From positions 558,258 through 622,257 of the forward strand of contig NZ_CP043316.1 of NCBI RefSeq assembly GCF_008189405.1: a stretch of 64,000 nt of DNA, given 5' to 3'. The position numbers and the translations under genes were made by a program. The DNA is from Candidatus Cytomitobacter primus. GTDB lineage: Bacteria > Pseudomonadota > Alphaproteobacteria > CAJXXZ01 > 1604HC. Positions 1 to 64,000 of this stretch are shown here, in pieces (position 1 is the stretch's first letter; every line of letters begins with the position of its first letter). A model generated the notes under the pieces. It was given only the letters and a program-made list of their open reading frames with translations, was not told the DNA's origin and made no database searches.

Positions 1-293
1 AGTTTTAATTGGACTAGAGGGCATAATGGGCATATTCTACATGACAGAGTTGATGTCATTGCTAGATGTGCTGCAACCCAGCATGCACGATGTCAATGTG
101 CATAAAATAAATAATGCAAAACAACTATAACAATTAATTACAAAATTTGAATATAATAATAATTTGTGAATCTGATAAAATCTTATAATAAACTTTACAG
201 CATGTTATCTTGTAATTCTCAATTTCACTTAACATGATATAACAGTTTTATTTATAAATTTACTCAAATATCATAGTTATTGATGAGCTTCTA

Positions 294-731
294 TTACCTG
301 CTCATAGCCATAAAATCAGACTCACAAACCAACACATCATTTACAAATCCAGATCCAGAAAATTGGAAAATAGATCTTCTTTTTGATTTTTGTTTAACAA
401 TAAACTTCACATTATCACCTGGTTCGACAGACTTCCTGAATTTCGCTTTTTCAATTGACATGAATGCAACTCCACTTGGAATCTCTTCCTCATCATGTTT
501 ATAGGAATAGGCCACACACAATGTAGCAAGCTGAGCCATTGCTTCTATTAAAATCACACCTGGAACTACTGGATGATCTGGAAAGTGACCAGCAAAGAAA
601 TGTTCGTTAATAGTAAAACATTTATGCCCAATAGCAAACTCCCAAACTTTCACTTCTTCTATTTTATCTAAAAACAAAAATGGAAATCTATGAGGAATTA
701 AATTTTGTATTTGCGCAGTATTAAATAGCAT
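294..731 (-). CDS. fabZ: 3-hydroxyacyl-ACP dehydratase FabZ
   Basis: 145 aa. Hot-dog fold motifs HRFPFLFLD, FFAGHFPDHPVVPGVILIEAMAQ. The start overlaps the skp stop, as in the conserved bamA-skp-(lpxD)-fabZ cluster. Confidence 0.85.
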   Translation of the reverse strand: MLFNTAQIQNLIPHRFPFLFLDKIEEVKVWEFAIGHKCFTINEHFFAGHFPDHPVVPGVILIEAMAQLATLCVAYSYKHDEEEIPSGVAFMSIEKAKFRKSVEPGDNVKFIVKQKSKRRSIFQFSGSGFVNDVLVCESDFMAMSR

Positions 732-1273
732 TATTTATCATCTTTATTTAATTCTTGAATGATTTGATCTGTAACATTTGTTACAAATGCATTATCTTTC
801 GAAAATGCAACAACTGATGCAACAGAAATTATAATCATATTTGAATTTTTATTTGTTATTTTCTCTGACTCTTTAATAACTTTTTGCTGAAATTTTTCAA
901 TTATATTATTTTTTAATGAATTCATTTCTTCACTTTTAGCTTCAACCTCTTTTTGGAAAGATTCTTGCTGTTTGATCAATTGATTTTTTGATTCTTTCAA
1001 TGCATTCTTTTCAGAATCGTTTTTTGCCAATTCTTGTTTCTTTTTCAATGCTTCAAACTCACTATTTAGTTTGTTTTGTTTCTCTTGCCACTCTTTACTA
1101 TACTCTGAATTAAGCCTAGTTAGTTTTTGCTTCAATTCTCTGATCATATTTGATGAAGATGCAATTTTATCCATATCGATCATCGCAATTTTGATATTAT
1201 TCGACTTAACATTTGTCTCAGCATTTGCAAATAAAGCAAATGATACACAACACATTATGATTTTAAATAACAT
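731..1273 (-). CDS. skp: periplasmic chaperone Skp/OmpH-like
   Basis: 180 aa with an N-terminal signal-like segment. Lys/Glu-rich coiled-coil composition typical of OmpH. Sits between bamA and fabZ. Confidence 0.7.
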   Translation of the reverse strand: MLFKIIMCCVSFALFANAETNVKSNNIKIAMIDMDKIASSSNMIRELKQKLTRLNSEYSKEWQEKQNKLNSEFEALKKKQELAKNDSEKNALKESKNQLIKQQESFQKEVEAKSEEMNSLKNNIIEKFQQKVIKESEKITNKNSNMIIISVASVVAFSKDNAFVTNVTDQIIQELNKDDK

Positions 1274-1348
1274 AATTCCTCCTTATAATACATTAATCTA
1301 AACTTGCCCACATTAAAAGAACTTTCTATAAAAAATTCTAACTTAAGA

Positions 1349-3976
1349 TTATCTTAAAAATCCAACATTCAGTGTATTAAACGCATTTAAAGGTGATTTT
1401 GATCCAAGAAGTGGATAGTTTAAGGAAATTCCTAGTCCAAACATTCCTAATTTAAACTCTAATCCAGCTCCACATGATGCAACTGCTTTATACCTATTTT
1501 GCACTATATCTGCTGTATTATGATCCCATCCCCTTATATTACATAATTCTCTTGGAACTTTTTGTGATTCCAACCCACAGTCCCATAAGCTTCCTACGTC
1601 AAGAAATGCGAACCATTTAGATTGAAATGCTTTTGGCAAAATAAATGGAGCAGTAAATGTTGCGCTAGCACTAACAAACCTTTTTCCACCTAAAGTATTA
1701 AATCTCAAAGTATCTCTTGGCCCATGATGATCAAACCCCCTTACATTTGCAGATTTAAAATTATCAAACCAGCTATAATTATTTATCGGGATTATACTTC
1801 CTCCAGAAACTTTAATCACAAAATTATATTGATCTGTGAAGTTTCTTGTAAATTGCATAGATGCTATATTTTTTAGGAAATTTGAAGTTCCAATATTTAA
1901 TGAAGTGCCTAATTTAGCATTTAATACATTCTTATCATCATAGCTAGTAACTGAAAAAATGTAATTGCAATTTAATGCAACCTGATTCTTCCATTGACCA
2001 AATTTCTTTACGTTTTTATCAAAAAAGCGAGTTATTCCAATTCCTGTAGCATGAACATCTTTAGAATTTTTGATATATTTTACGTCATCTTCAATTGCAA
2101 TATGCTTTACACTTGGTGCTATTGCCAATGATATCCCATGATTTTTATTAGAATATTGAATACCTGCACGCAAATCAGACCCTCTTGTTTTTGTTAATAC
2201 AACTTGATTATTTTCATTCCAATATTCTACTTTATTGTCTGCATCATCTGCATTTAACCCATTAGGATTTGATTCTTTTGCAAGACTATCCGCATCAAGT
2301 TTTTTAGGAGCTAATTTGATATTATAATACTTATCATTATTTACATTATTAGTTTTGTTCAATATGCCTGAGTGCTTCATTCTTTGTGCAATCACTTGAT
2401 ATTGATTAGATACCTTATCAGACCATGTATTAAAATTAATCATATTCTCTTTAAAGCTACTATCTGCTTTTGCTGGCAAGAAAAACAAATCTCCACCAAC
2501 AAATAAGTGCAGTGGTTTTCCATTAATGAATCTTTCCTCTATCTCAGCTCCTAATGTTCTAGCATCACGAGATAAAGATAAATCTATTTGTACATTTTTA
2601 CCTAGACCTAAGAAATTAATATCTTTATATCCAATTGCAAATTCATATTCCATTCTTTTCTGGAAACTTGCGCTTAATTTAAAAAGTATTGTTCCAGTTT
2701 TAGCTTCTTTATAATCTAATATTAAATCTACTAACCCATCATACTCTTCAGGAACAATTGAAACATTCTCACAAAATCCAGATAACATTATATTTTTCTT
2801 ACTTGCAAATATATTTCTATCAGATAAAATATCACCTGGCTCTATAGCCATTCTTTTCAAGATTGCATTTTTATGTGTTCGTGTATTTCCATTAATAAAT
2901 ATATTATTTACTATTTTAGGTTGTGTTTTTGAAGTATGAAATTCTACATTTGCGTAACCTTTCTCCTTTATAATCTCATATCTAACTTTGTAATTATAAT
3001 ACCCTGAATCATGTAGCTTATCCTCTATAATAGCTTTGGCTTTTTTGATTTTCTCTTCTGAAAATACCATGCCTTTACTGATAATATCATGAATATCAAT
3101 TTTTACAGGAGTGAATACTGCTATATTCTTAAATTTATACTGCACTCCCTCTTCTAAGTTCACGACTAACACTTTATCATTATTAATCAATTCAATACTT
3201 ATAGAAGTGATTTTAAAATCTAAATAACCTAGATTATGGGCGTATTTCTCAAGCTGAATCTCACTTTGCTCAATAGAAGAAACACTAATACTTGTTTGTG
3301 TAAAAAGACCTAATACCGTTTTATTTTTTTTTGCTAAACTATTATACAAATCATCTTTATGAAACTCTTTATTCCCAATAAATATTGCTTTTTGAACTAA
3401 TTTTGGCTTCTTAACTGTAATGATAAATTTCAAGTTTATGCTGCCGTTCTCTTCATATGAATAGGACTTTACATCTACATATGCTGTTTCTTCAAACATT
3501 TGGTAAGTAGTACGCAATAAAGCTTCAGTTGATTTAATTGTTTGTGGTGAAATAAAGTTTCTTTTTTTCAGCCCTGTAACAGCTTCCCAATTTTCATTTA
3601 ATGATACAGAATTTTCAACTTTATAAGTAACTTTCTTCAATATTGGAAATTCTTCAACCTTCACATGCCATACGCCTTTTTTCTTTATTACATCAATCTT
3701 TTTAAAATAATTCTGCTCACTTAGAATTGATATAATATTATCTTTATCTATATCATGTATGGAATTTAATAAGGATTTAATCACATCTGTGGAAATTCGT
3801 TTATTTCCTTCAATGATATATTCTCGATCAGTAAGATGACTCTTCTCGTGTAATTCATTACTTATATCTGGTTTGGCAAATTCATGATTTATGGTTGATT
3901 TAGAAGGTTCACACTTCACGTAAGAAGCTGCAATTAAGTAACTAAATAAAATTGATAATAAAATAGAATTCATCAA
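1349..3976 (-). CDS. bamA: outer membrane protein assembly factor BamA (Omp85)
   Basis: 875 aa. Signal peptide, a POTRA-like N-terminal half and a C-terminal beta-barrel with alternating aromatic and Gly residues. Synteny rseP-bamA-skp. Confidence 0.85.
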   Translation of the reverse strand: MMNSILLSILFSYLIAASYVKCEPSKSTINHEFAKPDISNELHEKSHLTDREYIIEGNKRISTDVIKSLLNSIHDIDKDNIISILSEQNYFKKIDVIKKKGVWHVKVEEFPILKKVTYKVENSVSLNENWEAVTGLKKRNFISPQTIKSTEALLRTTYQMFEETAYVDVKSYSYEENGSINLKFIITVKKPKLVQKAIFIGNKEFHKDDLYNSLAKKNKTVLGLFTQTSISVSSIEQSEIQLEKYAHNLGYLDFKITSISIELINNDKVLVVNLEEGVQYKFKNIAVFTPVKIDIHDIISKGMVFSEEKIKKAKAIIEDKLHDSGYYNYKVRYEIIKEKGYANVEFHTSKTQPKIVNNIFINGNTRTHKNAILKRMAIEPGDILSDRNIFASKKNIMLSGFCENVSIVPEEYDGLVDLILDYKEAKTGTILFKLSASFQKRMEYEFAIGYKDINFLGLGKNVQIDLSLSRDARTLGAEIEERFINGKPLHLFVGGDLFFLPAKADSSFKENMINFNTWSDKVSNQYQVIAQRMKHSGILNKTNNVNNDKYYNIKLAPKKLDADSLAKESNPNGLNADDADNKVEYWNENNQVVLTKTRGSDLRAGIQYSNKNHGISLAIAPSVKHIAIEDDVKYIKNSKDVHATGIGITRFFDKNVKKFGQWKNQVALNCNYIFSVTSYDDKNVLNAKLGTSLNIGTSNFLKNIASMQFTRNFTDQYNFVIKVSGGSIIPINNYSWFDNFKSANVRGFDHHGPRDTLRFNTLGGKRFVSASATFTAPFILPKAFQSKWFAFLDVGSLWDCGLESQKVPRELCNIRGWDHNTADIVQNRYKAVASCGAGLEFKLGMFGLGISLNYPLLGSKSPLNAFNTLNVGFLR

Positions 3977-4872
3977 AACATACCTTTAAAAAATGGACTT
4001 ATATCTTTAAACATTACGAATATCATAATTGCAAAAGCAATATACATAGTAATCCCTGAAAATACTCGCGCAAACCTTGGGCTAATTAGATTTAGCACTT
4101 CATGCAAAATTCTACCTCCATCTAGTGGTAAGATTGGCATAAGATTTATCACCCCTAATCCTATAGATAAGATAATTAACCAATTCAAAATATCAGCAAA
4201 ATGATGATTCGCAATTATATTTTTAGTAGCTTTAATAACACTTACAGGGCCATTTAATTTCAGTGACATATTCTTAATAGAACGAATCAAGTGGCTTGCT
4301 GTTTTAATAAATAAATTCACAGAATATTTGATAGAACAAATAATAGATTTTACCAATCCAATTCTATTATATGACAAAGTTTCTTTAACCTGTTTGATAT
4401 TATCACTCATCACGAAAGAATTATCTTTTAATATGATTTTATACATTTTTTGATTGCTATTCGATTCCAAACTAATTGAGCCAATATAGACTTCTTCAAT
4501 CGCAGATATCTCATTATTATTCAAATACATTTTATTAGCAGGTTGACCAAAGTAATATAAAGATATAAATGATATGAAAATTGAGAAAATTAGGTTCCCA
4601 ATTGGTCCTCCCAAATATAAAAACACTTTAGGGAAGAATCGTAGATTCTGCTCTTCACATTGAATATATCCACCTAATGGAAGCAGCTTTATAACCCACT
4701 TTGTTTGTCTTTTATCTACATATGAAATAATATTAGGCCCAAAACCAATAGAAAACTCCTTAACTTGAGCTCCATTCAATCGAGCTATAAAATAATGACC
4801 TAATTCATGAAATATTACTATGATACCTATTACAGACACTGTTAATATTAAATTTAATATATTTAAATGCAT
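3973..4872 (-). CDS. rseP: RIP zinc metalloprotease RseP (short form)
   Basis: 299 aa. HELGHY zinc motif near the N-terminus, LPLDGGRIL motif near the C-terminus, multiple TM segments. Shorter than typical RseP, so the PDZ region looks reduced. Confidence 0.75.
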   Translation of the reverse strand: MHLNILNLILTVSVIGIIVIFHELGHYFIARLNGAQVKEFSIGFGPNIISYVDKRQTKWVIKLLPLGGYIQCEEQNLRFFPKVFLYLGGPIGNLIFSIFISFISLYYFGQPANKMYLNNNEISAIEEVYIGSISLESNSNQKMYKIILKDNSFVMSDNIKQVKETLSYNRIGLVKSIICSIKYSVNLFIKTASHLIRSIKNMSLKLNGPVSVIKATKNIIANHHFADILNWLIILSIGLGVINLMPILPLDGGRILHEVLNLISPRFARVFSGITMYIAFAIMIFVMFKDISPFFKGMF

Positions 4873-5036
4873 ATTTCATTTTAGCTAATAAATAAATTCA
4901 GAGCAATGAACGCTGTAAAATAACACTTAGGCTAATAGTATTAACATTACATCAATAAATCATGCTTCATGAAAAGAAAATGTATGTAATAATTAAAATA
5001 AAATTTACCTTTACAGATTATTTTTCTTGTTAAGCT

Positions 5037-5771
5037 ATGATTAATAATAAGATAGAAAATTCTTTTTTGATGAATTGTTTCCAAGAATTTATAAATGAAG
5101 TATTAAAGTTTCGTGAATTAGTATTGTTTAATAAAACAAGCTCAAATGCTAAAGAAATACAGGAGACGTTAATCAGGTTTATTATTTATAAACGAGATTT
5201 AGCAATAGAAGAGGGCACATTAATAGAAGCAGGATATCATGAAACTTCATATATTATGGCTGTATTTGCAGATGAAATCTTCATCAATCTAGATTGGGTT
5301 CATAAAGATGATTGGAAGAAAAATAATTTAGAGACTCAAGTATTTGATACGCATATAGGTGGTAGAAAATTATTTGAGAATATTGATCGTTTCTTGGACT
5401 CTAATGCAACTTATAAATATGATATAGGAAGTGCATACTTGTTTTGCTTAGGTTTAGGTTTCCGTGGAAAATACAGAGGAATAGATGATCATAATACTAT
5501 ACAAAATTATAAAAATAAATTATTTGATATAATCAACAACTATGAATCTAATGTGAATGACAATAGCTTATTCCCACAGGCTAAACAACATACAATTGTA
5601 AAGATCTCTACAGCAAGAATGAGCAGTTATAAAGTATGGTCCATGATCCTTGGGATTACAGTGCTAATTTATGCAAGCTTCAGCTATCTTGTATGGTATA
5701 GATCTGTCAAAGAAATATCTACATTAATCGATATTAGCCAAAAAGATATAGAGAGTATTAAAAATGGATAA
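5037..5771 (+). CDS. tssL: type VI secretion membrane subunit TssL (DotU family)
   Basis: 244 aa. DotU signature blocks YIMAVFADEIFINLDW, IGGRKLFENIDRF, YLFCLGLGFRGKYRG. Single C-terminal TM helix (VWSMILGITVLIYASFSYLVWY). Overlaps tssM by 8 nt. Confidence 0.8.
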   Translation: MINNKIENSFLMNCFQEFINEVLKFRELVLFNKTSSNAKEIQETLIRFIIYKRDLAIEEGTLIEAGYHETSYIMAVFADEIFINLDWVHKDDWKKNNLETQVFDTHIGGRKLFENIDRFLDSNATYKYDIGSAYLFCLGLGFRGKYRGIDDHNTIQNYKNKLFDIINNYESNVNDNSLFPQAKQHTIVKISTARMSSYKVWSMILGITVLIYASFSYLVWYRSVKEISTLIDISQKDIESIKNG

Positions 5772-8700
5772 CTTATTAACTACATTTATTATTAGCATGG
5801 TATCTGCATCAACATTCATGCTTTTAAATAAATCATATGTGAAAATGCCAAAAATAATTGCTTTTTTACGTAAGCATATCAAAAGCTTTGCAAAGTATGT
5901 TGCAAATTTATTCAGATTCGAAGCAGTATTTGATGATAGAATAAATAAATCATTTGACCATAATATGCATATTTTGTACTCATTTTTAGGTAGTGAAAAT
6001 TTCAAATATAAGCTCCCATTTATAATGGTTATTGGATCTGAAAGATCTGGAAAATCTGCCATAATTAATAGCTTGAAATTAGAGCGTACAATTGATGATC
6101 TAACTGAAAAAAATGAATTTTGTAATTGGTCATTTTTCAATGATGCTGTATTTCTTGAGATGCATAGTGCATTATTTTCATCAGGAGATTCATATGTATC
6201 CTCAGATGCAAGTAATTGGAATAAATTATTAAACACACTATCTTACCATAGACCTGAACGACCAATTGATAGCTTAGTTCTAACTATTTCTATAGAAGAT
6301 ATTCTTGATCACTCTATTAATTTAAGCAATATTGCAGAGCATTATTATATCAAACTATGGAAAATGCAAAAAACATTCAAAGTGAATTTTCCTATTTATG
6401 TTGTCTTTACTCATACAGATTTGATTCCAGGATTTTCACACTTTGTGCATGCTATACAAGAAACCCTACAAGATGACATATTCGGATGGTCTAATCCACA
6501 TTCAGTTAATGCAATTGAAAATATAGAATTTATAGAAGATGGAATTGATCAAATTATTAATCGATTAATGTTAATACAACAAGAAATCATGGCAAAAGAA
6601 ATATCTTCAGAAAATGGAATGTTCGTCTTTCCATTTGAAATACATAAACTCAAGCAAAGATTATCAGAATTTATGTACTATATTTTTAAAAGAAATTCAC
6701 TACACGATCATTTTATGTTACGAGGCATTTATTTCACTGGATCATCAAAGCACAATGCATATGTAAACCATGAATTCTCACAATCATTACAAAGTGTAGA
6801 GTTTGGATCGATTGTTAAAGCATCTTCATTGCATACTTCAGATGATATATTATTTACTACTAATTTATTTACAGATAAGATATTCAAAGAAAAAGGACTT
6901 ACTTTCCCATTATCTGGAAATATACTTAATAATTCTGCGAAAGTTAGAATGCTACAATATTTAGTTGGCTCTGTAATAATAGGTGGAATTGTAAGCCTAA
7001 TCCACTATGATTTGAGAATGAACAAAGTAAAATCTGAATTAAAGCATAATATTTCTAATATTCGATTATCAATTCATAATGCAAAATTAATATATAAAGG
7101 GTCATATGATGAGTTAGATAATGCAATATTTGAAGAGCAGTCTATTAAAATAATTAATGCCATGAAGCAAATACACCCTAAAGATTTATTTTCATACTCT
7201 ATGCCACCATCCTGGTTTTCTTCGATCCAAAGCAGGTTGAACACTCTATTAGGCAGAGCATATAATACTGTTGTTTTCAGATTTATTATGAATAAATTTA
7301 ATAATGATCTGAAAATGCTTGTATCTGATTACACTAATGATAAAATATCATACAAAAAGAATTTTCACCCATTACATTCCCGTGAATTCATTGCACTAAA
7401 TTCATATATCACTAAAATTGCTAAATTAGAAAATATACACTATAAAATCAAACGAGTCCCACATCTAAGAAATATTAATGATGTAATATATATAATGAAG
7501 CATCTCCTAAATATAGATGTGAGCAAGAGCCTTATACATAATAAGCGTGTATTCCAAAATGCATTAAAACATGTGCAAGTTGATATTCACTCATTTGATT
7601 CATACAAGAAAAATATTCGCATTAAATCTACAGGATTATTTGATAAATTTATAAATCATGCATTAGAATATGATAAAGTAATTCCTAATATTACAAAAAT
7701 AGAAAGTATTCTAGAGCGTATTGAGCAAAAAGAGAATTACGATATAGAATCATTAACTTCTTATTTTAATCAACTAACATCTGTATTTAACAAACAAGAT
7801 TTGCTGTGGATATCTAGCAATAAATCCAAATTTGGTGAACAAATAAACCACATGCTATATAAAGCGCAGGATAGTAATGTTTTAGGCCTTAAAATTGCAC
7901 AAAACATGAAAGAAAAAATTGAATTAAAGATTAAACAGCTAAAGCAAAAAGTAGTCAAACATAGACTACCTATGATTGGTGTAATATTTCAAGATAATGA
8001 TAATGGACAATTAGATTTTTCTAAAGATTTTGCAGAATTCCAAGGAATGCTTAATTTACTTGCTGGACAAAGTTTTATGAAAAACACTGATTATAAGATC
8101 AATCCTGACCTAAAAAGTAATATAGTTAAATGGAATTTACTCAAACTGGCAGAAATTGTAAAAATAATTAATGAGTTCAATAAATTCTCCAGCCATAAGA
8201 TTCTGTATAAGCATGAAAAAATCACACATGCCATGGCAATGGTCACATGCAGTAGTGTCATTAAAAATATTAAATATAACCTAGTCAGTAGCCAAAGCCA
8301 ATTTGATAATCTTGAATCTGATAATACTTTATTATCTAATATTCATCAAAACCTTGATGAAGCAAACAAATATCTCATTAAAATTTTATTATTTGTCAAA
8401 AACCGAAACTCTAATCTATTTACAGAGCTAAAAAATGTTTTACAAAAGCAAAATATATTATTCTTAGAAAAGTTAGATCAATTACTACAAAAGAAAGATT
8501 TATATAATATTTCTAACTCTGATCTATATTTAAATGGCACAAAAGAAGATATCCAAGAATACATTGCAAAACAGCAGGAACAAATTAAATACCTATCAGA
8601 ACTTTCTATACCTTCTGTACAAATACTAAGCAAAATCTCAGATATAGGATTAAAAATCTACTCTCCTATATTAAATAAATGGTCTGAAATCAATGATGCA

Positions 8701-9591
8701 GTAGTAAGAAGCAAGGAAGGAAAAAGCAATCAAATCAAATCAATAGAGACACTGATAATTACGTCTATTTTGAATAAGAAAAACTGTGATTATATGATTG
8801 CAGATCTTGATCAAAATAGTACAAGCTATTTCGAAAGGAAAAAACATAGCATATTACTTTCTATGAGTAAAAAATGCTTATTTGATAATTATAATACAAT
8901 CAAAGTTCAATATAGAAAAATTGTACAATATTTTAATCAGTATATGGCACACAGATTTCCATTTAATAAGAGCGCTAATGTAGAGATCACACCTGAAGAA
9001 GCTAAGCAATTCTTAGCAATTTGGAATGAGAAATCAATGAATTTAGATCTACTATCACATTACTTGAAACCGAACCATGCATGGATTGCTTTCCTTAAAC
9101 GAACACAAAGTATAATCCCATGGCTAGAATCCATGATAGATGGCAAAAAACATCCAGGGTCATTTATGGTAACTCTGAGGACAAATCGTGATCAAGAAAA
9201 ACTTGGAGATCACATTGCTATTTGGGACCTAAAATTCGGAGATAAAACCATTCACATGAATATGGACCCACAAGAGATTGAACTTAAAAACTACAATATG
9301 CACAATATCTTGCGCTTATCTAAGGAAAGTAAGCACTCATTCGAAAATGGAAAATCCTATGAAGTTAAATATAATGGTTTCTTTGGAATCGTAAAATTAA
9401 TAAATAAATTCTGTGCAAATCACTGCAAACAAAATAAACAGCTTAGATTGAGCATTCCACTACTAAGTGAAAATAGTAATTTAACTGTATGGTGTGATAT
9501 TGAGCTAAAAGGGAAGCTAAAAGAATGGCCAACTTTCCCTAAGCAAGCCCCTAATTTCCCTAAAAGCGAGGTAAAATTATGCATCAATTAA
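5764..9591 (+). CDS. tssM: type VI secretion membrane subunit TssM (IcmF family)
   Basis: 1275 aa. N-terminal TM helix, then a P-loop (LPFIMVIGSERSGKSAIINSL) and a Walker-B-like IYVVFTHTD. A further TM helix near aa 400 (LVGSVIIGGIVSLIHY). Large periplasmic C-terminal region. Sits immediately after the DotU gene and overlaps tssA by 13 nt. Confidence 0.8.
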   Translation: MDNLLTTFIISMVSASTFMLLNKSYVKMPKIIAFLRKHIKSFAKYVANLFRFEAVFDDRINKSFDHNMHILYSFLGSENFKYKLPFIMVIGSERSGKSAIINSLKLERTIDDLTEKNEFCNWSFFNDAVFLEMHSALFSSGDSYVSSDASNWNKLLNTLSYHRPERPIDSLVLTISIEDILDHSINLSNIAEHYYIKLWKMQKTFKVNFPIYVVFTHTDLIPGFSHFVHAIQETLQDDIFGWSNPHSVNAIENIEFIEDGIDQIINRLMLIQQEIMAKEISSENGMFVFPFEIHKLKQRLSEFMYYIFKRNSLHDHFMLRGIYFTGSSKHNAYVNHEFSQSLQSVEFGSIVKASSLHTSDDILFTTNLFTDKIFKEKGLTFPLSGNILNNSAKVRMLQYLVGSVIIGGIVSLIHYDLRMNKVKSELKHNISNIRLSIHNAKLIYKGSYDELDNAIFEEQSIKIINAMKQIHPKDLFSYSMPPSWFSSIQSRLNTLLGRAYNTVVFRFIMNKFNNDLKMLVSDYTNDKISYKKNFHPLHSREFIALNSYITKIAKLENIHYKIKRVPHLRNINDVIYIMKHLLNIDVSKSLIHNKRVFQNALKHVQVDIHSFDSYKKNIRIKSTGLFDKFINHALEYDKVIPNITKIESILERIEQKENYDIESLTSYFNQLTSVFNKQDLLWISSNKSKFGEQINHMLYKAQDSNVLGLKIAQNMKEKIELKIKQLKQKVVKHRLPMIGVIFQDNDNGQLDFSKDFAEFQGMLNLLAGQSFMKNTDYKINPDLKSNIVKWNLLKLAEIVKIINEFNKFSSHKILYKHEKITHAMAMVTCSSVIKNIKYNLVSSQSQFDNLESDNTLLSNIHQNLDEANKYLIKILLFVKNRNSNLFTELKNVLQKQNILFLEKLDQLLQKKDLYNISNSDLYLNGTKEDIQEYIAKQQEQIKYLSELSIPSVQILSKISDIGLKIYSPILNKWSEINDAVVRSKEGKSNQIKSIETLIITSILNKKNCDYMIADLDQNSTSYFERKKHSILLSMSKKCLFDNYNTIKVQYRKIVQYFNQYMAHRFPFNKSANVEITPEEAKQFLAIWNEKSMNLDLLSHYLKPNHAWIAFLKRTQSIIPWLESMIDGKKHPGSFMVTLRTNRDQEKLGDHIAIWDLKFGDKTIHMNMDPQEIELKNYNMHNILRLSKESKHSFENGKSYEVKYNGFFGIVKLINKFCANHCKQNKQLRLSIPLLSENSNLTVWCDIELKGKLKEWPTFPKQAPNFPKSEVKLCIN

Positions 9592-10451
9592 TTGAAATCA
9601 AAAATGCACTCACTAATCCAATAGCAAACATAAGAAATTCCAATATATTTGTACAGCTAGAGACACTAGTTGAGCAACACAGCGATGATCTTCCTAAAGG
9701 GGATTGGTCTATATCTAATGATAAAAAAGATTGGACTAAAATATCTACACTTTGCTTAGAAATATTAGTTAATAATAGTAAAGATATACAAGTCATAATA
9801 TGGCTTATTGAGGCAAATATTCATTTACGTAAAGATGTAAAAGAATCATTTGAGATTCTTGAATATATTATTGATAATCACTGGGATATCCAAGATAAAG
9901 ACTTCGCATATAAGGCTTTTACTAACTTTGATAAAACATTAAATATAATGCTTCCTCAGTATTTTGCTTTATATAAAAATGACAATATCTATTACACTCT
10001 TGCAAGTTTCATACAGAATAAATCCATGACTGATTTTGAGAAGCTTACCACTCAGGAATACGAGTATTCGCTGGAATTAGCAAATATTATCCAATCTCTC
10101 AAAGAAAAAGCAAGTGCAAAGATGGATAATAATATGATGGCTAAATCCATTACTATTACACAGAATTTTATTCAGAAAGTTAGGAATATCATGCAGAATC
10201 AACATATACAAAATGATTCTATAAAACAAAATATAGAAACAGAATCTAACAATATAAACACGCATAATATTACATCACGCGAACAAGCATACCAAATGAT
10301 TCAGGAAATAATGCTATATTTGAAAACTCATGATCCACATAGTGCAACTCCATATTTATTGCAAAAAGCATATGAGTGGGAGAAAAAATCATTTGTAGAT
10401 ATCATGAATGACTTTAATGACCCTGTTATCATTCAAAAAATATTTCAATAG
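9579..10451 (+). CDS. tssA: TssA-like protein (ImpA N-terminal domain)
   Basis: 290 aa. ImpA_N-like block SKDIQVIIWLIEANIHLRKDVKESFEILEYIIDNHWDIQ. Last gene of the overlapping tssL-tssM operon. Shorter than canonical TssA. Confidence 0.6.
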   Translation: MHQLIEIKNALTNPIANIRNSNIFVQLETLVEQHSDDLPKGDWSISNDKKDWTKISTLCLEILVNNSKDIQVIIWLIEANIHLRKDVKESFEILEYIIDNHWDIQDKDFAYKAFTNFDKTLNIMLPQYFALYKNDNIYYTLASFIQNKSMTDFEKLTTQEYEYSLELANIIQSLKEKASAKMDNNMMAKSITITQNFIQKVRNIMQNQHIQNDSIKQNIETESNNINTHNITSREQAYQMIQEIMLYLKTHDPHSATPYLLQKAYEWEKKSFVDIMNDFNDPVIIQKIFQ

Positions 10452-10570
10452 ACATATATCAGAATTATAAGATGTAACCACACACTTACATTAAGTATAA
10501 AGTAATCATATAATCATAATCTGTAAAGCCTTAGAATGCTTATTTCAGGTAGGTTTTCCTGCAAAATCTC

Positions 10571-10599
10571 TTGTTATTTAGGTGTAAATGTAACATAAT
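10571..10599 (+). promoter_or_regulatory. sigma70-like promoter TTGTTA-N17-CATAAT of family copy 1, followed by RBS AAGGGAG at 10612-10618
   Basis: The same hexamers with the same 17-nt spacing occur upstream of all three family copies. The surrounding ~80 bp is identical between copy 1 and copy 2. Confidence 0.5.
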
Positions 10600-10622
10600 A
10601 AGTCAATTTATAAGGGAGATAT

Positions 10623-12233
10623 ATGAAGAATCTAAGAATTTTATCACTGGTATTATGCTTATCAGTTATGGCAAATGGCCCAGAATTAACGGAATGCACA
10701 AGTAAGTTTGCATATTGTTTGAAGAGTCCTGGTCTCGCAACAGAAGATGCTGTGCAAACCAATCAAATGGAAAAATATACTCAAGCAATTTATGATGAGT
10801 ATAATCAATATGCATTAAGCATTATTCCAAGCTTGGAAGGCAAGAAGTTAAATGTAATTAATATGATGCAAATAGGATATGAAACAAACGAAGATGATGC
10901 AGAAGAACGAGCAGAATATATTAATGATTTAAATGAAGGATCACTGGAAGAATTATATGAAGGATTAACAGAAATTGAAGAACACACTATTCTGCGATAC
11001 GTTTATGAATCTCGTCCTTACATAATGAAGCAGAGTGCTCGCTATGCGGAGTTAGCAGATGCGTATGGTAATTATGACATGGATGGGGATGTATTCAAAA
11101 ATGCTGTGTATCTTGCTGACAGGTCTCAAAATGGAACATTAGAAGTTGATTGGGACTTAGAATCAGATAGGTTGGAAGCTCATAGTTTGTACTACAATTC
11201 AATATATGAGTACAACCTAGAAAATCCAGGATTATCGATGCTGAGCGATAAAGCGGAAGCAGCAAAGGTTAATGCAACTATTTTACAATCCCTATCAAAA
11301 GACAAGGAACATTTTACAAACATTGCAAAGCATATTGCGTTAAAGAAGATGGCAGTTGAGGCGGCAAAAGGCTTGGAGAAATTTAAAATCATGCTTGATG
11401 AGGTTGTTAGACAGGATGCATCTTGGAATGTAATTAGAACTGTCAAGGTAGGGAATGCTATGCAAAAGCATTTTAAGGAGGCTGATAAGTATGTTAGCTG
11501 CCAATCATGGATTCAAGTAACAGATGAAGGAAGTGGCATTGGAACTTATAGAACTATTTTTGGAAGTAAAGATAGAATAAAATTTGCTGAGATCATAGAT
11601 TTATTTAATACAGATAGAGCAAAATGCAAAGAAACTGTTTTGTGTAGATTTAGCAAAGGTTTAGAAAACTATAATAATGATTTTAATAGATTATTGCTAT
11701 ACCCAGATTTCAACATAAGATTTGATCAATTAACTGAGATGACTGTTAATGCACTAGAGGATATGTTAAATGCAATTATTAGGAGTAAGCTTTATTATAA
11801 AGTTGGAAATGGAGGAGGAGACCGAAAATTCCAAGCATATTATCCCGGGGAGGAGCGTAGAGGTGACGTTGAGTTTTTCAAGAAGGATTATGCTGACTGG
11901 TATGCAAAATCTGATGGAGACAAGGCTGTTACAGCATTAAGAAAAGAAGAAGCTGCTAAGCTTGCGAAGGAACGTGATCATGAGGATTATATCGTACACT
12001 TGTTTGACAGAGCAGAGGAATTGCTGAATGGATACGAAGGTGATAAGGACATGATGGGAGAGATCTTTGGAAACTTCTTGTTCTTAAGATGGGCAGAATA
12101 CAAGGAGAATGCTAGAGGGCGAGACTTCATGAACAGTGCAAAGGATGCATTAGAGGGCATGTTAAAACTGGAATCTTCAGACATTGAAAAACTAAATGCA
12201 ATCTCAAACGAAAAAATCAAATCCCTGCAATAA
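10623..12233 (+). CDS. secreted mosaic paralogue family protein, copy 1 (unknown function)
   Basis: 536 aa. Sec signal peptide MKNLRILSLVLCLSVMA|NGPEL. Conserved central block (LRYVYESRPYIMKQSARYAELADAYGNYDMDGDVF...) and conserved C-terminal block (YYPGEERRGDVEFFKKDYADWYAKSDGDK...) shared almost base-for-base with copies at 23735-25070 and 28899-30497. No recognisable domain. Confidence 0.85.
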   Translation: MKNLRILSLVLCLSVMANGPELTECTSKFAYCLKSPGLATEDAVQTNQMEKYTQAIYDEYNQYALSIIPSLEGKKLNVINMMQIGYETNEDDAEERAEYINDLNEGSLEELYEGLTEIEEHTILRYVYESRPYIMKQSARYAELADAYGNYDMDGDVFKNAVYLADRSQNGTLEVDWDLESDRLEAHSLYYNSIYEYNLENPGLSMLSDKAEAAKVNATILQSLSKDKEHFTNIAKHIALKKMAVEAAKGLEKFKIMLDEVVRQDASWNVIRTVKVGNAMQKHFKEADKYVSCQSWIQVTDEGSGIGTYRTIFGSKDRIKFAEIIDLFNTDRAKCKETVLCRFSKGLENYNNDFNRLLLYPDFNIRFDQLTEMTVNALEDMLNAIIRSKLYYKVGNGGGDRKFQAYYPGEERRGDVEFFKKDYADWYAKSDGDKAVTALRKEEAAKLAKERDHEDYIVHLFDRAEELLNGYEGDKDMMGEIFGNFLFLRWAEYKENARGRDFMNSAKDALEGMLKLESSDIEKLNAISNEKIKSLQ

Positions 12234-12290
12234 TATGTCTGTATTAATCCATAAACTTAACAAACCTATATAAGATTAAGGAATTAATAT
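11761..12290 (+). repeat. conserved 3' block of the paralogue family, copy 1 (~530 bp including ~55 bp past the stop)
   Basis: Near-identical to the reverse complement of 23690-24241 (one visible silent mismatch) and highly similar to ~30040-30510. Confidence 0.8.
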
Positions 12291-12983
12291 ATTTGATTTC
12301 CTACTTAAAGCTCATTTATGGAAGTTAAATATAGTAGTTTTCAGATTATTTATTTTCAGAGCATATGCAAGTATTATCATGAAATTATATAAAACAAGAA
12401 AATATTATTATGCATTCCCTAAGCTGTTAAGATGAAGTTGCTTTATAATGGAGTGAAAATCATAGCTCTCGTGAAATAAATACTTATCTTATGGAATGAG
12501 TTAGTTACATTAGGCAAAACTCAGTCTATAATCTTTTAATGTACCGAGTCCTTTCTCAGCAAATCACTAAAAAATATAAGTTTACTGTAGAAATATTGTG
12601 CACGGCTGATACTGCCACATCATTCTAATATGGTGAATTATATATATTAGAAAAGATAAAGAAAATTCTAAGTTAAATTAAAAAAACATTCAAAATCATC
12701 TGAATATTATTTGCTATAATTATAAAATCAATAAGCGAAAATCATGCATAAGCAAACTTCTAATAAAAACATTAATTGAAAGGGGAATTATAAAAGTTTT
12801 GAAGCATTATGCTTTGAGTTATAAATATATGGTTTGTATGATTTAACAAATATGCAAATGAAGAAAATCAAAACATATCATAGCATGGAAGAAATCAGCC
12901 ATAGGATAACAAACAAAATCACATAATAACTTACAAATGCAAAAATCTAATCTACTAGCTATTTAGATAAATTGGATTTTAGA

Positions 12984-13694
12984 TTATTTTGTTGTTTCAT
13001 TATCAGATTGCTTTGACTCTGATTTATCTGATTTTGGTTTATCTTCAGATTGAGCATCGTTTTGTTCAATGCTTTTTCTTGAAACAATTATGTTCCATTT
13101 TCTTTCCATTCTAATAATGAAGAAAGGAAGTTTTTTATTTCTCATGGTTTGCAATATATTGGAAGACTTTCCACCTATTGATCTAAATTCAATTTGACTT
13201 GAAGGAAGAAATGCTTTCACACCCCACGGAAGTAAAGCAACTATAAACCCACCACGTACTTTTTCTATAATAGTTCCTTCAACCAATTTTTTGCTTTGAA
13301 AAATATCTTCTAATTCTTTCCAAGATCTAATATGGTTAACTTTAGAAAAACTAACTACTAAAGATCCATTAGAATCTTCGTGTTTTTCGATCCAAACTGA
13401 AATCAAATCTCCAAGATTAGGAACCTCTCCAAATCCATTAATTTTGAATTCGTTTATATCTATTTTACCTTCGGCTTTAATGCCAATATTAACCCATACA
13501 TAATCTTTAGTAATGCTACTTACTGTAGCTTGAACTATGCTTTTTTCTCTGGGCATAGAAGATAACTTAGTCAGTTCTGACATTGCACTTACGTGTTCTG
13601 ATTTAACCTCTACTATTTGATCGTATTTTGTTTGCTTTGGTTTTAAACTATGCATGTCAACATTATATTCCAACACTTTGTTATAATCAAGCAT
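12984..13694 (-). CDS. S1 RNA-binding domain protein (RpsA-like, short)
   Basis: 236 aa. Two S1-like OB segments (ATVSSITKDYVWVNIGIKAEGKIDINEF and VEGTIIEKVRGGFIVALLPWGVKAFLPSSQIEF). Lys/Ser/Asp-rich tail. Confidence 0.5.
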   Translation of the reverse strand: MLDYNKVLEYNVDMHSLKPKQTKYDQIVEVKSEHVSAMSELTKLSSMPREKSIVQATVSSITKDYVWVNIGIKAEGKIDINEFKINGFGEVPNLGDLISVWIEKHEDSNGSLVVSFSKVNHIRSWKELEDIFQSKKLVEGTIIEKVRGGFIVALLPWGVKAFLPSSQIEFRSIGGKSSNILQTMRNKKLPFFIIRMERKWNIIVSRKSIEQNDAQSEDKPKSDKSESKQSDNETTK

Positions 13695-13753
13695 ATTAGT
13701 AGATATTGCTAAAAATGCACATATAATATATAGATTAGAGGTAAAGGAGTTTT

Positions 13754-15271
13754 ATGAATCAAAATATAAAAGCTAATATGTTGAGCAATTTGCTTGGCAA
13801 AATAGTTAGCTTGTTCTTTCCTATTAAGAAAACAGAAATTAAGAAATACCTTCCTACAGCTATGATGATGTTTATCATTTTATTTAACTATAACGTTGTA
13901 AGAACTTTGAAAGATGCTTTGATCATTGCAGACAGAATATCTGGAGCGGAGGCTGTGAACTTTTTGAAAACATTTGTTGTATTGCCTGCTTCTATTATTT
14001 TTGTGCTTTTGTATAGCAAAATAAGCAATATGTTTAGTAAAACCAATGTGTTTTATGTATGTATCGCGCCATTTATTGTATTTAATATTGTATTTACTTA
14101 TATTTTATACCCTAATGTGGGTTCATTACACCCATCTGCTGAGAGTATTCAAGCTTTGAAGCTTGCTTATCCTAAGCTAAGATCAGTATTTCCTGCGTAT
14201 GGATTATGGACTTATTCTTTGTACTACACATTCTCAGAATTATGGGGAACAGTTGGTATGACATTATTGTTTTGGCAGTTTGCAAACAGAATTGTGAAGA
14301 GTGAAGAATCCAAGAGATTTTACCCATCATTTGGTTTGGTTGGTAATATCGGATTCACAATCGCATCATTTATGGTTATGAATGTTGTTTCTTCACCATC
14401 ATCATTTGCGCAGAATTTTACGTATATTATGAATGTTGTAATCATTTTAAGTCTTGTATTAGTCGCAATATATTGGGGTATCAACAAATATGTACTTACA
14501 GATGAAGATATTGATTGCAATATAAATAAACCTAAAAAGAAGAAAGTAAAGCCTTCATTAGTTGAAAGTTTTAAAATTATATTTTCATCTAAATACTTGG
14601 GATGTATCATGCTTTTGATTTTTTCTTATAACTCTATGATTAATTTAGTAGAAGTTACTTGGAAGAGCCAGGTAAAAGCTTATACATTTTCAAATGATGC
14701 AGAAGCTGCAAGATCAGGTTATACAGCATTAATTGCTAAAACAAATGCATATACCGGATCAGTTTCTATATTATTATTTGCAACAGCAAACTTTTTGTTG
14801 AGTAGATTTAAGTGGGCTGTATCTGCTTCTATTACTCCAATAATCATGGTTTCTACATCCATATTGTTTTTCTTGTTCACAGTATTTCCTAAATTTGCTG
14901 GACCATTAACAAGTATGTTGTCAGTAACACCATTGTTCTTGGCAGTTATTATGGGTGCAATCCAAAATGTTGCAAGTAAAAGTACTAAGTACTCTTTATT
15001 TGACCCTACAAAAGAAATGACATATATTCCTTTGGATTCTGAATTGAAAAGTAAAGGTAAGGCTGCAGTAGACATTGCTGGAAGCAGGATCTCTAAATCA
15101 TTTGGTGGATTAGTACAGTTATTCTTACTATTCGTTACTGGAGGAAGTCAGTTAGATATTGCTCCTTATCTAATGATCTTTATTGTTACAATTGGAGTGA
15201 TTTGGTTTGTAGCTATTAAGCTATTATCAAAACAATATGATGAAGCTTTAAAATCCGATAAGTGTGAATAG
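13754..15271 (+). CDS. tlc: ATP/ADP translocase (nucleotide transporter Tlc/NTT family)
   Basis: 505 aa polytopic membrane protein. N-terminal KKYLPTAMMMFIILFNYNVVRTLKDALII matches the Rickettsia/Chlamydia Tlc signature. Confidence 0.8.
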   Translation: MNQNIKANMLSNLLGKIVSLFFPIKKTEIKKYLPTAMMMFIILFNYNVVRTLKDALIIADRISGAEAVNFLKTFVVLPASIIFVLLYSKISNMFSKTNVFYVCIAPFIVFNIVFTYILYPNVGSLHPSAESIQALKLAYPKLRSVFPAYGLWTYSLYYTFSELWGTVGMTLLFWQFANRIVKSEESKRFYPSFGLVGNIGFTIASFMVMNVVSSPSSFAQNFTYIMNVVIILSLVLVAIYWGINKYVLTDEDIDCNINKPKKKKVKPSLVESFKIIFSSKYLGCIMLLIFSYNSMINLVEVTWKSQVKAYTFSNDAEAARSGYTALIAKTNAYTGSVSILLFATANFLLSRFKWAVSASITPIIMVSTSILFFLFTVFPKFAGPLTSMLSVTPLFLAVIMGAIQNVASKSTKYSLFDPTKEMTYIPLDSELKSKGKAAVDIAGSRISKSFGGLVQLFLLFVTGGSQLDIAPYLMIFIVTIGVIWFVAIKLLSKQYDEALKSDKCE

Positions 15272-15439
15272 AAAATCTTTTCTTTTTAAATGCATTGAGT
15301 GCTTTAATTAGTATTTCATTATCATTGTTTTTTTATCTTTATCTTATTTATTTAATTTTAACTTTTAATTTTTAACCTGATAATGATTAATCATTATATT
15401 TCTATTACAATATGATTTTCTTTATGAAATAATAAAATT

Positions 15440-16420
15440 ATGTTTAATATCGCAATTATCGGGGCTACAGGTCTTATTGGTAGATCTATTATAGATGTAT
15501 TACATGAGCGCGCATTTCCAATTAAGAATTTATACTTATTAAGTAGAGTAGAACAAGAAATTTCATTTAAAGATGAAGTATTAAAATGTACGAAGCTTGA
15601 GGACTTTGATTTTAAGTCTGTAGATATCATTTTTAATGCAACTGATAAAGATGTACTAATGAAATATATTGGCGAGATCACAGAATCTGGAGCATTTTTG
15701 ATTGATAAATCTGAAGCACTTAGAATGGATAAAGATATTCCACTTATTGTTCCAGAAGTTAATTCTGATCAATTAGATAGTTATATTACTAATAATAAAA
15801 TTATTTCTTCTCCAAATTGTGTAGCTATTCCTATGTCCATTATAATTAGAACATTGTCACATAAAACAGCAATTGAACAAATTTTCATGACCACATTTCA
15901 ATCTGTATCTGGAGCAGGCAATAATGGGACTAAAGCATTATTAGATGAAACAAAGAAAAGTTTTATGGCATCAAGTGTGAATGCAACTAATTTCGAAAAA
16001 AGCATAGCATTTGATATTTTGCCTAAAATCGGAAGTTTTAATTCTGACTTTACGACTTCTGAAGAATTGAAAATAAAACAGGAAATGCAGAAGATATTAA
16101 ATAATAAGTTAAATATCTGTGTAACATGCACTCGTGTGCCAGTACTAAAGGGACATGGAGTTGATTTGCATATTCCTTGTAAGTTTAAGGATAGAAATGA
16201 TGCAATTAAAGCACTAAAGAGCTCTGATGTGATTCACGTATGTGATAGAGATGATGCCTATATTACTCAGAAAGAATCCATAGGTGAGGATAAAATTTCT
16301 ATAAGCAGAGTGAGATATATTGATGGAATTTTAAGTATGTGGATTGCATATGATAATGTACGATTTGGTGGATCTGTAAATGGAGTGAAAATTGCTGAAG
16401 CAATTACAAAATCACTTTGA
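15440..16420 (+). CDS. asd: aspartate-semialdehyde dehydrogenase
   Basis: 326 aa. N-terminal Rossmann IAIIGATGLIGR, motif IVPEVN, catalytic SSPNCVAIP. Confidence 0.8.
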   Translation: MFNIAIIGATGLIGRSIIDVLHERAFPIKNLYLLSRVEQEISFKDEVLKCTKLEDFDFKSVDIIFNATDKDVLMKYIGEITESGAFLIDKSEALRMDKDIPLIVPEVNSDQLDSYITNNKIISSPNCVAIPMSIIIRTLSHKTAIEQIFMTTFQSVSGAGNNGTKALLDETKKSFMASSVNATNFEKSIAFDILPKIGSFNSDFTTSEELKIKQEMQKILNNKLNICVTCTRVPVLKGHGVDLHIPCKFKDRNDAIKALKSSDVIHVCDRDDAYITQKESIGEDKISISRVRYIDGILSMWIAYDNVRFGGSVNGVKIAEAITKSL

Positions 16421-16628
16421 TTGTAAAGAAAATAAAATAATAGCTGTACAGCATAGTAATAGCGCAATAATTGTAAAATATATTAACAATGAATAGTATA
16501 ATCGAAATTAATAAGATAAAGTAAAGCTAATATAATTTAATCATATAAGATGAAACAGAATAAAATATGTAGGGTAAAGTGCTTACACATTTACTAATAG
16601 AAAACTGCTATATGCTTTAATAGCGTAT

Positions 16629-17021
16629 CTATTTAGGTTCATAATGTGTCCAATTAGAGAACATGCTATACGCTCTAATAATGTGTCCATCAGGATCTGA
16701 AACTGCAAAAGTACGACCATAACATTCATCAGTTGGTTTTTGCACAACTTTCACATCAAGCTCATTTTGCCATTTATCAAAAAACACATCTACATCTTCT
16801 GTAGATTTCACGTGGATTCCAATTTCAGAAAACCTTACAATAGAAGTGTCTGGAGTTCTGGTTCCTTCACATATTGCAAATGATGAGTCTGCACCAGCTG
16901 CAAATTCTACATAACCAGGGTTAGCAAATACAGGTTTAGCATCAAACAGCTTTTCATAAAAAGCAGTTGAAGATTCCATATTAGATACATAAATAATTTG
17001 TAAATTTGGTCTAATTGTCAT
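16629..17021 (-). CDS. glyoxalase/VOC family protein
   Basis: 130 aa. Paired beta-alpha-beta-beta-beta-like segments typical of lactoylglutathione lyase-like VOC proteins. Confidence 0.45.
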   Translation of the reverse strand: MTIRPNLQIIYVSNMESSTAFYEKLFDAKPVFANPGYVEFAAGADSSFAICEGTRTPDTSIVRFSEIGIHVKSTEDVDVFFDKWQNELDVKVVQKPTDECYGRTFAVSDPDGHIIRAYSMFSNWTHYEPK

Positions 17022-17168
17022 TAAATTTTTTCCTTTGAATTAGAAATAACACTAATTATACCTTTAAACAAGAGTGCTAAATGTGCAAATAATTGCTTTT
17101 CCTCATGGCAAAACATATTCCATTTTAACTAGATATGCATGAATATTCATTATTATATATAGATGCAT

Positions 17169-17879
17169 TTAATTTAAAGATGTGATTTCGCTTAAGTTGT
17201 TGATAAAAGCTTGCATTGTAAATAATCCTGGGTTTTGATTTACAAGCCATTCACATACTTTCAAAGCATCATTTGCATAAATTTTGCGATTAAATACTTG
17301 ATGCTCAAATCGAATCATTTCTTGATTGTTTAAACCAAGGAATTGATGCATAGACATATTATCTCCTGCTCTTAAAGACCATATTTGATCAGCTTGTATT
17401 TTATCATGAAGCTGCTTAGTAGTCCCAGATGGATTGTCTGCTTTGTTTTTATGGTGTACTTCTCCAATTGAAACTGCAAGATTTCTTATTTTATTAATTT
17501 TCTCAATAGAAGATTGAATAATACTCCATGAAATTGATGTGTTTGGAGCCCATAGAATTGGAATAATATTTTGATATGCTTTGTAATCAGATGCAGTATG
17601 ACTGCCTGTAGTTCCAATAAGGATTGGTATATTGTATTGAACAGCTGATTTAATATTATTTAATGTGGATTGATGATTGGAGAAATCCAGAATCACATCA
17701 GCTCCTTTTTCAATATGATTTGATATCTTTGTATTATTTTGCGTTAGTGCAACCCCATGATACTGAGTATTTTCCCTAATAACCGCAGAGTGTATTATTA
17801 TGTTTTGCATTTGAGCAATTTGGATAATAGCTTGACCCATTCTACCATTTGCACCTACTATACATATTTTCATAATCAT
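17169..17879 (-). CDS. dapB: 4-hydroxy-tetrahydrodipicolinate reductase
   Basis: 236 aa. N-terminal MKICIVGANGRMGQAII NAD(P)-binding motif. Length and layout fit DapB. Confidence 0.65.
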   Translation of the reverse strand: MIMKICIVGANGRMGQAIIQIAQMQNIIIHSAVIRENTQYHGVALTQNNTKISNHIEKGADVILDFSNHQSTLNNIKSAVQYNIPILIGTTGSHTASDYKAYQNIIPILWAPNTSISWSIIQSSIEKINKIRNLAVSIGEVHHKNKADNPSGTTKQLHDKIQADQIWSLRAGDNMSMHQFLGLNNQEMIRFEHQVFNRKIYANDALKVCEWLVNQNPGLFTMQAFINNLSEITSLN

Positions 17880-17901
17880 ATTTTAACATCGATCAGATTA
17901 T

Positions 17902-18708
17902 ATGCATATGAATTTACATTCAATGTTTTATTATTCAGCTGATTCTGTTAAGTTTGATCTAATGATTACAGAATATATATTACATGGCATATTTGAAGCT
18001 TTTCCGGTTAGTTCTTCGATGCACTCAATGTTATTTAATTATGCAATGCAAAATAGCTATGTTATGCAAAATATTGGCATAATTGGGATATTACATGGCA
18101 TCACAGCAATTGTGACAATTGTATATTTTCATAAAAGTATAATTAAGTTATTAATAGATTTTATAAAACCAGGTCATTACAATTTTCTTTCTTGGAAACT
18201 ATGTTTGATTCTACTACCTAAATTATTATTTGGATTTATTTACAGAAATGCGAATTTCCCTTTTTCTTTTTATACAATAATTGCATTTGGACTGCTACTT
18301 GCCTTTTATGATATTTATTCCCATCAAAATAAAAAAGCTCATGAAATATCTTATATGCAGTCTATTTTTATTAGTTTTCTAAGTTTATTTGCATTCTTAC
18401 CGGGAGCAAGTAGTTTAGGAACTTACTATACAGCTTTTAGAGCATGCAACATTAATAGGAAGGAATCTCTTGATTATGCATTTATTTTGAATGTGATCCC
18501 ATCTATAGGTGCATTTGTGTTAAGATTTACTTATGTTGAAGTAAATTTAGTACGAATTTTTACTTGCATGTTTGTATACTTATTTGCACTAATTCTTTGT
18601 AGAAAATTAATAAATTATTTATATTTGCTAGGTATTTATAGAGTGATTATAGGAATATGGGTATGTCAAAACATAAATATACAAAAATACTTTTACTGTG
18701 CTTTTTAA
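17902..18708 (+). CDS. uppP: undecaprenyl-diphosphatase (BacA/UppP family)
   Basis: 268 aa polytopic. EAFPVSSSMHS block resembles the UppP TEFLPVSSTGH motif and PGASSLGT resembles PGxSRSG. Somewhat divergent. Confidence 0.5.
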   Translation: MHMNLHSMFYYSADSVKFDLMITEYILHGIFEAFPVSSSMHSMLFNYAMQNSYVMQNIGIIGILHGITAIVTIVYFHKSIIKLLIDFIKPGHYNFLSWKLCLILLPKLLFGFIYRNANFPFSFYTIIAFGLLLAFYDIYSHQNKKAHEISYMQSIFISFLSLFAFLPGASSLGTYYTAFRACNINRKESLDYAFILNVIPSIGAFVLRFTYVEVNLVRIFTCMFVYLFALILCRKLINYLYLLGIYRVIIGIWVCQNINIQKYFYCAF

Positions 18709-20369
18709 TTGTTGGATGTGATAAGAAATCTGATAAGAAAGAAACAATTAATTCAAAGATAGCTTCTAGTATACAAAAAGAAGATTGGTATGCAGCCTCG
18801 AAGCTGCTTAATTTACATTTAAACATGAAAAGCTCTGCTTCAATGCATCTAGCAAATGGTTTTATTTACGATAAACTTGCAAAGCAAGATCCATCCTATG
18901 CAGGATTATCAGTTATTGCATATAAAAGAGCATTGAATTTAGATCCAAATAATTGGTCTGCTTCATTAGCAATCGGTAAATATTATATGAGAGAACATGA
19001 TTACTTAAAGGCGATCAGCGCATTTGCAAAGACATTGACTTCTAATGAAAATAATTTCGAAGCATTATATGGAATGGCAAATGCTGCATATGCAACCAGA
19101 AACATTACATTAGCAAAAAATTGCATAGATAAAGCTATTGATTTACGTGGTGATAATAAATTAGTGAATAGGTTGGCTGCATTGATTTATGCTGCACAAA
19201 ATAACTCTCGAGCAGATAAATATGCAAATAAATATGCATTTATGGAAGATGACTTGTATGAAATTAAATATTTAAGAGACAGGATTCAAGACTGGAAGAA
19301 AACTCATAAAAAAATGAGATACAATCCTAATTTCATGAAATCTTTTGATAGCCCTGATACAAATCAGAAGGATGAAAATATTACAATTGAGTGTGTAATT
19401 CTAAGCTTTAATGAGTCAGGTGCATTTTCTCGTGGAAATAATTTCTTAGAAACTTTACAAGAATTTAAAAGAGATGAATTTACTAAAGGGTTAAGTATCA
19501 GAATGGGAAATAACTCACAAGTTGAAACTGGGTTAGCTTCTAGTCCTGTATATAGTAATAATCAAGATAAGAAATATATATTTGATAATGGGAAATGGAT
19601 TTTAAGTCCAGATCTGAATGATCATAGTAAATTAATTAAGAAAGGTTTTTCAATTGGATTTGATAGCATTAGATATAATTTAAATATTCTGAACTCTAGC
19701 AGCTCTATAATTGATATAATTTCTAGGCCAATTATGCAGGTTTCATCAAAAAATGGTAAAGGTGCATTTGATTCTAATGATAAAAGTTTTGTAAATACTG
19801 GTGGAGATGTAGGTTCTGCATTATCAAATATTCCATCTGGAGTAAAGCTAGAAGTTGAAGCAAATCAGGTCGATAAGGACCATATTATGTTAGGTGTAAT
19901 GTTGGAAATAAGCAAAACAACCTTCAAAAACAACATTGGATCTCTGAATGATAATGCTAATGTGATTAGTGCTCAATTACAAACACAAATCAAAGCTAAA
20001 TTAAATGAAACAATGGTTATTGGTGGTGTATATAGTAATGTGAATGAATCTTCTAAATCAGGAGTTCCTGGCGCACAAAATATGCCATTATTAGATTTAG
20101 TGCTTGCAAATAAAAGTACTCATACTTCTAAAAAGTCTGTAATGATGCTATTAACTGCAAAAAACACACAAGAATCTAAAGTGATGGAAGTTGATATTGA
20201 TCGCATGGAAAACGTTGTTCTATTAAAACAAAGTGAGCCATCATTCTTTAAGCACAAATATAATAGAGAAAAAACTATAAAACAACAAGTACATGCATAT
20301 AGAAGAGAGGATATAAAGTCGCTTAATATATCTAATAATACAATACAATCATTTGCTGAAAGAATATAA
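18657..20369 (+). CDS. TPR-repeat lipoprotein with C-terminal secretin-like domain
   Basis: 570 aa. Lipobox LIVGC. TPR-like repeats from about aa 40-200. The C-terminus (ETMVIGGVYSNVNESSKSGVPGAQNMPLLDLVLANKSTHTSKKSVMMLLTAKNT) matches the secretin C-terminal signature (GGL...VP.LgdIP.lG.LF...eLlifitP). Confidence 0.5.
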   Translation: MGMSKHKYTKILLLCFLIVGCDKKSDKKETINSKIASSIQKEDWYAASKLLNLHLNMKSSASMHLANGFIYDKLAKQDPSYAGLSVIAYKRALNLDPNNWSASLAIGKYYMREHDYLKAISAFAKTLTSNENNFEALYGMANAAYATRNITLAKNCIDKAIDLRGDNKLVNRLAALIYAAQNNSRADKYANKYAFMEDDLYEIKYLRDRIQDWKKTHKKMRYNPNFMKSFDSPDTNQKDENITIECVILSFNESGAFSRGNNFLETLQEFKRDEFTKGLSIRMGNNSQVETGLASSPVYSNNQDKKYIFDNGKWILSPDLNDHSKLIKKGFSIGFDSIRYNLNILNSSSSIIDIISRPIMQVSSKNGKGAFDSNDKSFVNTGGDVGSALSNIPSGVKLEVEANQVDKDHIMLGVMLEISKTTFKNNIGSLNDNANVISAQLQTQIKAKLNETMVIGGVYSNVNESSKSGVPGAQNMPLLDLVLANKSTHTSKKSVMMLLTAKNTQESKVMEVDIDRMENVVLLKQSEPSFFKHKYNREKTIKQQVHAYRREDIKSLNISNNTIQSFAERI

Positions 20370-20476
20370 TAAATATGGTTAAATTATATGATATCTGTAT
20401 AGTGAATTTAACTTAATTTTTGCTCAATAATACATTAAGGGCTTGATTAACCCAAAATTTATGGTAGATTAGTACC

Positions 20477-22150
20477 ATGAAATGTCATCGTAATATTTTA
20501 ATTGTTGTTTTTTCGAGTTTTTTAATGTATGATTCCCCTCACGCTATGGGAGAAGAATTAAATAAAGATACAAATAATATGTGTGCATTTATAGTACAAG
20601 CTTTAGAAGGCGATGCTGTACAAAATAGATCAGATCTTGTGAACATTCTTAAAGAAACATCTATGGTTATGTTAGAATTAGAAGAAATAAAAGGTAAATT
20701 AAGTGGATTATCTTCAAAATTAAGAGGATACGGGTTTGATGATCATAAATCAGGAACGGAATCAGAGAAAAAATTAATAGCAAAAGAAGTAGAAGAATCA
20801 GTTGATAATCAAGAGAAAACTACTATTTGTGATGAGAATGCACCTAATTGCGAATCACAGGAATCACAGGGATTAAGTGATAGTTCTGGTAGTAGCTCTT
20901 CAGGTAATACGAGCCCATCACATGATGAAATATCAGATTCTAAGCAACCAGAAACAGAGCTGGTAGTAGCATCTGAAACAAAAAAAGCAGATAGTCAAGA
21001 AACTACCAACTGTAATGAGAATACTACTACATTGCTAGATTCTAAGAAGGATGTTGCAAGTAGAGCTGTATTAGATGCTTCGACAGAATGTGATGACATA
21101 GAAGAACTTGATGCAAAATATAAATATACTAAACCAGAAGAACCATATGCTGCATACTATACTACAATTCAGGAAGATATAGAAATATTAAAACACGAAA
21201 TAATGACAACATATGTAGAAGCTGATAGCATAAAGCAAAAATTACAATTGAACCAAAGAGTTGTTAGTATACCTGATCTAAGTAATGCTAGCCTTACTAG
21301 CTCTGTTCATGATGTACGTTTCAATGAAATTGATATATCAAAGATGCATTATGATCCTAATCACTTTAGACTTCATACATTAGAGTTATACGATTGCACT
21401 GGCGTTTCATTGCCTCGTATAGATCTATATGACATTTTTCAAATATCTATTATTAACCATTTAGGTTCTGAGATGAATGCAAGTGATTTTTTTATGTTAC
21501 CTATAGATTTTAATCCTTCAGTAGTAAATATTATAAATAGCAATTTAAGTGGTGTGTTTATGGGATTATCAAATACTGTATACAAATTGTTAACATTAAA
21601 CATATCGCATAATGCACTTAAGAAATTTGAGAAATTCTCAGCACCAAAATTACAAGTTTTGAATGGTAATGACAATTCATTTACAAATTTACCATTATAT
21701 TTAGAAAACTTGCAATATTTATTTTTACAAAACAATCTTATTAATAATATTGATTGTGATAATAGTTTGAAATCATTGAGAGTGCTAGATTTAAGTGGCA
21801 ATAATCTTAGTACCCTGAATAGCAACATATTGAAAATTGGTTCAATTGCTCCTAATCTTGAAGAATTGCATATAAGTCATAATAAAATGGAAGGGTTTAT
21901 AGATCTAGGGGATATCCCAAAACTAAGAATACTTAAAGCTTCTGATAACATCAGATTATCAATTAGATTTAATCGTAATATAGAATATATTGATGTTACT
22001 AATACTTACATCATGGAAGTTACTAACTGTCCAGCAGTAGCTTTCATTACATTTGAATATACCCCTAGCATGGTATCAAGCACTGTAATATCACGTACTG
22101 AATCACTTTTAAAATCAGATGAGTTTAAAAAAAAACTAATTGTGAATTAA
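20477..22150 (+). CDS. leucine-rich repeat protein, N-terminal part (probable frameshifted fragment)
   Basis: 557 aa. Acidic and Ser-rich disordered middle. C-terminal LRRs (LDLSGNNLSTLNSNIL, LEELHISHNKMEGF). Ends immediately after an A9 run, and the downstream frame stays open into the next LRR ORF. Confidence 0.6.
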   Translation: MKCHRNILIVVFSSFLMYDSPHAMGEELNKDTNNMCAFIVQALEGDAVQNRSDLVNILKETSMVMLELEEIKGKLSGLSSKLRGYGFDDHKSGTESEKKLIAKEVEESVDNQEKTTICDENAPNCESQESQGLSDSSGSSSSGNTSPSHDEISDSKQPETELVVASETKKADSQETTNCNENTTTLLDSKKDVASRAVLDASTECDDIEELDAKYKYTKPEEPYAAYYTTIQEDIEILKHEIMTTYVEADSIKQKLQLNQRVVSIPDLSNASLTSSVHDVRFNEIDISKMHYDPNHFRLHTLELYDCTGVSLPRIDLYDIFQISIINHLGSEMNASDFFMLPIDFNPSVVNIINSNLSGVFMGLSNTVYKLLTLNISHNALKKFEKFSAPKLQVLNGNDNSFTNLPLYLENLQYLFLQNNLINNIDCDNSLKSLRVLDLSGNNLSTLNSNILKIGSIAPNLEELHISHNKMEGFIDLGDIPKLRILKASDNIRLSIRFNRNIEYIDVTNTYIMEVTNCPAVAFITFEYTPSMVSSTVISRTESLLKSDEFKKKLIVN

Positions 22151-22236
22151 TAGACACGCTGAGCAGTGAAGAATCTGATGAAAGTGAAGAACTTGATGAA
22201 GATATAGAAAATATACAATTTCTAAAAAATGAGCTA

Positions 22237-23241
22237 ATGGTAAATGGAAATAGTATTGGAAATCTTTATGTTGTACGTGGTTGCACAAAAGTAGTACTTA
22301 ATGATATAAAATTGACAGGAAATAAGTTAAGTATTCTGGATAAAATTATTAGTATAAATGAGTTAAGATATCTTGATTTAGTGAATTGTGCTTTGACCAA
22401 GGCTTTACCTAATATATTTACTTTACAACTATTAGAATGCCTATCTTTATCTAATAACAACTTATCAGAAATTGTAATAGCAAAAAAAACACTACCATGT
22501 TTAAGAAAGCTTGATTTATCTCGTAATAATTTATCAAAATTCAGTTGTAGGTTTCTACGACAAATAGAAGATTTGGATTTAAGTAGAAATAAAATTAGTG
22601 ACCTTAAATATATAAAAAATATGAAAAATCTAGTTTCTTTAAATATAGCTAATAATAATATAGATCAATTAGATGATATTGGCGATTTAGTTAATATAGA
22701 AATACTTAACTTTGTAAATAATCGTATTTCAAAATTACCATGCTTAGATGCTCTGCAAAAATTACGTGGATATTATGCACGTAATAATAGGTTTGCATGC
22801 ATAGAAGAAACTTTCAAACCTATTCATAATATAATTTGTAGGAAAGTTCCAATAGGCGTAATATATAATCCAGATACTATGAGATATGTTGTGAAATATG
22901 GTTATCATCATACAATGAATGATGCTCTATATTACCTTCCCTATGAGATGCATATTTGTGGTGGGGATGGAAAAGAATATGATGCAATAGAGAAAGTCTC
23001 ACATACCGATGACGATAAGATATCTAAATTCAAAAAAGAATATAGAGTTGGAATTCCCAATTATAATTCTAAACATAGAATGCAAATACATGGAAATGTA
23101 GATAAAGGGATATATGATTTCATTAGTCATTATGTAACTGTGGATTGTGTGTATTGTGAAGTCAGTAGTACTAATAGACCCCCATCTAATTATGAAGATA
23201 ATTTTCAAAACATGCAGAGATGCGCATGCTATGGCTATTAG
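22237..23241 (+). CDS. leucine-rich repeat protein, C-terminal part
   Basis: 334 aa. Tandem LRRs (LDLSRNNLSKF, LDLSRNKISDLKYIKNMKNLVSLNIANNNIDQL). Its reading frame is open upstream to at least 22141, which suggests it was originally fused to the 20477-22150 ORF. Confidence 0.6.
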   Translation: MVNGNSIGNLYVVRGCTKVVLNDIKLTGNKLSILDKIISINELRYLDLVNCALTKALPNIFTLQLLECLSLSNNNLSEIVIAKKTLPCLRKLDLSRNNLSKFSCRFLRQIEDLDLSRNKISDLKYIKNMKNLVSLNIANNNIDQLDDIGDLVNIEILNFVNNRISKLPCLDALQKLRGYYARNNRFACIEETFKPIHNIICRKVPIGVIYNPDTMRYVVKYGYHHTMNDALYYLPYEMHICGGDGKEYDAIEKVSHTDDDKISKFKKEYRVGIPNYNSKHRMQIHGNVDKGIYDFISHYVTVDCVYCEVSSTNRPPSNYEDNFQNMQRCACYGY

Positions 23242-23689
23242 ATTTGTTTATCATTAGTAATTATGCATCTTGATATTTATTCGTAATGTTTTTTATTATG
23301 CCTTATAATACCATTTTCAATTAATAAATTAAACTTAAGTTACTTTGAATCGCAATCATTTATACCAGAAGATTAGATTAACTATATAAAAATATTAGAT
23401 CTTTGAAGCAGTTGGTTGAAAGGTTTATACATATAATAAGATCATAGTTAGTTAGGATAGCAATGAGAGAAGGGAATTATTTCTACTGCTAATAGTTATG
23501 ACCATTTGATGTTATGACAATATATATCATCATAAGGTAAATGGATGGGATGAATAATTTAGAATATCTATACATTATGCTGCTTCGATTGCCTAAAAAT
23601 GTATTTTCAATAATCTCAATTAATAAATCATAGTATTATATACTATTATAAACTAATCCTATATATCAATAACGTAATAACATTTTTCT

Positions 23690-24241
23690 TAATATTATAT
23701 AGGTTTGTTAAGTTTATGGATTAATACAGACACATTATTGCAGGGATTTGATTTTTTCGTTTGAGATTGCATTTAGTTTCTCAATGTCTGAAGATTCTAG
23801 TTTTAACATGCCCTCTAATGCGTCCTTTGCACTGTTCATGAAGTCTCGCCCTCTAGCATTCTCCTTGTATTCTGCCCATCTTAAGAACAAGAAGTTTCCA
23901 AAGATCTCTCCCATCATGTCCTTATCACCTTCGTATCCATTCAGCAATTCCTCTGCTCTGTCAAACAAGTGTACGATATAATCCTCATGATCACGTTCCT
24001 TCGCAAGCTTAGCAGCTTCTTCTTTTCTTAATGCTGTAACAGCCTTGTCTCCATCAGATTTTGCATACCAGTCAGCATAATCCTTCTTGAAAAACTCAAC
24101 GTCACCTCTACGCTCCTCCCCGGGATAATATGCTTGGAATTTTCGGTCTCCTCCTCCATTTCCAACTTTATAATAAAGCTTACTCCTAATAATTGCATTT
24201 AACATACTTATCAGCCTCCTTAAAATGCTTTTGCATAGCAT
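23690..24241 (-). repeat. conserved 3' block of the paralogue family, copy 2
   Basis: Reverse complement is near-identical to 11761-12290. Confidence 0.8.
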
Positions 24242-25070
24242 TCCCTACCTTGACAGTTCTAATTACATTCCAAGATGCATCCTGTCTAACAACCTCATCA
24301 AGCATGATTTTAAATTTCTCCAAGCCTTTTGCCGCCTCAACTGCCATCTTCTTTAACGCAATATGCTTTGCAATGTTTGTAAAATGTTCCTTGTCTTTTG
24401 ATAGGGATTGTAAAATAGTTGCATTAACCTTTGCTGCTTCCGCTTTATCGCTCAGCATCGATAATCCTGGATTTTCTAGGTTGTACTCATATATTGAATT
24501 GTAGTACAAACTATGAGCTTCCAACCTATCTGATTCTAAGTCCCAATCAACTTCTAATGTTCCATTTTGAGACCTGTCAGCAAGATATACAGCATTTTTG
24601 AATACATCACCATCCATGTCATAGTTACCATACGCATCTGCTAACTCCGCATAGCGAGTACTCTGCTTCATTATGTAAGAACGGGACTCATAAACGTATC
24701 GCAACATGGCATATTCAGTAGCTTGCTCATCCTTTAAATTATTTAGTTGTTCTTGCAACTCTTCTTCACTATATTTAGATAATGATTCTATGTATTCATC
24801 TTCATCATCTTGGTTAATCATTTGCATATATACGATTGATTTACACTTATTATCTGTAAGATCTTTAACAACTTCTTTAGTTCCATCAAGTACAGTTTGA
24901 TAAAACTCATCATCTCTACATTCTAAATTAGATTCCTCCAGCTCTATTGCTAAAGATTGATCAGATTTCTTCAAACAATATGCAAATTTACTTGTGCATT
25001 CCGTTAATTCTGGGCCATTTGCCATAACTGATAAGCATAATACCAGCGATAAAATTCTTAGATTCTTCAT
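23735..25070 (-). pseudogene. paralogue family copy 2, disrupted by an internal deletion of ~100 codons plus a frameshift
   Basis: Two overlapping ORFs in different frames. The 294-aa N-terminal part (signal peptide plus central block) ends at 24186 with KEADKYVKCNY. The 168-aa C-terminal block begins at 24241 with MLNAIIRSKLYYKVGNGGG. The region homologous to copy 1 aa ~292-395 is missing. Confidence 0.7.
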
Positions 25071-25093
25071 ATATCTCCCTTATAAATTGATTT

Positions 25094-25122
25094 ATTATGT
25101 TATATTTACACCTAAATAACAA
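25094..25122 (-). promoter_or_regulatory. sigma70-like promoter TTGTTA-N17-CATAAT of family copy 2 (reverse strand)
   Basis: Reverse complement of 25071-25150 is identical to 10543-10622, including the RBS AAGGGAG. Confidence 0.45.
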
Positions 25123-25217
25123 GAGATTTTGCAGGAAAACCTACCTGAAATAGGCATAATTTATATAATATTTAGGTAGCAATCTTATAGAGTGTACTAT
25201 TTCTAATAATAATTATC

Positions 25218-25763
25218 CTAATCGAATATTTCTTCTTTTATCACTTTCCCACCCATATCAAACTGCTTCCATATTCCTGATTTATTTCCATCTATGTATT
25301 GTCCAAATTCTAGAATATTAGATGATTTTGGGTGATATGTAATAGAATTTCCGTAAAGTAAATCATCTTTATAATTCTCTTCTTTGACTAAATACCCTTT
25401 TCCAAATATGAAAAATGCTCCATGTTTTTTATTATCCTTATATGCTCCTATTTGCGATAAATTACGATTCTCAAATATATACATAGCGCCATCTGGTTTT
25501 TCACCCTTATAGTTCATGATCAAACTTAATTCACCATTTTTATAAATTTCTACAACTCCATCAATTTTCCCATCTTTATAATTGACTCTTTGTGCAATGG
25601 ATCCATTTTTATAATATATGCTCTCTCCATTTCGCACGCCATCTTTCAATATATGCTTCTCAACAACTTTTCCATCAATCACAACTTCTTCAAATTGTTG
25701 CTCTGGAATTTCTTCAGTTTTACAGTTCAATTCATGCTTTTTTATAATCTGCTCAATATTCAT
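25218..25763 (-). CDS. MORN-repeat (MORN_2 / YwqK-like) protein, translationally coupled to vgrG
   Basis: 181 aa. Repeated YKNG/YKDGK/YKGEKPDG units. Its ATG shares one nucleotide with the vgrG stop (TAATG). Confidence 0.6.
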   Translation of the reverse strand: MNIEQIIKKHELNCKTEEIPEQQFEEVVIDGKVVEKHILKDGVRNGESIYYKNGSIAQRVNYKDGKIDGVVEIYKNGELSLIMNYKGEKPDGAMYIFENRNLSQIGAYKDNKKHGAFFIFGKGYLVKEENYKDDLLYGNSITYHPKSSNILEFGQYIDGNKSGIWKQFDMGGKVIKEEIFD

Positions 25764-28700
25764 TAGTTTAAATTCACCATTCCTGCTTTTATATTAATCA
25801 TTGCTGATGCTTCAATATCTGCTGTTGTATCACTTTTTAGCGCCACAATTCCTCCTTTTAAGTTTAAATTACCCCCAGCTTCCAAAGTTAGGTTTCCTCC
25901 AGATTTAATTGTAAAATTGCTAGATGCCTTATATGTAATCTGATTTGCTTCAATTTCCATATTTCCTCCTGAGATTTTGATAGTATGATTTCCACTATTA
26001 ATCGTTATATCTTTGTTCCCGGAAATTTCTTCTTTACTATTACCATTCCCTAGATTTATTTCCATATTCCCTTTAGAAATTTCGATATTCATATTTCCAT
26101 CCTGAAGTGTAATTTCTTTATTTCCCTTGTTTAAATCTAATTTATAATTACCTTCCTCAATTTTCGTAATCATATCTCCATTTTTGAGCTCAGTGAGGAA
26201 ATGCTTCGCTTCCTCTGATTCTAATTTAATCTCTTTGTTCCCTTTTTTGATGATTAATATATCATTTCCTTCTCCATCTGTAGGTTCATCTTCCCCAGAC
26301 AATTCTACCTTTCGATCTCCACGCCCAATAATCAATTCTGAAGATCCAGTTTGAATTGTAGAGCTTTTACCATCTTTAATAATTTCCTCATAATCTTTCT
26401 CAGCATGCAAAAATATTTTTTCTTCATTTGCTTTGTCCTCAAAGCTAAATTCATTGAATCCACGCTCTTCGCCTTCTTCAACATCTTTTAGCGATTCTGT
26501 TTTTAGGCCAGTTTTCGAAATAACATCTTCAGTTTCAACCAGATTATACGGTGGCATTGTAGTTCTATTATATAAGCACCCTGTAATAATTGGGTAATTT
26601 GGATTCCCATTTTCGAATGAAATTACAACTTCTTGCCCTATACGAGGAACAAAAAATCCTCCCCATTCATTTCCAGCGCCTCCCCATTGCGCAACACGAA
26701 TCCATACAGCTTGCTGCAGCATCTCTCCATTACTCAAATTCTTTCTCCCATTATCCCAATGGAAATAAACTTTCACTTGCCCTAGGTGATTTGTATAGAT
26801 TTTCTGATCCTCTCCACCAACAACAATTCCTGTCTGAATTCCTGCAATTTTCCTGTATGGCTCAGGTTTGACTTTAAATGGTTGATCAATTTTCGAAAAC
26901 ACGGCGCTATTTTCATAGTGTAAAACCATATCATCCAAATCTACAGTAGCATCATCCATATTTTTATCCACAGCCTGATATTCTAATTTATGAGAAACTC
27001 GCTTTACATAATACTGCCCATTCATCTCAATATCTGGGTGATGCGTAAGAACAAACTTGTATCCAGGGCTAACTTCCTGACGAAAAGTTTTTGTATGATA
27101 TTCTGTCTCACTTGTATCTGCATGTTGATTGCATATTCCATTATATTCTTTCACTTTTTGATCTGAGGTAAATGTTTCGCTATAATGATCATCCACATCG
27201 CTAGCAGAACTCTCTGATGAATTTGCCCCAGAGGAATTTTCAACTTCATGAATTATATTGCGCTTTTCAGGGTCAAGATCTGGGTTGAATCCTTGAAGTT
27301 GGGTGGAATTAGGGGCATATTTATGTGCAACATTCCATTGCGAGATATATTTATCGTTACGACCCTCCAATCCAGTTGTTGTATAATGCAAAGGACGAGA
27401 ATCGGTGAATGGGTCGGACATATCAAAAACTTTTGAAACAGCTCCATCTTCTACAGCCCCTTTCCCCTTAGATTGCGATTCAGCAACAATTTGCGTGTCA
27501 AAACCATCGTCGAAAATACTCATTTCTCCACTTTGTACGGAAGTATAGGCGTTCGCTCCTTTGGAGGCTAACTCTCCTGTGGGGCTATAGTTTTCAATGG
27601 CATTTTCATACCCTAAATATGTTTTATATGGCGAGGGAGATGAGGAAGCAGAAGGAGAAACACTACCTGATTCATCAGCAATTTCTGCACCATCTCCAGA
27701 ATTAAACCCAGCCAAATCATCTTCCTCTTCCTCGTCATCCGCATCATAGTTAGCATCTGCACTATCTGACACATCTGCTCCCTGAGGATTATTATAAAAC
27801 ACAATCCCTGTATGCACGTCCGTATGCTCAAAACAATAATAAACCCCAAAATCCCTACACAACCGATTCAATAACTCCCAATCCGTCTCCTCATACTGCA
27901 CTATATATTCAGGAAAATCCTCCTGTTCACTCTTAGCAAAATTTGTCTGATCATCATAATTCAAATATTTACTCCTTGGATTCTCAATCGCAGCCATACG
28001 ATATTGTGCATCCAAAATACTCATATTAATATCAATAATTACCTTATCATAATGATTATCATGCTGGTCATTCTTTGCCTCAAATTCATCTATTTGAATT
28101 TCATAATCATCTGATTGTGATTCATAATTTCCATGTATGGCAACTAATTCTGAAGTTCTATCTTTTGATTTTTCATCTTTTAAAGTTATATTATTTTTCT
28201 TTATTAATCTTTCAATAATATTTGCCATTAATTTTGACTTGTTAAATATGATATCTTGATTTTGCTCAACTGGTGCGTCATCTACAGATGGATAGAAAAT
28301 ACGATTACGTTTTGTGCCTAATTTAAATTGCATTTCAGGAATCATGCTAAACCCATAAACATAATATTGCTCTTCCTTAGTTGGGGTTTTTATTCCTAAA
28401 TATGTCCATTCATTGATTATTCCATGCCAATATTTTCTATCAATATTTGGCTTGCCAACACTTAAGCCCATGTGCATTTTTTTACTAATCATATTTGGTT
28501 TTTTCTCAAAAAATGCAACTTCTCCTTGAATAAAGAATGGTTGAGATAACCCTTCCTCTATATTAACTTTATAAACTCTCCCTAAATGACGTTTATATCT
28601 TCTATCTTCATCAGTTTTAGGTTGCCATTGATCATAACCTAAGGTCGCTAATCCAATCATTTCAAAATCAGAATTATCTTCAACCTTTTGGTTATGCTTA

Positions 28701-28768
28701 TAAGTATTATTATAATCTTCTTCTAAGGTATAATCTTTTTTTTCGAGCTCTTCAGGCATTTGAGACAA
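25763..28768 (-). CDS. vgrG: type VI secretion spike protein VgrG
   Basis: 1001 aa. gp5-like OB-fold block VAQWGGAGNEWGGFFVPRIGQEVVISFENGNPNYPIITGCLYN. C-terminal beta-helix repeats (SGNKDITINSGNHTIKISGGNMEIEANQITYK...). Acidic low-complexity insert (DADDEEEEDDLAGFNSGDGAE...). Confidence 0.85.
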   Translation of the reverse strand: MSQMPEELEKKDYTLEEDYNNTYKHNQKVEDNSDFEMIGLATLGYDQWQPKTDEDRRYKRHLGRVYKVNIEEGLSQPFFIQGEVAFFEKKPNMISKKMHMGLSVGKPNIDRKYWHGIINEWTYLGIKTPTKEEQYYVYGFSMIPEMQFKLGTKRNRIFYPSVDDAPVEQNQDIIFNKSKLMANIIERLIKKNNITLKDEKSKDRTSELVAIHGNYESQSDDYEIQIDEFEAKNDQHDNHYDKVIIDINMSILDAQYRMAAIENPRSKYLNYDDQTNFAKSEQEDFPEYIVQYEETDWELLNRLCRDFGVYYCFEHTDVHTGIVFYNNPQGADVSDSADANYDADDEEEEDDLAGFNSGDGAEIADESGSVSPSASSSPSPYKTYLGYENAIENYSPTGELASKGANAYTSVQSGEMSIFDDGFDTQIVAESQSKGKGAVEDGAVSKVFDMSDPFTDSRPLHYTTTGLEGRNDKYISQWNVAHKYAPNSTQLQGFNPDLDPEKRNIIHEVENSSGANSSESSASDVDDHYSETFTSDQKVKEYNGICNQHADTSETEYHTKTFRQEVSPGYKFVLTHHPDIEMNGQYYVKRVSHKLEYQAVDKNMDDATVDLDDMVLHYENSAVFSKIDQPFKVKPEPYRKIAGIQTGIVVGGEDQKIYTNHLGQVKVYFHWDNGRKNLSNGEMLQQAVWIRVAQWGGAGNEWGGFFVPRIGQEVVISFENGNPNYPIITGCLYNRTTMPPYNLVETEDVISKTGLKTESLKDVEEGEERGFNEFSFEDKANEEKIFLHAEKDYEEIIKDGKSSTIQTGSSELIIGRGDRKVELSGEDEPTDGEGNDILIIKKGNKEIKLESEEAKHFLTELKNGDMITKIEEGNYKLDLNKGNKEITLQDGNMNIEISKGNMEINLGNGNSKEEISGNKDITINSGNHTIKISGGNMEIEANQITYKASSNFTIKSGGNLTLEAGGNLNLKGGIVALKSDTTADIEASAMINIKAGMVNLN

Positions 28769-28846
28769 TATATGAGATGATGGTTAATATTCTCTTAAAA
28801 TTATGCTGGGCTTTCCTACAATTTATTAATAAACACCACATAAATC

Positions 28847-28875
28847 TTGTTATTTAAGGATAGATGGAACATAAT
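28847..28875 (+). promoter_or_regulatory. sigma70-like promoter TTGTTA-N17-CATAAT of family copy 3, followed by RBS AAGGGAG
   Basis: Same hexamers and spacing as copies 1 and 2. Divergent from the vgrG promoter region. Confidence 0.45.
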
Positions 28876-28898
28876 AAGTCAATTTATAAGGGAGATAT

Positions 28899-30497
28899 AT
28901 GAAGAATCTAAAAATCTTATCATTACTATTATGTTTATCAGTTATGGCAAATGGCCCAGAATTAACGGAATGTACAAGTAAGTTTGCGTATTGTTTGAAG
29001 AGTCCTGGTCGCGCAACGGAAGTTGCTGTGCCAAATATGGGTGCACAGGTTCTCACTGATGCCGTATATAAAAAGAGATACGATATAGTAAAGGGTGCAA
29101 TTCCATCAATAGATGAAGAGAAGTGCAAATATCTTGTATATACAATGATTATTAATAGAAAAAGCAAACCAGAATATGTTAAGAAAATAGGTGAGAATAC
29201 AGTTGAGCAATTGTTTGCAGGTTTATCCAATGCGGATAAATCATATGCCATGCTGCGATACGTTTATGAATCTCGTCCTTACATAATGAAGCAGAGTGCT
29301 CGCTATGCGGAGTTAGCAGATGCGTATGGTAACTATGACATGGATGGGGATGTGTTCAAGAATGCTATGTATTTGGCAGAGAGATCTCAAAATGGAACCT
29401 TAGAAGTTGATTGGGACTTAGAGTCAGATAGGCTAGAAGCTCATAGTTTGTATTATAACTCGATATATGAGTACAACCTAGAAAATCCAGGATTATCGAT
29501 GATTAGTGACAAAGCAGAAGCAGCAAAGGTTAATGCAACTATTTTACAATCCCTATCAAAAGACAAGGAACATTTTACAAACATTGCAAAGCATATTGCA
29601 TTAAAGAAGATGGCAGTTGAGGCAGCTAAGGGGTTAGAGAAATTTAAAATCATGCTTGATGAGGTTGTAAGGCAGGATGCGTCTTGGAATATGGTTCATA
29701 TAGTTCAGATGAACAAGGCTGCACAAAAGCATTTTAAAGATACTCAACTTTATTTAGATGATTTGGTAGGCGTAGAAATAACTATGTCAGATCTGAGATC
29801 AATTAAGAATGTCCAAGGTGGATATGTAGTTATTTTTGGCGATAAAGACAAAGTAAAATTTGATGAGATTATAGAATTATTTAATACAGATAGGGAAAAA
29901 TGCAAAGAGCTTATTTGGGAAAGAATAGTAGCGGGAGAAGAATATATAAACAAATATATAGTGAAGCCTATGTTTGATAAGCTCTTTAATGAGATGGAAA
30001 AGATGGACAAAGAAGTATTGCAAGAGGTAATAAATAGATCACGTAAAGAGAAAGTTTGGGGTGAAGTAGGAAATAGGGGAGGAGGAAAGAAGTTTCGCGC
30101 ATACTACCCAGGAGAGGAGCGTCGAGGTGACGTTGAGTTCTTCAAGAAGGATTATGCTGACTGGTATGCAAAATCTGATGGAGACAAGGCTGTTACAGCA
30201 TTAAGAAAAGAGGAAGCTGCTAAGCTTGCGAAGGAGCGTGATCATGAGGATTATATCGTACACTTGTTTGACAGAGCAGAGGAATTGCTGAATGGGTACG
30301 AAGGTGATAAGGACGTCATGGGAGAGATCTTTGGAAACTTCTTGTTCTTAAGATGGGCAGAATACAAAGAGAATGCTAGAGGGCGAGACTTCATGAACAG
30401 TGCAAAGGATGCCCTAGAAGGTATGTTAAAACTAGAATCTTCAGACATTGAGAAACTAAATGCAATCTCAAACGAAAAAATCAAATCCCTGCAATAA
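28899..30497 (+). CDS. secreted mosaic paralogue family protein, copy 3
   Basis: 532 aa. Same signal peptide, central block and C-terminal block as copy 1. The V1 and V2 cassettes are divergent but recognisably homologous. Confidence 0.85.
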   Translation: MKNLKILSLLLCLSVMANGPELTECTSKFAYCLKSPGRATEVAVPNMGAQVLTDAVYKKRYDIVKGAIPSIDEEKCKYLVYTMIINRKSKPEYVKKIGENTVEQLFAGLSNADKSYAMLRYVYESRPYIMKQSARYAELADAYGNYDMDGDVFKNAMYLAERSQNGTLEVDWDLESDRLEAHSLYYNSIYEYNLENPGLSMISDKAEAAKVNATILQSLSKDKEHFTNIAKHIALKKMAVEAAKGLEKFKIMLDEVVRQDASWNMVHIVQMNKAAQKHFKDTQLYLDDLVGVEITMSDLRSIKNVQGGYVVIFGDKDKVKFDEIIELFNTDREKCKELIWERIVAGEEYINKYIVKPMFDKLFNEMEKMDKEVLQEVINRSRKEKVWGEVGNRGGGKKFRAYYPGEERRGDVEFFKKDYADWYAKSDGDKAVTALRKEEAAKLAKERDHEDYIVHLFDRAEELLNGYEGDKDVMGEIFGNFLFLRWAEYKENARGRDFMNSAKDALEGMLKLESSDIEKLNAISNEKIKSLQ

Positions 30498-30510
30498 TGT
30501 GTCTGTTTTG
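30040..30510 (+). repeat. conserved 3' block of the paralogue family, copy 3
   Basis: Highly similar to 11800-12245. Encodes the same YYPGEERRGDVEFFKKDYADWYAKSDGDK...KIKSLQ tail. Confidence 0.75.
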
Positions 30511-30945
30511 ATGTGAGTTCAATTGCTAAGAGAGATTGATAATCAAGCGCCTATTTTACAGCAATATATATTATCAAAATCGTTTGTTTGCATAATTAAT
30601 CATATTTTTATAAAACTAATTTGCCTCAAATTTATATAATAATCTATCAATATAGAATTACAAATTAAGCATAGAACAATAAAGCAAGTTGATAGTATTG
30701 ATATACATTATAGATTAGTACAATGGAAGGTCTCTAATATAATTTTTGATTATGACTATTAGCATATTACCAATATGTTTGGCCATGAATAAATTATAGC
30801 TAATATATCAATGATTATCATAATTTTAATATTATATGAAATTATTAGCATATATTCACAAGTATATAACAGATTTATACAAATACGATATTAAATTATT
30901 ACTTAACTGTACATGAAAATATTACTATAAAAAGCATTGCTTCAA

Positions 30946-32514
30946 TCAAATAGAAAGTGCAGCTTTAATTAGATTATCAAATAATGGATGTGCTCCATCT
31001 ATATGAGTTTGGAATTCTGGATGAAATTGAACTCCAACATAAAATGGATGATCAGTAATTTCAAACCCTTCAAGTAATGTATAATCTGGAGACCAAGCTG
31101 ATAAATTGAAAAATTTCTCCAAATGCACTTTATAGTGCAAATGATTCACTTCATATCTGTGTCTATGCCTCTCAGATGCTAAACCATTGATTAATCTGCC
31201 AGAGCTTTCATACATATCATGAATTCTACCAGAAAGCTTACATGGGTATGCCCCCAATCTCATGGTTCCACCTTTCACGTTTTCCATACATTCATCAATT
31301 AATCCGATTGCTGGATTAACAATATTTTTCTTGAACTCAGAAGAATAAGTATCAATCTTAGCTATATTACGCAACCCTTCTATAACCATCAGCTGCATTC
31401 CTAAGCAAATCCCCAAACATGGAATCTTATTTTCTCTAGCAAATTGTAAAGCAGCAATTTTCCCTTCCACTCCACGCTCACCAAATCCACCAGGAACGAT
31501 AATGCAATTATATTTTGTCAAATCTTGCACATCTAGTTCATCTGAACTAATTGCAGTAATTTCAACATCAGATTTATACTGAACACCAGCATGTTTTATT
31601 GCCTCAATTACTGAACAATAAGAATCATTTATTTTATCGTACTTTGTAATCAAAGCTAATTTTACCTTATTATCGTATTGGAAATATGGCATGCTAAGCT
31701 GCTTGTACTCACATTTTACTCCAAAAAATTCACAAATTCTTTGATCTAATTTATCATCATAATACTGTTCTAATACATCGTACAAAGAATCTTGATCCCA
31801 AGCTGGAAATACCATATTCTCATCTAAATTAGCAAATAATGCTATTTTCTTTTTCCATGATTGATCATCATATTTTTGAGATCTACATAAAATTATGTCT
31901 GGCTTAATACCAAATCTTTGTAACTCACTCACTGAATGTTGAATAGGCTTTGTTTTGAATTCTTTTGATTTGCTTAAAAATGGCATCAATCCAATATGCA
32001 AATAAAGCACATCATAATTTCTTGATTTCTGCCTAATACTCTCTAAAAATGGCAATCCTTCCATATCACCTATAGTCCCACCAATCTCACAAATCAAGAA
32101 ATCAGTATCTTCATCTATGTTAGCTGTAATCTTCTCTGAAATCATGGATGTAATATGTGGGATAATCTGTACTGTTTCCCCTAAATAGTCACCTTTTCTT
32201 TCAGCATTAATAACTTCTAGAAAAATCTGACCAGACGTAATGTAGTCGTCTTTTGTACACTTAATCCCTACGAAACGCTCGTAATTTCCTATATCCATAT
32301 CAGTTTCTGTACCATCTTCTGTGACAAAAACTTCCCCATGTTGATCAGGGCTTAGAGTTCCAGCATCAACATTTAGGTATGGCTCTAATTTCCTCATTCG
32401 AACTTTGAATCCACGTTTTCTAAGCAATAAAGCAACCATAGAAGCAGTCACACCTTTTCCAAGTGATGACATAACTCCCCCGGTTACAAATATAATTTTC
32501 AATTTCGACTTCAT
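30946..32514 (-). CDS. pyrG: CTP synthase
   Basis: 522 aa. N-terminal KIIFVTGGVMSSLGKGVTASMVALLL. Glutamine amidotransferase GxCxG block LGICLGMQL. Confidence 0.85.
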   Translation of the reverse strand: MKSKLKIIFVTGGVMSSLGKGVTASMVALLLRKRGFKVRMRKLEPYLNVDAGTLSPDQHGEVFVTEDGTETDMDIGNYERFVGIKCTKDDYITSGQIFLEVINAERKGDYLGETVQIIPHITSMISEKITANIDEDTDFLICEIGGTIGDMEGLPFLESIRQKSRNYDVLYLHIGLMPFLSKSKEFKTKPIQHSVSELQRFGIKPDIILCRSQKYDDQSWKKKIALFANLDENMVFPAWDQDSLYDVLEQYYDDKLDQRICEFFGVKCEYKQLSMPYFQYDNKVKLALITKYDKINDSYCSVIEAIKHAGVQYKSDVEITAISSDELDVQDLTKYNCIIVPGGFGERGVEGKIAALQFARENKIPCLGICLGMQLMVIEGLRNIAKIDTYSSEFKKNIVNPAIGLIDECMENVKGGTMRLGAYPCKLSGRIHDMYESSGRLINGLASERHRHRYEVNHLHYKVHLEKFFNLSAWSPDYTLLEGFEITDHPFYVGVQFHPEFQTHIDGAHPLFDNLIKAALSI

Positions 32515-32523
32515 AATACAATC

Positions 32524-33009
32524 CTATTTTTCTTTATTAATACTTTCAGAATTATTTTTACTTGATTCACTATATTGCTTCTGTTCTGATTTGTTTTCTT
32601 TTGTATTTTCTATAATATCACTATTTTTTCCTATAGTATTACTATTGCTTTTTATTTCACTAATAGAAGCTTTATCAATGTCTCCAGAAGAAGTATTATC
32701 TATATGCTCAATATTACTATCAGCAATATCATTAGTATTATTAGCACTATTTTCAGAAATACTTTCAGAACTAAATTCTTTATTTAATGCAATTTTCTCT
32801 TTTTTGATCATAATTCCAATTATTAAACATAAAGATATAAATATAACATATAAAGTATATGTTGATTTTGTCAAAAATGTAGACATTGCCCTAGGAGTCA
32901 TAAATTGAGACTGGCTCATACTTACAGAATCTTCACCTTTTTGCAAAAATATTAAAATGGATAGGCTCAATACTACTACCAAGTAAATGGACCAAATAAA
33001 ACTTAACAT
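32524..33009 (-). CDS. secG: preprotein translocase subunit SecG with low-complexity C-terminal extension
   Basis: 161 aa. Two TM helices and a Gly/Ser-rich loop typical of SecG. Adjacent to pyrG, as is usual in alphaproteobacteria. The Ser/Asn-rich tail is not typical. Confidence 0.55.
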   Translation of the reverse strand: MLSFIWSIYLVVVLSLSILIFLQKGEDSVSMSQSQFMTPRAMSTFLTKSTYTLYVIFISLCLIIGIMIKKEKIALNKEFSSESISENSANNTNDIADSNIEHIDNTSSGDIDKASISEIKSNSNTIGKNSDIIENTKENKSEQKQYSESSKNNSESINKEK

Positions 33010-33097
33010 TCCTACATTTTACAGAAAATTCAAAACCTTAGCAATTGAATAATATGAATTCATAATCATTATTACAAACTGAGGTAACCATCATTAT

Positions 33098-34432
33098 TTA
33101 TTGAGATTTCCTGAATATTTCTAATTGTTTTATAAGATCAGAATATGGTGCTGGAGCATCTTGCTCTACGAACCACTCTTTAAGTTTGTCTAAGTATTTC
33201 TTCACACCAGGACCAGAAGGCAAATGCATGATATTCATTACATCATTTCCAGAAAAATGAAATAAATTCTTCTTCCATGGCTCCAAGAATTGTAAGTCAT
33301 CTAATGCGCCTTTTAAAATAAATCCATCATTCCATAAATCACTTGGAACTTCATTAATCCACTTAATGTAATCAGATTTCTCTTTCATTACATTTACATT
33401 TCTAAGTAATTTGATATTTTTTTTCTGCAAATTTGACAGCTTTACATTCTCAATACTACCATCAAAAGAAGCAAATTTCGCTAGAGCTGAAGACTTTAAA
33501 TTCATTGCTTTTTCTTTTACAATAATATTTTCTAACACATCAAAATTTGGTTTTGGGAAATCACAATGTTCCCAAATATTAATATCATCCATTAATCTAA
33601 GAGTAGAAATAAAATTACACGCATCTAATAACTTCATCATTTCATTAATACATCTTTCTCGTGCAATCTTTTGCAAATTCTGCACATATTTCTTACATGC
33701 ATGCAATGATTCAAAGTCATAATTCTTACCATAATGAGCCAGAAAACGGAAAAATCTAAGAATACGCAAATAATCTTCTTGGATTCTTAAATCTGGATCT
33801 CCAATAAATCTAATCATCCCTTTTTTTATATCATCCAGACCACCAACGAAATCATAAATTTTGCCATTGATATCTGCATATAGCGCATTGATTGTTAGAT
33901 CACGCCTTTTAGCATCTTCTTCCCATGATTTGGAAAATTCTACTTGAGCATGGCGTCCATCTGTATCAATGTCTACACGTAAAGTTGTGACTTCAAAAAC
34001 ATCACCATCCATCACACATGTAACAGTCCCATGCTGTAATCCTGTTGGAATGACTTTAAATCCTGCTTTTTTTGCTAATCTCATTACTTCTTCAGGCAAT
34101 AACGGGGTTGCTAAATCTACTTCATCATTTAAACCTTTGCCAATCATTGAATTACGAACACAACCTCCAACAGCCATACACGGATCCAATACTTTCATCA
34201 GTTTCTGTAAATTACTATTTTGGAGCCAATCCATCAAATTACCTTTTCTCCCATTGCCTTTGCTATCATCATTTTTGCTATTACTGCTTCTCCTATCATT
34301 ACTTTTTCCATTAAATTCATATTTTTCTATCCAATGCATTAATTCGCATGAAATTGTAAAAGTTAGTAGTGGTAATATTTGCGAATTCATTTTCATCAAT
34401 ACCTTTAAGCTCGGCAATATATTTACCAACAT
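33098..34432 (-). CDS. cca: CCA tRNA nucleotidyltransferase / poly(A) polymerase family
   Basis: 444 aa. PolyA_pol head (GGCVRNSMIGK...DVDLAT) and RDLTINALY motif. Ser/Asn/Lys-rich N-terminal insert. The true start is probably an internal Met, because the ORF overlaps the tatD 3' end by ~115 nt. Confidence 0.7.
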   Translation of the reverse strand: MLVNILPSLKVLMKMNSQILPLLTFTISCELMHWIEKYEFNGKSNDRRSSNSKNDDSKGNGRKGNLMDWLQNSNLQKLMKVLDPCMAVGGCVRNSMIGKGLNDEVDLATPLLPEEVMRLAKKAGFKVIPTGLQHGTVTCVMDGDVFEVTTLRVDIDTDGRHAQVEFSKSWEEDAKRRDLTINALYADINGKIYDFVGGLDDIKKGMIRFIGDPDLRIQEDYLRILRFFRFLAHYGKNYDFESLHACKKYVQNLQKIARERCINEMMKLLDACNFISTLRLMDDINIWEHCDFPKPNFDVLENIIVKEKAMNLKSSALAKFASFDGSIENVKLSNLQKKNIKLLRNVNVMKEKSDYIKWINEVPSDLWNDGFILKGALDDLQFLEPWKKNLFHFSGNDVMNIMHLPSGPGVKKYLDKLKEWFVEQDAPAPYSDLIKQLEIFRKSQ

Positions 34433-35090
34433 GTGAAACGTATGCTGGTTCGTTTGATTTACCTCTATATGGAGCAGGGGCTAGGTATGGAGAATCAGTT
34501 TCAATAAGGATTCGATCTAATGGTACAAATCTTGCTACTTCTCTAACATGCTCTGCATTTTTAAATGTAATAATGCCTGAAAAAGAAATCATCCAACCTA
34601 AATCTAAAATATTCTTCGCAAATTCCAATGTTCCTGTATAACAGTGTCCAATTCCCCTTACATTATATTTTCTTAGCAAATCTAATGTTAAATCTTCTGC
34701 CTCTCTCATATGTAAAACCAAAGGTAAATCATGTTTTTCTGCATGAACAAGTTGCACTTCAAAGCCTGGAATCTGCTTATTAATATCACTACCTTTAAAG
34801 CTATCCAATCCAGCTTCACCAATTGCAATAATATTTTTCTTACCAATCCATTTAGTTAAATAATTATCAATTTCATTAACCTGGCCAATTTTATCATCTA
34901 ATGGATGCACGCCAACAGAAAACCATATATTATCTCGTAAATATGCATATGATTTATCTAATGTATTCGTTGTAGTGCTAATGCTCATTGCTCCAATAAC
35001 ATCATGATTTTTCATGTTTGACATTACTTTCTCTATATCTTTACTCATAGGCTCGTAATCTAAATGGCAATGGCTATCTATCCAGTTCAT
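34317..35090 (-). CDS. tatD: TatD family metal-dependent hydrolase
   Basis: 257 aa. N-terminal IDSHCHLD and downstream His/Glu/Asp ligands typical of TatD DNases. Confidence 0.75.
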   Translation of the reverse strand: MNWIDSHCHLDYEPMSKDIEKVMSNMKNHDVIGAMSISTTTNTLDKSYAYLRDNIWFSVGVHPLDDKIGQVNEIDNYLTKWIGKKNIIAIGEAGLDSFKGSDINKQIPGFEVQLVHAEKHDLPLVLHMREAEDLTLDLLRKYNVRGIGHCYTGTLEFAKNILDLGWMISFSGIITFKNAEHVREVARFVPLDRILIETDSPYLAPAPYRGKSNEPAYVSHVGKYIAELKGIDENEFANITTTNFYNFMRINALDRKI

Positions 35091-35249
35091 TGATCAAATT
35101 GTAACGTTACCATACAATTCCATCAATAGAATACAGAGATTTACATTTTCTTTTGCATTTATTTTTATATTGCTTAAAATTGTAAACTATACTTCTTTTC
35201 ACCTTAGCAACCTTGTGTTTATTTATAATACAAGTGTAAAATTAGTTAT

Positions 35250-35320
35250 GGCCGAGTGGCAGAATGGTTTATGCAGAGGATTGCAAATCCTTTTATGTCG
35301 GTTCGATTCCGGTCTCGGCC
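35250..35320 (+). tRNA. tRNA-Cys (anticodon GCA)
   Basis: Hand-folded cloverleaf. Acceptor stem GGCCGAG/CTCGGCC, anticodon stem GAGGA/TCCTT with loop TTGCAAA, T-loop TTCGATT. 71 nt with discriminator T at 35321. CCA is not encoded. Confidence 0.75.
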
Positions 35321-35398
35321 TTACCTAATCTTATAGCAAACGCTATAGTTAGCTTCACCTTATAGCGGATACTGTGGTTATATATTAGAATATAGTAG

Positions 35399-36088
35399 AT
35401 GAAAAAGGTTTATGTATATTCTTTAATATTAAATATAGCATTGCTAATCATAATGTTAAATGAATGTATAAAATGCTCTAATGCTAGTTTTAATGTAGAA
35501 AAACAGCATGCATTATTGAAAAAGAATAAACAAGACCAAACATATATACTACAAACCCAACCACAATGGCAAAAGCATGCCGCAATAGACCCAAAATTAA
35601 TTTATGCGTGGTTCTTCGAAAGAAATATTAATCTCTCAGTATTAAGTGAAAATACAAATAGTGAATATAAAACATATAATATTAAGTTAGAATGCTATGC
35701 ACAAAACCAAAACACAACAATAGAAATTCTGAAAAACCTACCATTTGGTAATTTTTTATTTTATGAGATTAATGCAAAAGGTAAGAAAATCACAATCACA
35801 GGGTCTATCACTTTTAGCAATATGCTTCCTCCACAAAAATTGCAACTAAATAATAATATTGATGATATTGTATTAAAGTTACAAGGAATTATCAAAACGC
35901 AAAATAATTGGCAAATTTGTCTAAATGGCATTTGGATAAGCAAGCATGACAAAATTCCATGGAGTATTAAGATAATAGATGTTCAATACAATCAAATCAA
36001 AATAATATGGAATTCATTTGGAAAAGAAAAAATGAATATAGTCCAATTAGGGCATGAAATTAAATTAGAGCATGATTGTAAATTCTAG
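35399..36088 (+). CDS. hypothetical secreted protein
   Basis: 229 aa. N-terminal hydrophobic signal (MKKVYVYSLILNIALLIIML). Asn/Lys-rich. No recognisable domain. Confidence 0.4.
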   Translation: MKKVYVYSLILNIALLIIMLNECIKCSNASFNVEKQHALLKKNKQDQTYILQTQPQWQKHAAIDPKLIYAWFFERNINLSVLSENTNSEYKTYNIKLECYAQNQNTTIEILKNLPFGNFLFYEINAKGKKITITGSITFSNMLPPQKLQLNNNIDDIVLKLQGIIKTQNNWQICLNGIWISKHDKIPWSIKIIDVQYNQIKIIWNSFGKEKMNIVQLGHEIKLEHDCKF

Positions 36089-36252
36089 TTTGGTACATTC
36101 TCATAATATGATTGATTTTCTAATGCTGCAGATGTGCACGCTACTTAATCAATTATTTTACCAACTTATCAATCAGTTGATCAGTACATTATTTGAGCTA
36201 ACCACTAAAACTGCACTAACCATAACCTGCATCAACGTGGAAATATAAATAT

Positions 36253-38277
36253 ATGCCAAATGTGTCACTTAAATTTGATGTGCTACTTCCATATTCATGG
36301 ACAAATGATGAACTATATACTTACAAATCAAATAAGCAAATAGAACCAGGAACACTTGTAAGCATTCCTATACAAAACAGAGAAATAATTGGATTGGTAA
36401 TACGAAGATCAAGTGACAATAATTGTGTGAAAAATCTTAAAGAAGTAAAAGAAGTTCTAAATTATCACTTAAATGCAAAAACTATAAAATGGATGAATAT
36501 TGCAAGTAAGTACACATTAATACCTATGCACCAAATATTAAAAATGATTCTTGTTTCATATAAAAATAATAAGCCTGGGTATTTTGAAACAAACATAATT
36601 ATAAATAATTTAGAGCCTGGCAAATATCCTTTAGAAATGCTTAAAACTAATTGGATAAAACTAAAAAAAATGATTAAGGAAGGAGAAATATCTGAAACTA
36701 AATTTCCAACTTCTTCAATCCCAATAGATGCAGATTTCTTTTCAGATGATCAAATATATGCAATTAATCAAATTAATCATATGGCAAATCAACATCATAT
36801 TATCACATTACAAGGATCAACAGGGTCTGGAAAAACAAATGTATATTTTGAAGCAATTGCCAAAGCTTTAGAGCAAAAAAAGCAAGTTCTTGTTCTTGTT
36901 CCTGAAATTTCATTAACATCTCAATTAATTGAGCGATTTCATGATCGTTTCAAAGTATACCCATATAGGTGGTATAATTCATGCAAACAACCAATATGGG
37001 ATTGGGCATCAAAAGAAGAGTCAGGTGTTTTAATTGGAGTACGTTCAGCATTATGGGCTCCATTTAATAATCTAGGATTAATTATTGTAGATGAGGAGCA
37101 TTCTACAACCTACAAACAAGAAAATGGACCACGGTACAATGCGAAAGATATAGCAATACTAAAAGCAAAGTCTGAAAATATTCCAATCATTCTTGTATCT
37201 GCCACTCCTTCATTAGAAACACTACATAATATACAAACAAGCAATTATAAACATATTCAATTAACTAGAACTATTCCACATAAGCTCAATATCCAACTAG
37301 TCAAAACAAAAACATGGATGTCTACAGAATTACAAAAGCATATCCAAATTACTTTAAATAAAAAAGAGCAAGTGATGTTATTCTTGAACCGTAAAGGCTT
37401 TTCAACGCATATATATTGCAGTACTTGCTCAAACAGACTGCTATGCAAAGCATGTACTGCTGGATTAATTTTCCATAAAAGCAACCATACACATTGTAGC
37501 TATTGCGCACAGAAAAGTGATTTACCTAGCGCTTGCCCTGAATGTAAAGCAGAAGATTCATGGAAATTTTATGGGCTTGGGATTGAAAAAATACATGAAA
37601 ATATACAAAAGCTATTTCCAAATAATATTGTATCTATTCTGAGTAGTGATACAACCGAAGTAATAGATGAAACAATGCACAAAATGGAAAATAGTGAGAT
37701 TGATATTTTAATCGGAACGCAAATATTAGCTCAAGGATGCCATTTCCCAAATCTAACATTGGTTGGGATAGTGCAGGGAGATATTGGAATTCATTCGGGG
37801 GACATTAGAAATACAGAGAGAATGTACCAATTAATTTCACAGGTAAAAGGGAGATGTGGGCGAGCGGATAAACCTGGCACTGTAATAATTCAAACTAGTG
37901 ATGATTCTCACCCGCTTTTACATGCAATAGCCCATGAGAATGTAGATCATTGGCTTGAGCAAGAATTACAAATTAGAAAACAGCATAATCTCCCTCCATT
38001 TAGCAGAATTATTCGTATCATTATAAGTTCAAAATCTGCTGCATTAACTGAAAAAATTGCTCTCAGTATTCACAAACCTAAAATTCCAGGAATTGAAATA
38101 ATGGGACCTGCACCTGCACAGTTATACAAGTATAATAATGATTATCGATGGTCATTTTTAATACAATATAATAAAAAGTCATTCCCACAGCTACAAATAA
38201 GCAAGTGGATTCAATCTATGAAATTACCAAAAAATATTAAGCTTACTATTGATGTAGATCCTCAAAGTTTCTTTTAA
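36253..38277 (+). CDS. priA: primosomal protein N' (PriA helicase)
   Basis: 674 aa. Walker A GSTGSGKT, DEEH box IIVDEEHS. Cys clusters (CSTCSN...CKAC...CSYC...CPEC) of the PriA zinc-finger insert. Confidence 0.85.
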   Translation: MPNVSLKFDVLLPYSWTNDELYTYKSNKQIEPGTLVSIPIQNREIIGLVIRRSSDNNCVKNLKEVKEVLNYHLNAKTIKWMNIASKYTLIPMHQILKMILVSYKNNKPGYFETNIIINNLEPGKYPLEMLKTNWIKLKKMIKEGEISETKFPTSSIPIDADFFSDDQIYAINQINHMANQHHIITLQGSTGSGKTNVYFEAIAKALEQKKQVLVLVPEISLTSQLIERFHDRFKVYPYRWYNSCKQPIWDWASKEESGVLIGVRSALWAPFNNLGLIIVDEEHSTTYKQENGPRYNAKDIAILKAKSENIPIILVSATPSLETLHNIQTSNYKHIQLTRTIPHKLNIQLVKTKTWMSTELQKHIQITLNKKEQVMLFLNRKGFSTHIYCSTCSNRLLCKACTAGLIFHKSNHTHCSYCAQKSDLPSACPECKAEDSWKFYGLGIEKIHENIQKLFPNNIVSILSSDTTEVIDETMHKMENSEIDILIGTQILAQGCHFPNLTLVGIVQGDIGIHSGDIRNTERMYQLISQVKGRCGRADKPGTVIIQTSDDSHPLLHAIAHENVDHWLEQELQIRKQHNLPPFSRIIRIIISSKSAALTEKIALSIHKPKIPGIEIMGPAPAQLYKYNNDYRWSFLIQYNKKSFPQLQISKWIQSMKLPKNIKLTIDVDPQSFF

Positions 38278-38345
38278 ATTACTTAAGGTTTCTTTTAAGT
38301 TATTTAGAACCTAGTGTTGTTAACGTTCTATATATACACTATAAT

Positions 38346-39119
38346 GTGTATATGAATAGGATAGTAATTATATCTACATTAATAGCAGTGATGCAAATTT
38401 CTTCCATGAATCAAAGTATGATAGAAGAATATACAGTGTTTCACAATGCTATGCAAGCTGTATGTGAATCTGCTACAAGATTAAAGGTACAAGAAAAAGA
38501 ATTACATGCAAAGTTAGATACATCACAAAGCAAAGAAGAGGAAATGCAGTTATTGCGCGATGAAAATGAGCAGTTGAAAGCAACAATCAATCAATTACAG
38601 CAGAGTGATACTGATAGCAAATCTAAAGAAAATGTAAAAGAAGCAAAAGAACTACGCGCCGCATTATCTCAATGGAAAACAAAAACAAAAGCAGCAAATA
38701 AGAATCTAAATGAAGAGCAAATAACATCTAAAACCTTAAGGGATCATTTATCAAAAATAAACAAAGACTTGCTTGGTTCACAAACTGCATTTAAAGATCT
38801 ACAAATCAAATTTAATAGTAATGATGTTGATTTACGTAACAAAAATAAAGAATTAGCAAATGAAAATAATAAATTAAAAGAACACGTTGCACAACTTCAA
38901 TCATCTTTCAATGAGAACCATGAACTCATAGATACATTAGAAAGGCAAACACAAATGCAACACGATGCATTTAATAGTTTAAAAAAACAAGAGGAAGAAT
39001 TAAGAGACAGATTTAGAAAGTTATACCATGATAACAAAATAGCACAATCAGAAAAAGCAGAATTACAAAGCATAATTGAGAAATTGCAGGACACAAATAA
39101 AGAAGAGACTGATAAGTAA
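38346..39119 (+). CDS. coiled-coil protein of unknown function (possible signal peptide)
   Basis: 257 aa. N-terminal hydrophobic segment, then continuous heptad-like Gln/Glu/Lys/Leu-rich sequence. Confidence 0.4.
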   Translation: MYMNRIVIISTLIAVMQISSMNQSMIEEYTVFHNAMQAVCESATRLKVQEKELHAKLDTSQSKEEEMQLLRDENEQLKATINQLQQSDTDSKSKENVKEAKELRAALSQWKTKTKAANKNLNEEQITSKTLRDHLSKINKDLLGSQTAFKDLQIKFNSNDVDLRNKNKELANENNKLKEHVAQLQSSFNENHELIDTLERQTQMQHDAFNSLKKQEEELRDRFRKLYHDNKIAQSEKAELQSIIEKLQDTNKEETDK

Positions 39120-39397
39120 TTAATGCATATGTAATATATATAAGATCATATGAAAAACGAATCTAAAATCACATGAAGCATAACTTAAATTAGTTCTACT
39201 TAATTAAGAGACCTAACTATTGATTATAAAATCACACAACTTATTAACTGAATTATATTTACTTAATATGTTAAAACCATTACTACTCAGAACACAAACA
39301 CTACATCGCTATATATTATATATACTTATAACATATCGTCTTATATAGCATTTATTATATTATGAATTCACTAAATATAAACTTTATTAATTATAAA

Positions 39398-40144
39398 TTA
39401 TAACTTGCTTGATTTTTTATTTTTCTTCTTAGTGCTTACTGTAATATCCAATAGCATTTTATCTTTAACATATGTATAAAGCTCTTCATAAAGCTCTTCA
39501 GAATGATCAGAAAAATAATGATCAGACCCATTAATGCATTTGTAGTCAATAAATGCATTTTTCTGACATGATAATAGATCAGGCAATGATGAAACAAACT
39601 CTGCATCTACTGTATGGTCATGCTCTCCAACTATGAACATTCCATTAGGGCAAGGAGTTAACATGTTCAAGTTTTCACTTTCTTTAGGAGGACTGATTGC
39701 AATAAAACCATTAATGTTAGGTCTCCTCATTACAGTTTTCATGCAAACCAATCCACCAAAACCAAAACCTGCCACCCATACATTTGCTAAATTATCATGT
39801 TTATCTAATAGCCAATCTATTGCATCAAGGGCATCATCAACTTCTCCTACTCCTTTATCATATTCTCCTTGAGATCTACCAACACCTCTAAAGTTAATTC
39901 TTAACACATCAAAATCTAATTCTATAAATGCATTACCTATAACTTTTACAATTTTATTATTCATTGATCCGCCATGTATTGGATCTGGATGCAGTATAAG
40001 AACAACAGATTTATTATGGAAACTACTTACATCATGTTGATAATATTTCGCATCAATAGCTCCATGCTTTCTTTGGATCATAATATCAGAATATTTTTTA
40101 ACAGACTTCGAATCCTTATTAACAACCATAAACACCTTTAACAA
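39398..40144 (-). CDS. alpha/beta-hydrolase fold protein
   Basis: 248 aa. Nucleophile elbow GFGFGG and upstream HPDPIHGGSM region typical of small alpha/beta hydrolases of the COG2945 type. Confidence 0.5.
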   Translation of the reverse strand: MLKVFMVVNKDSKSVKKYSDIMIQRKHGAIDAKYYQHDVSSFHNKSVVLILHPDPIHGGSMNNKIVKVIGNAFIELDFDVLRINFRGVGRSQGEYDKGVGEVDDALDAIDWLLDKHDNLANVWVAGFGFGGLVCMKTVMRRPNINGFIAISPPKESENLNMLTPCPNGMFIVGEHDHTVDAEFVSSLPDLLSCQKNAFIDYKCINGSDHYFSDHSEELYEELYTYVKDKMLLDITVSTKKKNKKSSKL

Positions 40145-40304
40145 TTAGCATAACAAAATACACTCCCACATTTTAACAATTAATTCATACTCAATCAAGC
40201 TTTTGATTGACATTTAAATAATAATTAAATATTCAAACTGTGCAGCCAATATATTTTTATATTGTGTAATATATTTTCTAAATGCACATGTGTACGCTTG
40301 CTGA

Positions 40305-41786
40305 TTGAATAAAGTATATAATTTATGTAAAATTCTTATAGGAGAAATAGTGAAAGAAATTAAAAATAGTGAAAAAACTTCTACAAATAATATTAATGAC
40401 ATTGGGGCAAAATCCGATATGTGCTGTGATCATAACTCAGTAGAAAAATGTTGTGATAGCAGTTCAATCGAACAATGTTGTGATATTGATTCAATAAATA
40501 ATGAAAATAAAGCATGCTGCTCAAGTGAAGCTACATGTAAACCTTCATACTTATCTACAAATCAATCAAATTCAAGCAATGCCGTATATTTGGATTACAG
40601 CGCTACAACACCATGTGACCCTAAGGTAGTGGATGCGATATGTGAAAGTTATCAATGCTTTGGTAATCCTCATTCAATAACCCATCAATATGGATGGGAT
40701 GCTACGGATCTTGTTGAAACTAGCCGTAAGAAAATTGCAAGCATTATCAAATCTGATTCGAAAGAGCTAATATTTACTTCTGGAGCAACAGAATCTAATA
40801 ATATATCTATTCAAGGCGTTGTGAAAAGCAGGCAAGAGAATGGGGTAAGTGATATGCATATCATAACCACAAATATAGAGCACAAAGCCACTTTAGAAAC
40901 ATGCCATGAACTGGAACAAAATGGGATCAAAGTAACATATCTATCAGTTGAAGCAAATGGATTGCTAGATTTACAAAAATTCCATGATGCTATCCAAAAA
41001 AACACAGTATTAGCATCTATAGGATGGGTAAACTCAGAGCTTGGAACAATTCAACCGATTAAGGCCATTGGTGAAATATGCAAAGAAAAAGGCATATTAC
41101 TACATGTTGATGCTGCACAAGCATTAGGTAGAATCAAAATTGACTTAAGTGATATACATGTAAATTTAATGAGCTTTTCTGCCCATAAATTCTATGGACC
41201 AAAAGGAATAGGCGCACTATATATCAAAAGGAAAACTAAAGTTTCTCCTATTGTGTTTGGTGGAAGACAAGAAAAAGGAATTAGATCTGGGACAGTTCCT
41301 GTACAACTATGTGTTGGAATGGCAAAAGCAGCAGAAATTGTAGAAGAATCACGCGAAGATGAATATGTAAGGATGCAAAGATTACAAAAGAAAACCTTAG
41401 ATCGCATCACATCATCCTTGGAAGATATATATGTCAATGGAGATTTGGATCAAAGAGTTCCACATAATATGAATATTAGCTTTGCATATATCGAAGGGGA
41501 AGCATTGATGATGAAATTGAAAAATTATGCTATGTCATCTGCTTCTGCATGCTCATCAACTACATTACAACCATCTTATGTGTTAGATGCGATTGGAATA
41601 GATGAAAATCTAATTCATACATCACTAAGGATTGTAATGGGAAGGTATACAACTGAAGAAGATATGGATAATTTTACAAATGATATTATAAAAGCTGTGA
41701 ATGACTTAAGAGATATGAGCCCACTTTGGGATATGAAGAAATCAGGCGTTGACCTAAAGAAGGTTAAATGGCATACACACCACTAA
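40305..41786 (+). CDS. iscS: cysteine desulfurase IscS with Cys-rich N-terminal extension
   Basis: 493 aa. The core from AVYLDYSATTPCDPKVV onward is classic IscS/NifS, with the PLP-Lys region SFSAHKFYGPKGIGALY and active-site loop SSASACSS. Preceded by ~95 aa containing four CC dipeptides (MCCDHNSVEKCCDSSSIEQCCD...KACCSS). Confidence 0.8.
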   Translation: MNKVYNLCKILIGEIVKEIKNSEKTSTNNINDIGAKSDMCCDHNSVEKCCDSSSIEQCCDIDSINNENKACCSSEATCKPSYLSTNQSNSSNAVYLDYSATTPCDPKVVDAICESYQCFGNPHSITHQYGWDATDLVETSRKKIASIIKSDSKELIFTSGATESNNISIQGVVKSRQENGVSDMHIITTNIEHKATLETCHELEQNGIKVTYLSVEANGLLDLQKFHDAIQKNTVLASIGWVNSELGTIQPIKAIGEICKEKGILLHVDAAQALGRIKIDLSDIHVNLMSFSAHKFYGPKGIGALYIKRKTKVSPIVFGGRQEKGIRSGTVPVQLCVGMAKAAEIVEESREDEYVRMQRLQKKTLDRITSSLEDIYVNGDLDQRVPHNMNISFAYIEGEALMMKLKNYAMSSASACSSTTLQPSYVLDAIGIDENLIHTSLRIVMGRYTTEEDMDNFTNDIIKAVNDLRDMSPLWDMKKSGVDLKKVKWHTHH

Positions 41787-42009
41787 AAGGGCAATTAGCA
41801 TATACATCGCTAATTTGCACACCATTCCAATTTGTATGCACACTAGATTTACTATGTAAAATTTGTAATAAAATACATAAGAATTTAGAAATTACAAAAA
41901 CAATCAATATGATAAGTTATATGAAAAACGCATATAATACAGTAAATAATATAAATAGAGCAAGCATAGCAAATATGAATATAAAGCATGATGAATATAG
42001 GAGGGAATC

Positions 42010-42405
42010 ATGAATAGATACAACGAAAAAATAAATGAAACATTTAAGAATCCAAAAAATGTTGGATCAATGGATGAAACAGATCCAACAGTTGGGGTTG
42101 GATTTGTTGGATCACCAGGATGTGGAGATGTATTAAAAATTTACATCAAAGTTGATGATGAAGATAGAATTACTGACGTCAAATTCAAAACATTCGGATG
42201 TGGATCTGCAATTGCATCTAGCTCTGTTTTGACTGAAAAAGTAATAGGGCTTAAATTAGAAGAAGCAAAAAAAATCACAAATAAAGATATAGCAGATGAG
42301 TTGTCATTACCACCCATCAAAACACATTGTTCAGTTCTTGCTGAAGAAGCAATTACAGAAGCAATCGCAGACCTGATTTCTAAAAGATCTCAGCAAGCTG
42401 TATAA
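42010..42405 (+). CDS. iscU: Fe-S cluster assembly scaffold IscU
   Basis: 131 aa. GSPGCGDVLKI, FKTFGCGSAIASSS and the conserved C-terminal Cys context. Confidence 0.85.
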   Translation: MNRYNEKINETFKNPKNVGSMDETDPTVGVGFVGSPGCGDVLKIYIKVDDEDRITDVKFKTFGCGSAIASSSVLTEKVIGLKLEEAKKITNKDIADELSLPPIKTHCSVLAEEAITEAIADLISKRSQQAV

Positions 42406-42496
42406 TAGAGCTTCATAAAGATGTACAATGAAGTGATGGGTGTTGTTAATTCACTTACCAACACCATAAATATAAATCAATACAAAGGAGAAAATC

Positions 42497-42892
42497 ATGA
42501 GCTGTTCTAGCAACACTACAAATATTAATAATGTAAAGATAAAACCAGAAGATATCACTCCTCCAATAATCTCAGAGAAAGCTGCTAGCAAAATCAATGA
42601 GAAATTCGAACAATATGCTGAGAAAAAAGGCCAAAAACCAGTTGGCATAAAAATCAATGTTGTACGAGATGGTTGTGCTGGATTAGCATATGGAATGGAA
42701 TATGTATTCGATATAAATGATAATGCATATATTACAACGAATGGTATAAAAGCTTTCATGGATGATCATGCATTAGAAATGCTATCAGATGCTACAATTG
42801 ATTACCATGAAACAGAAAGTGCATCAGGATTTGTATTCAACAATCCAAATGAACAGTGTAAATGCGCATGTGGGAAATCATTTAGTGCTTAA
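42497..42892 (+). CDS. iscA: iron-sulfur cluster insertion protein (IscA/ErpA, HesB family)
   Basis: 131 aa. C-terminal CKCACGKSF motif. Follows iscS-iscU. Confidence 0.75.
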   Translation: MSCSSNTTNINNVKIKPEDITPPIISEKAASKINEKFEQYAEKKGQKPVGIKINVVRDGCAGLAYGMEYVFDINDNAYITTNGIKAFMDDHALEMLSDATIDYHETESASGFVFNNPNEQCKCACGKSFSA

Positions 42893-42920
42893 TCCAAGAA
42901 TAATCAAAGGAATATACAGA

Positions 42921-43478
42921 ATGAAACAGATTCCTGTGATTCAACCTTCCAGACCACCATTAGCAAGAATCAGAAGAATCATATTTGATACTCTCGAACA
43001 TCGACATAAAATGGTTAAGGTCCTAGATTTATGCTGTGGCAGTGGTTCTCTTGGGTTAGAAGCATTATCAAGAGGAGCTTCTGAAGTTGTTTTTATAGAT
43101 AAAGATGCAAGCGTGATACAAAACCTAAACCAAACAATTAAGCGCTGGCATATCCCTACTGACATAGTAAACCCTAAAGCAAGAACTTATGTTTGTGATG
43201 CTACAAGGGTTAAAATCACTGAATGTTTCGATACCATATTTGTAGATCTACCATTTCTACACAAAAAAGAGAATATTATCCTATCGAATATTTTAAGTAA
43301 TAATTTGGCAAATACAGATTCTATCATTGTTGTAAAATCTATAAAAAATCACCACTATAACCATGATGGATTTGAAGTGATTAAGCAAAAAGATGAAGGC
43401 CGATCAAGTGTTATATTTTTTAAACGTAAAATTGAGCTAGATATTGAAAACAAGCAATTTGAAAAGCAATCTATTTAA
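42921..43478 (+). CDS. rsmD: 16S rRNA (guanine966-N2)-methyltransferase RsmD
   Basis: Start placed at the Met preceding KQIPVIQ. The 42789 ORF start overlaps iscA in another frame. RPPLARIRRIIFDTL and SAM motif LDLCCGSGSLGLEALSRGA. Confidence 0.65.
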   Translation: MKQIPVIQPSRPPLARIRRIIFDTLEHRHKMVKVLDLCCGSGSLGLEALSRGASEVVFIDKDASVIQNLNQTIKRWHIPTDIVNPKARTYVCDATRVKITECFDTIFVDLPFLHKKENIILSNILSNNLANTDSIIVVKSIKNHHYNHDGFEVIKQKDEGRSSVIFFKRKIELDIENKQFEKQSI

Positions 43479-43729
43479 CCATAAGAATAGCCTTAATCCT
43501 TAATATATACTTAAATAATTTCTATGGCGTCATAGCTTTTTATTAACATGGCCTTATATAGCTTGATTTGTTTTCAGTAACAAATATTATGATCATATAG
43601 ACTGATATAATCTTGTTGATTACACTTTAGATTAATGTATGCATTCCTTCTTTCATATTTATTGCATATGAAAAATTATTTCCTCACGTGCTTGGATATT
43701 TTTCTGAATATTATGTAAGAAACTTAAAA

Positions 43730-44518
43730 TTAACCTGCCTTTGACTGATTTTTTATTTTACTTTCCTCAATCTTCTTATCATATTTAATGTTTCTATATC
43801 TAGTTAATAATTTTCTGTGCTTAACATTACAATGCTTCCAAATAATTCTTTTAGCTAAATTGTATACTTCTTCTCCAATTTCACCTTTAATAGATCTTAA
43901 ATTTGCAAATGCTATTTCATAATCTTTATGATGAATATAAATCACATTTTCAGATTTTTTTGCTAACTTCACAATATTTTTATAATAAGATTCAGATAGT
44001 ATGTATTCAGGCATCAAATCTTCCTCTAAACTCATGCAATCAGGACGTAATAAACTATTAGTAAGCACAACCTCTTTAATATATTCAATACACAGTGGCT
44101 GGTTAGGACAACATGCTTCTTGTAACATTTGTATACAATCTATCAATGTAAAATCGTGCTCTACTTCTTTATTATTTAGCACTCTGATAAATTTATCTCG
44201 CATGATATTTCCAAAATTGATTATTTCTTTATTTTTCTTCTTAACCTGATCTGCAGAAAGATCCTCTCTCTTTAAGCTTTGATTCTTGGATAGCGCACTT
44301 AATAATGTTGTTTTTCTAGAATTTTGGCTTGAATTGACTAACTTTCTTTCTTCAGATAATAATTGGCAATATTCTTTTAAATTTCTTTTTGTAAATTCAA
44401 CTATAGAGCTTTTGTTTTCAAACAAGTCTATAGCCTCTTGTAAATCTTTCATATCTCCATATACGAAATTAAATATAAATAGATATAATAGTGGTTTCAT
44501 GATGACACATTGCCACAA
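43730..44518 (-). CDS. hypothetical secreted protein
   Basis: 262 aa. Signal-like N-terminus (MKPLLYLFIFNFVYG). Several Cys. No recognisable domain. Confidence 0.4.
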   Translation of the reverse strand: MWQCVIMKPLLYLFIFNFVYGDMKDLQEAIDLFENKSSIVEFTKRNLKEYCQLLSEERKLVNSSQNSRKTTLLSALSKNQSLKREDLSADQVKKKNKEIINFGNIMRDKFIRVLNNKEVEHDFTLIDCIQMLQEACCPNQPLCIEYIKEVVLTNSLLRPDCMSLEEDLMPEYILSESYYKNIVKLAKKSENVIYIHHKDYEIAFANLRSIKGEIGEEVYNLAKRIIWKHCNVKHRKLLTRYRNIKYDKKIEESKIKNQSKAG

Positions 44519-44562
44519 AACAAAACAATATGCAAAGGATTCAAAATGTATTTATTATTTAA

Positions 44563-45972
44563 TTAAGATCCAGTAAGAATGCGTTCAAATAATTCTTTTA
44601 CTGTTGGTATACATTTCTTACCATCTGCTGTTTTATAAAATGGATCTTGCCCAAATTTATATGCACTAGCTCCACTAAACATTAAATTATTATCTGTAGA
44701 TTGACCATGTGAAATATTATGCAAAGTTTTATAAATACAAAAAGATCTAGGATCTGGCTTCAATCCTGTATCGCCATCTTTATTGGACCAGTTACTAAAT
44801 TTACAATTACTCAAGCATCCAACACAATTAATTTGATCTTGTACAATTTGTTTCGCTTTATCTTCAGTAACAAATACAACAGTATGATCAGGAGTATAAA
44901 GCCCTTTTACATAACCTTCTTTATTCCATTTTAATACATTTGCTAAATCATCTTTGTTTAGATAAATATTTCTTCTTCCATATTTGTATGCCTCTGAGAA
45001 ATTATCATCTTGTTCGCGTGAATACGCTACTTGCCTTTCACTAATTCCTTGCAACTCTCTCATAAAACTATTCTGTACAGCAGAAGAATAAAACCCTGTT
45101 GGACTAAACTTATTAATAATAATCTCTTCTTCTTTAAGGTCAAAAAGTTTCATTTTCCACTCATCAGAAATAGGGCTTTCTTGTGTCAAAAGTGGCCTTG
45201 TTCCAAACTGAAACATCAATGGCTGTAATTCGGCATTATCAATCCAGTCTTTTTTCATATCATTCAAATGCCACACACCACCAGCGACAATAATAGGAAT
45301 TGAATGCAATCCCAAATTATTCATAACTTTTCGCAATGCTGTAACTCTATCCAATGAGCTTTCTCTTTTATCTGGATTTTCTCTGTTACTAATCCCTAAA
45401 TGACCACCAGATACCCATGGATCCTCATATACAACAGCGCCAAGAGCATCTTTATATTTAGAATATGCACGCATCCATAGAATTTTAAATACCAATGCTG
45501 ATGAAACAATTGGATAATAGAGCAATCCATATTTTGAAACTATTTCTCCTAATTGATATGGGATTCCAGCTCCACATGTTACTCCATCAAGCAAATGCCC
45601 TGCTTTTTCTAGGATACCATGCATCATTTCTTTTGTTTTAGCCAGCTCCCACAACACATTAATATTCAACATTCCATTACCATTAGAACGTTCTTTTGCT
45701 ATTTTAATTTGTGAAACTGTTGCGTTAATTGAATGCTCAGCTAATTGTTTTGATCTCTCAGCTCGAGTAGGGGCATCGAAATCATCTATCCCTTTGATTT
45801 GAACTAAATTATCTTCTTTTACATCTCCATACACAGCAGATATAGTACCTATACCCCCACATGCAGCCCATGCTCCAGAACTTTCTCCATTTGTAGCAGA
45901 AATTCCTTTTCCACCTTCAACCAAAGGGAATATCTCTTTACCTTTTATTATTAATTTATCTATTATACTCAT
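44563..45972 (-). CDS. nitronate monooxygenase (NMO / 2-nitropropane dioxygenase) family protein
   Basis: 469 aa. Gly-rich FMN-binding-like blocks (VEGGKGIS, IIVAGGVW). Rickettsial genomes carry similar NMO-family genes. Confidence 0.45.
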   Translation of the reverse strand: MSIIDKLIIKGKEIFPLVEGGKGISATNGESSGAWAACGGIGTISAVYGDVKEDNLVQIKGIDDFDAPTRAERSKQLAEHSINATVSQIKIAKERSNGNGMLNINVLWELAKTKEMMHGILEKAGHLLDGVTCGAGIPYQLGEIVSKYGLLYYPIVSSALVFKILWMRAYSKYKDALGAVVYEDPWVSGGHLGISNRENPDKRESSLDRVTALRKVMNNLGLHSIPIIVAGGVWHLNDMKKDWIDNAELQPLMFQFGTRPLLTQESPISDEWKMKLFDLKEEEIIINKFSPTGFYSSAVQNSFMRELQGISERQVAYSREQDDNFSEAYKYGRRNIYLNKDDLANVLKWNKEGYVKGLYTPDHTVVFVTEDKAKQIVQDQINCVGCLSNCKFSNWSNKDGDTGLKPDPRSFCIYKTLHNISHGQSTDNNLMFSGASAYKFGQDPFYKTADGKKCIPTVKELFERILTGS

Positions 45973-46832
45973 AATGCCTCTTTTTTATTCAACATATTTT
46001 TATTTAACATATTAAAATATGGATGCTTACTAGAAAGCCAATATTTTACTCTACCATTTCCTAACGTTTTTTTATAGCTTTCCAAGTTCAATATAAGCTC
46101 TGAAAATTCTTTGTCTTTACTATAACAAGATTGTAAGATATTAATCGCGCTTGCATCAGCTTCCCCACGTATTGCATCAGCCTCTCTTCTTGCATTTGCA
46201 ATCACTGCAGCTGCCTCTAAGTCTGCATTAGATATTATTTCACGATAAGTTTGCTCTGCTTTTCCACGCCATTCTTGGGCTTCTTTCATACGATCACTAC
46301 GCATTCTATTAAATACAGCTTCATTATTCTCTTCAGGCAAGACGGCTTTTTTAATCCTTACTTCCATCATTCCAATTCCTAAAACCTTTACAGCTTTTTC
46401 TACACGATTATGAATTTCATTTACAATATCTTCTCTCTTAGTTGTCAGAATATCTTGCAATGAAACTTTTCCTAAAATATCACGTACATCACCTATAATA
46501 ATTAATTTCAATCGTTTTGCAGCAGCGCTTTGGTTATAAACACTCTTGAAAAACAAAACAGGATCAGCAATATAGTATCTAGCAAAGACATCAACCACTA
46601 AACGCTTCTGATCTCCTAACGTAAGCTCAACTTCTGAAACATCACAGTTCAACACCCTTTTTTCATAATAATGGATACTTTGAACAAATGGGACTCTAAA
46701 ATGCAAACCAGGGTTAGTATGGATTTTTGATAATCTACCAAACTCTGTCACTATAACTTGCTGAGCTTGATCCACAATAAACACACTATTAAAAAACAAA
46801 ATAATGAATATAGGAACAATAAAAATAATCAT
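45969..46832 (-). CDS. hflC: protease modulator HflC (SPFH/band-7)
   Basis: 287 aa. N-terminal TM and SPFH domain. Overlaps the upstream gene by 4 nt. Follows hflK. Confidence 0.7.
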   Translation of the reverse strand: MIIFIVPIFIILFFNSVFIVDQAQQVIVTEFGRLSKIHTNPGLHFRVPFVQSIHYYEKRVLNCDVSEVELTLGDQKRLVVDVFARYYIADPVLFFKSVYNQSAAAKRLKLIIIGDVRDILGKVSLQDILTTKREDIVNEIHNRVEKAVKVLGIGMMEVRIKKAVLPEENNEAVFNRMRSDRMKEAQEWRGKAEQTYREIISNADLEAAAVIANARREADAIRGEADASAINILQSCYSKDKEFSELILNLESYKKTLGNGRVKYWLSSKHPYFNMLNKNMLNKKEAL

Positions 46833-47004
46833 GATCTTACTACCATTCTTAAATCGTTCGCGAATAAAACTTCTTTTACAAACAAAATAATTGCTATCTT
46901 TTTAGGCAAATCAATTAATGCCTTTTCAAATAACATTGCAAATAAAACAGATATCATTTTTGAAACCATTATTACCTTTCTAAACAAGTTTTTAAATAAA
47001 ACAA

Positions 47005-48228
47005 TCATTTTTGCATCTCCTTCATATTTGGCATTTCTTTAACATTATTTATATGGCCATTACGTGTAATATTACCTACAACATTCTCTACAGTATGATC
47101 TTGATTCATGACTATAACATTTGAATCAACTATATTCATAGATTTACTATTACCAAGCACTTCATTTACTGTATCAAAAAACATAAACATTTTAGCAACC
47201 TCTGGATCTTTAGAATATGCCGACAGCTTTGCTTGAAAAGCTTTAAATTCTCCTTTGGCCGAAGCAATTCTTGATATTTTATAAGCTTCAGCTTTATTAA
47301 TAATAGAAGCAGCATCTCCCTTGGCTTTAGGCAGTATAAAATTAGCATAACTTTCTGCTTCATTACGCTTTGTTTCTTTCTCAACCTTTGCTTTTTGCAC
47401 ATCCCTGTATGAATCAATTACAGAGTCAGGTGGATCAATCTTACCCATTTGTACATCAACAATTTCAATCCCTATATTATATGAATTAAGTAACTGAGAT
47501 AGTGAATGCTTAATTTTTGCCCCGATAACAGTTCTGCCAACAGTCAAACATTCTTCCGCATTATGATTTGCAACAATTTGCCTAGCAATACTTTCAGTAG
47601 CAACCTTTAAGATTCCATCAGGATCAGTAGCTTTGAATATGTATTGCTGCAAGTCAGATATTTTCCAGAACACAGTCAAAAACACTCCCAGAATATTCTC
47701 ATCTTTTGTAAGCATTTTCCCATTACAACCAGGCAAAATAGAAGTGTTTACTTTATGGATTGTTGTTACATCTTTTATAATAACCTTATCAACTGGATAA
47801 GGCATTTTCCAATACCACCCTGATTTTTTATACCCATTTACAGATCCAAAGCGTAATGTAATTGCTTCTTCATTCAATTTCACCCAGTAAAATCCTGTAA
47901 AAAATGCCCAACACATAATTCCAACGATTCCCAAAATAGTAACGCTAAATTTACCTGGAATTAATTTGCCTGACGTCATCTTTTTAAAAAACACTTTTAA
48001 ATTTTTCATTTCAAAAACATCTTGGTCATTTAGACTAAAGTCTGATTTCCCATGCGCCTTTTTCCCGGACATAATTCTTTTTATATAATTTCTAATATGA
48101 TTCTGAAATTTGCTATCTGCCATCATTAAAAAAACAAATGATATTAAAGCAAACCCTAATATAAAAAGTATAAATTCAATTTTCAGCAAACTAATCACAA
48201 AAACCATTCCAAATACTACTGGTAACAT
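47005..48228 (-). CDS. hflK: protease modulator HflK (SPFH/band-7)
   Basis: 407 aa. TM segments then an SPFH domain. Paired with hflC. Confidence 0.7.
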   Translation of the reverse strand: MLPVVFGMVFVISLLKIEFILFILGFALISFVFLMMADSKFQNHIRNYIKRIMSGKKAHGKSDFSLNDQDVFEMKNLKVFFKKMTSGKLIPGKFSVTILGIVGIMCWAFFTGFYWVKLNEEAITLRFGSVNGYKKSGWYWKMPYPVDKVIIKDVTTIHKVNTSILPGCNGKMLTKDENILGVFLTVFWKISDLQQYIFKATDPDGILKVATESIARQIVANHNAEECLTVGRTVIGAKIKHSLSQLLNSYNIGIEIVDVQMGKIDPPDSVIDSYRDVQKAKVEKETKRNEAESYANFILPKAKGDAASIINKAEAYKISRIASAKGEFKAFQAKLSAYSKDPEVAKMFMFFDTVNEVLGNSKSMNIVDSNVIVMNQDHTVENVVGNITRNGHINNVKEMPNMKEMQK

Positions 48229-48365
48229 AATAGTAAAATTCTAACCTATAATCCAACAAAATAACATCTCTTTTGCTACCAAATTCACTATTAAAACAAT
48301 CTACTTTTACTATACATTCATATATATACATGATAATGTTTCGTTAACTGGAGATAAAATTAAGT

Positions 48366-49166
48366 ATGCACCCTAAATCAAATCAAAAAACGCATAAAAA
48401 AAACACGTATACTACGTATATCGTAGCTATTATTATTTTTATAAGAATCTTTCTATTCGAGCCATACATTGTTCCTTCTGAGTCTATGTCAAGGACAATG
48501 GAGAATGGAGATGTAGTGATTGCAACTAAATACAATTATGGATTTTCTCGCATGTCTATACCAATAATTGGTGGTTTTATTCCATTTTTCAACAAAAGAA
48601 TTTTTGCAAAAGATCCGAAGAGGGGGGATGTTATTTGCTTTTCTGTTGCCAAAGAACCTGGCAGACTTTACACAAAAAGAATCATTGGAGTTGGAAAAGA
48701 TACCGTCCAAGTTAAAGAGGGAATTATACACATCAATGATGAAGCTGTAAAAATGGAACAAACAGGTGAATATGAATTAAGTCATGACAATGGCCAAAAA
48801 GAGATGATGGATGTATTCCAAATTACCTTACCTTCTGGCAAATCATATGAAATATTAAGAAGAAAAATTGACAATATAAACAGCAGACAAATTGCTGTGG
48901 ATAATACTCCTGTATTTGAAGTGCCTGATGGGCATGTATTTTGCATGGGTGATAATATGCACTTCTCCAAAGATTTTAGATTTTTCGATTTTGTATCATC
49001 AATTTCTTACGATAGAATCATTGGCAAACCAACTTATATAATATTTGGATCCAAGGCGCGCTTACCAATAGAAAATAGCTGGATTAAATGGGCATTAAGA
49101 CTACCTATCAGTATTGCACAAAGCATATTCAATATTAAATGGAGCAGAATTGGAAGATCTATTTAA
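48366..49166 (+). CDS. lepB: signal peptidase I
   Basis: 266 aa. Catalytic Ser box PSESMSRTMENGDVV, Lys box KRIIGVGKDTV, C-terminal GDNMHFSKD. Confidence 0.8.
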   Translation: MHPKSNQKTHKKNTYTTYIVAIIIFIRIFLFEPYIVPSESMSRTMENGDVVIATKYNYGFSRMSIPIIGGFIPFFNKRIFAKDPKRGDVICFSVAKEPGRLYTKRIIGVGKDTVQVKEGIIHINDEAVKMEQTGEYELSHDNGQKEMMDVFQITLPSGKSYEILRRKIDNINSRQIAVDNTPVFEVPDGHVFCMGDNMHFSKDFRFFDFVSSISYDRIIGKPTYIIFGSKARLPIENSWIKWALRLPISIAQSIFNIKWSRIGRSI

Positions 49167-49812
49167 AAGTCTATCGAAAAAAATACAATTATTGGAAAAA
49201 AATATTAATTATAATTTCAAAAATGACCTTTATGCTCAGAATGCTATCATTCACCCTAGTTATAAAAAATCTAAATTTGAACTCCTGGAGTTTATGGGAG
49301 ATAGAGTATTGAATCTGGCAATTTCACAAATAATCTGGGATGAACAATATAAATCTGAACGTGAATATGCTGAAAAACTAGCCACTAAAGTTAACAAATA
49401 CACTTTGCTGGAAATAGCAAAAATATGGAATATAAAAGACTATATCATATACATAGGTGAACATATTGATAGTATTTTAGTAGATGCATGTGAGTCTATT
49501 ATTGGTGCTGTATTTTTAGATGGTGGATGGGATTCAGCATATAAGCTAATAAAAGAAAATTGGCCAAAACAGTCAATGAGTTTCGCAGAATTGGACCCAA
49601 AATCAATATTACAACAATGGATACACCAAACTTCCAAACAACATAAATATACGCTTATCAAACAAGATGGGCCACCGCATAATCCACAATATACAGTTGA
49701 ATTGCAAGTCAATCAGCAAAAAATAATTGGAGTAAGCAGGTCAATCAGATTAGCAGAGAAAAGTGCTGCTTTTGACTTTCTGAAAAAATATACGAACCTA
49801 ATAAAAAAGTAA
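49114..49812 (+). CDS. rnc: ribonuclease III
   Basis: 232 aa. RNase III signature ELLEFMGDRVLNL and a dsRBD at the C-terminus. Start uncertain, since the annotated Met overlaps lepB by ~50 nt. lepB-rnc synteny is conserved. Confidence 0.8.
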   Translation: MHKAYSILNGAELEDLFKSLSKKIQLLEKNINYNFKNDLYAQNAIIHPSYKKSKFELLEFMGDRVLNLAISQIIWDEQYKSEREYAEKLATKVNKYTLLEIAKIWNIKDYIIYIGEHIDSILVDACESIIGAVFLDGGWDSAYKLIKENWPKQSMSFAELDPKSILQQWIHQTSKQHKYTLIKQDGPPHNPQYTVELQVNQQKIIGVSRSIRLAEKSAAFDFLKKYTNLIKK

Positions 49813-49862
49813 GATTAAAAAAATCAAAATCAACCTTTGACGTTTAAGCAAAAAAAGATAAT

Positions 49863-50930
49863 ATGGTATTAATGAACGCAAAAACTGAAAAACAAATCGC
49901 TCTAGAAGCTGCAATCAAGCATATTGAGAAAACTCATGGTCAAGGATCTGTGATGAAACTGGATGAACAAAAGAATCTGGATTTAGAAGTAATTTCTACT
50001 GGATCTTTAGGATTAGACCTTGCTCTTGGAGTAGGGGGATTTCCAATTGGTCGTGTAATAGAAATTTATGGTCCTGAAAGTTCTGGAAAAACAACTTTAG
50101 CCTTACAAGTAATTGCTGAAGCTCAAAAGATTGGAGGGACATGTTTATTTGTTGATACTGAGCATGCAATAGATCCTGAATATGCTAGAAAATTAGGCGT
50201 TGATCTTAGTGGAGATAAGTTTATACTGTCACAACCTGATACTGGAGAGCAGGCATTAGAGATTGTTGATACTTTTGTAAGATCTCAATCTGTCAAAGTT
50301 ATTATTGTAGATAGTGTTGCGGCACTAGTTCCTAAAGCTGAACTTGAAGGAGATATGGGAGATAGTCACATGGGTCTACATGCACGACTAATGAGCCAGG
50401 CATTGAGAAAGTTGACTGGAGTAATCTCTCGATCTGGATGTATGGTTATTTTTATCAACCAAATCAGACAAAAAATTGGAATTGTTTTTGGTAACCCAGA
50501 AACCACAACTGGAGGAAATGCATTAAAATTCTACGCATCTATTAGGCTAGATATCAGAAAAACATCTGCGTTGAAAAAAGGCGATAGCGTATATGGACAT
50601 CAAACAAGAGTGAAAATTGTTAAAAACAAACTAGCTCCTCCTCTACAAACAGCTGAATTCGAAATTTTATTTGGTGAAGGAGTTTCAAGGCTAGGAGAAA
50701 TTGTTGATTTAGGTGTAAAGCATGGATTAATTAATAAAGCTGGTTCATGGTATTCAATTGGAGATAAAAAGATTGGACAAGGACGTGAATCAAGCAAAGA
50801 ATTCTTAGCAGAAAATCCAGAAGAGCGTGAAAAGATAGAAGAAAAATTACATGAGATTGTTAATGGAGTAAATAATAAAAATCCCAACAATTCTGCAGAA
50901 GAGCAAATGCTTGAAGAAAATGCTGGGTAA
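49863..50930 (+). CDS. recA: recombinase RecA
   Basis: 355 aa. [22 protein letters not shown], Walker [10 protein letters not shown]. Highly conserved throughout. Confidence 0.9.
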
Positions 50931-51181
50931 CTTCTGATTGAACAATTTTCTATTGAGAAAACATTCTAATTAATTTAATCGTACAGTCATTATAATTAAA
51001 CAAATTATCCTAACTAGATATTATGCTATAATCAAATCAAACAAATCATCATAACTAAATTAATCATTATAAATTGAATAATAGTATATGTGGATTAAAT
51101 TAGTATATGCAGTATTTATAAACCAATAAATCCACGCTAATTATTAACCACTTATTAAGATATATTGAATACAAATTAGTA

Positions 51182-51556
51182 ATGAAGCCAGCTTTATTTG
51201 AACGTATTCAAGAAAACCCTATCGAAAAATATGAAACAGCTGAAGATCTTTATAATTCTATTTTTCATGAAATTTTATGTGTACTTGATAAGCAATCTAT
51301 ATCATCCTCAAATGTAAAAATCTATTCACTATTTCCAAATATCAATCCACATGATAAAAAGCAACTACAATCACTATCTATACAAATCCAAAATGATATA
51401 CAAGAATACGAACCAAGGCTAATTAACCCAACTGTCAGCATAGGTGAGTTCAATGAAAAACAACATACTATTGCTCTGCAAATAAAGGGCAGCATAAGAT
51501 TTAATGATAAAATGTTTGTTGTCAAATTCAATCCGTACAAGAGAATATTACAATAA
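51182..51556 (+). CDS. tssE: GPW/gp25-like baseplate protein, probable TssE
   Basis: 124 aa. gp25-family pattern: N-terminal LYNSIFHEILCVLD and hallmark EPRL block (IQNDIQEYEPRLINPTVSI). Isolated from the other T6SS genes. Confidence 0.5.
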   Translation: MKPALFERIQENPIEKYETAEDLYNSIFHEILCVLDKQSISSSNVKIYSLFPNINPHDKKQLQSLSIQIQNDIQEYEPRLINPTVSIGEFNEKQHTIALQIKGSIRFNDKMFVVKFNPYKRILQ

Positions 51557-51836
51557 TAAAACACATTAGTCATAATGATTATCCTAAGTAATTATAATAG
51601 ATACACCATAATAATCATAACAAAACAATAAATTAAAGCATTATAGTTAGCTTAAATTTTTCATAAAATCGCAAATAACATCGAATTAATATTATTATAT
51701 TTCAATATTTATACTTTAGCATTTTATATTAATATTTATTCTTATATGCATACTACTCTTAAGATCGTATTAATGTTGTTCTTAATCCCTAGAGATCTTT
51801 ATTTCACCTGAACTTTATCTATCTTCTAAATAGATC

Positions 51837-52139
51837 CTATCTTTCTTTTACATGTTTGATTTTAACATTTAAAATAGCAGTATACCCTAAATAAACATTG
51901 ACTAAGTCTTTTAAGTGAGCAGATTGATATTGTAAATAAAGCAAATTTGCATCTTTATTCGCATTTAACCACAATGTTTTTGTTTGATTAGCATAATGTG
52001 ATGGGGTTAAACATAATGCCCATTCTGGAACAAATGAACTCCACCCTTTGACTATATTCGCAATAATTGGATCCGTAATTAAAGGAGAAATAATCTTTTT
52101 AATTGCATCGCCTATTTTCTTTGCATAGTACTTCTTCAC
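51837..52139 (-). CDS. hypothetical protein
   Basis: 100 aa ORF with Trp-rich motifs (WSSFVPEWALCL). No recognisable family. Confidence 0.3.
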   Translation of the reverse strand: MKKYYAKKIGDAIKKIISPLITDPIIANIVKGWSSFVPEWALCLTPSHYANQTKTLWLNANKDANLLYLQYQSAHLKDLVNVYLGYTAILNVKIKHVKER

Positions 52140-52360
52140 ACAAATATTGTAGCATTATCCATTTAATATTGTAGTACTACTCATTGGATTTTCTATATAT
52201 TAATATATATAAACATTAAATCATTTTATGCACTGTTTCAAACTAACATATCTCACAGATCAGACTGATTCTATTAAAATCAACCTAACATTACTAAGAT
52301 ATAATTTAAGTAATAGCTAATTCTATAGTTTGACCAAACAAAACATGTTATACTTCATCT

Positions 52361-53890
52361 ATGTCCGTAGCAACAGTATCAACTATTGCATTCCATGGTT
52401 TGCAACCTATTGCTGTACAAGTACAAGCACATGTAGGAAAAGGCTTGCCAGCATTTCACATTGTTGGATTAGCTGATAAGGCTGTTGCTGAGTCTAAAGA
52501 GCGTATTAAATCTGCATTACAATCAATTGGATTATCACTACCAGCAAAAAGAGTTGTAATTAATATGTCTCCTGCTGATATACAAAAAGAAGGCAATCAC
52601 TATGATTTGCCGATTATTTTATCAATTTTAGAAGCATTAGAAATTATCCCACAAGATTATTTGAAAGATTGGATAATTATGGGGGAGATTTCACTCGATG
52701 CACAGATTAGTCATGTTACTGGTGCATTATTAGCTGCTGTATTTGCTGCTAATTCAAACAAAGGATTAATTTGTCCTGCAAGCTGTGGGAAAGAAGCTAA
52801 GTGGGGAGGGGATCTCAATATTTTAGCGCCACTAAATCTAATTCAACTACTTAACCATATTAAAGGTATTCAATTGTGCCCAGAACCACCAATCACTCAC
52901 ACTAAAGATAGAAAAAATGATCAAGATTTTGCAGATGTAAAAGGTCATGAATCAATTAAACGTGCTTTAGAGATTTCTGCTGCAGGAAAACATCATACAT
53001 TAATGATTGGACCGCCTGGAGCAGGAAAATCCATGTTGTCAGAAAGAATGAATACTATCTTGCCAGAATTAAGTACAAAAGAAGCTCTTGAAGTATCTAT
53101 GATTTATAGTGTTTCGAATCTAAATAACAAATCTGGATTAATTAAAAAGCGACCATTTCGAGCCCCACACCATAATTCCTCATTACCTTCAATTATTGGC
53201 GGTGGATATAAATGCAAACCTGGCGAAATATCATTAGCACATCATGGAATATTGTTTATGGATGAATTATCTTTATGGGCTCCTTCTGTACTTAATGGGT
53301 TAAGAGAATCAATAGAAACTGGACATATTTCTGTAGCACGTGCCAATGGAAATATACAATATCCTGCACAATTTCAACTAATTGCAGCAATGAATCCATG
53401 TATATGTGGACATGCATATGATTTAGAGCAAAGATGTGGGAAATTCCCAGTATGCTATAACAATTACATCAATAAGATTCCAGGACCAATATGGGATAGA
53501 TTCGGAATAATCATTTCAATTGATAAATTATCTCCATGGGAATTAAGTGAGATTAATGGAAAATCAAAAAGCAGTGCTGAGATGAAGCATGATGTAGAAA
53601 AAGCAATTACAATGCAAAAAACACGATATGCTGGATTATCTTTCAGCTGTAATCACAATGTCCCTAGCTCTAAAATTGGCATTTTGAATGTATCACAAGA
53701 AGCAATGGAATTGATCAATAAGTATGCGAAAAGTATAAATATGTCAAACAGACGGTATTATAATAGTATAAAAATTGCTCGTACAATTGCTGATATAGAA
53801 GGTAGTGTGTCAGTACAAACAAATCATATCGAAGAATCAATTAGCTATAATATATTTCAGAAAAATATCTCCCCCGTACAAATCAAATAG
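52361..53890 (+). CDS. Mg-chelatase-like ATPase YifB/ComM family
   Basis: 509 aa. Walker A IGPPGAGKSM. Lon-like N-terminus and C-terminal helical domain typical of YifB. Confidence 0.8.
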   Translation: MSVATVSTIAFHGLQPIAVQVQAHVGKGLPAFHIVGLADKAVAESKERIKSALQSIGLSLPAKRVVINMSPADIQKEGNHYDLPIILSILEALEIIPQDYLKDWIIMGEISLDAQISHVTGALLAAVFAANSNKGLICPASCGKEAKWGGDLNILAPLNLIQLLNHIKGIQLCPEPPITHTKDRKNDQDFADVKGHESIKRALEISAAGKHHTLMIGPPGAGKSMLSERMNTILPELSTKEALEVSMIYSVSNLNNKSGLIKKRPFRAPHHNSSLPSIIGGGYKCKPGEISLAHHGILFMDELSLWAPSVLNGLRESIETGHISVARANGNIQYPAQFQLIAAMNPCICGHAYDLEQRCGKFPVCYNNYINKIPGPIWDRFGIIISIDKLSPWELSEINGKSKSSAEMKHDVEKAITMQKTRYAGLSFSCNHNVPSSKIGILNVSQEAMELINKYAKSINMSNRRYYNSIKIARTIADIEGSVSVQTNHIEESISYNIFQKNISPVQIK

Positions 53891-54118
53891 TTATTAATAA
53901 ACTTGACCATTTTATAACTAATAATCTTTATATTTAATATCTTTATAGCTACAAATAACATGCCTACAATCTTCTGATAATTTTAGCCTATAAATCATTC
54001 AATATATATTAAAAATATTAAAACACAACTTTCGATTCTATTAAGCTTACAGGTCAATTCTAATATGATTAAACTTATAAAATAATAGTATGTTTTGCTG
54101 TGCAATTCTTATGTATAA

Positions 54119-54613
54119 CTAGAACACAATTTTCAGCATATTGCCACGATAATCAATCGTATATTTCTCTGATAACACTCCAATCAAATGAAAATAGCAT
54201 GTGTACGATGATAAATCTTGCTTCTGCAATGCTTGCACCTCTTCTGCATTGATTTGCATATCTATACTCAATGATTGGTTAGTGATATTAATTGTAACTT
54301 GCTGTTGTTTTTGTGAAGCAATTAAAGCTAATAATAAAATAATCGATGGAACATTCTCTTTGTCTTCTTCCATGGTTATTTCAAGTTTTATATTGTCATA
54401 TTTACCTAATATTTTTCCTACATGTTGCAGGCCAAGGTTGGGGTTTAGAATATTACGTGTTATTTCCAATATATTAATTGCATTTGCGAGTGACTCTTTG
54501 ATTAATTCCTGATTGCCTTGAATATCATCTAAGCTCATTAACATATCCATTGCACCAAGTGGATTTAGCAAATCATGAGAAATTCTTGCAATAATAGTTT
54601 GTAATAATGGCAT
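54119..54613 (-). CDS. chpT: histidine phosphotransferase ChpT-like
   Basis: 164 aa. N-terminal IIARISHDLLNPLGAM matches the ChpT/HisKA-like phosphoacceptor block of the alphaproteobacterial CckA-ChpT-CtrA relay. Confidence 0.55.
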   Translation of the reverse strand: MPLLQTIIARISHDLLNPLGAMDMLMSLDDIQGNQELIKESLANAINILEITRNILNPNLGLQHVGKILGKYDNIKLEITMEEDKENVPSIILLLALIASQKQQQVTINITNQSLSIDMQINAEEVQALQKQDLSSYTCYFHLIGVLSEKYTIDYRGNMLKIVF

Positions 54614-54732
54614 ATTTTACTATACAATGCGCTATAAGATTTTAAAAGATTCTGCAATAAATACATAGAAATATACAAGCACTCAGATATGCACAGTATA
54701 AAATTTTATATCGACTGTGATACTTGCAATAT

Positions 54733-55542
54733 CTATGGTCTGAATAGTGTAAGTGCTGCACATACAGCTGTTTCAGTACGCAATACATTATCATGAAGCT
54801 GCACTTTATTATATTTTTGCAGTAAGCTCAAATCATTTTCTGACCAACCACCTTCAGGGCCAATTAGAATTCCGTCACCATTCCAAAAATCTATTGAATT
54901 ACTCTGCTCTATGTGTGTGCGATTATTTTCTATAATTTCTACCAAATTGCTCTGTATCAAACTGTCTGATTGTGAATTTATTTGGGTGTCTTGTGATTTT
55001 ATTTGTGCATTATTGATTTGATTATCTTGTGATTCATAATACTTTGCATTTTTATCAGAACTTTCTTCTTTCGCAGCAACTACCCAGTTTAGTTCAGGCA
55101 AATTTGATAATTTAATATTCTCATGAATCTTAGGCACACCAATCCTCCCACACTGTTCTGCAGCTTCAATTGCAATGCGTTCTAAACGCCTTAAATCGAT
55201 ATATTTGTGATTCACACGGTCGGTCATCAATAGGTAAATTTCATCAACCCCAAGTTCAGTAGCTTTTTCTATTGCCCATTCTAACCTGCTTTTTCGAATA
55301 TACCCCATACCAATCTTTGGACGCCTTTGTATTGTAGCTAATTTCTGTTCAATATTCTTCTGCTCTATAGCATGTATATGTGGGAAACTAATCTTCGCTC
55401 TCCACTCATTTTGATTATCAAAAATTTCTATAATCTGCCCGTCTTGACACCTCATTACATTCTTTAAATAATGCATTTGTTTGGCGTTTAGCATAATAGT
55501 ATCTTGAATATTTTCTACGTACACTCTGATCATAATACACAT
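54733..55542 (-). CDS. rsmE: 16S rRNA (uracil1498-N3)-methyltransferase RsmE with internal low-complexity insert
   Basis: 269 aa. C-terminal IGPEGGWSENDLSLL...RTETAVCAAL is the RsmE SPOUT signature. Gln/Ser/Asn-rich insert in the middle. Confidence 0.65.
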   Translation of the reverse strand: MCIMIRVYVENIQDTIMLNAKQMHYLKNVMRCQDGQIIEIFDNQNEWRAKISFPHIHAIEQKNIEQKLATIQRRPKIGMGYIRKSRLEWAIEKATELGVDEIYLLMTDRVNHKYIDLRRLERIAIEAAEQCGRIGVPKIHENIKLSNLPELNWVVAAKEESSDKNAKYYESQDNQINNAQIKSQDTQINSQSDSLIQSNLVEIIENNRTHIEQSNSIDFWNGDGILIGPEGGWSENDLSLLQKYNKVQLHDNVLRTETAVCAALTLFRP

Positions 55543-55689
55543 ACCCCAATCATAAATTTATCTACTATTCTCATCATGTTTATTCTAACATCATTCCCTC
55601 TGCATCTCATTTCCATCCATTTATACATTATATTCTTGCTCTTTCTATGCACCATCACGCATTTATTGGTTATATCTATAATCATACTA

Positions 55690-56367
55690 TTATATTCTCA
55701 TCCCTCGCATTGGATTAACGGTTGTATCTATAATGATAGACTCTTTCCCATATACATTTCCATCATTTTCAACACCAAATATTTCTTTATGGAATGCTTT
55801 ATTGCGTGGAATATTTATTTCATGTTGAATCTCAAACCTTTCCTTGATTTTCGCTTCTTTTACTTCTCTTTGGTTGCAATACTTTTTATTCATTCCTACT
55901 ATATTATTATTCAGCTCTATCTTATCAAACTCAATTCCACTACTTTGTTCAGATAAATTTGCACTTGTCATGCATAATGGGATATTTGTCATTTCTAATA
56001 CTTGCTGAAATATTTGGTTTTCAGGAACACGAATTCCTATTTTCCCTGAATATATATCATCAGAATGAAACCCATACTGTTCTTTACTTTCAACAATTAT
56101 GGTAAAAGGACCTGGAAATAATCTATCACACAGTATTTGTAAATTATTTGCTATATTGAATTGTTTCAGCATGTTTTTAGTAATATGCAAGCTGATTGGC
56201 TTATGAATACTTCGATTTTTTATAGTAAAAAGATTATCTACTGCAAATTGAGAATCATATCTCACACCAATACCATATACAGTTTCAGTAGGAAGAATAA
56301 CTGGATTCCCCTTGATAATCTCCTGAGCAATACGCTCAATCGATTTAGTTTTTGTTAAACATATCAT
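55690..56367 (-). CDS. tsaC: L-threonylcarbamoyladenylate synthase (TsaC/YrdC family)
   Basis: 225 aa. YrdC motifs ILPTETVYGIG and SANLSEQ. Sua5/YrdC family. Confidence 0.7.
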   Translation of the reverse strand: MICLTKTKSIERIAQEIIKGNPVILPTETVYGIGVRYDSQFAVDNLFTIKNRSIHKPISLHITKNMLKQFNIANNLQILCDRLFPGPFTIIVESKEQYGFHSDDIYSGKIGIRVPENQIFQQVLEMTNIPLCMTSANLSEQSSGIEFDKIELNNNIVGMNKKYCNQREVKEAKIKERFEIQHEINIPRNKAFHKEIFGVENDGNVYGKESIIIDTTVNPMRGMRI

Positions 56368-57667
56368 ATGCTAATTTCCTTAAACTTACATCTGCACTAT
56401 CTTTATCATTGCTATTCTTATCATTACTACCTTTGTTTTCAATATTATCTTTGTTTCCAATATTATCTTTGCCTTTATCTGACTTTGCATCTGCGCTACT
56501 ATCTGATTTTGTATTATTCAGCTCTACATTCTTATTGTCCACATTCACATCTTTGTTCATCTTTAATTCATTTGGCATAGCATTCACTTGTATATCAATA
56601 GATTTAGAATAAGCATTAGAAGATACAGTGTGCATTTGCGTATCACGCATAGAATCAGGAGATATAGCATATATCATTGCAGCTTTTGCTAAATGTAAAT
56701 CCAATATTTCTTCTGGGTACGGGCTTTGATGCAATTCAACCGAACTCTGTGCTAACATATACCCTAATGCAATATCTTTCTCAGACACATTGCCTAATTG
56801 CCTCAGCTCAAATAGAATTTGACGAATTATATTTAAAGCATCAGATCCTTCTGAAATGATTTGTTTAATTAGCTGCTTTAATGATAATTGATTGTTTTCT
56901 TTTATACACTTTATTATATTTTGCAGATTATCATCAGAGGTCAAACCAAGCATTTTCTGTAGGTCTTTATCATTTACTTTATTATCAAAAAGTAAAGCTG
57001 CTTGCTCCAGAACTGCAATTGCTTGCCTCATTGAACCATACGAAGAGAGAGTAATAATCTTTATTGCAGATGCAGAAATATTTATACCATACTGATCTGC
57101 CAAATTAGTCATATGTGATTGCATACTATCTTTATTTATACTATCCAATGAAATTCTAAAACATCTAGAAATAATAGTTTTGGGGATTTTATCCAAATCC
57201 GTTGTGGCTAATACAAACTGAATATAGTCATTAGGCTCCTCTAACGTTTTTAACAAAGCACTAATCGCACTTCTAGATAACATGTGTACTTCATCGATAA
57301 TATATACTCTTTTATTAGCTACCACTGGCTTGTATATAGATCCATCTAAAAGAGTCCTGATAGAATCTACACTTGTATTACTTGCACCATCTAACTCAAA
57401 TACATCTGGATGGGTCCCATTCATACAATCCACACAACCTTTACACTCACCACATGGCTCATCATCAACATGCTTTTCACAGCAAATCCATTGAGCTATC
57501 AATCTAGCTAAAGTAGTCTTCCCAACACCAGCAGGTCCATGTAATAAGCAAACATTACCTAAAAGATTACGTTTCAACCCATTATGCAGTAACTTTACAG
57601 CTAAATCCTGCCCAATAACATTTTGAAATTTTCTAGGTCTAGCCTGTCTTGGTAAATTGCTTTTCAT
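56345..57667 (-). CDS. dnaX: DNA polymerase III subunit gamma/tau
   Basis: 440 aa. Walker A GPAGVGKTT, zinc module CGECKGCVDC, sensor motifs. Asn/Lys/Asp-rich low-complexity C-terminus. Confidence 0.85.
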   Translation of the reverse strand: MKSNLPRQARPRKFQNVIGQDLAVKLLHNGLKRNLLGNVCLLHGPAGVGKTTLARLIAQWICCEKHVDDEPCGECKGCVDCMNGTHPDVFELDGASNTSVDSIRTLLDGSIYKPVVANKRVYIIDEVHMLSRSAISALLKTLEEPNDYIQFVLATTDLDKIPKTIISRCFRISLDSINKDSMQSHMTNLADQYGINISASAIKIITLSSYGSMRQAIAVLEQAALLFDNKVNDKDLQKMLGLTSDDNLQNIIKCIKENNQLSLKQLIKQIISEGSDALNIIRQILFELRQLGNVSEKDIALGYMLAQSSVELHQSPYPEEILDLHLAKAAMIYAISPDSMRDTQMHTVSSNAYSKSIDIQVNAMPNELKMNKDVNVDNKNVELNNTKSDSSADAKSDKGKDNIGNKDNIENKGSNDKNSNDKDSADVSLRKLAYDMFNKN

Positions 57668-57857
57668 TACTTAATCATTACGGAAGTTTCAGAGTATATC
57701 AATAGTTTTCTGAGAAGTGCTAAAATACTTAAAATTTCTTTGTATAAGTTTCTTGATATGCGTTAAAGTAGCCACTTAATCCATATTCATTCAGTATAAT
57801 CAATTTAATTTATACTCATCAGTTGAATAAAAATATAGAATCAGTAAATAATAAAAT

Positions 57858-58466
57858 ATGAAATCAAAAAGATACCTAATATTTGGATCAATTTTACTAA
57901 CTTCATTTGCGATTTATATCAGCCAACATCAGAAAGTTCCATTTGAACATATGGAAGTATGCTTTACACCTTCACAAAAATGCACACCACTAATTATTCG
58001 GAATATTAGGAAGGCAAAAAACTCTATTTATGTACAAGCCTATACCTGGACATCTAAGGATATTTCTCAAGCACTAGTAGAAATGAAGAAAAAAGGGGTA
58101 GAAATTAAAATAATTCTAGACAAAGTAAATATGAACAAAAATAATGTTATCCATTTCTTACAACAAAATAATATAAATCTCATGATCGACCATGTGCCAG
58201 GCATTGCTCATAATAAAATTATTGTAATTGATGATCATACTGTCATTACAGGAAGTTTTAACTTTTCTAAAGCAGCTGATACAAAAAATGTAGAAAATGT
58301 TGTTAAAATACAAAGCAAAGAAGTTAATCAAATCTATATGAAAAACTGGATTAAAAGACAAAAATTTGCACAAGATATAGATAATGTTGTAGTTAGTAAA
58401 AATGCATATAAGCCATGGAAAGAAAATTACAAATATCATTATAAGAAACATGATCGTTACAAGTAA
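57858..58466 (+). CDS. pld: phospholipase D / Nuc-family HKD protein (rickettsial Pld-like)
   Basis: 202 aa. Signal-like N-terminus. Single HKD motif HNKIIVIDDHTVITGSFNFS. Size and architecture match the small secreted PLD of Rickettsia. Confidence 0.65.
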   Translation: MKSKRYLIFGSILLTSFAIYISQHQKVPFEHMEVCFTPSQKCTPLIIRNIRKAKNSIYVQAYTWTSKDISQALVEMKKKGVEIKIILDKVNMNKNNVIHFLQQNNINLMIDHVPGIAHNKIIVIDDHTVITGSFNFSKAADTKNVENVVKIQSKEVNQIYMKNWIKRQKFAQDIDNVVVSKNAYKPWKENYKYHYKKHDRYK

Positions 58467-58525
58467 CTGTTTTAATGTTTAGTATGATAAAACCATAGGA
58501 TTAGCATACTATTAAGCGATATTTA

Positions 58526-60568
58526 TTAAATAATACCATTAATGATGTTCATAATCTTTGCTACAATCTTATCTTTCTCAAATCCAAAATGTGCCATTAC
58601 CTCATCCCCTTTGCCTGACAAGCCAAACTCGCTAATCCCAATTACTAATATATTTTTAGAGTAAACTCCGTATTTATACCAAATATTTGAATGACTTGCC
58701 TCAATGCATACAAGCAAATCAGATTCTAATATTGTTTTCTTCTGATCATCATGAAATCTATCAAATAGATCTGTAGAAATCATAGAAATTACATCTATAT
58801 TATAATCTATATTAGCGTGATCTTTACTACCTGGTTGTGTTTTATGCAAATGTACTTGATTATCCGAATTAGTTTTAGCGCCATATGAATTCATTATAGA
58901 TTCTTGAGGCATTGCACATAGTCTGAGCAAACCCCCAACTGCATCTGCAACATCACATGATAATGGCACTTCAGATCCTGTAGCAATAATTTTTATATTA
59001 TACTTGTTTGCTGCTAATTCATGACTATTTTTAATATTCGCATACTTTTTTATAAAATATGATGCCTCTATATTATTTGAGCTGCATGCATCATACTCAA
59101 TATATCGTATCTTCTGCCTGCTCAACACTAATATAGATGGGTATTCAGAGTTTAATGCCATTTCCCAAGCCCATGCAACTTCTAACCCATTACTTGGCCT
59201 AAATACACGTAAGTTTGGAATTAATCTCAAGCTATCTAAGTGCTCAATTGGTTGATGAGTTGGCCCATCTTCCCCTACAGCAATAGAGTCATGCGTTGCT
59301 ATAAAAATCAATGGAATTTTCATTAAAGCTGCGAGTCTAATAGCAGGTCGAGCATAATCTGTAAAAACTAGAAATGTAGCACAGCAAGCTTTTAATCCAG
59401 ACAAAACCATCCCACCTGTGATTGCTGTCATAGCATGCTCCCTAACTCCAAAAGCTATATACCTACCATTAATCATTGTGTTTGTAGAAGCTCCTAAATC
59501 AGCCGATCCAAATACTATATCATCATACTTTTCTGCTAAATTATTCAAAATAATACCAGATGCTACTCTAATAGACATATCTTTTTTTATTTGATCTTTT
59601 ACTTTATTATCTACTAAATACCTTGAATTGCTTTTGATTATTTCATTGTTTGATTTATTACTAAGATTAGTGAAATATTCAGTGTTATTTTTGATCACAT
59701 TATCCCAAAACTGCCTTACATCAGGAGGTATTTGGAAATCATTATAATGAGTGCTAAATTTCTCCTTGATTAAATCAATATCCACTTTCTTCATTACTTT
59801 CCCGTGAATTTTTTCACTTCTCTCGTAATTAGATCCATATCCTATAATCGTTTTACATCTAATTAAAGTTGGTTTATCAGATTCTTGCGCTTGTAAAATT
59901 GCATTGTTAATTTCATTTACATTATGCCCATCAATCTCAATCACATTCCAATTATAAGATTTAAAACTCAATGTTACCTGCTCAACTCTAGATAAATCTG
60001 TAGACCCATCTATCGTAATTTCATTATCATCCCAAAAAACAATTAATTTATTTAGATTCCATTTGCCAGCCAAAGCACAAGCTTCATATGAAATCCCTTC
60101 CATCAGATCACCGTCACTAGCCAAAACATAAGTATAATAATTTAAGCATTTTAATTTTTCTGCTTTTGCAATCCCAACTGCCCATGCAATTCCTTGACCT
60201 AATGGCCCAGTTGTCATCTCAATTAAATCGCTTTTTTCTGGGTGACCAGCAAGCTCTGATCCAATTTTACGAAATCCTAATAAGTCATTTAATTCAATTT
60301 CGTTCATACAGTATAGGGTGGCATATAATAATGCAGATCCATGCCCAGCTGATAAAATGAAACGATCTCTATTGGAGTGTTTTCTTTGAAATTTCAAATG
60401 CATAGACCACAAAACTGCTGCAACATCAGCCATGCCCAAAACAATCCCTTGGTGACCTGAATTAGCATTGTCTATCATATCCAAAGCAATACACCTAAGC
60501 ATATTCGCAGCCCTTTTTATAATTTTTTCTTTATTTATATCTCTTTGCTTATTCATATTAAAATCCAT
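58526..60568 (-). CDS. tkt: transketolase
   Basis: 680 aa. TPP-binding N-terminus (SGHQGIVLGMADVAAVLW) and GDGDLMEG block. Full three-domain length. Confidence 0.85.
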   Translation of the reverse strand: MDFNMNKQRDINKEKIIKRAANMLRCIALDMIDNANSGHQGIVLGMADVAAVLWSMHLKFQRKHSNRDRFILSAGHGSALLYATLYCMNEIELNDLLGFRKIGSELAGHPEKSDLIEMTTGPLGQGIAWAVGIAKAEKLKCLNYYTYVLASDGDLMEGISYEACALAGKWNLNKLIVFWDDNEITIDGSTDLSRVEQVTLSFKSYNWNVIEIDGHNVNEINNAILQAQESDKPTLIRCKTIIGYGSNYERSEKIHGKVMKKVDIDLIKEKFSTHYNDFQIPPDVRQFWDNVIKNNTEYFTNLSNKSNNEIIKSNSRYLVDNKVKDQIKKDMSIRVASGIILNNLAEKYDDIVFGSADLGASTNTMINGRYIAFGVREHAMTAITGGMVLSGLKACCATFLVFTDYARPAIRLAALMKIPLIFIATHDSIAVGEDGPTHQPIEHLDSLRLIPNLRVFRPSNGLEVAWAWEMALNSEYPSILVLSRQKIRYIEYDACSSNNIEASYFIKKYANIKNSHELAANKYNIKIIATGSEVPLSCDVADAVGGLLRLCAMPQESIMNSYGAKTNSDNQVHLHKTQPGSKDHANIDYNIDVISMISTDLFDRFHDDQKKTILESDLLVCIEASHSNIWYKYGVYSKNILVIGISEFGLSGKGDEVMAHFGFEKDKIVAKIMNIINGII

Positions 60569-60716
60569 AAATAAGCTTCACATAAAATTTAAAAATTGAA
60601 TAGAAATTTAAATCACTAATTATTTTATGCTTCATAGTTTATTTATAAATTTATCTCATTCAAACATTTTGTAAAAAATCATTCACTTACTACTTATATG
60701 TAATTATACAGTTGAA

Positions 60717-61964
60717 CTATTTATCCTTCTTATGCTTCACAATCAAGTTAAGATGCACTCCTTGCAAATCAAAATGATCTATCATCTTACGCTCTAAATA
60801 TCTAAGCCTTGTATCCTCAATCGTTCTGTTTGAAAAAAGACCAAAAGAGGGCGGGTTCATGCCAAGTTGAGTGATATATTTAATACCTGATCTATTAACA
60901 GCATCTGTGTTTTTCATACTAGCAAACCATTTGTTTAGATGAGAAGTTTGAACCTTCTTTTTCATTTTAGTTTCTACTTCATTCATAGCATTCACTAAAT
61001 TATTTATTCCATAACCCGTAATACCAGATACAGCAATACAATAAACTCCATGAAATCTTTTTTTCAATTCTTTTTTAGCATTAGACAAAACAACTAAATC
61101 ACTATTCATTTTATCCCACATCCCAATTCCAACTATCAAACCTTTACCACGAGACCAAATTTTATCCATCAAAAGCAAATCAACCCTACTAATTCCTTGT
61201 GTAATATCAATCAAAACTACAAAATGACTCACTGAAACATTAATTGCTTTCAGCAATCTGTATTGACTGGCTTTCTCAAGGTCAGAAAGATTGGTGTTTT
61301 TTCTATAACCGGGAGTATCTATCATATGGAAAATTTTATTCTTACCAGTAATCGAAACAGCATTAACTTCTTGAGTAGTACCAATTTCATCTTTTACTAA
61401 GAATCTTTCCTGACCAATTAACTTGTTCAGCAAAGTTGATTTTCCTACATTAGATCTGCCAACAAAACCCCAAGATATGCTTTTCAATTCTTCTTCTTCA
61501 TCTTCTTCAAACCAACTAGAAATATACTTGTTCAGCTCATCAGTTCCATGATTCCTCAAAACAGAAATATATCTTGTTTCCATATCATTTTTATTGCTAT
61601 GCACATGCCCTAAATCAGATTTGTTTACTAATACCAAAACTTTTTTTCCCGAATTCATGGCATATTTCAAGAATCTATTACTTATATCATTCCACCCAGT
61701 ATGATCTATCACTATAAGAAAAGCATTAACACTAGGTATTTTTTCAATAAAATGATCAATTTCATCTGTTCTATTAATTCCTGGCAAATCAACCAAGTTA
61801 AAGTTACTTGTAACTGATGTTTTAATAATAACATCTCGCGTCAAGTCTCTTTGAGAACCAACTAAAGAAACTCTCTCACCAACCATTTTGTTAAATAATG
61901 AGGATTTCCCTACATTAGTTTCTCCAAGCAATACTACATTTGGTATTGGGTCAAAAATTTTCAT
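60717..61964 (-). CDS. der: ribosome-associated GTPase Der (EngA)
   Basis: 415 aa. Two tandem GTPase domains (GETNVGKSSLFN and GRSNVGKSTLLN). yfgM-bamB-der synteny. Confidence 0.85.
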   Translation of the reverse strand: MKIFDPIPNVVLLGETNVGKSSLFNKMVGERVSLVGSQRDLTRDVIIKTSVTSNFNLVDLPGINRTDEIDHFIEKIPSVNAFLIVIDHTGWNDISNRFLKYAMNSGKKVLVLVNKSDLGHVHSNKNDMETRYISVLRNHGTDELNKYISSWFEEDEEEELKSISWGFVGRSNVGKSTLLNKLIGQERFLVKDEIGTTQEVNAVSITGKNKIFHMIDTPGYRKNTNLSDLEKASQYRLLKAINVSVSHFVVLIDITQGISRVDLLLMDKIWSRGKGLIVGIGMWDKMNSDLVVLSNAKKELKKRFHGVYCIAVSGITGYGINNLVNAMNEVETKMKKKVQTSHLNKWFASMKNTDAVNRSGIKYITQLGMNPPSFGLFSNRTIEDTRLRYLERKMIDHFDLQGVHLNLIVKHKKDK

Positions 61965-63112
61965 GTGTAATATAAATGATTCATATTTAATCTGTTAATA
62001 TTTTTAATCACTATATGTAAATCATTTTTATTGAAATTATAAATCATCCCTTTCTTTTCTGTATATGCAAACAATTCGCCATTATTATTTAAAGAAAATA
62101 GCATTCCTTTATTTATAAATAAATCCCCATCATATTTATGTTTTACAAAGTATTTGCTGTTTTTGATATTGTTCATATCACTAATCATTATCTCATTATT
62201 CACAACCAAATAAACAAAACCATTAGATGCCAAAACTTTTTTTAAACCAAGAACATCGCATTCACTCTTAACGTTACCACTCATATCTAAAACAATAACC
62301 TTCTGATTAACTCTAGTAATAATATGATTATTATCATCACTAAAATCAAAGCTCTCAACTGTTTGAGATGTCATATGTGACCAAATATCCTCTCCATTAA
62401 AAATATCTATAGCTGTAATATCTCCATTTGAAGAAAGATATATAATCTTATTGTTTTTCAGAATTATAGAGTTCTTAATACCAATATGATTGTTGGTCAT
62501 TTTTACTTTTTCCCACAATATCTCAAACTTACTATCAATCACCTTAAATGCTTTGAAATGACCTGTAGTGCTAGCAACGATTACCTTGTCGTTAATTTTA
62601 GCACAATAAGCTAAAGGTGAATTTAAAGAGCCTTTATACACAACATTCGATCTATTGTTATATGTATCTATTATGTAGAAATGATTTGAAAGATCTCCGA
62701 TCATGTAAGTATGCTTTCCTATTTTCTTCAAGCTTAATTCTGTACCATGAAATTTAAAATCTTTATTTATTAAATTTTTACTAGATATAGAATTAGCCAC
62801 ACCATTGGTAGATATAGCCTTATTTGCAACCTTGCTCCCATTATTGATTTGATTCTTATCACCACTACCATTGATCTGATTAGAACCATCATTTAAGTAA
62901 GCTTTTCCATTCCTATACACAATCACATTTTGATAATCAAAATCAATTTCCGGCACAAAATGCTTTTTCCAAGGTATGTTCTTAGTAATCTGTTCAAATT
63001 GAACATACGAACTACTTGTTTTCTTCCACTTTATATCACTGCCGTCACATCCTAATAAAAACACCGATATAAATATAGACAAACACTTAAAATTAAAAAA
63101 ACTCATAATCAA
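61961..63112 (-). CDS. bamB: BamB-like beta-propeller lipoprotein
   Basis: 383 aa. Lipobox LLGC. Repeated beta-strand-rich segments. Located between yfgM-like and der, the conserved position of bamB. PQQ motifs weak. Confidence 0.5.
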   Translation of the reverse strand: MIMSFFNFKCLSIFISVFLLGCDGSDIKWKKTSSSYVQFEQITKNIPWKKHFVPEIDFDYQNVIVYRNGKAYLNDGSNQINGSGDKNQINNGSKVANKAISTNGVANSISSKNLINKDFKFHGTELSLKKIGKHTYMIGDLSNHFYIIDTYNNRSNVVYKGSLNSPLAYCAKINDKVIVASTTGHFKAFKVIDSKFEILWEKVKMTNNHIGIKNSIILKNNKIIYLSSNGDITAIDIFNGEDIWSHMTSQTVESFDFSDDNNHIITRVNQKVIVLDMSGNVKSECDVLGLKKVLASNGFVYLVVNNEIMISDMNNIKNSKYFVKHKYDGDLFINKGMLFSLNNNGELFAYTEKKGMIYNFNKNDLHIVIKNINRLNMNHLYYT

Positions 63113-63660
63113 CCAATTAACTTTTTCTTGCTCAGTGGATTTTGGATTGAAACTTTATTTCCTACTAAAATAGGAAGCAAATTGAAATTATCAGGAGATG
63201 CATGTAAATTAACAACATCTAATTCATACGCCAACTCTATCCACGGACTATCTATAGATCTAAATTTATCCAATCTGTTTTTGTTTTTAAAATCAACTAA
63301 TATTTGCATTAAAACACCAAAATTTTCATCATTCTTAATATCTGTTAAAAAACTGTTAAATTCTTCTTGAGAAAGATCCAAATGTGTTAATAGTGATTTA
63401 GAAAGTAGAATAAACTTTAGCAACTCGTACTTTTTCCTGTTTTTAACAGCAATAATCTTAGCTTTCTTATAATTATCATTGCTAATCATTTGTGAAACCA
63501 TTTTAGATTCTATGGTTTGCTGTGACCTAACATTTAAATAATATAAAAAGAACCCAAGCATAAAACAAGCAAAGATAAGAAAGAACTTAGATTTGAGGAA
63601 GCTCTTTATTTGATCTTGAAAATAATCATTTTTTAAATCTTGCATAAAATTCATATACAA
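63109..63660 (-). CDS. YfgM-like membrane-anchored TPR-like protein
   Basis: 183 aa. One N-terminal TM helix then a helical domain. Position upstream of bamB-der. Confidence 0.45.
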   Translation of the reverse strand: MYMNFMQDLKNDYFQDQIKSFLKSKFFLIFACFMLGFFLYYLNVRSQQTIESKMVSQMISNDNYKKAKIIAVKNRKKYELLKFILLSKSLLTHLDLSQEEFNSFLTDIKNDENFGVLMQILVDFKNKNRLDKFRSIDSPWIELAYELDVVNLHASPDNFNLLPILVGNKVSIQNPLSKKKLIG

Positions 63661-64000
63661 AGTTTACTTGATAGTTATTCACATTTCAACTTAACTTTTA
63701 AACATACAAAAAGTGGGTTTTTGTGTGATTCATTGGGGCATTAAAAGTTATTCACAGATTCCAAAGCCCCATAAAAATAATCAATACTATAATTAATTAT
63801 ATTTATTTATAATTTATAAACTTAGGTTTGGCTCACACCTTATATAGTCATGTATATACAATAATAGGATTTGTTTTCAACAACATTTCTAATAATATCA
63901 TTTGAAATAGTTACAAATAAAAGCCATATTAATAATAATTAAAATCAAAATTTCAATTGAATCTTAGAGTTTCAATCAATGGTTTTTTTGTAAAAAATTT

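What the first reader, a model, noticed from the sequence alone, without database searches (positions are those of the whole stretch)
23735..25070. Copy 2 is an internally deleted, frameshifted cassette that keeps its promoter and signal peptide
The N-terminal 294 codons and the C-terminal 168 codons sit in different frames and overlap by 56 nt. About 100 codons of the V2 region are missing. The promoter, RBS, signal peptide and both conserved blocks remain near-identical to copy 1. This resembles a silent donor cassette in gene-conversion antigenic-variation systems, or a very recent pseudogenisation.
Basis: seen in the sequence. Interest (0 to 1): 0.6.

Follow-up and report, generated by a model that had tools for sequence, protein, structure and literature searches.

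The report
Deleted gene copy, intact on resequencing
One of three copies of an unknown secreted-protein gene beside the type VI secretion genes of a protist endosymbiont carries a 272-base frameshifting deletion in this assembly. A later long-read assembly of the same strain has that copy intact and the DNA between two copies flipped, so it is a transient lesion or an assembly error in a recombining gene pair, not a silent antigen cassette.

Summary
Copy B (23735-25070, minus strand) splits into 294-aa and 168-aa ORFs in different frames that overlap by 56 nt. Compared with copy A (10623-12233) it lacks 272 nt, bounded in A by a 7-nt direct repeat, TATGTTA. The upstream region, ribosome-binding site and signal peptide are retained.

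The window is Ca. Cytomitobacter primus, from the 622,357-bp Illumina-only SPAdes assembly. A PacBio HiFi assembly of the same host strain (OX638200.1) is 100% identical over about 63 kb except at this locus. There, copy B is an intact 535-codon gene, and the roughly 11.4-kb interval between inverted copies A and B lies in the opposite orientation. In that assembly A and B share a perfect 1037-nt inverted repeat. recA is present in the window.

Two related genomes also have vgrG flanked by an inverted pair of family members. These pairs are nearly identical except for a divergent N-terminal block, which indicates concerted evolution.

The lesion is either a real but unfixed or since-repaired deletion allele, or an assembly artefact; I cannot separate these without reads. 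The silent-donor-cassette reading is not supported. The protein family is an orphan.

The parts
24186..25070 (-). Copy B, 5' part: 294-aa ORF comprising the signal peptide, copy-specific V1 block (about 24717-24958) and conserved block C1. It stops 4 out-of-frame codons after the deletion junction. GenBank QEK38785.1.
23735..24241 (-). Copy B, 3' part: conserved block C2 in a different frame (168-aa mechanical ORF). GenBank annotates 156 aa (QEK38784.1) starting at the ATG inside TATGTTA (24205). A Shine-Dalgarno-like AAGGAGG lies 9 nt upstream of that ATG.
24200..24206 (-). Deletion junction: the single remaining TATGTTA.
25075..25157 (-). Upstream region of copy B shared with copy A (95%), and its last ~55 nt shared with copy C. 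Contains -35/-10-like TTGTTA-17-CATAAT (25122-25094) and AAGGGAG (about 25081-25075).
   Evidence: (I5, I6)
10623..12233 (+). Copy A, intact 536-aa paralogue (P0001, QEK38774.1), directly downstream of tssA. Inverted relative to B.
11490..11761 (+). The 272-nt segment of copy A (V2 block) that is absent from copy B. Bounded by TATGTTA at 11490-11496 and 11762-11768.
12284..23684 (.). Interval between the inverted A/B repeat arms (11,401 nt). Carries an S1-domain protein, tlc, asd, dapB, bacA, a TPR-secretin and two LRR proteins. It is in the opposite orientation in the HiFi assembly OX638200.1.
28899..30497 (+). Copy C, intact 532-aa paralogue (P0002), divergently oriented upstream of vgrG. 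87-93% nt identity to B in the conserved blocks, with different V1 and V2.
25218..28768 (-). vgrG (25763-28768) plus a MORN/YwqK-like 181-aa gene (25218-25763). This is the module flanked by copies B and C.
5037..10451 (+). T6SS membrane/baseplate genes dotU/tssL (5037-5771), tssM (5764-9591) and tssA (9579-10451), immediately upstream of copy A.
49863..50930 (+). recA, the enzyme needed for homologous recombination between the copies.

Best explanation
What copy B is. Copy B is normally a complete 535-codon gene. It is the MORN/vgrG-side member of an inverted pair of orphan genes that flank the vgrG module in Cytomitobacter-type endosymbionts. The encoded proteins carry a signal peptide and are predicted to be all-helical. 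C. primus has a third copy next to tssA.

What the lesion is. In this assembly, copy B carries a 272-nt deletion between two 7-nt direct repeats (TATGTTA). This is the signature of slipped-strand or microhomology-mediated deletion. It shifts the frame and truncates the protein after 290 native residues.

My preferred reading (inferred). This was a real deletion allele in the symbiont population sampled for the 2019 Illumina assembly. It was never fixed, or it was later erased.

Why erasure is plausible. Copies A and B are inverted repeats that are kept nearly identical by RecA-dependent gene conversion. One conversion-with-crossover event using copy A as template would have two effects. It would restore the 272 nt in B, and it would flip the 11.4-kb interval between the copies. 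Those are exactly the two differences seen in the 2021 HiFi assembly.

Conclusion. It is not a programmed silent cassette.

Shown: the deletion, the microhomology, the intact copy and inversion in the other assembly, the perfect 1037-nt inverted repeat, recA, and concerted evolution.
Inferred: that the deletion existed in cells, and the conversion-plus-crossover route.
For: 1. Derived lesion. Copies A and C, the HiFi version of B (P0005) and the positional counterparts in two related genomes (P0006, P0007) are all 532-556 aa and cover the deleted block.

2. Microhomology. The junction has 7-nt microhomology, P about 0.001 for arbitrary deletions.

3. Same clone. OX638200.1 comes from the same host strain YPF1604. 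It is 100% identical to the window over 623-63998 except at this locus: B intact, interval inverted.

4. Recombination substrate and enzymes. In OX638200.1, A and B are identical over gene nt 487-1523 (1037 nt). Three synonymous C2 differences travel with the flanks. recA is in the window, and RecFOR is reported for these symbionts.

5. Concerted evolution. dS is 0.08-0.5 in the constant blocks versus 0.9-2.3 in V1. Outside V1, paralogues are 72-99% identical within a genome but 19-31% between genomes; inside V1 they are 17-39% identical within a genome.

6. Precedent. In Salmonella tuf genes, almost half of selected conversion events also invert the segment between the inverted copies (PMC5485169).

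7. Assembly logic (inference from how de Bruijn assemblers work).
- Contig sequence is built from k-mers present in reads, so the junction probably had read support.
- The junction lies inside the perfect repeat, not at its edges, where a collapsed-repeat join would be expected.
- With the deletion in place, the perfect repeats shrink to about 388 and 384 nt, which MiSeq read pairs could bridge. That fits closure without long reads.
Against: - The only two differences in about 63 kb sit in the one long repeat of a short-read-only assembly, where misassembly is most likely.
- The orientation of a segment between 1-kb perfect inverted repeats cannot be set by ordinary Illumina pairs.
- The two assemblies differ in length by only 21 nt despite the 272-nt indel. 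So at least 251 nt of other differences exist outside the window, which hints at further assembly discrepancies.
- The truncated products occur on no other contig in the 15-billion-protein collection.
- I could not see reads.
Confidence: 0.45

Rival explanations
1. Pure assembly artefact. The real genome has always had both A and B intact, as in the HiFi assembly. The Illumina-only SPAdes assembly, or its closure, mis-resolved the 1037-nt perfect inverted repeat. That produced an arbitrary orientation of the interval and a spurious 272-nt loss in one copy.
For: - C. primus was assembled from MiSeq reads only. Nanopore was used only for other species.
- The repeat (1037 nt perfect) exceeds usual insert sizes.
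- HiFi reads resolve it and show an intact copy.
- All differences between the assemblies within the window are confined to this repeat.
- The total length difference of 21 nt implies other compensating discrepancies elsewhere.
- From memory, SPAdes' scaffolder can close gaps on very short overlaps, which could mimic a 7-nt microhomology. I have not checked this.
Against: - The junction is internal to the repeat: 381 nt from its start and 384 nt from its end. It is not at the repeat boundaries or k-mer-sized contig overlaps, where a collapsed-repeat join would fall.
- De Bruijn contigs normally contain only k-mers seen in reads (inference).
- The rest of the assembly is base-perfect over 63 kb.
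Confidence: 0.4
2. Recombinational switch. Homologous inversion between copies A and B moves a frameshifting lesion in the shared region from one gene to the other. This would toggle which N-terminal variant (V1-A or V1-B) is made as a full-length secreted protein. It would be a RecA-driven analogue of invertible-segment phase variation.
For: - The inverted copies have different V1 blocks and an identical remainder.
- The interval is found in both orientations in two assemblies of one strain.
- The lesion lies inside the exchangeable region.
- The same V1-island architecture is conserved in two other genomes.
Against: - In the HiFi assembly both genes are intact, so there is no lesion to toggle.
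- With both intact, the inversion changes only three synonymous sites.
- No recombinase gene or specific crossover site was found in or beside the interval.
- The related genomes show intact pairs.
- The deletion repeats (TATGTTA) are absent from copy C.
Confidence: 0.07
3. Silent donor cassette of a gene-conversion antigenic-variation system. Copy B would be kept as an unexpressed archive that donates variable sequence to an expressed copy.
For: - It is a frameshifted copy with conserved blocks flanking a distinct V1.
- Gene conversion clearly operates in the family.
Against: - It retains the upstream region, ribosome-binding site, start codon and signal peptide.
- There are only three copies, two of them intact and apparently expressible.
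- The copy is intact in the HiFi assembly and at the same position in two related genomes.
- Conversion homogenises the constant blocks rather than moving V blocks, and V1-A and V1-B stay at their own loci in both assemblies.
- The host is a protist without adaptive immunity (general knowledge).
Confidence: 0.03

Closest known systems
Co-evolving inverted duplicate genes, e.g. tufA/tufB of Salmonella (Abdulkarim & Hughes 1996; Hughes 2000, as cited in PMC5485169)
   Same: - Two inversely oriented, nearly identical genes on one chromosome.
- RecA-dependent gene conversion keeps them alike and can repair a mutant copy from the other.
- About half of conversions are accompanied by inversion of the segment between them.
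- Here there is a 1037-nt perfect inverted repeat, recA, an inverted 11.4-kb interval and a lesion present in one assembly but not the other.
   Different: - The genes here are orphan secreted proteins beside T6SS genes, not housekeeping genes.
- Homogenisation stops at a sharply divergent N-terminal block (V1) that is kept different in each copy.
- Conversion itself was not observed, only inferred from two assemblies.
Pseudogenisation by short-direct-repeat deletion in reduced endosymbiont genomes
   Same: It is a derived internal deletion bounded by a 7-nt direct repeat, with a frameshift and premature stop, in an AT-rich 0.62-Mb genome.
   Different: - It is not fixed: the same strain's HiFi assembly has the intact gene.
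- These genomes are reported to have very few pseudogenes and to retain RecA/RecFOR.
Silent-cassette antigenic variation (pilE/pilS, vlsE/vls, msp2, vlhA; review PMC4534519)
   Same: It is a multicopy gene with conserved blocks flanking variable blocks, and there is evidence of gene conversion within the family.
   Different: - Archive copies in those systems lack promoters and 5' ends, and are numerous.
- Here the copy keeps all expression signals, only three copies exist, the copy is intact on resequencing, and no V-block transfer is seen.
Invertible-segment phase variation (Hin/Gin/shufflon; Mycoplasma pulmonis vsa, described in PMC4534519)
   Same: A DNA segment bounded by inverted repeats is found in both orientations. 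The repeats lie inside coding sequences, so inversion exchanges gene 3' parts.
   Different: - There is no site-specific recombinase or short defined crossover site.
- The repeats are 1 kb of plain homology.
- With both copies intact, inversion has no coding consequence.
Collapsed or mis-resolved repeat in a short-read assembly
   Same: The lesion lies in a repeat longer than the library inserts, in an Illumina-only assembly, and is absent from a long-read assembly.
   Different: The junction lies inside the repeat at a microhomology, not at the repeat edges or k-mer overlaps.

Membership tests
Silent donor cassette (gene-conversion antigenic variation) | The archive copy lacks its own promoter, ribosome-binding site, start codon or 5' end | tested here: not met
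   Copy B has the same upstream ~87 nt (95% identical to A), AAGGGAG, ATG and signal peptide as the intact copies.
Silent donor cassette (gene-conversion antigenic variation) | One expression site plus an archive of many partial copies | tested here: not met
   Three copies were found among 5.8 billion proteins and among 1.84 billion cluster representatives. A and C are intact with their own expression signals.
Silent donor cassette (gene-conversion antigenic variation) | Variable-block sequence moves from the archive into the expressed copy (population heterogeneity in V regions) | tested here: not met
   In two assemblies of the same strain, V1-A stays beside tssA and V1-B stays beside the MORN/vgrG module. 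Only the identical 3' parts and flanks are exchanged. This compares two consensus assemblies only, not a population sample.
Silent donor cassette (gene-conversion antigenic variation) | The copy is stably non-functional in the lineage | tested here: not met
   It is an intact 535-aa gene in OX638200.1. Intact counterparts occupy the same position in OZ247489.1 and OZ247501.1.
Deletion pseudogene (reductive evolution) | Derived loss relative to intact relatives, with a frameshift or premature stop | tested here: met
   272 nt is missing relative to A, C, P0005, P0006 and P0007. A stop follows 4 out-of-frame codons after the junction.
Deletion pseudogene (reductive evolution) | Short direct repeats at the deletion borders | tested here: met
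   TATGTTA lies at both borders in copy A and once in B. P is about 0.001.
Deletion pseudogene (reductive evolution) | Lesion fixed in the organism | tested here: not met
   It is absent from the HiFi assembly of the same host strain.
Assembly artefact at a long repeat | The repeat is longer than the reads or inserts used, with no long reads | tested here: met
   The perfect inverted repeat is 1037 nt. The assembly used MiSeq and SPAdes only.
Assembly artefact at a long repeat | Not reproduced by an independent long-read assembly | tested here: met
   OX638200.1 has both copies intact.
Assembly artefact at a long repeat | The breakpoint coincides with the repeat edges or contig overlaps | tested here: not met
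   The junction is at gene nt 868/1140, whereas the perfect repeat spans 487-1523.
Assembly artefact at a long repeat | No raw reads contain the junction | not testable with these tools
The truncated products occur on no other contig in the collection, which is uninformative.
Co-evolving inverted duplicates (tuf-type conversion and inversion) | Inverted, near-identical copies on one replicon, with recA present | tested here: met
Co-evolving inverted duplicates (tuf-type conversion and inversion) | Paralogues more alike within a genome than orthologues between genomes (concerted evolution) | tested here: met
   Outside V1, identity is 72-99% within genomes versus 19-31% between them. dS is heterogeneous along the gene.
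Co-evolving inverted duplicates (tuf-type conversion and inversion) | Inversion of the intervening segment observed | tested here: inconclusive
   The interval has opposite orientation in the two assemblies. The orientation in the short-read assembly may not have been data-driven.
Invertible-segment phase variation | Dedicated recombinase and a defined crossover site, with inversion changing what is expressed | tested here: not met
   No recombinase gene was found in or beside the interval. With both copies intact, only three synonymous sites change.

The most novel reading that the evidence does not exclude
The vgrG-flanking gene family may be a recombination-managed diversity system in a 0.62-Mb endosymbiont. 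Each genome would keep two or three sharply different N-terminal modules (V1) on a common body that RecA-driven conversion between inverted copies homogenises. Inversions, and lesions in the shared body, would then switch which V1 variant is made as a full-length secreted T6SS-associated protein. The deleted copy B and the flipped interval would be two snapshots of that switch.
Probability: 0.07. Interest if true: 0.65.

Novelty: new member of a known kind. Interest (0 to 1): 0.3.

Why it matters
- Annotation. QEK38785.1 and QEK38784.1 are two halves of a gene that is intact (WP_284442952.1) in the better assembly. They should not be counted as a pseudogene or a cassette without read-level support.
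- Biology. The locus shows that a highly reduced endosymbiont still has active homologous recombination. Inverted paralogues beside vgrG evolve in concert except for an N-terminal block that stays different in every copy and every genome. This marks an orphan secreted protein family as a likely specificity-bearing partner of the modified T6SS, and a candidate for host or competitor interaction.
- Possible natural experiment. If the deletion was real, the two assemblies document loss and recombinational rescue of a gene within a few years of culture.

Tried and rejected
- Function of the family.
  - Pfam and NCBIfam gave no hit for any member.
  - A PDB sequence-profile search gave nothing (best E 0.41).
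  - AlphaFold2 models were poor. With 3 sequences the mean pLDDT was 39. With 5 sequences it was 50, with only residues about 51-190 confident.
  - Foldseek against PDB gave no match with E <= 0.001. I ran no further fold searches because the model is unreliable.
- Wider homologues.
  - The word-indexed search with a single sequence and with a 7-sequence profile returned only the C. primus proteins.
  - The full HMM scan of 1.84 billion representatives added only P0006 and P0007.
  - The genome-contig scan found only the same two MAGs.
  - No member was detected in C. indipagum or N. abundans at these sensitivities.
- A hairpin bringing the two TATGTTA repeats together: not supported (DNA fold z = 0.29).
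- Unequal crossover between TATGTTA#1 of one copy and TATGTTA#2 of the other during inversion: rejected. The reciprocal product would carry a duplicated V2, but copy A is 1611 nt in both assemblies.
- Promoter scan: one plausible site upstream of B, but the site count is not above shuffles.
- Synteny in related genomes cannot say which orientation of the interval is ancestral, because the flanks are rearranged.
- Positional orthology of V1 types across species: only a weak hint. Copy C's V1 is 27-33% identical to the vgrG-upstream copies of the other genomes, versus 13-17% to their other copies. The block is too short and divergent to claim this.

Full report
**1. What is in the window**

The window is AT-rich, about 30% GC. 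The region of the finding holds two minus-strand ORFs: 24186-25070 (294 aa) and 23735-24241 (168 aa). They are in different frames and overlap by 56 nt.

Repeat analysis shows three copies of the gene, not two:
- Copy A, 10623-12233 (+), 536 aa, intact.
- Copy B, the finding.
- Copy C, 28899-30497 (+), 532 aa, intact.

The three-way DNA alignment shows a mosaic along the gene:
- About 55-90 nt upstream plus the first ~100 nt, covering the signal peptide MKNLRILSLVLCLSVMA/NG, are conserved.
- A ~250-nt block, V1, is different in all three copies.
- A conserved block, C1, follows.
- A second block, V2, is shared by A and the full-length form of B but differs in C.
- A conserved block, C2, closes the gene.

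Copy B matches A at 95% (5' end), 97% (C1) and 99% (C2). It matches C at only 87-93%.

Relative to A, copy B lacks exactly 272 nt. These are gene nt 868-1139, window 11490-11761. In A the segment begins with TATGTTA and is followed by a second TATGTTA; B keeps one copy at 24200-24206. Since 272 is not a multiple of 3, the frame shifts, and a TAG follows 4 out-of-frame codons after the junction. Microhomology of 7 nt or more is expected for only about 0.1% of arbitrary deletions in this gene, so the junction is microhomology-mediated.

- About 91 codons are missing, not 100.
- There are three copies.
- The nearest relative of B is copy A.

**2. Where the window comes from, and the key comparison**

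Copy A's protein is 100% identical to a hypothetical protein of Candidatus Cytomitobacter primus. The only other hits among 5.8 billion proteins are copy C and the 294-aa fragment. C. primus is a Holosporaceae endosymbiont of the diplonemid Diplonema japonicum.

The exact-sequence look-up shows two assemblies:
- A 622,357-bp contig carries the 294-aa and 156-aa fragments (QEK38785.1, QEK38784.1).
- A 622,378-bp contig (OX638200.1, GCA_951805245.1) carries a 535-aa protein, P0005 / WP_284442952.1. This protein is B's N-terminal part, then the missing block, then the C-terminal part.

The sequencing histories differ:
- The first assembly was made from MiSeq reads with SPAdes 3.11.1. No long reads were used for C. 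primus. The host was strain YPF1604.
- The second was made from PacBio HiFi reads with metaMDBG. The host was the same strain YPF1604, with cells collected in April 2021.

I fetched about 63 kb of OX638200.1 (loci L001, L002, L007, L008). It is 100% identical to window 623-63998 except at this locus. Two differences exist:
- The 272-nt block is present in both A and B in OX638200.1.
- The interval between A and B is in the opposite orientation. The genes that follow copy A in the window (S1-domain protein, tlc, asd...) follow copy B in OX638200.1. The LRR genes that follow copy B in the window follow copy A there.

In OX638200.1 the two copies are perfectly identical over gene nt 487-1523, which is 1037 nt. 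Three synonymous C2 differences (nt 1524, 1548, 1566) stay with their downstream flanks.

**3. What this means for the finding**

An independent long-read assembly of the same strain shows exactly that. Two readings remain, and I cannot separate them without reads.

(a) A real allele that was unfixed or later repaired.
- De Bruijn contigs are built from k-mers present in reads (inference).
- The junction lies inside the perfect repeat, 381 nt from one end and 384 nt from the other. A collapsed-repeat join would be expected at the repeat edges.
- With the deletion in place, the perfect repeats are only about 388 and 384 nt, short enough for MiSeq pairs to bridge. That would explain closure without long reads (inference).
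- The rest of the Illumina assembly is base-perfect over the window.
- There is an established mechanism that produces both differences in one step. In Salmonella tufA/tufB, inverted duplicates repair each other by RecA-dependent gene conversion, and almost half of selected conversions also invert the segment between them (PMC5485169).
- recA is in the window at 49863-50930, and RecFOR is reported for these symbionts.

(b) An assembly artefact.
- The only differences in 63 kb lie in the one repeat that short reads cannot span.
- The orientation of such an interval is arbitrary without long reads.
- The genome lengths differ by 21 nt, not 272. At least 251 nt of other discrepancies must therefore exist outside the window.

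I put (a) at about 0.45 and (b) at about 0.40.

**4. Why it is not a silent cassette**

In the classic systems, archive copies lack promoters and 5' ends, are numerous, and donate variable segments into an expression site (review PMC4534519). Here the picture is different:
- The copy has the full upstream region, AAGGGAG, ATG and signal peptide.
- Only three copies exist.
- The copy is intact on resequencing.
- The two assemblies show no movement of V1 blocks. V1-A stays beside tssA and V1-B stays beside the MORN/vgrG module.

**5. The family and its context**

Copy A lies directly after dotU/tssL, tssM and tssA. Copies B and C flank vgrG plus a MORN/YwqK-like gene in inverted orientation.

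A full HMM scan of 1.84 billion representatives found only two further relatives: P0006 (542 aa) and P0007 (556 aa). They lie on 619-kb and 622-kb circular genomes labelled 'MAG: Rickettsiales bacterium' (OZ247489.1, OZ247501.1). In both genomes, vgrG and its small partner gene are again flanked by an inverted pair of family members.

Those pairs show the same mosaic. In OZ247501.1 the inverted repeat runs 263 nt at 99% and 1310 nt at 99%, with a divergent V1 of about 235 nt in between.

Quantitatively:
- Outside V1, paralogues are 72-99% identical within a genome but 19-31% identical between genomes.
- Inside V1, they are 17-39% identical within a genome.

In C. primus, dS is 0.08-0.5 in the constant blocks and 0.9-2.3 in V1, where dN is about 0.8-1.0. 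This is concerted evolution of the gene body by gene conversion, with V1 escaping homogenisation. It argues that each copy, including B, is a functional gene with its own N-terminal module.

What the protein does is unknown. There is no Pfam, NCBIfam or PDB match. The AlphaFold models are all-helical but of low confidence, and Foldseek finds nothing significant. Two things suggest a guess at function: the signal peptide, and the conserved position beside vgrG in a T6SS that lacks Hcp and TssJ (George et al.). I infer an exported T6SS-associated or host-interaction protein. This is inference only.

**6. Verdict**

The sequence feature is real in this record. It is a derived, microhomology-mediated 272-nt deletion in a normally intact gene, and it is absent from a better assembly of the same strain.

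It belongs to a known kind. Either it is a lesion in a pair of inverted, co-evolving paralogues (tuf-type conversion and inversion), or it is a short-read repeat artefact. The cassette reading is not supported.

The more interesting by-products are two. One is the flipped 11.4-kb interval between assemblies. The other is the conserved architecture in which a divergent V1 block sits in an otherwise homogenised gene body flanking vgrG. Interest in the finding itself is modest (0.3).

Noticed in passing
window 12284-23684 (between copies A and B): The 11.4-kb interval is in opposite orientation in the HiFi assembly OX638200.1 of the same strain. It carries an S1-domain protein, tlc, asd, a glyoxalase, dapB, bacA, a TPR-secretin and two LRR proteins. 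It is bounded there by a perfect 1037-nt inverted repeat formed by copies A and B.
   Followed up: yes
L003 3592-5316 / 10001-11629; L004 4525-6201 / 10001-11671: In two related ~0.62-Mb genomes (OZ247489.1, OZ247501.1), vgrG is also flanked by an inverted pair of family members. These pairs are near-identical except for an N-terminal block of about 235 nt. Outside that block, paralogues cluster by genome; inside it, they do not.
   Followed up: yes
window 24203-24221 (minus strand): A Shine-Dalgarno-like AAGGAGG lies 9 nt upstream of the ATG within the junction TATGTTA, and the 294-aa ORF stops 15 nt downstream of that ATG. The C-terminal 156 aa (annotated QEK38784.1) could therefore be translated by coupling, without a signal peptide, if the deletion allele exists in cells.
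   Followed up: partly
whole genome, outside the window: The two assemblies differ by only 21 nt in length (622,357 versus 622,378) although this locus alone accounts for 272 nt. At least 251 nt of further differences must therefore lie outside the 64-kb window.
   Followed up: no
window 25763-28768 (-): VgrG (1001 aa as the mechanical ORF; called as 998 aa in OX638200.1) has a long acidic and Ser/Asp-rich low-complexity insert, roughly residues 330-520, between its gp27-like and gp5-like parts.
   Followed up: no
window 25218-25763 (-): The 181-aa gene after vgrG is called a YwqK-family immunity protein by George et al. It gives only a sub-threshold MORN_2 hit (E 8e-4) and a partial hit to a Leptospira adhesin model (NF033566, far below cutoff). 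It abuts vgrG, sharing one base with it.
   Followed up: partly
L003 5492-5706 and 9620-9834: In OZ247489.1, a 215-nt stretch of the vgrG 5' region is repeated in inverted orientation (86%) next to a 98-aa ORF, just upstream of the downstream family member. This may be a remnant of an earlier rearrangement.
   Followed up: no
window 28899-29010, 10623-10734, 24959-25070: After the shared signal peptide, copies A and C share a further ~10 residues (SPGxATExAV) that copy B lacks. The 5' boundary of V1 therefore differs between copy pairs, which is a sign of mosaic recombination tracts.
   Followed up: no

What the first reader, a model, noticed from the sequence alone, without database searches (positions are those of the whole stretch)
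25218..28768. VgrG with acidic insert, translationally coupled to a MORN-repeat protein
The VgrG stop and the ATG of a 181-aa MORN_2 / YwqK-like repeat protein share a nucleotide (TAATG). That position is usually held by a VgrG-specific adaptor, effector or immunity protein. MORN/YwqK repeats are known from antitoxin-like proteins and membrane-binding modules, not from established T6SS adaptor classes (DUF4123, DUF1795, DUF2169). VgrG also carries an unusual Asp/Glu/Ser-rich insert between the gp27-like and gp5-like parts.
Basis: partly seen in the sequence, partly recalled or inferred. Interest (0 to 1): 0.6.

Follow-up and report, generated by a model that had tools for sequence, protein, structure and literature searches.

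The report
VgrG spike with TseF-like MORN partner
In the tiny genome of a protist endosymbiont, the type VI secretion spike gene overlaps a small MORN-repeat gene; the pair is real and already published, and it most resembles a known spike-bound secreted effector (TseF) rather than the "antitoxin" it is annotated as.

Summary
The window is from Candidatus Cytomitobacter primus. vgrG (25763-28768, minus strand) and a 181-aa MORN-repeat gene (25218-25763) share one base (TAATG). This overlap is conserved in four related lineages.

The adjacency is not new. George et al. 2019 reported a YwqK protein next to VgrG in these endosymbionts, and Midha et al. 2021 list [ywqK-vgrG] as a conserved unit in related Holosporales families. 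Both call the MORN protein an immunity protein, without a test.

That label fits poorly:
- The VgrG has no toxin domain and ends like an ordinary VgrG.
- The MORN protein evolves as slowly as core T6SS parts.
- The only characterised VgrG-adjacent MORN protein, Pseudomonas aeruginosa TseF, is secreted and binds VgrG.

I found vgrG→MORN_2→DUF4280 in six proteobacterial loci, including the TseF locus. The best reading is therefore a TseF-like spike-bound cargo. Family membership is unproven: there is no specific sequence affinity, no neighbouring DUF4280 gene, and the VgrG sits on a separate branch.

The acidic insert is real but lies inside the gp27-like module.

The new points are in the surroundings. 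Inverted, mosaic paralogs of an orphan signal-peptide protein flank the pair, and two assemblies differ by an inversion between such paralogs.

The parts
25763..28768 (-). vgrG (tssI), 1001 aa from TTG (998 aa from the ATG at 28759). It is a canonical spike protein with clade-specific inserts and no C-terminal toxin domain.
   Evidence: Pfam and NCBIfam hits above cut-off. The C-terminus aligns with the ends of canonical VgrGs.
27416..27781 (-). Asp/Glu/Ser/Gly/Pro-rich, poorly conserved insert (residues ~330-451; acidic core ~328-380) inside the gp27-like module.
   Evidence: Absent from canonical VgrGs and variable in length among orthologues. Composition and charge. Profile coordinates.
26189..26293 (-). 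Clade-specific insert in the beta-helix (residues ~826-860, GNDILIIKKGNKEIKLESEEAKHFLTELKNGD). It is a candidate docking site (inference only).
   Evidence: 83% invariant across the three full-length VgrGs of coupled lineages compared, but only 13% identical to the MAG, where MORN is uncoupled. Absent from canonical VgrGs.
25761..25765 (-). TAATG stop/start overlap between vgrG and the MORN gene.
   Evidence: Read directly from the sequence. Conserved in four lineages.
25218..25763 (-). 181-aa MORN_2-repeat protein with no signal peptide. It has a conserved N-terminal helix motif followed by a sheet of seven beta-hairpins. It is annotated in public records as a YwqK-family antitoxin.
28899..30497 (+). 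Intact paralog (532 aa) of an orphan all-alpha protein with a Sec-type N-terminal signal sequence (the 'SP family'). It is transcribed divergently from vgrG.
   Evidence: No Pfam or NCBIfam hit. Only one relative beyond itself among 1.84 billion representative proteins. Inverted repeat reported.
23735..25070 (-). Disrupted SP-family paralog (294-aa and 168-aa ORFs; 265 nt missing) downstream of the MORN gene. It is intact (535 aa) in assembly OX638200.1.
10623..12233 (+). Third SP-family paralog (536 aa), directly after tssL-tssM-tssA.
5037..10451 (+). tssL (DotU, 5037-5771), tssM (IcmF, 5764-9591) and tssA (ImpA_N, 9579-10451).
   Evidence: Pfam hits.

Best explanation
The 181-aa protein is a TseF-like, VgrG-associated MORN-repeat cargo protein.

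Proposed mechanism:
1. It is made together with VgrG from one transcript, through the conserved one-base stop/start overlap.
2. It docks non-covalently on the VgrG trimer.
3. It leaves the bacterium with the spike when the T6SS fires. In this cytoplasmic endosymbiont, that delivers it into the host cell.
4. There, its flat MORN beta-sheet binds a conserved ligand, either a host protein or a membrane component.

The 'YwqK antitoxin' name is a label transferred at the domain level. It is not evidence of an immunity function.

Shown here: the gene anatomy, the MORN fold, conserved linkage and coupling with vgrG, the slow evolutionary rate, and the lack of a toxin domain on VgrG.

Inferred by analogy with TseF: binding to VgrG, secretion, and a host target.
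For: 1. The overlap with vgrG is conserved in four lineages. In the fifth, the gene is still 1.5 kb from vgrG.
2. The fold is a high-confidence MORN sheet with no enzymatic or adaptor domain.
3. TseF is a 178-aa MORN protein encoded directly after vgrG3. It is secreted in an H3-T6SS-dependent manner and binds VgrG3. Its homologues mostly co-localise with VgrG (PMC5379069).
4. I found vgrG→MORN_2 at gaps of 1-11 nt in six loci: Azospirillum (two), P. aeruginosa H3, Cupriavidus and Paraburkholderia (two). In contrast, none of 52 generic MORN_2 loci examined holds a VgrG.
5. The VgrG has no toxin domain that an immunity protein would neutralise.
6. MORN identity between C. primus and C. indipagum is 67%. 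That matches TssL (64%) and TssM (66%), is above VgrG (55%), and is far above the flanking SP proteins (26%). This is not the pattern of a fast-changing effector-immunity pair.
7. The gene is retained in ~560-630-kb genomes.
Against: - Sequence gives no specific affinity to TseF. TseF-like proteins score 56-59 bits against the Cytomitobacter profile, within the range of generic MORN_2 proteins.
- The DUF4280 PAAR-like gene that accompanies all six TseF-type loci was not found in the window or in the related loci.
- The VgrGs of the TseF-type loci form their own clade, and the Cytomitobacter VgrGs sit on a separate long branch. The pairing may therefore be convergent.
- TseF's known ligand, PQS, is irrelevant in this organism.
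- George et al. report no recognisable Hcp or TssJ, so firing of this T6SS is itself unproven.
- No interaction or secretion data exist for this protein.
Confidence: 0.45

Rival explanations
1. Non-secreted adaptor or chaperone. The MORN protein bridges VgrG and a cargo encoded next door (the SP-family protein) and stays behind in the bacterium.
For: The gene order vgrG→MORN→SP in OX638200.1 and in the 622-kb relative matches the usual vgrG-adaptor-effector layout. In the MAG, MORN follows the SP gene instead of vgrG. A third SP copy follows tssA. SP, vgrG and MORN are linked in all four complete genomes examined. The slow evolution of MORN beside fast-evolving SP proteins fits an adaptor and its cargo.
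Against: SP proteins begin with a Sec-type signal sequence (read from the sequence), which is not expected of T6SS cargo. The MORN fold matches no known adaptor class. The one characterised analogue, TseF, is itself secreted.
Confidence: 0.2
2. Assembly or stability factor for this unusual VgrG. The protein would cap or chaperone a spike that carries several large inserts, and would have no role outside the cell.
For: Translational coupling suggests fixed stoichiometry with VgrG. The protein is conserved at the rate of core components. A clade-specific beta-helix insert is highly conserved in the lineages where the genes are coupled.
Against: Ordinary VgrGs without such inserts also carry a MORN_2 gene downstream. 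The insert correlation rests on a single uncoupled lineage, which is also the most divergent one.
Confidence: 0.15
3. Immunity protein or antitoxin of a VgrG 'effector', as stated in the literature and in the public annotation (YwqK family).
For: MORN_2 is the repeat found in Bacillus subtilis YwqK. NCBI names the protein a YwqK-family antitoxin. George et al. and Midha et al. interpret it this way.
Against: No toxin partner is present. The VgrG ends as canonical VgrGs do and has no extra domain, and the neighbouring genes have no toxin domains. The same 'antitoxin' label is attached to the gene at the position of P. aeruginosa tseF, which is an experimentally secreted effector. The conservation pattern is unlike that of effector-immunity pairs.
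Confidence: 0.08
4. No functional link. The adjacency is an accident of genome compaction.
For: Overlapping genes are common in reduced genomes (general knowledge).
Against: The linkage is kept in five lineages despite local rearrangements. The literature reports it in related Holosporales families. It recurs independently in Beta- and Gammaproteobacteria.
Confidence: 0.03

Closest known systems
TseF (PA2374), the MORN-motif effector of the Pseudomonas aeruginosa H3-T6SS (Lin et al. 2017, PMC5379069)
   Same: Size is about the same (178 vs 181 aa). Both consist only of MORN_2 repeats and have no signal peptide. Both genes lie directly downstream of vgrG on the same strand. Public annotation calls both 'YwqK family antitoxin'.
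   Different: There is no sequence affinity beyond the shared repeat. No adjacent DUF4280 gene was found. The VgrG belongs to a different clade. TseF's ligand PQS and its receptors FptA and OprF do not apply here. Secretion and VgrG binding are untested for this protein.
The vgrG-MORN_2-DUF4280 trio in Azospirillum, Cupriavidus and Paraburkholderia (P. phymatum T6SS-b: Bphy_5985-5987, PMC8356804)
   Same: A MORN_2 gene sits tightly after vgrG.
   Different: Those loci always add a PAAR-like DUF4280 gene and sit inside full T6SS clusters. Here the pair is isolated from other T6SS genes and is flanked by SP-family paralogs.
YwqK antitoxin of the Bacillus subtilis YwqJ/YwqK toxin-immunity pair
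   Same: The MORN_2 repeat type, which is the source of the public name.
   Different: There is no YwqJ-like or any other toxin domain in the locus.
T6SS adaptors and chaperones: Tap-1/Tec (DUF4123), Eag (DUF1795), DUF2169
   Same: The position next to vgrG and, in some genomes, between vgrG and a possible cargo gene.
   Different: The fold is unrelated and no domain hit was found.
Published description of this same locus (George et al. 2019, 10.1101/719211; Midha et al. 2021, PMC8163844)
   Same: The same gene pair. The [ywqK-vgrG] unit is reported as conserved in related Holosporales families.
   Different: Those papers call it an effector-immunity pair without a test. They do not mention TseF, the flanking SP-family repeats or the inversion.

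Membership tests
TseF-like VgrG-associated MORN_2 cargo | Small protein built only of MORN_2 repeats, without a signal peptide | tested here: met
   The model has pLDDT 93 and a 14-strand MORN sheet. Foldseek matches MORN1, radial-spoke proteins and junctophilin. TseF itself scores 55 bits on MORN_2. The window protein is below the Pfam threshold (19.8 bits).
TseF-like VgrG-associated MORN_2 cargo | Gene immediately downstream of vgrG on the same strand | tested here: met
   One-base overlap, conserved in four lineages.
TseF-like VgrG-associated MORN_2 cargo | Sequence similarity to TseF-type proteins above that to generic MORN_2 proteins | tested here: not met
   Against the Cytomitobacter profile, TseF-type proteins score 56-59 bits, inside the generic range of 55-71 bits.
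TseF-like VgrG-associated MORN_2 cargo | Neighbouring DUF4280 (PAAR-like) gene, seen in 6 of 6 TseF-type loci | tested here: not met
   tblastn found no hit better than E = 1.6 in the 64-kb window or in loci L001, L002, L003 and L013. The rest of the genome was not searched.
TseF-like VgrG-associated MORN_2 cargo | Cognate VgrG belongs to the same VgrG clade | tested here: not met
   In a neighbour-joining tree on 603 columns, the MORN-linked VgrGs form one clade and the Cytomitobacter VgrGs form a separate long branch.
TseF-like VgrG-associated MORN_2 cargo | T6SS-dependent secretion and direct binding to VgrG | not testable with these tools
   This needs pull-down or secretion assays, or multimer modelling.
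YwqK-type antitoxin / T6SS immunity protein | Cognate toxin encoded adjacently or fused to VgrG | tested here: not met
   The VgrG has only gp27, gp5 and beta-helix parts and ends like canonical VgrGs. The neighbouring genes have no known domains.
YwqK-type antitoxin / T6SS immunity protein | Neutralises the toxin | not testable with these tools
   This needs co-expression toxicity assays.
Known T6SS adaptors (DUF4123, DUF1795/Eag, DUF2169) | Adaptor domain or fold | tested here: not met
   No Pfam hit. No adaptor structure among the Foldseek matches.
VgrG / TssI | gp27-like hub, gp5 OB fold and gp5 C-terminal trimerisation beta-helix | tested here: met
   Phage_GPD, Phage_base_V and Gp5_trimer_C, plus TIGR03361 at 278 bits against a cut-off of 186.
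Evolved (effector-carrying) VgrG | C-terminal extension carrying an effector domain | tested here: not met
   The C-terminus (...VNLN) aligns with the ends of 620-664-aa canonical VgrGs. Residues 881-995 match only the beta-helix of the Francisella VgrG.

The most novel reading that the evidence does not exclude
The real unit may be a four-gene cassette, SP-vgrG-MORN-SP. Inverted, mosaic paralogs of an orphan signal-peptide protein bracket the spike genes. Each paralog pair has a hypervariable block at about nt 90-400 between blocks that are (near-)identical. Recombination between the paralogs would both homogenise them and flip intervening DNA, which would give a minimal endosymbiont a way to vary exported host-facing proteins. 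The slowly evolving MORN protein would be the constant spike-bound partner delivered to the host.
Probability: 0.15. Interest if true: 0.6.

Novelty: new member of a known kind. Interest (0 to 1): 0.3.

Why it matters
Holosporales endosymbionts keep a T6SS even in genomes of ~600 kb, and what that system delivers is unknown. If the protein encoded beside vgrG is a secreted TseF-like cargo rather than an antitoxin, it becomes the first concrete candidate for a host-directed T6SS substrate in this group. The published argument that shared 'immunity proteins' allow two endosymbionts to co-infect one host would then lose its basis. There is also a practical point: automatic annotation labels the gene at the position of the experimentally secreted effector TseF as 'YwqK family antitoxin', so that name should not be read as a function in T6SS loci.

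Tried and rejected
- **Scan of species-representative genomes with the MORN alignment**. It found only C. indipagum and one MAG as close relatives. Nesciobacter and Sneabacter were not reached, so the statement about them rests on the paper alone.
- **Metagenome scan**. It returned 40 loci, all generic MORN_2 (36% identity or less, apart from one 65-residue match at 44%), and none had a VgrG.
- **tblastn of the MORN protein against plasmids**. Most hits lay in unrelated contexts, but one led to the Azospirillum locus.
- **AlphaFold model of the SP protein** from a three-sequence alignment. Mean pLDDT was 44, so it was unusable for fold search.
- **Exhaustive HMMER search with the SP protein.** It found only one relative besides the query itself. 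There were no Pfam, NCBIfam or PDB sequence hits.
- **Foldseek against AFDB50.** The library was not available.
- **Promoter and terminator scan.** Counts were no higher than in shuffled sequence.
- **Test of whether the closest alphaproteobacterial VgrGs carry a MORN gene.** They carry DUF6931 in that slot instead.
- **TeoL of Cupriavidus necator** (PMC8776902). It is also encoded downstream of a vgrG and was considered as a second analogue. The paper does not describe MORN repeats and I had no sequence, so this stays an untested lead.
- **Complex modelling of VgrG with the MORN protein.** The tools offered do not allow it.
Full report
**Source and anatomy**

The exact 181-aa protein occurs in Candidatus Cytomitobacter primus. 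This is a Holosporales endosymbiont of the diplonemid Diplonema japonicum with a 622-kb genome.

- On the minus strand, 25763-28768 encodes a VgrG. It is 1001 aa from a TTG start; an in-frame ATG lies at 28759, and the public gene call is 998 aa.
- 25218-25763 encodes a 181-aa protein.
- Reverse-complementing 25761-25765 gives TAATG, so the stop and start codons share base 25763.
- tssL, tssM and tssA lie 15 kb away at 5037-10451.

**The VgrG**

Phage_GPD, Phage_base_V, Gp5_trimer_C and TIGR03361 all score above their cut-offs. I aligned it with three orthologues and three canonical VgrGs. The Cytomitobacter clade carries several lineage-specific inserts:

- an N-terminal extension;
- about 115 aa at residues 168-285;
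- the Asp/Glu/Ser/Gly/Pro-rich segment at about 330-451, whose acidic core reaches a net charge of -14 in 30 aa;
- a Ser-rich segment near residue 510;
- about 50 aa within the beta-helix.

The acidic segment interrupts the gp27-like module. The Phage_GPD match stops at profile position 190 of 305, and TIGR03361 resumes at residue 454. It therefore does not lie between gp27 and gp5. It is variable in sequence and length among orthologues, as a disordered loop would be (inference).

The protein ends (...VNLN) exactly where short canonical VgrGs end. Residues 881-995 resemble only the beta-helix of the Francisella VgrG. So there is no effector domain, and this is not an 'evolved' VgrG.

**The 181-aa protein**

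The Pfam MORN_2 score is below threshold (19.8 bits against a cut-off of 29.6), but orthologues carry PF07661.

An AlphaFold model built on a 40-sequence alignment has pLDDT 93. It shows a single-layer sheet of 14 strands (residues 23-180), preceded by a short, low-confidence helix. The motif in that helix, I-x-x-I-I-K...C14, is conserved among orthologues.

The best PDB matches are apicomplexan and trypanosome MORN1, radial-spoke MORN proteins, SET7/9 and junctophilin. No T6SS adaptor appears among the matches. The N-terminus is hydrophilic, so there is no signal peptide (read from the sequence).

**Relatives**

The orthologue group is very small: C. indipagum (67% identity), a Logan contig (62%), a 622-kb genome from ERZ25333236 (56%) and the MAG CP060235.1 (54%). 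Scores then fall from 234 bits to 71 bits, which is generic MORN_2.

- In four lineages the vgrG stop overlaps the MORN start by one base.
- In the MAG, the MORN gene instead follows a 441-aa signal-peptide gene and lies 1.5 kb from a divergently transcribed vgrG.
- No lineage has the MORN gene away from vgrG.

Identity between C. primus and C. indipagum is 67% for MORN, 64% for TssL, 66% for TssM (N-terminal part), 55% for VgrG and 26% for the flanking SP proteins. MORN thus evolves like a core component.

**What was already known**

George et al. state that a YwqK-family 'immunity protein' lies next to VgrG in all diplonemid endosymbionts (10.1101/719211). Midha et al. list [ywqK-vgrG] as one of four conserved T6SS gene units in the related Holosporales families Bodocaedibacteraceae, Paracaedibacteraceae and Caedimonadaceae (PMC8163844). 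The adjacency is therefore published. The immunity reading in those papers rests on the annotation name alone.

**The closest characterised analogue**

A weak plasmid hit led to Azospirillum sp. TSH58, where tssG-clpV-vgrG is followed one base later by a 225-aa MORN_2 gene and then a convergent DUF4280 (PAAR-like) gene.

Searching with that protein found the same trio, vgrG-MORN_2-DUF4280, in five more loci:

- Azospirillum B510;
- Cupriavidus sp. P-10;
- Paraburkholderia phymatum pBPHY01, matching Bphy_5985-5987 (PMC8356804);
- Paraburkholderia sp. PGU19;
- a P. aeruginosa record whose gene order is that of the H3-T6SS end.

In the P. aeruginosa record, the 178-aa gene after tssI is annotated 'YwqK family antitoxin'. 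By size and position this is TseF (PA2374).

Lin et al. describe TseF as a 178-aa protein with MORN motifs, next to vgrG3. It is secreted in a clpV3-, hsiB3C3- and hcp3-dependent way and is pulled down with VgrG3 and VgrG1b. Its homologues mostly co-localise with VgrG (PMC5379069).

By contrast, none of 52 generic MORN_2 loci fetched here holds a VgrG.

**Membership versus mechanism**

Three tests argue against filing the protein as a TseF family member:

- By sequence, the Cytomitobacter proteins are no closer to TseF-type proteins than to generic MORN_2 proteins.
- No DUF4280 gene is present in the window or in the related loci.
- The VgrGs linked to TseF-type genes form one clade, while the Cytomitobacter VgrGs sit on a separate long branch with no specific affinity to it.

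In addition, the plasmid-borne alphaproteobacterial VgrGs that score highest against this one carry DUF6931 in the downstream slot.

I therefore do not file the protein as a TseF family member. I propose that it works like TseF, as a VgrG-bound MORN cargo. The pairing may be ancestral or convergent.

**Mechanism and rivals**

| Reading | Confidence |
|---|---|
| Co-translated, spike-bound cargo delivered to the host cytosol | 0.45 |
| Non-secreted adaptor for the neighbouring SP protein | 0.2 |
| Assembly factor for the insert-laden VgrG | 0.15 |
| Immunity protein | 0.08 |
| Accidental adjacency | 0.03 |

- The adaptor reading is supported by the gene order vgrG→MORN→SP in two genomes and SP→MORN in the MAG. 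It is weakened by the Sec-type signal sequence of the SP proteins.
- The immunity reading is disfavoured because no toxin partner exists.
- One hint toward a docking site is a beta-helix insert at residues ~826-860. It is 83% invariant across the three full-length VgrGs of coupled lineages compared, but only 13% identical to the MAG. This rests on a single contrast, so it is no more than a lead.
- George et al. found no Hcp or TssJ, so firing of this T6SS is itself unproven.

**Surroundings**

The pair is bracketed by an inverted repeat, 23720-25124 against 28845-30512 (87-93% complementary). The repeat is made of paralogs of a ~530-aa protein with a Sec-type signal sequence. This family has no Pfam, NCBIfam or PDB match and only one relative beyond the query among 1.84 billion representative proteins.

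- A third copy follows tssA.
- Inverted pairs also flank vgrG-MORN in the 622-kb relative and in C. indipagum.
- Within each genome the paralogs are mosaics. Blocks at or near 100% nucleotide identity (about 90-100% for one C. primus pair) alternate with blocks of 40-50% identity, including a shared hypervariable block at about nt 90-400.
- Assembly OX638200.1 has window segment ~12281-23687 inverted, with the breakpoints inside these paralogs, and all of its copies are intact. In the window, the copy next to MORN lacks 265 nt. I cannot tell whether this is a real inversion or an assembly error.

**Verdict**

The object is best described as a divergent member of a known kind: a VgrG with a TseF-like MORN partner. 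Interest is modest. It lies mainly in correcting the 'antitoxin' reading and in the flanking repeat structure.

Noticed in passing
window 23720-25124 and 28845-30512; also 10623-12233: Three paralogs of an orphan ~530-aa all-alpha protein with a Sec-type signal sequence. Two form an inverted repeat around vgrG-MORN and one follows tssA. Paralog pairs in three species are nucleotide mosaics: blocks at or near 100% identity (about 90-100% in one C. primus pair) alternate with blocks of 40-50%, and a hypervariable block lies at about nt 90-400.
   Followed up: partly
window ~12281-23687, compared with L001 and L070 (OX638200.1): A second assembly of the same species is 99.9-100% identical but has this 11.4-kb segment inverted, with breakpoints inside the SP paralogs. 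There all SP copies are intact. In the window, the copy at 23735-25070 lacks 265 nt and is split into 294-aa and 168-aa ORFs. This could be a real inversion or an assembly artefact.
   Followed up: partly
L002 13799-14404 (C. indipagum): A 201-aa ORF that is 46% identical to VgrG residues 40-181 lies beside the second SP paralog on the opposite strand. It is a remnant of a duplicated SP-vgrG unit.
   Followed up: no
L063 6956-7492 (P. aeruginosa NZ_CP137515.1): The gene at the position of tseF (an experimentally secreted effector) is annotated 'toxin-antitoxin system YwqK family antitoxin'. The record is labelled a plasmid but carries the H3-T6SS end and its neighbouring genes.
   Followed up: partly
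L017, L061-L065: In six proteobacterial loci a DUF4280 (PAAR-like) gene always directly follows the VgrG-linked MORN_2 gene, in either orientation. This suggests a three-part spike module.
   Followed up: partly
L066-L069: In Rhodobacterales and Aureimonas T6SS clusters, the slot directly after vgrG holds a ~200-aa DUF6931 protein, followed by PAAR or tssA.
   Followed up: no
window 18657-23241: A secretin gene (18657-20369) and two leucine-rich-repeat protein genes (20477-22150 and 22237-23241) lie between the T6SS genes and the vgrG cassette, inside the invertible segment.
   Followed up: no
window 26189-26293 (VgrG residues ~826-860): A clade-specific insert in the spike beta-helix is among the most conserved parts of the protein in lineages where MORN overlaps vgrG. 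It is largely replaced in the MAG, where the two genes are uncoupled.
   Followed up: partly
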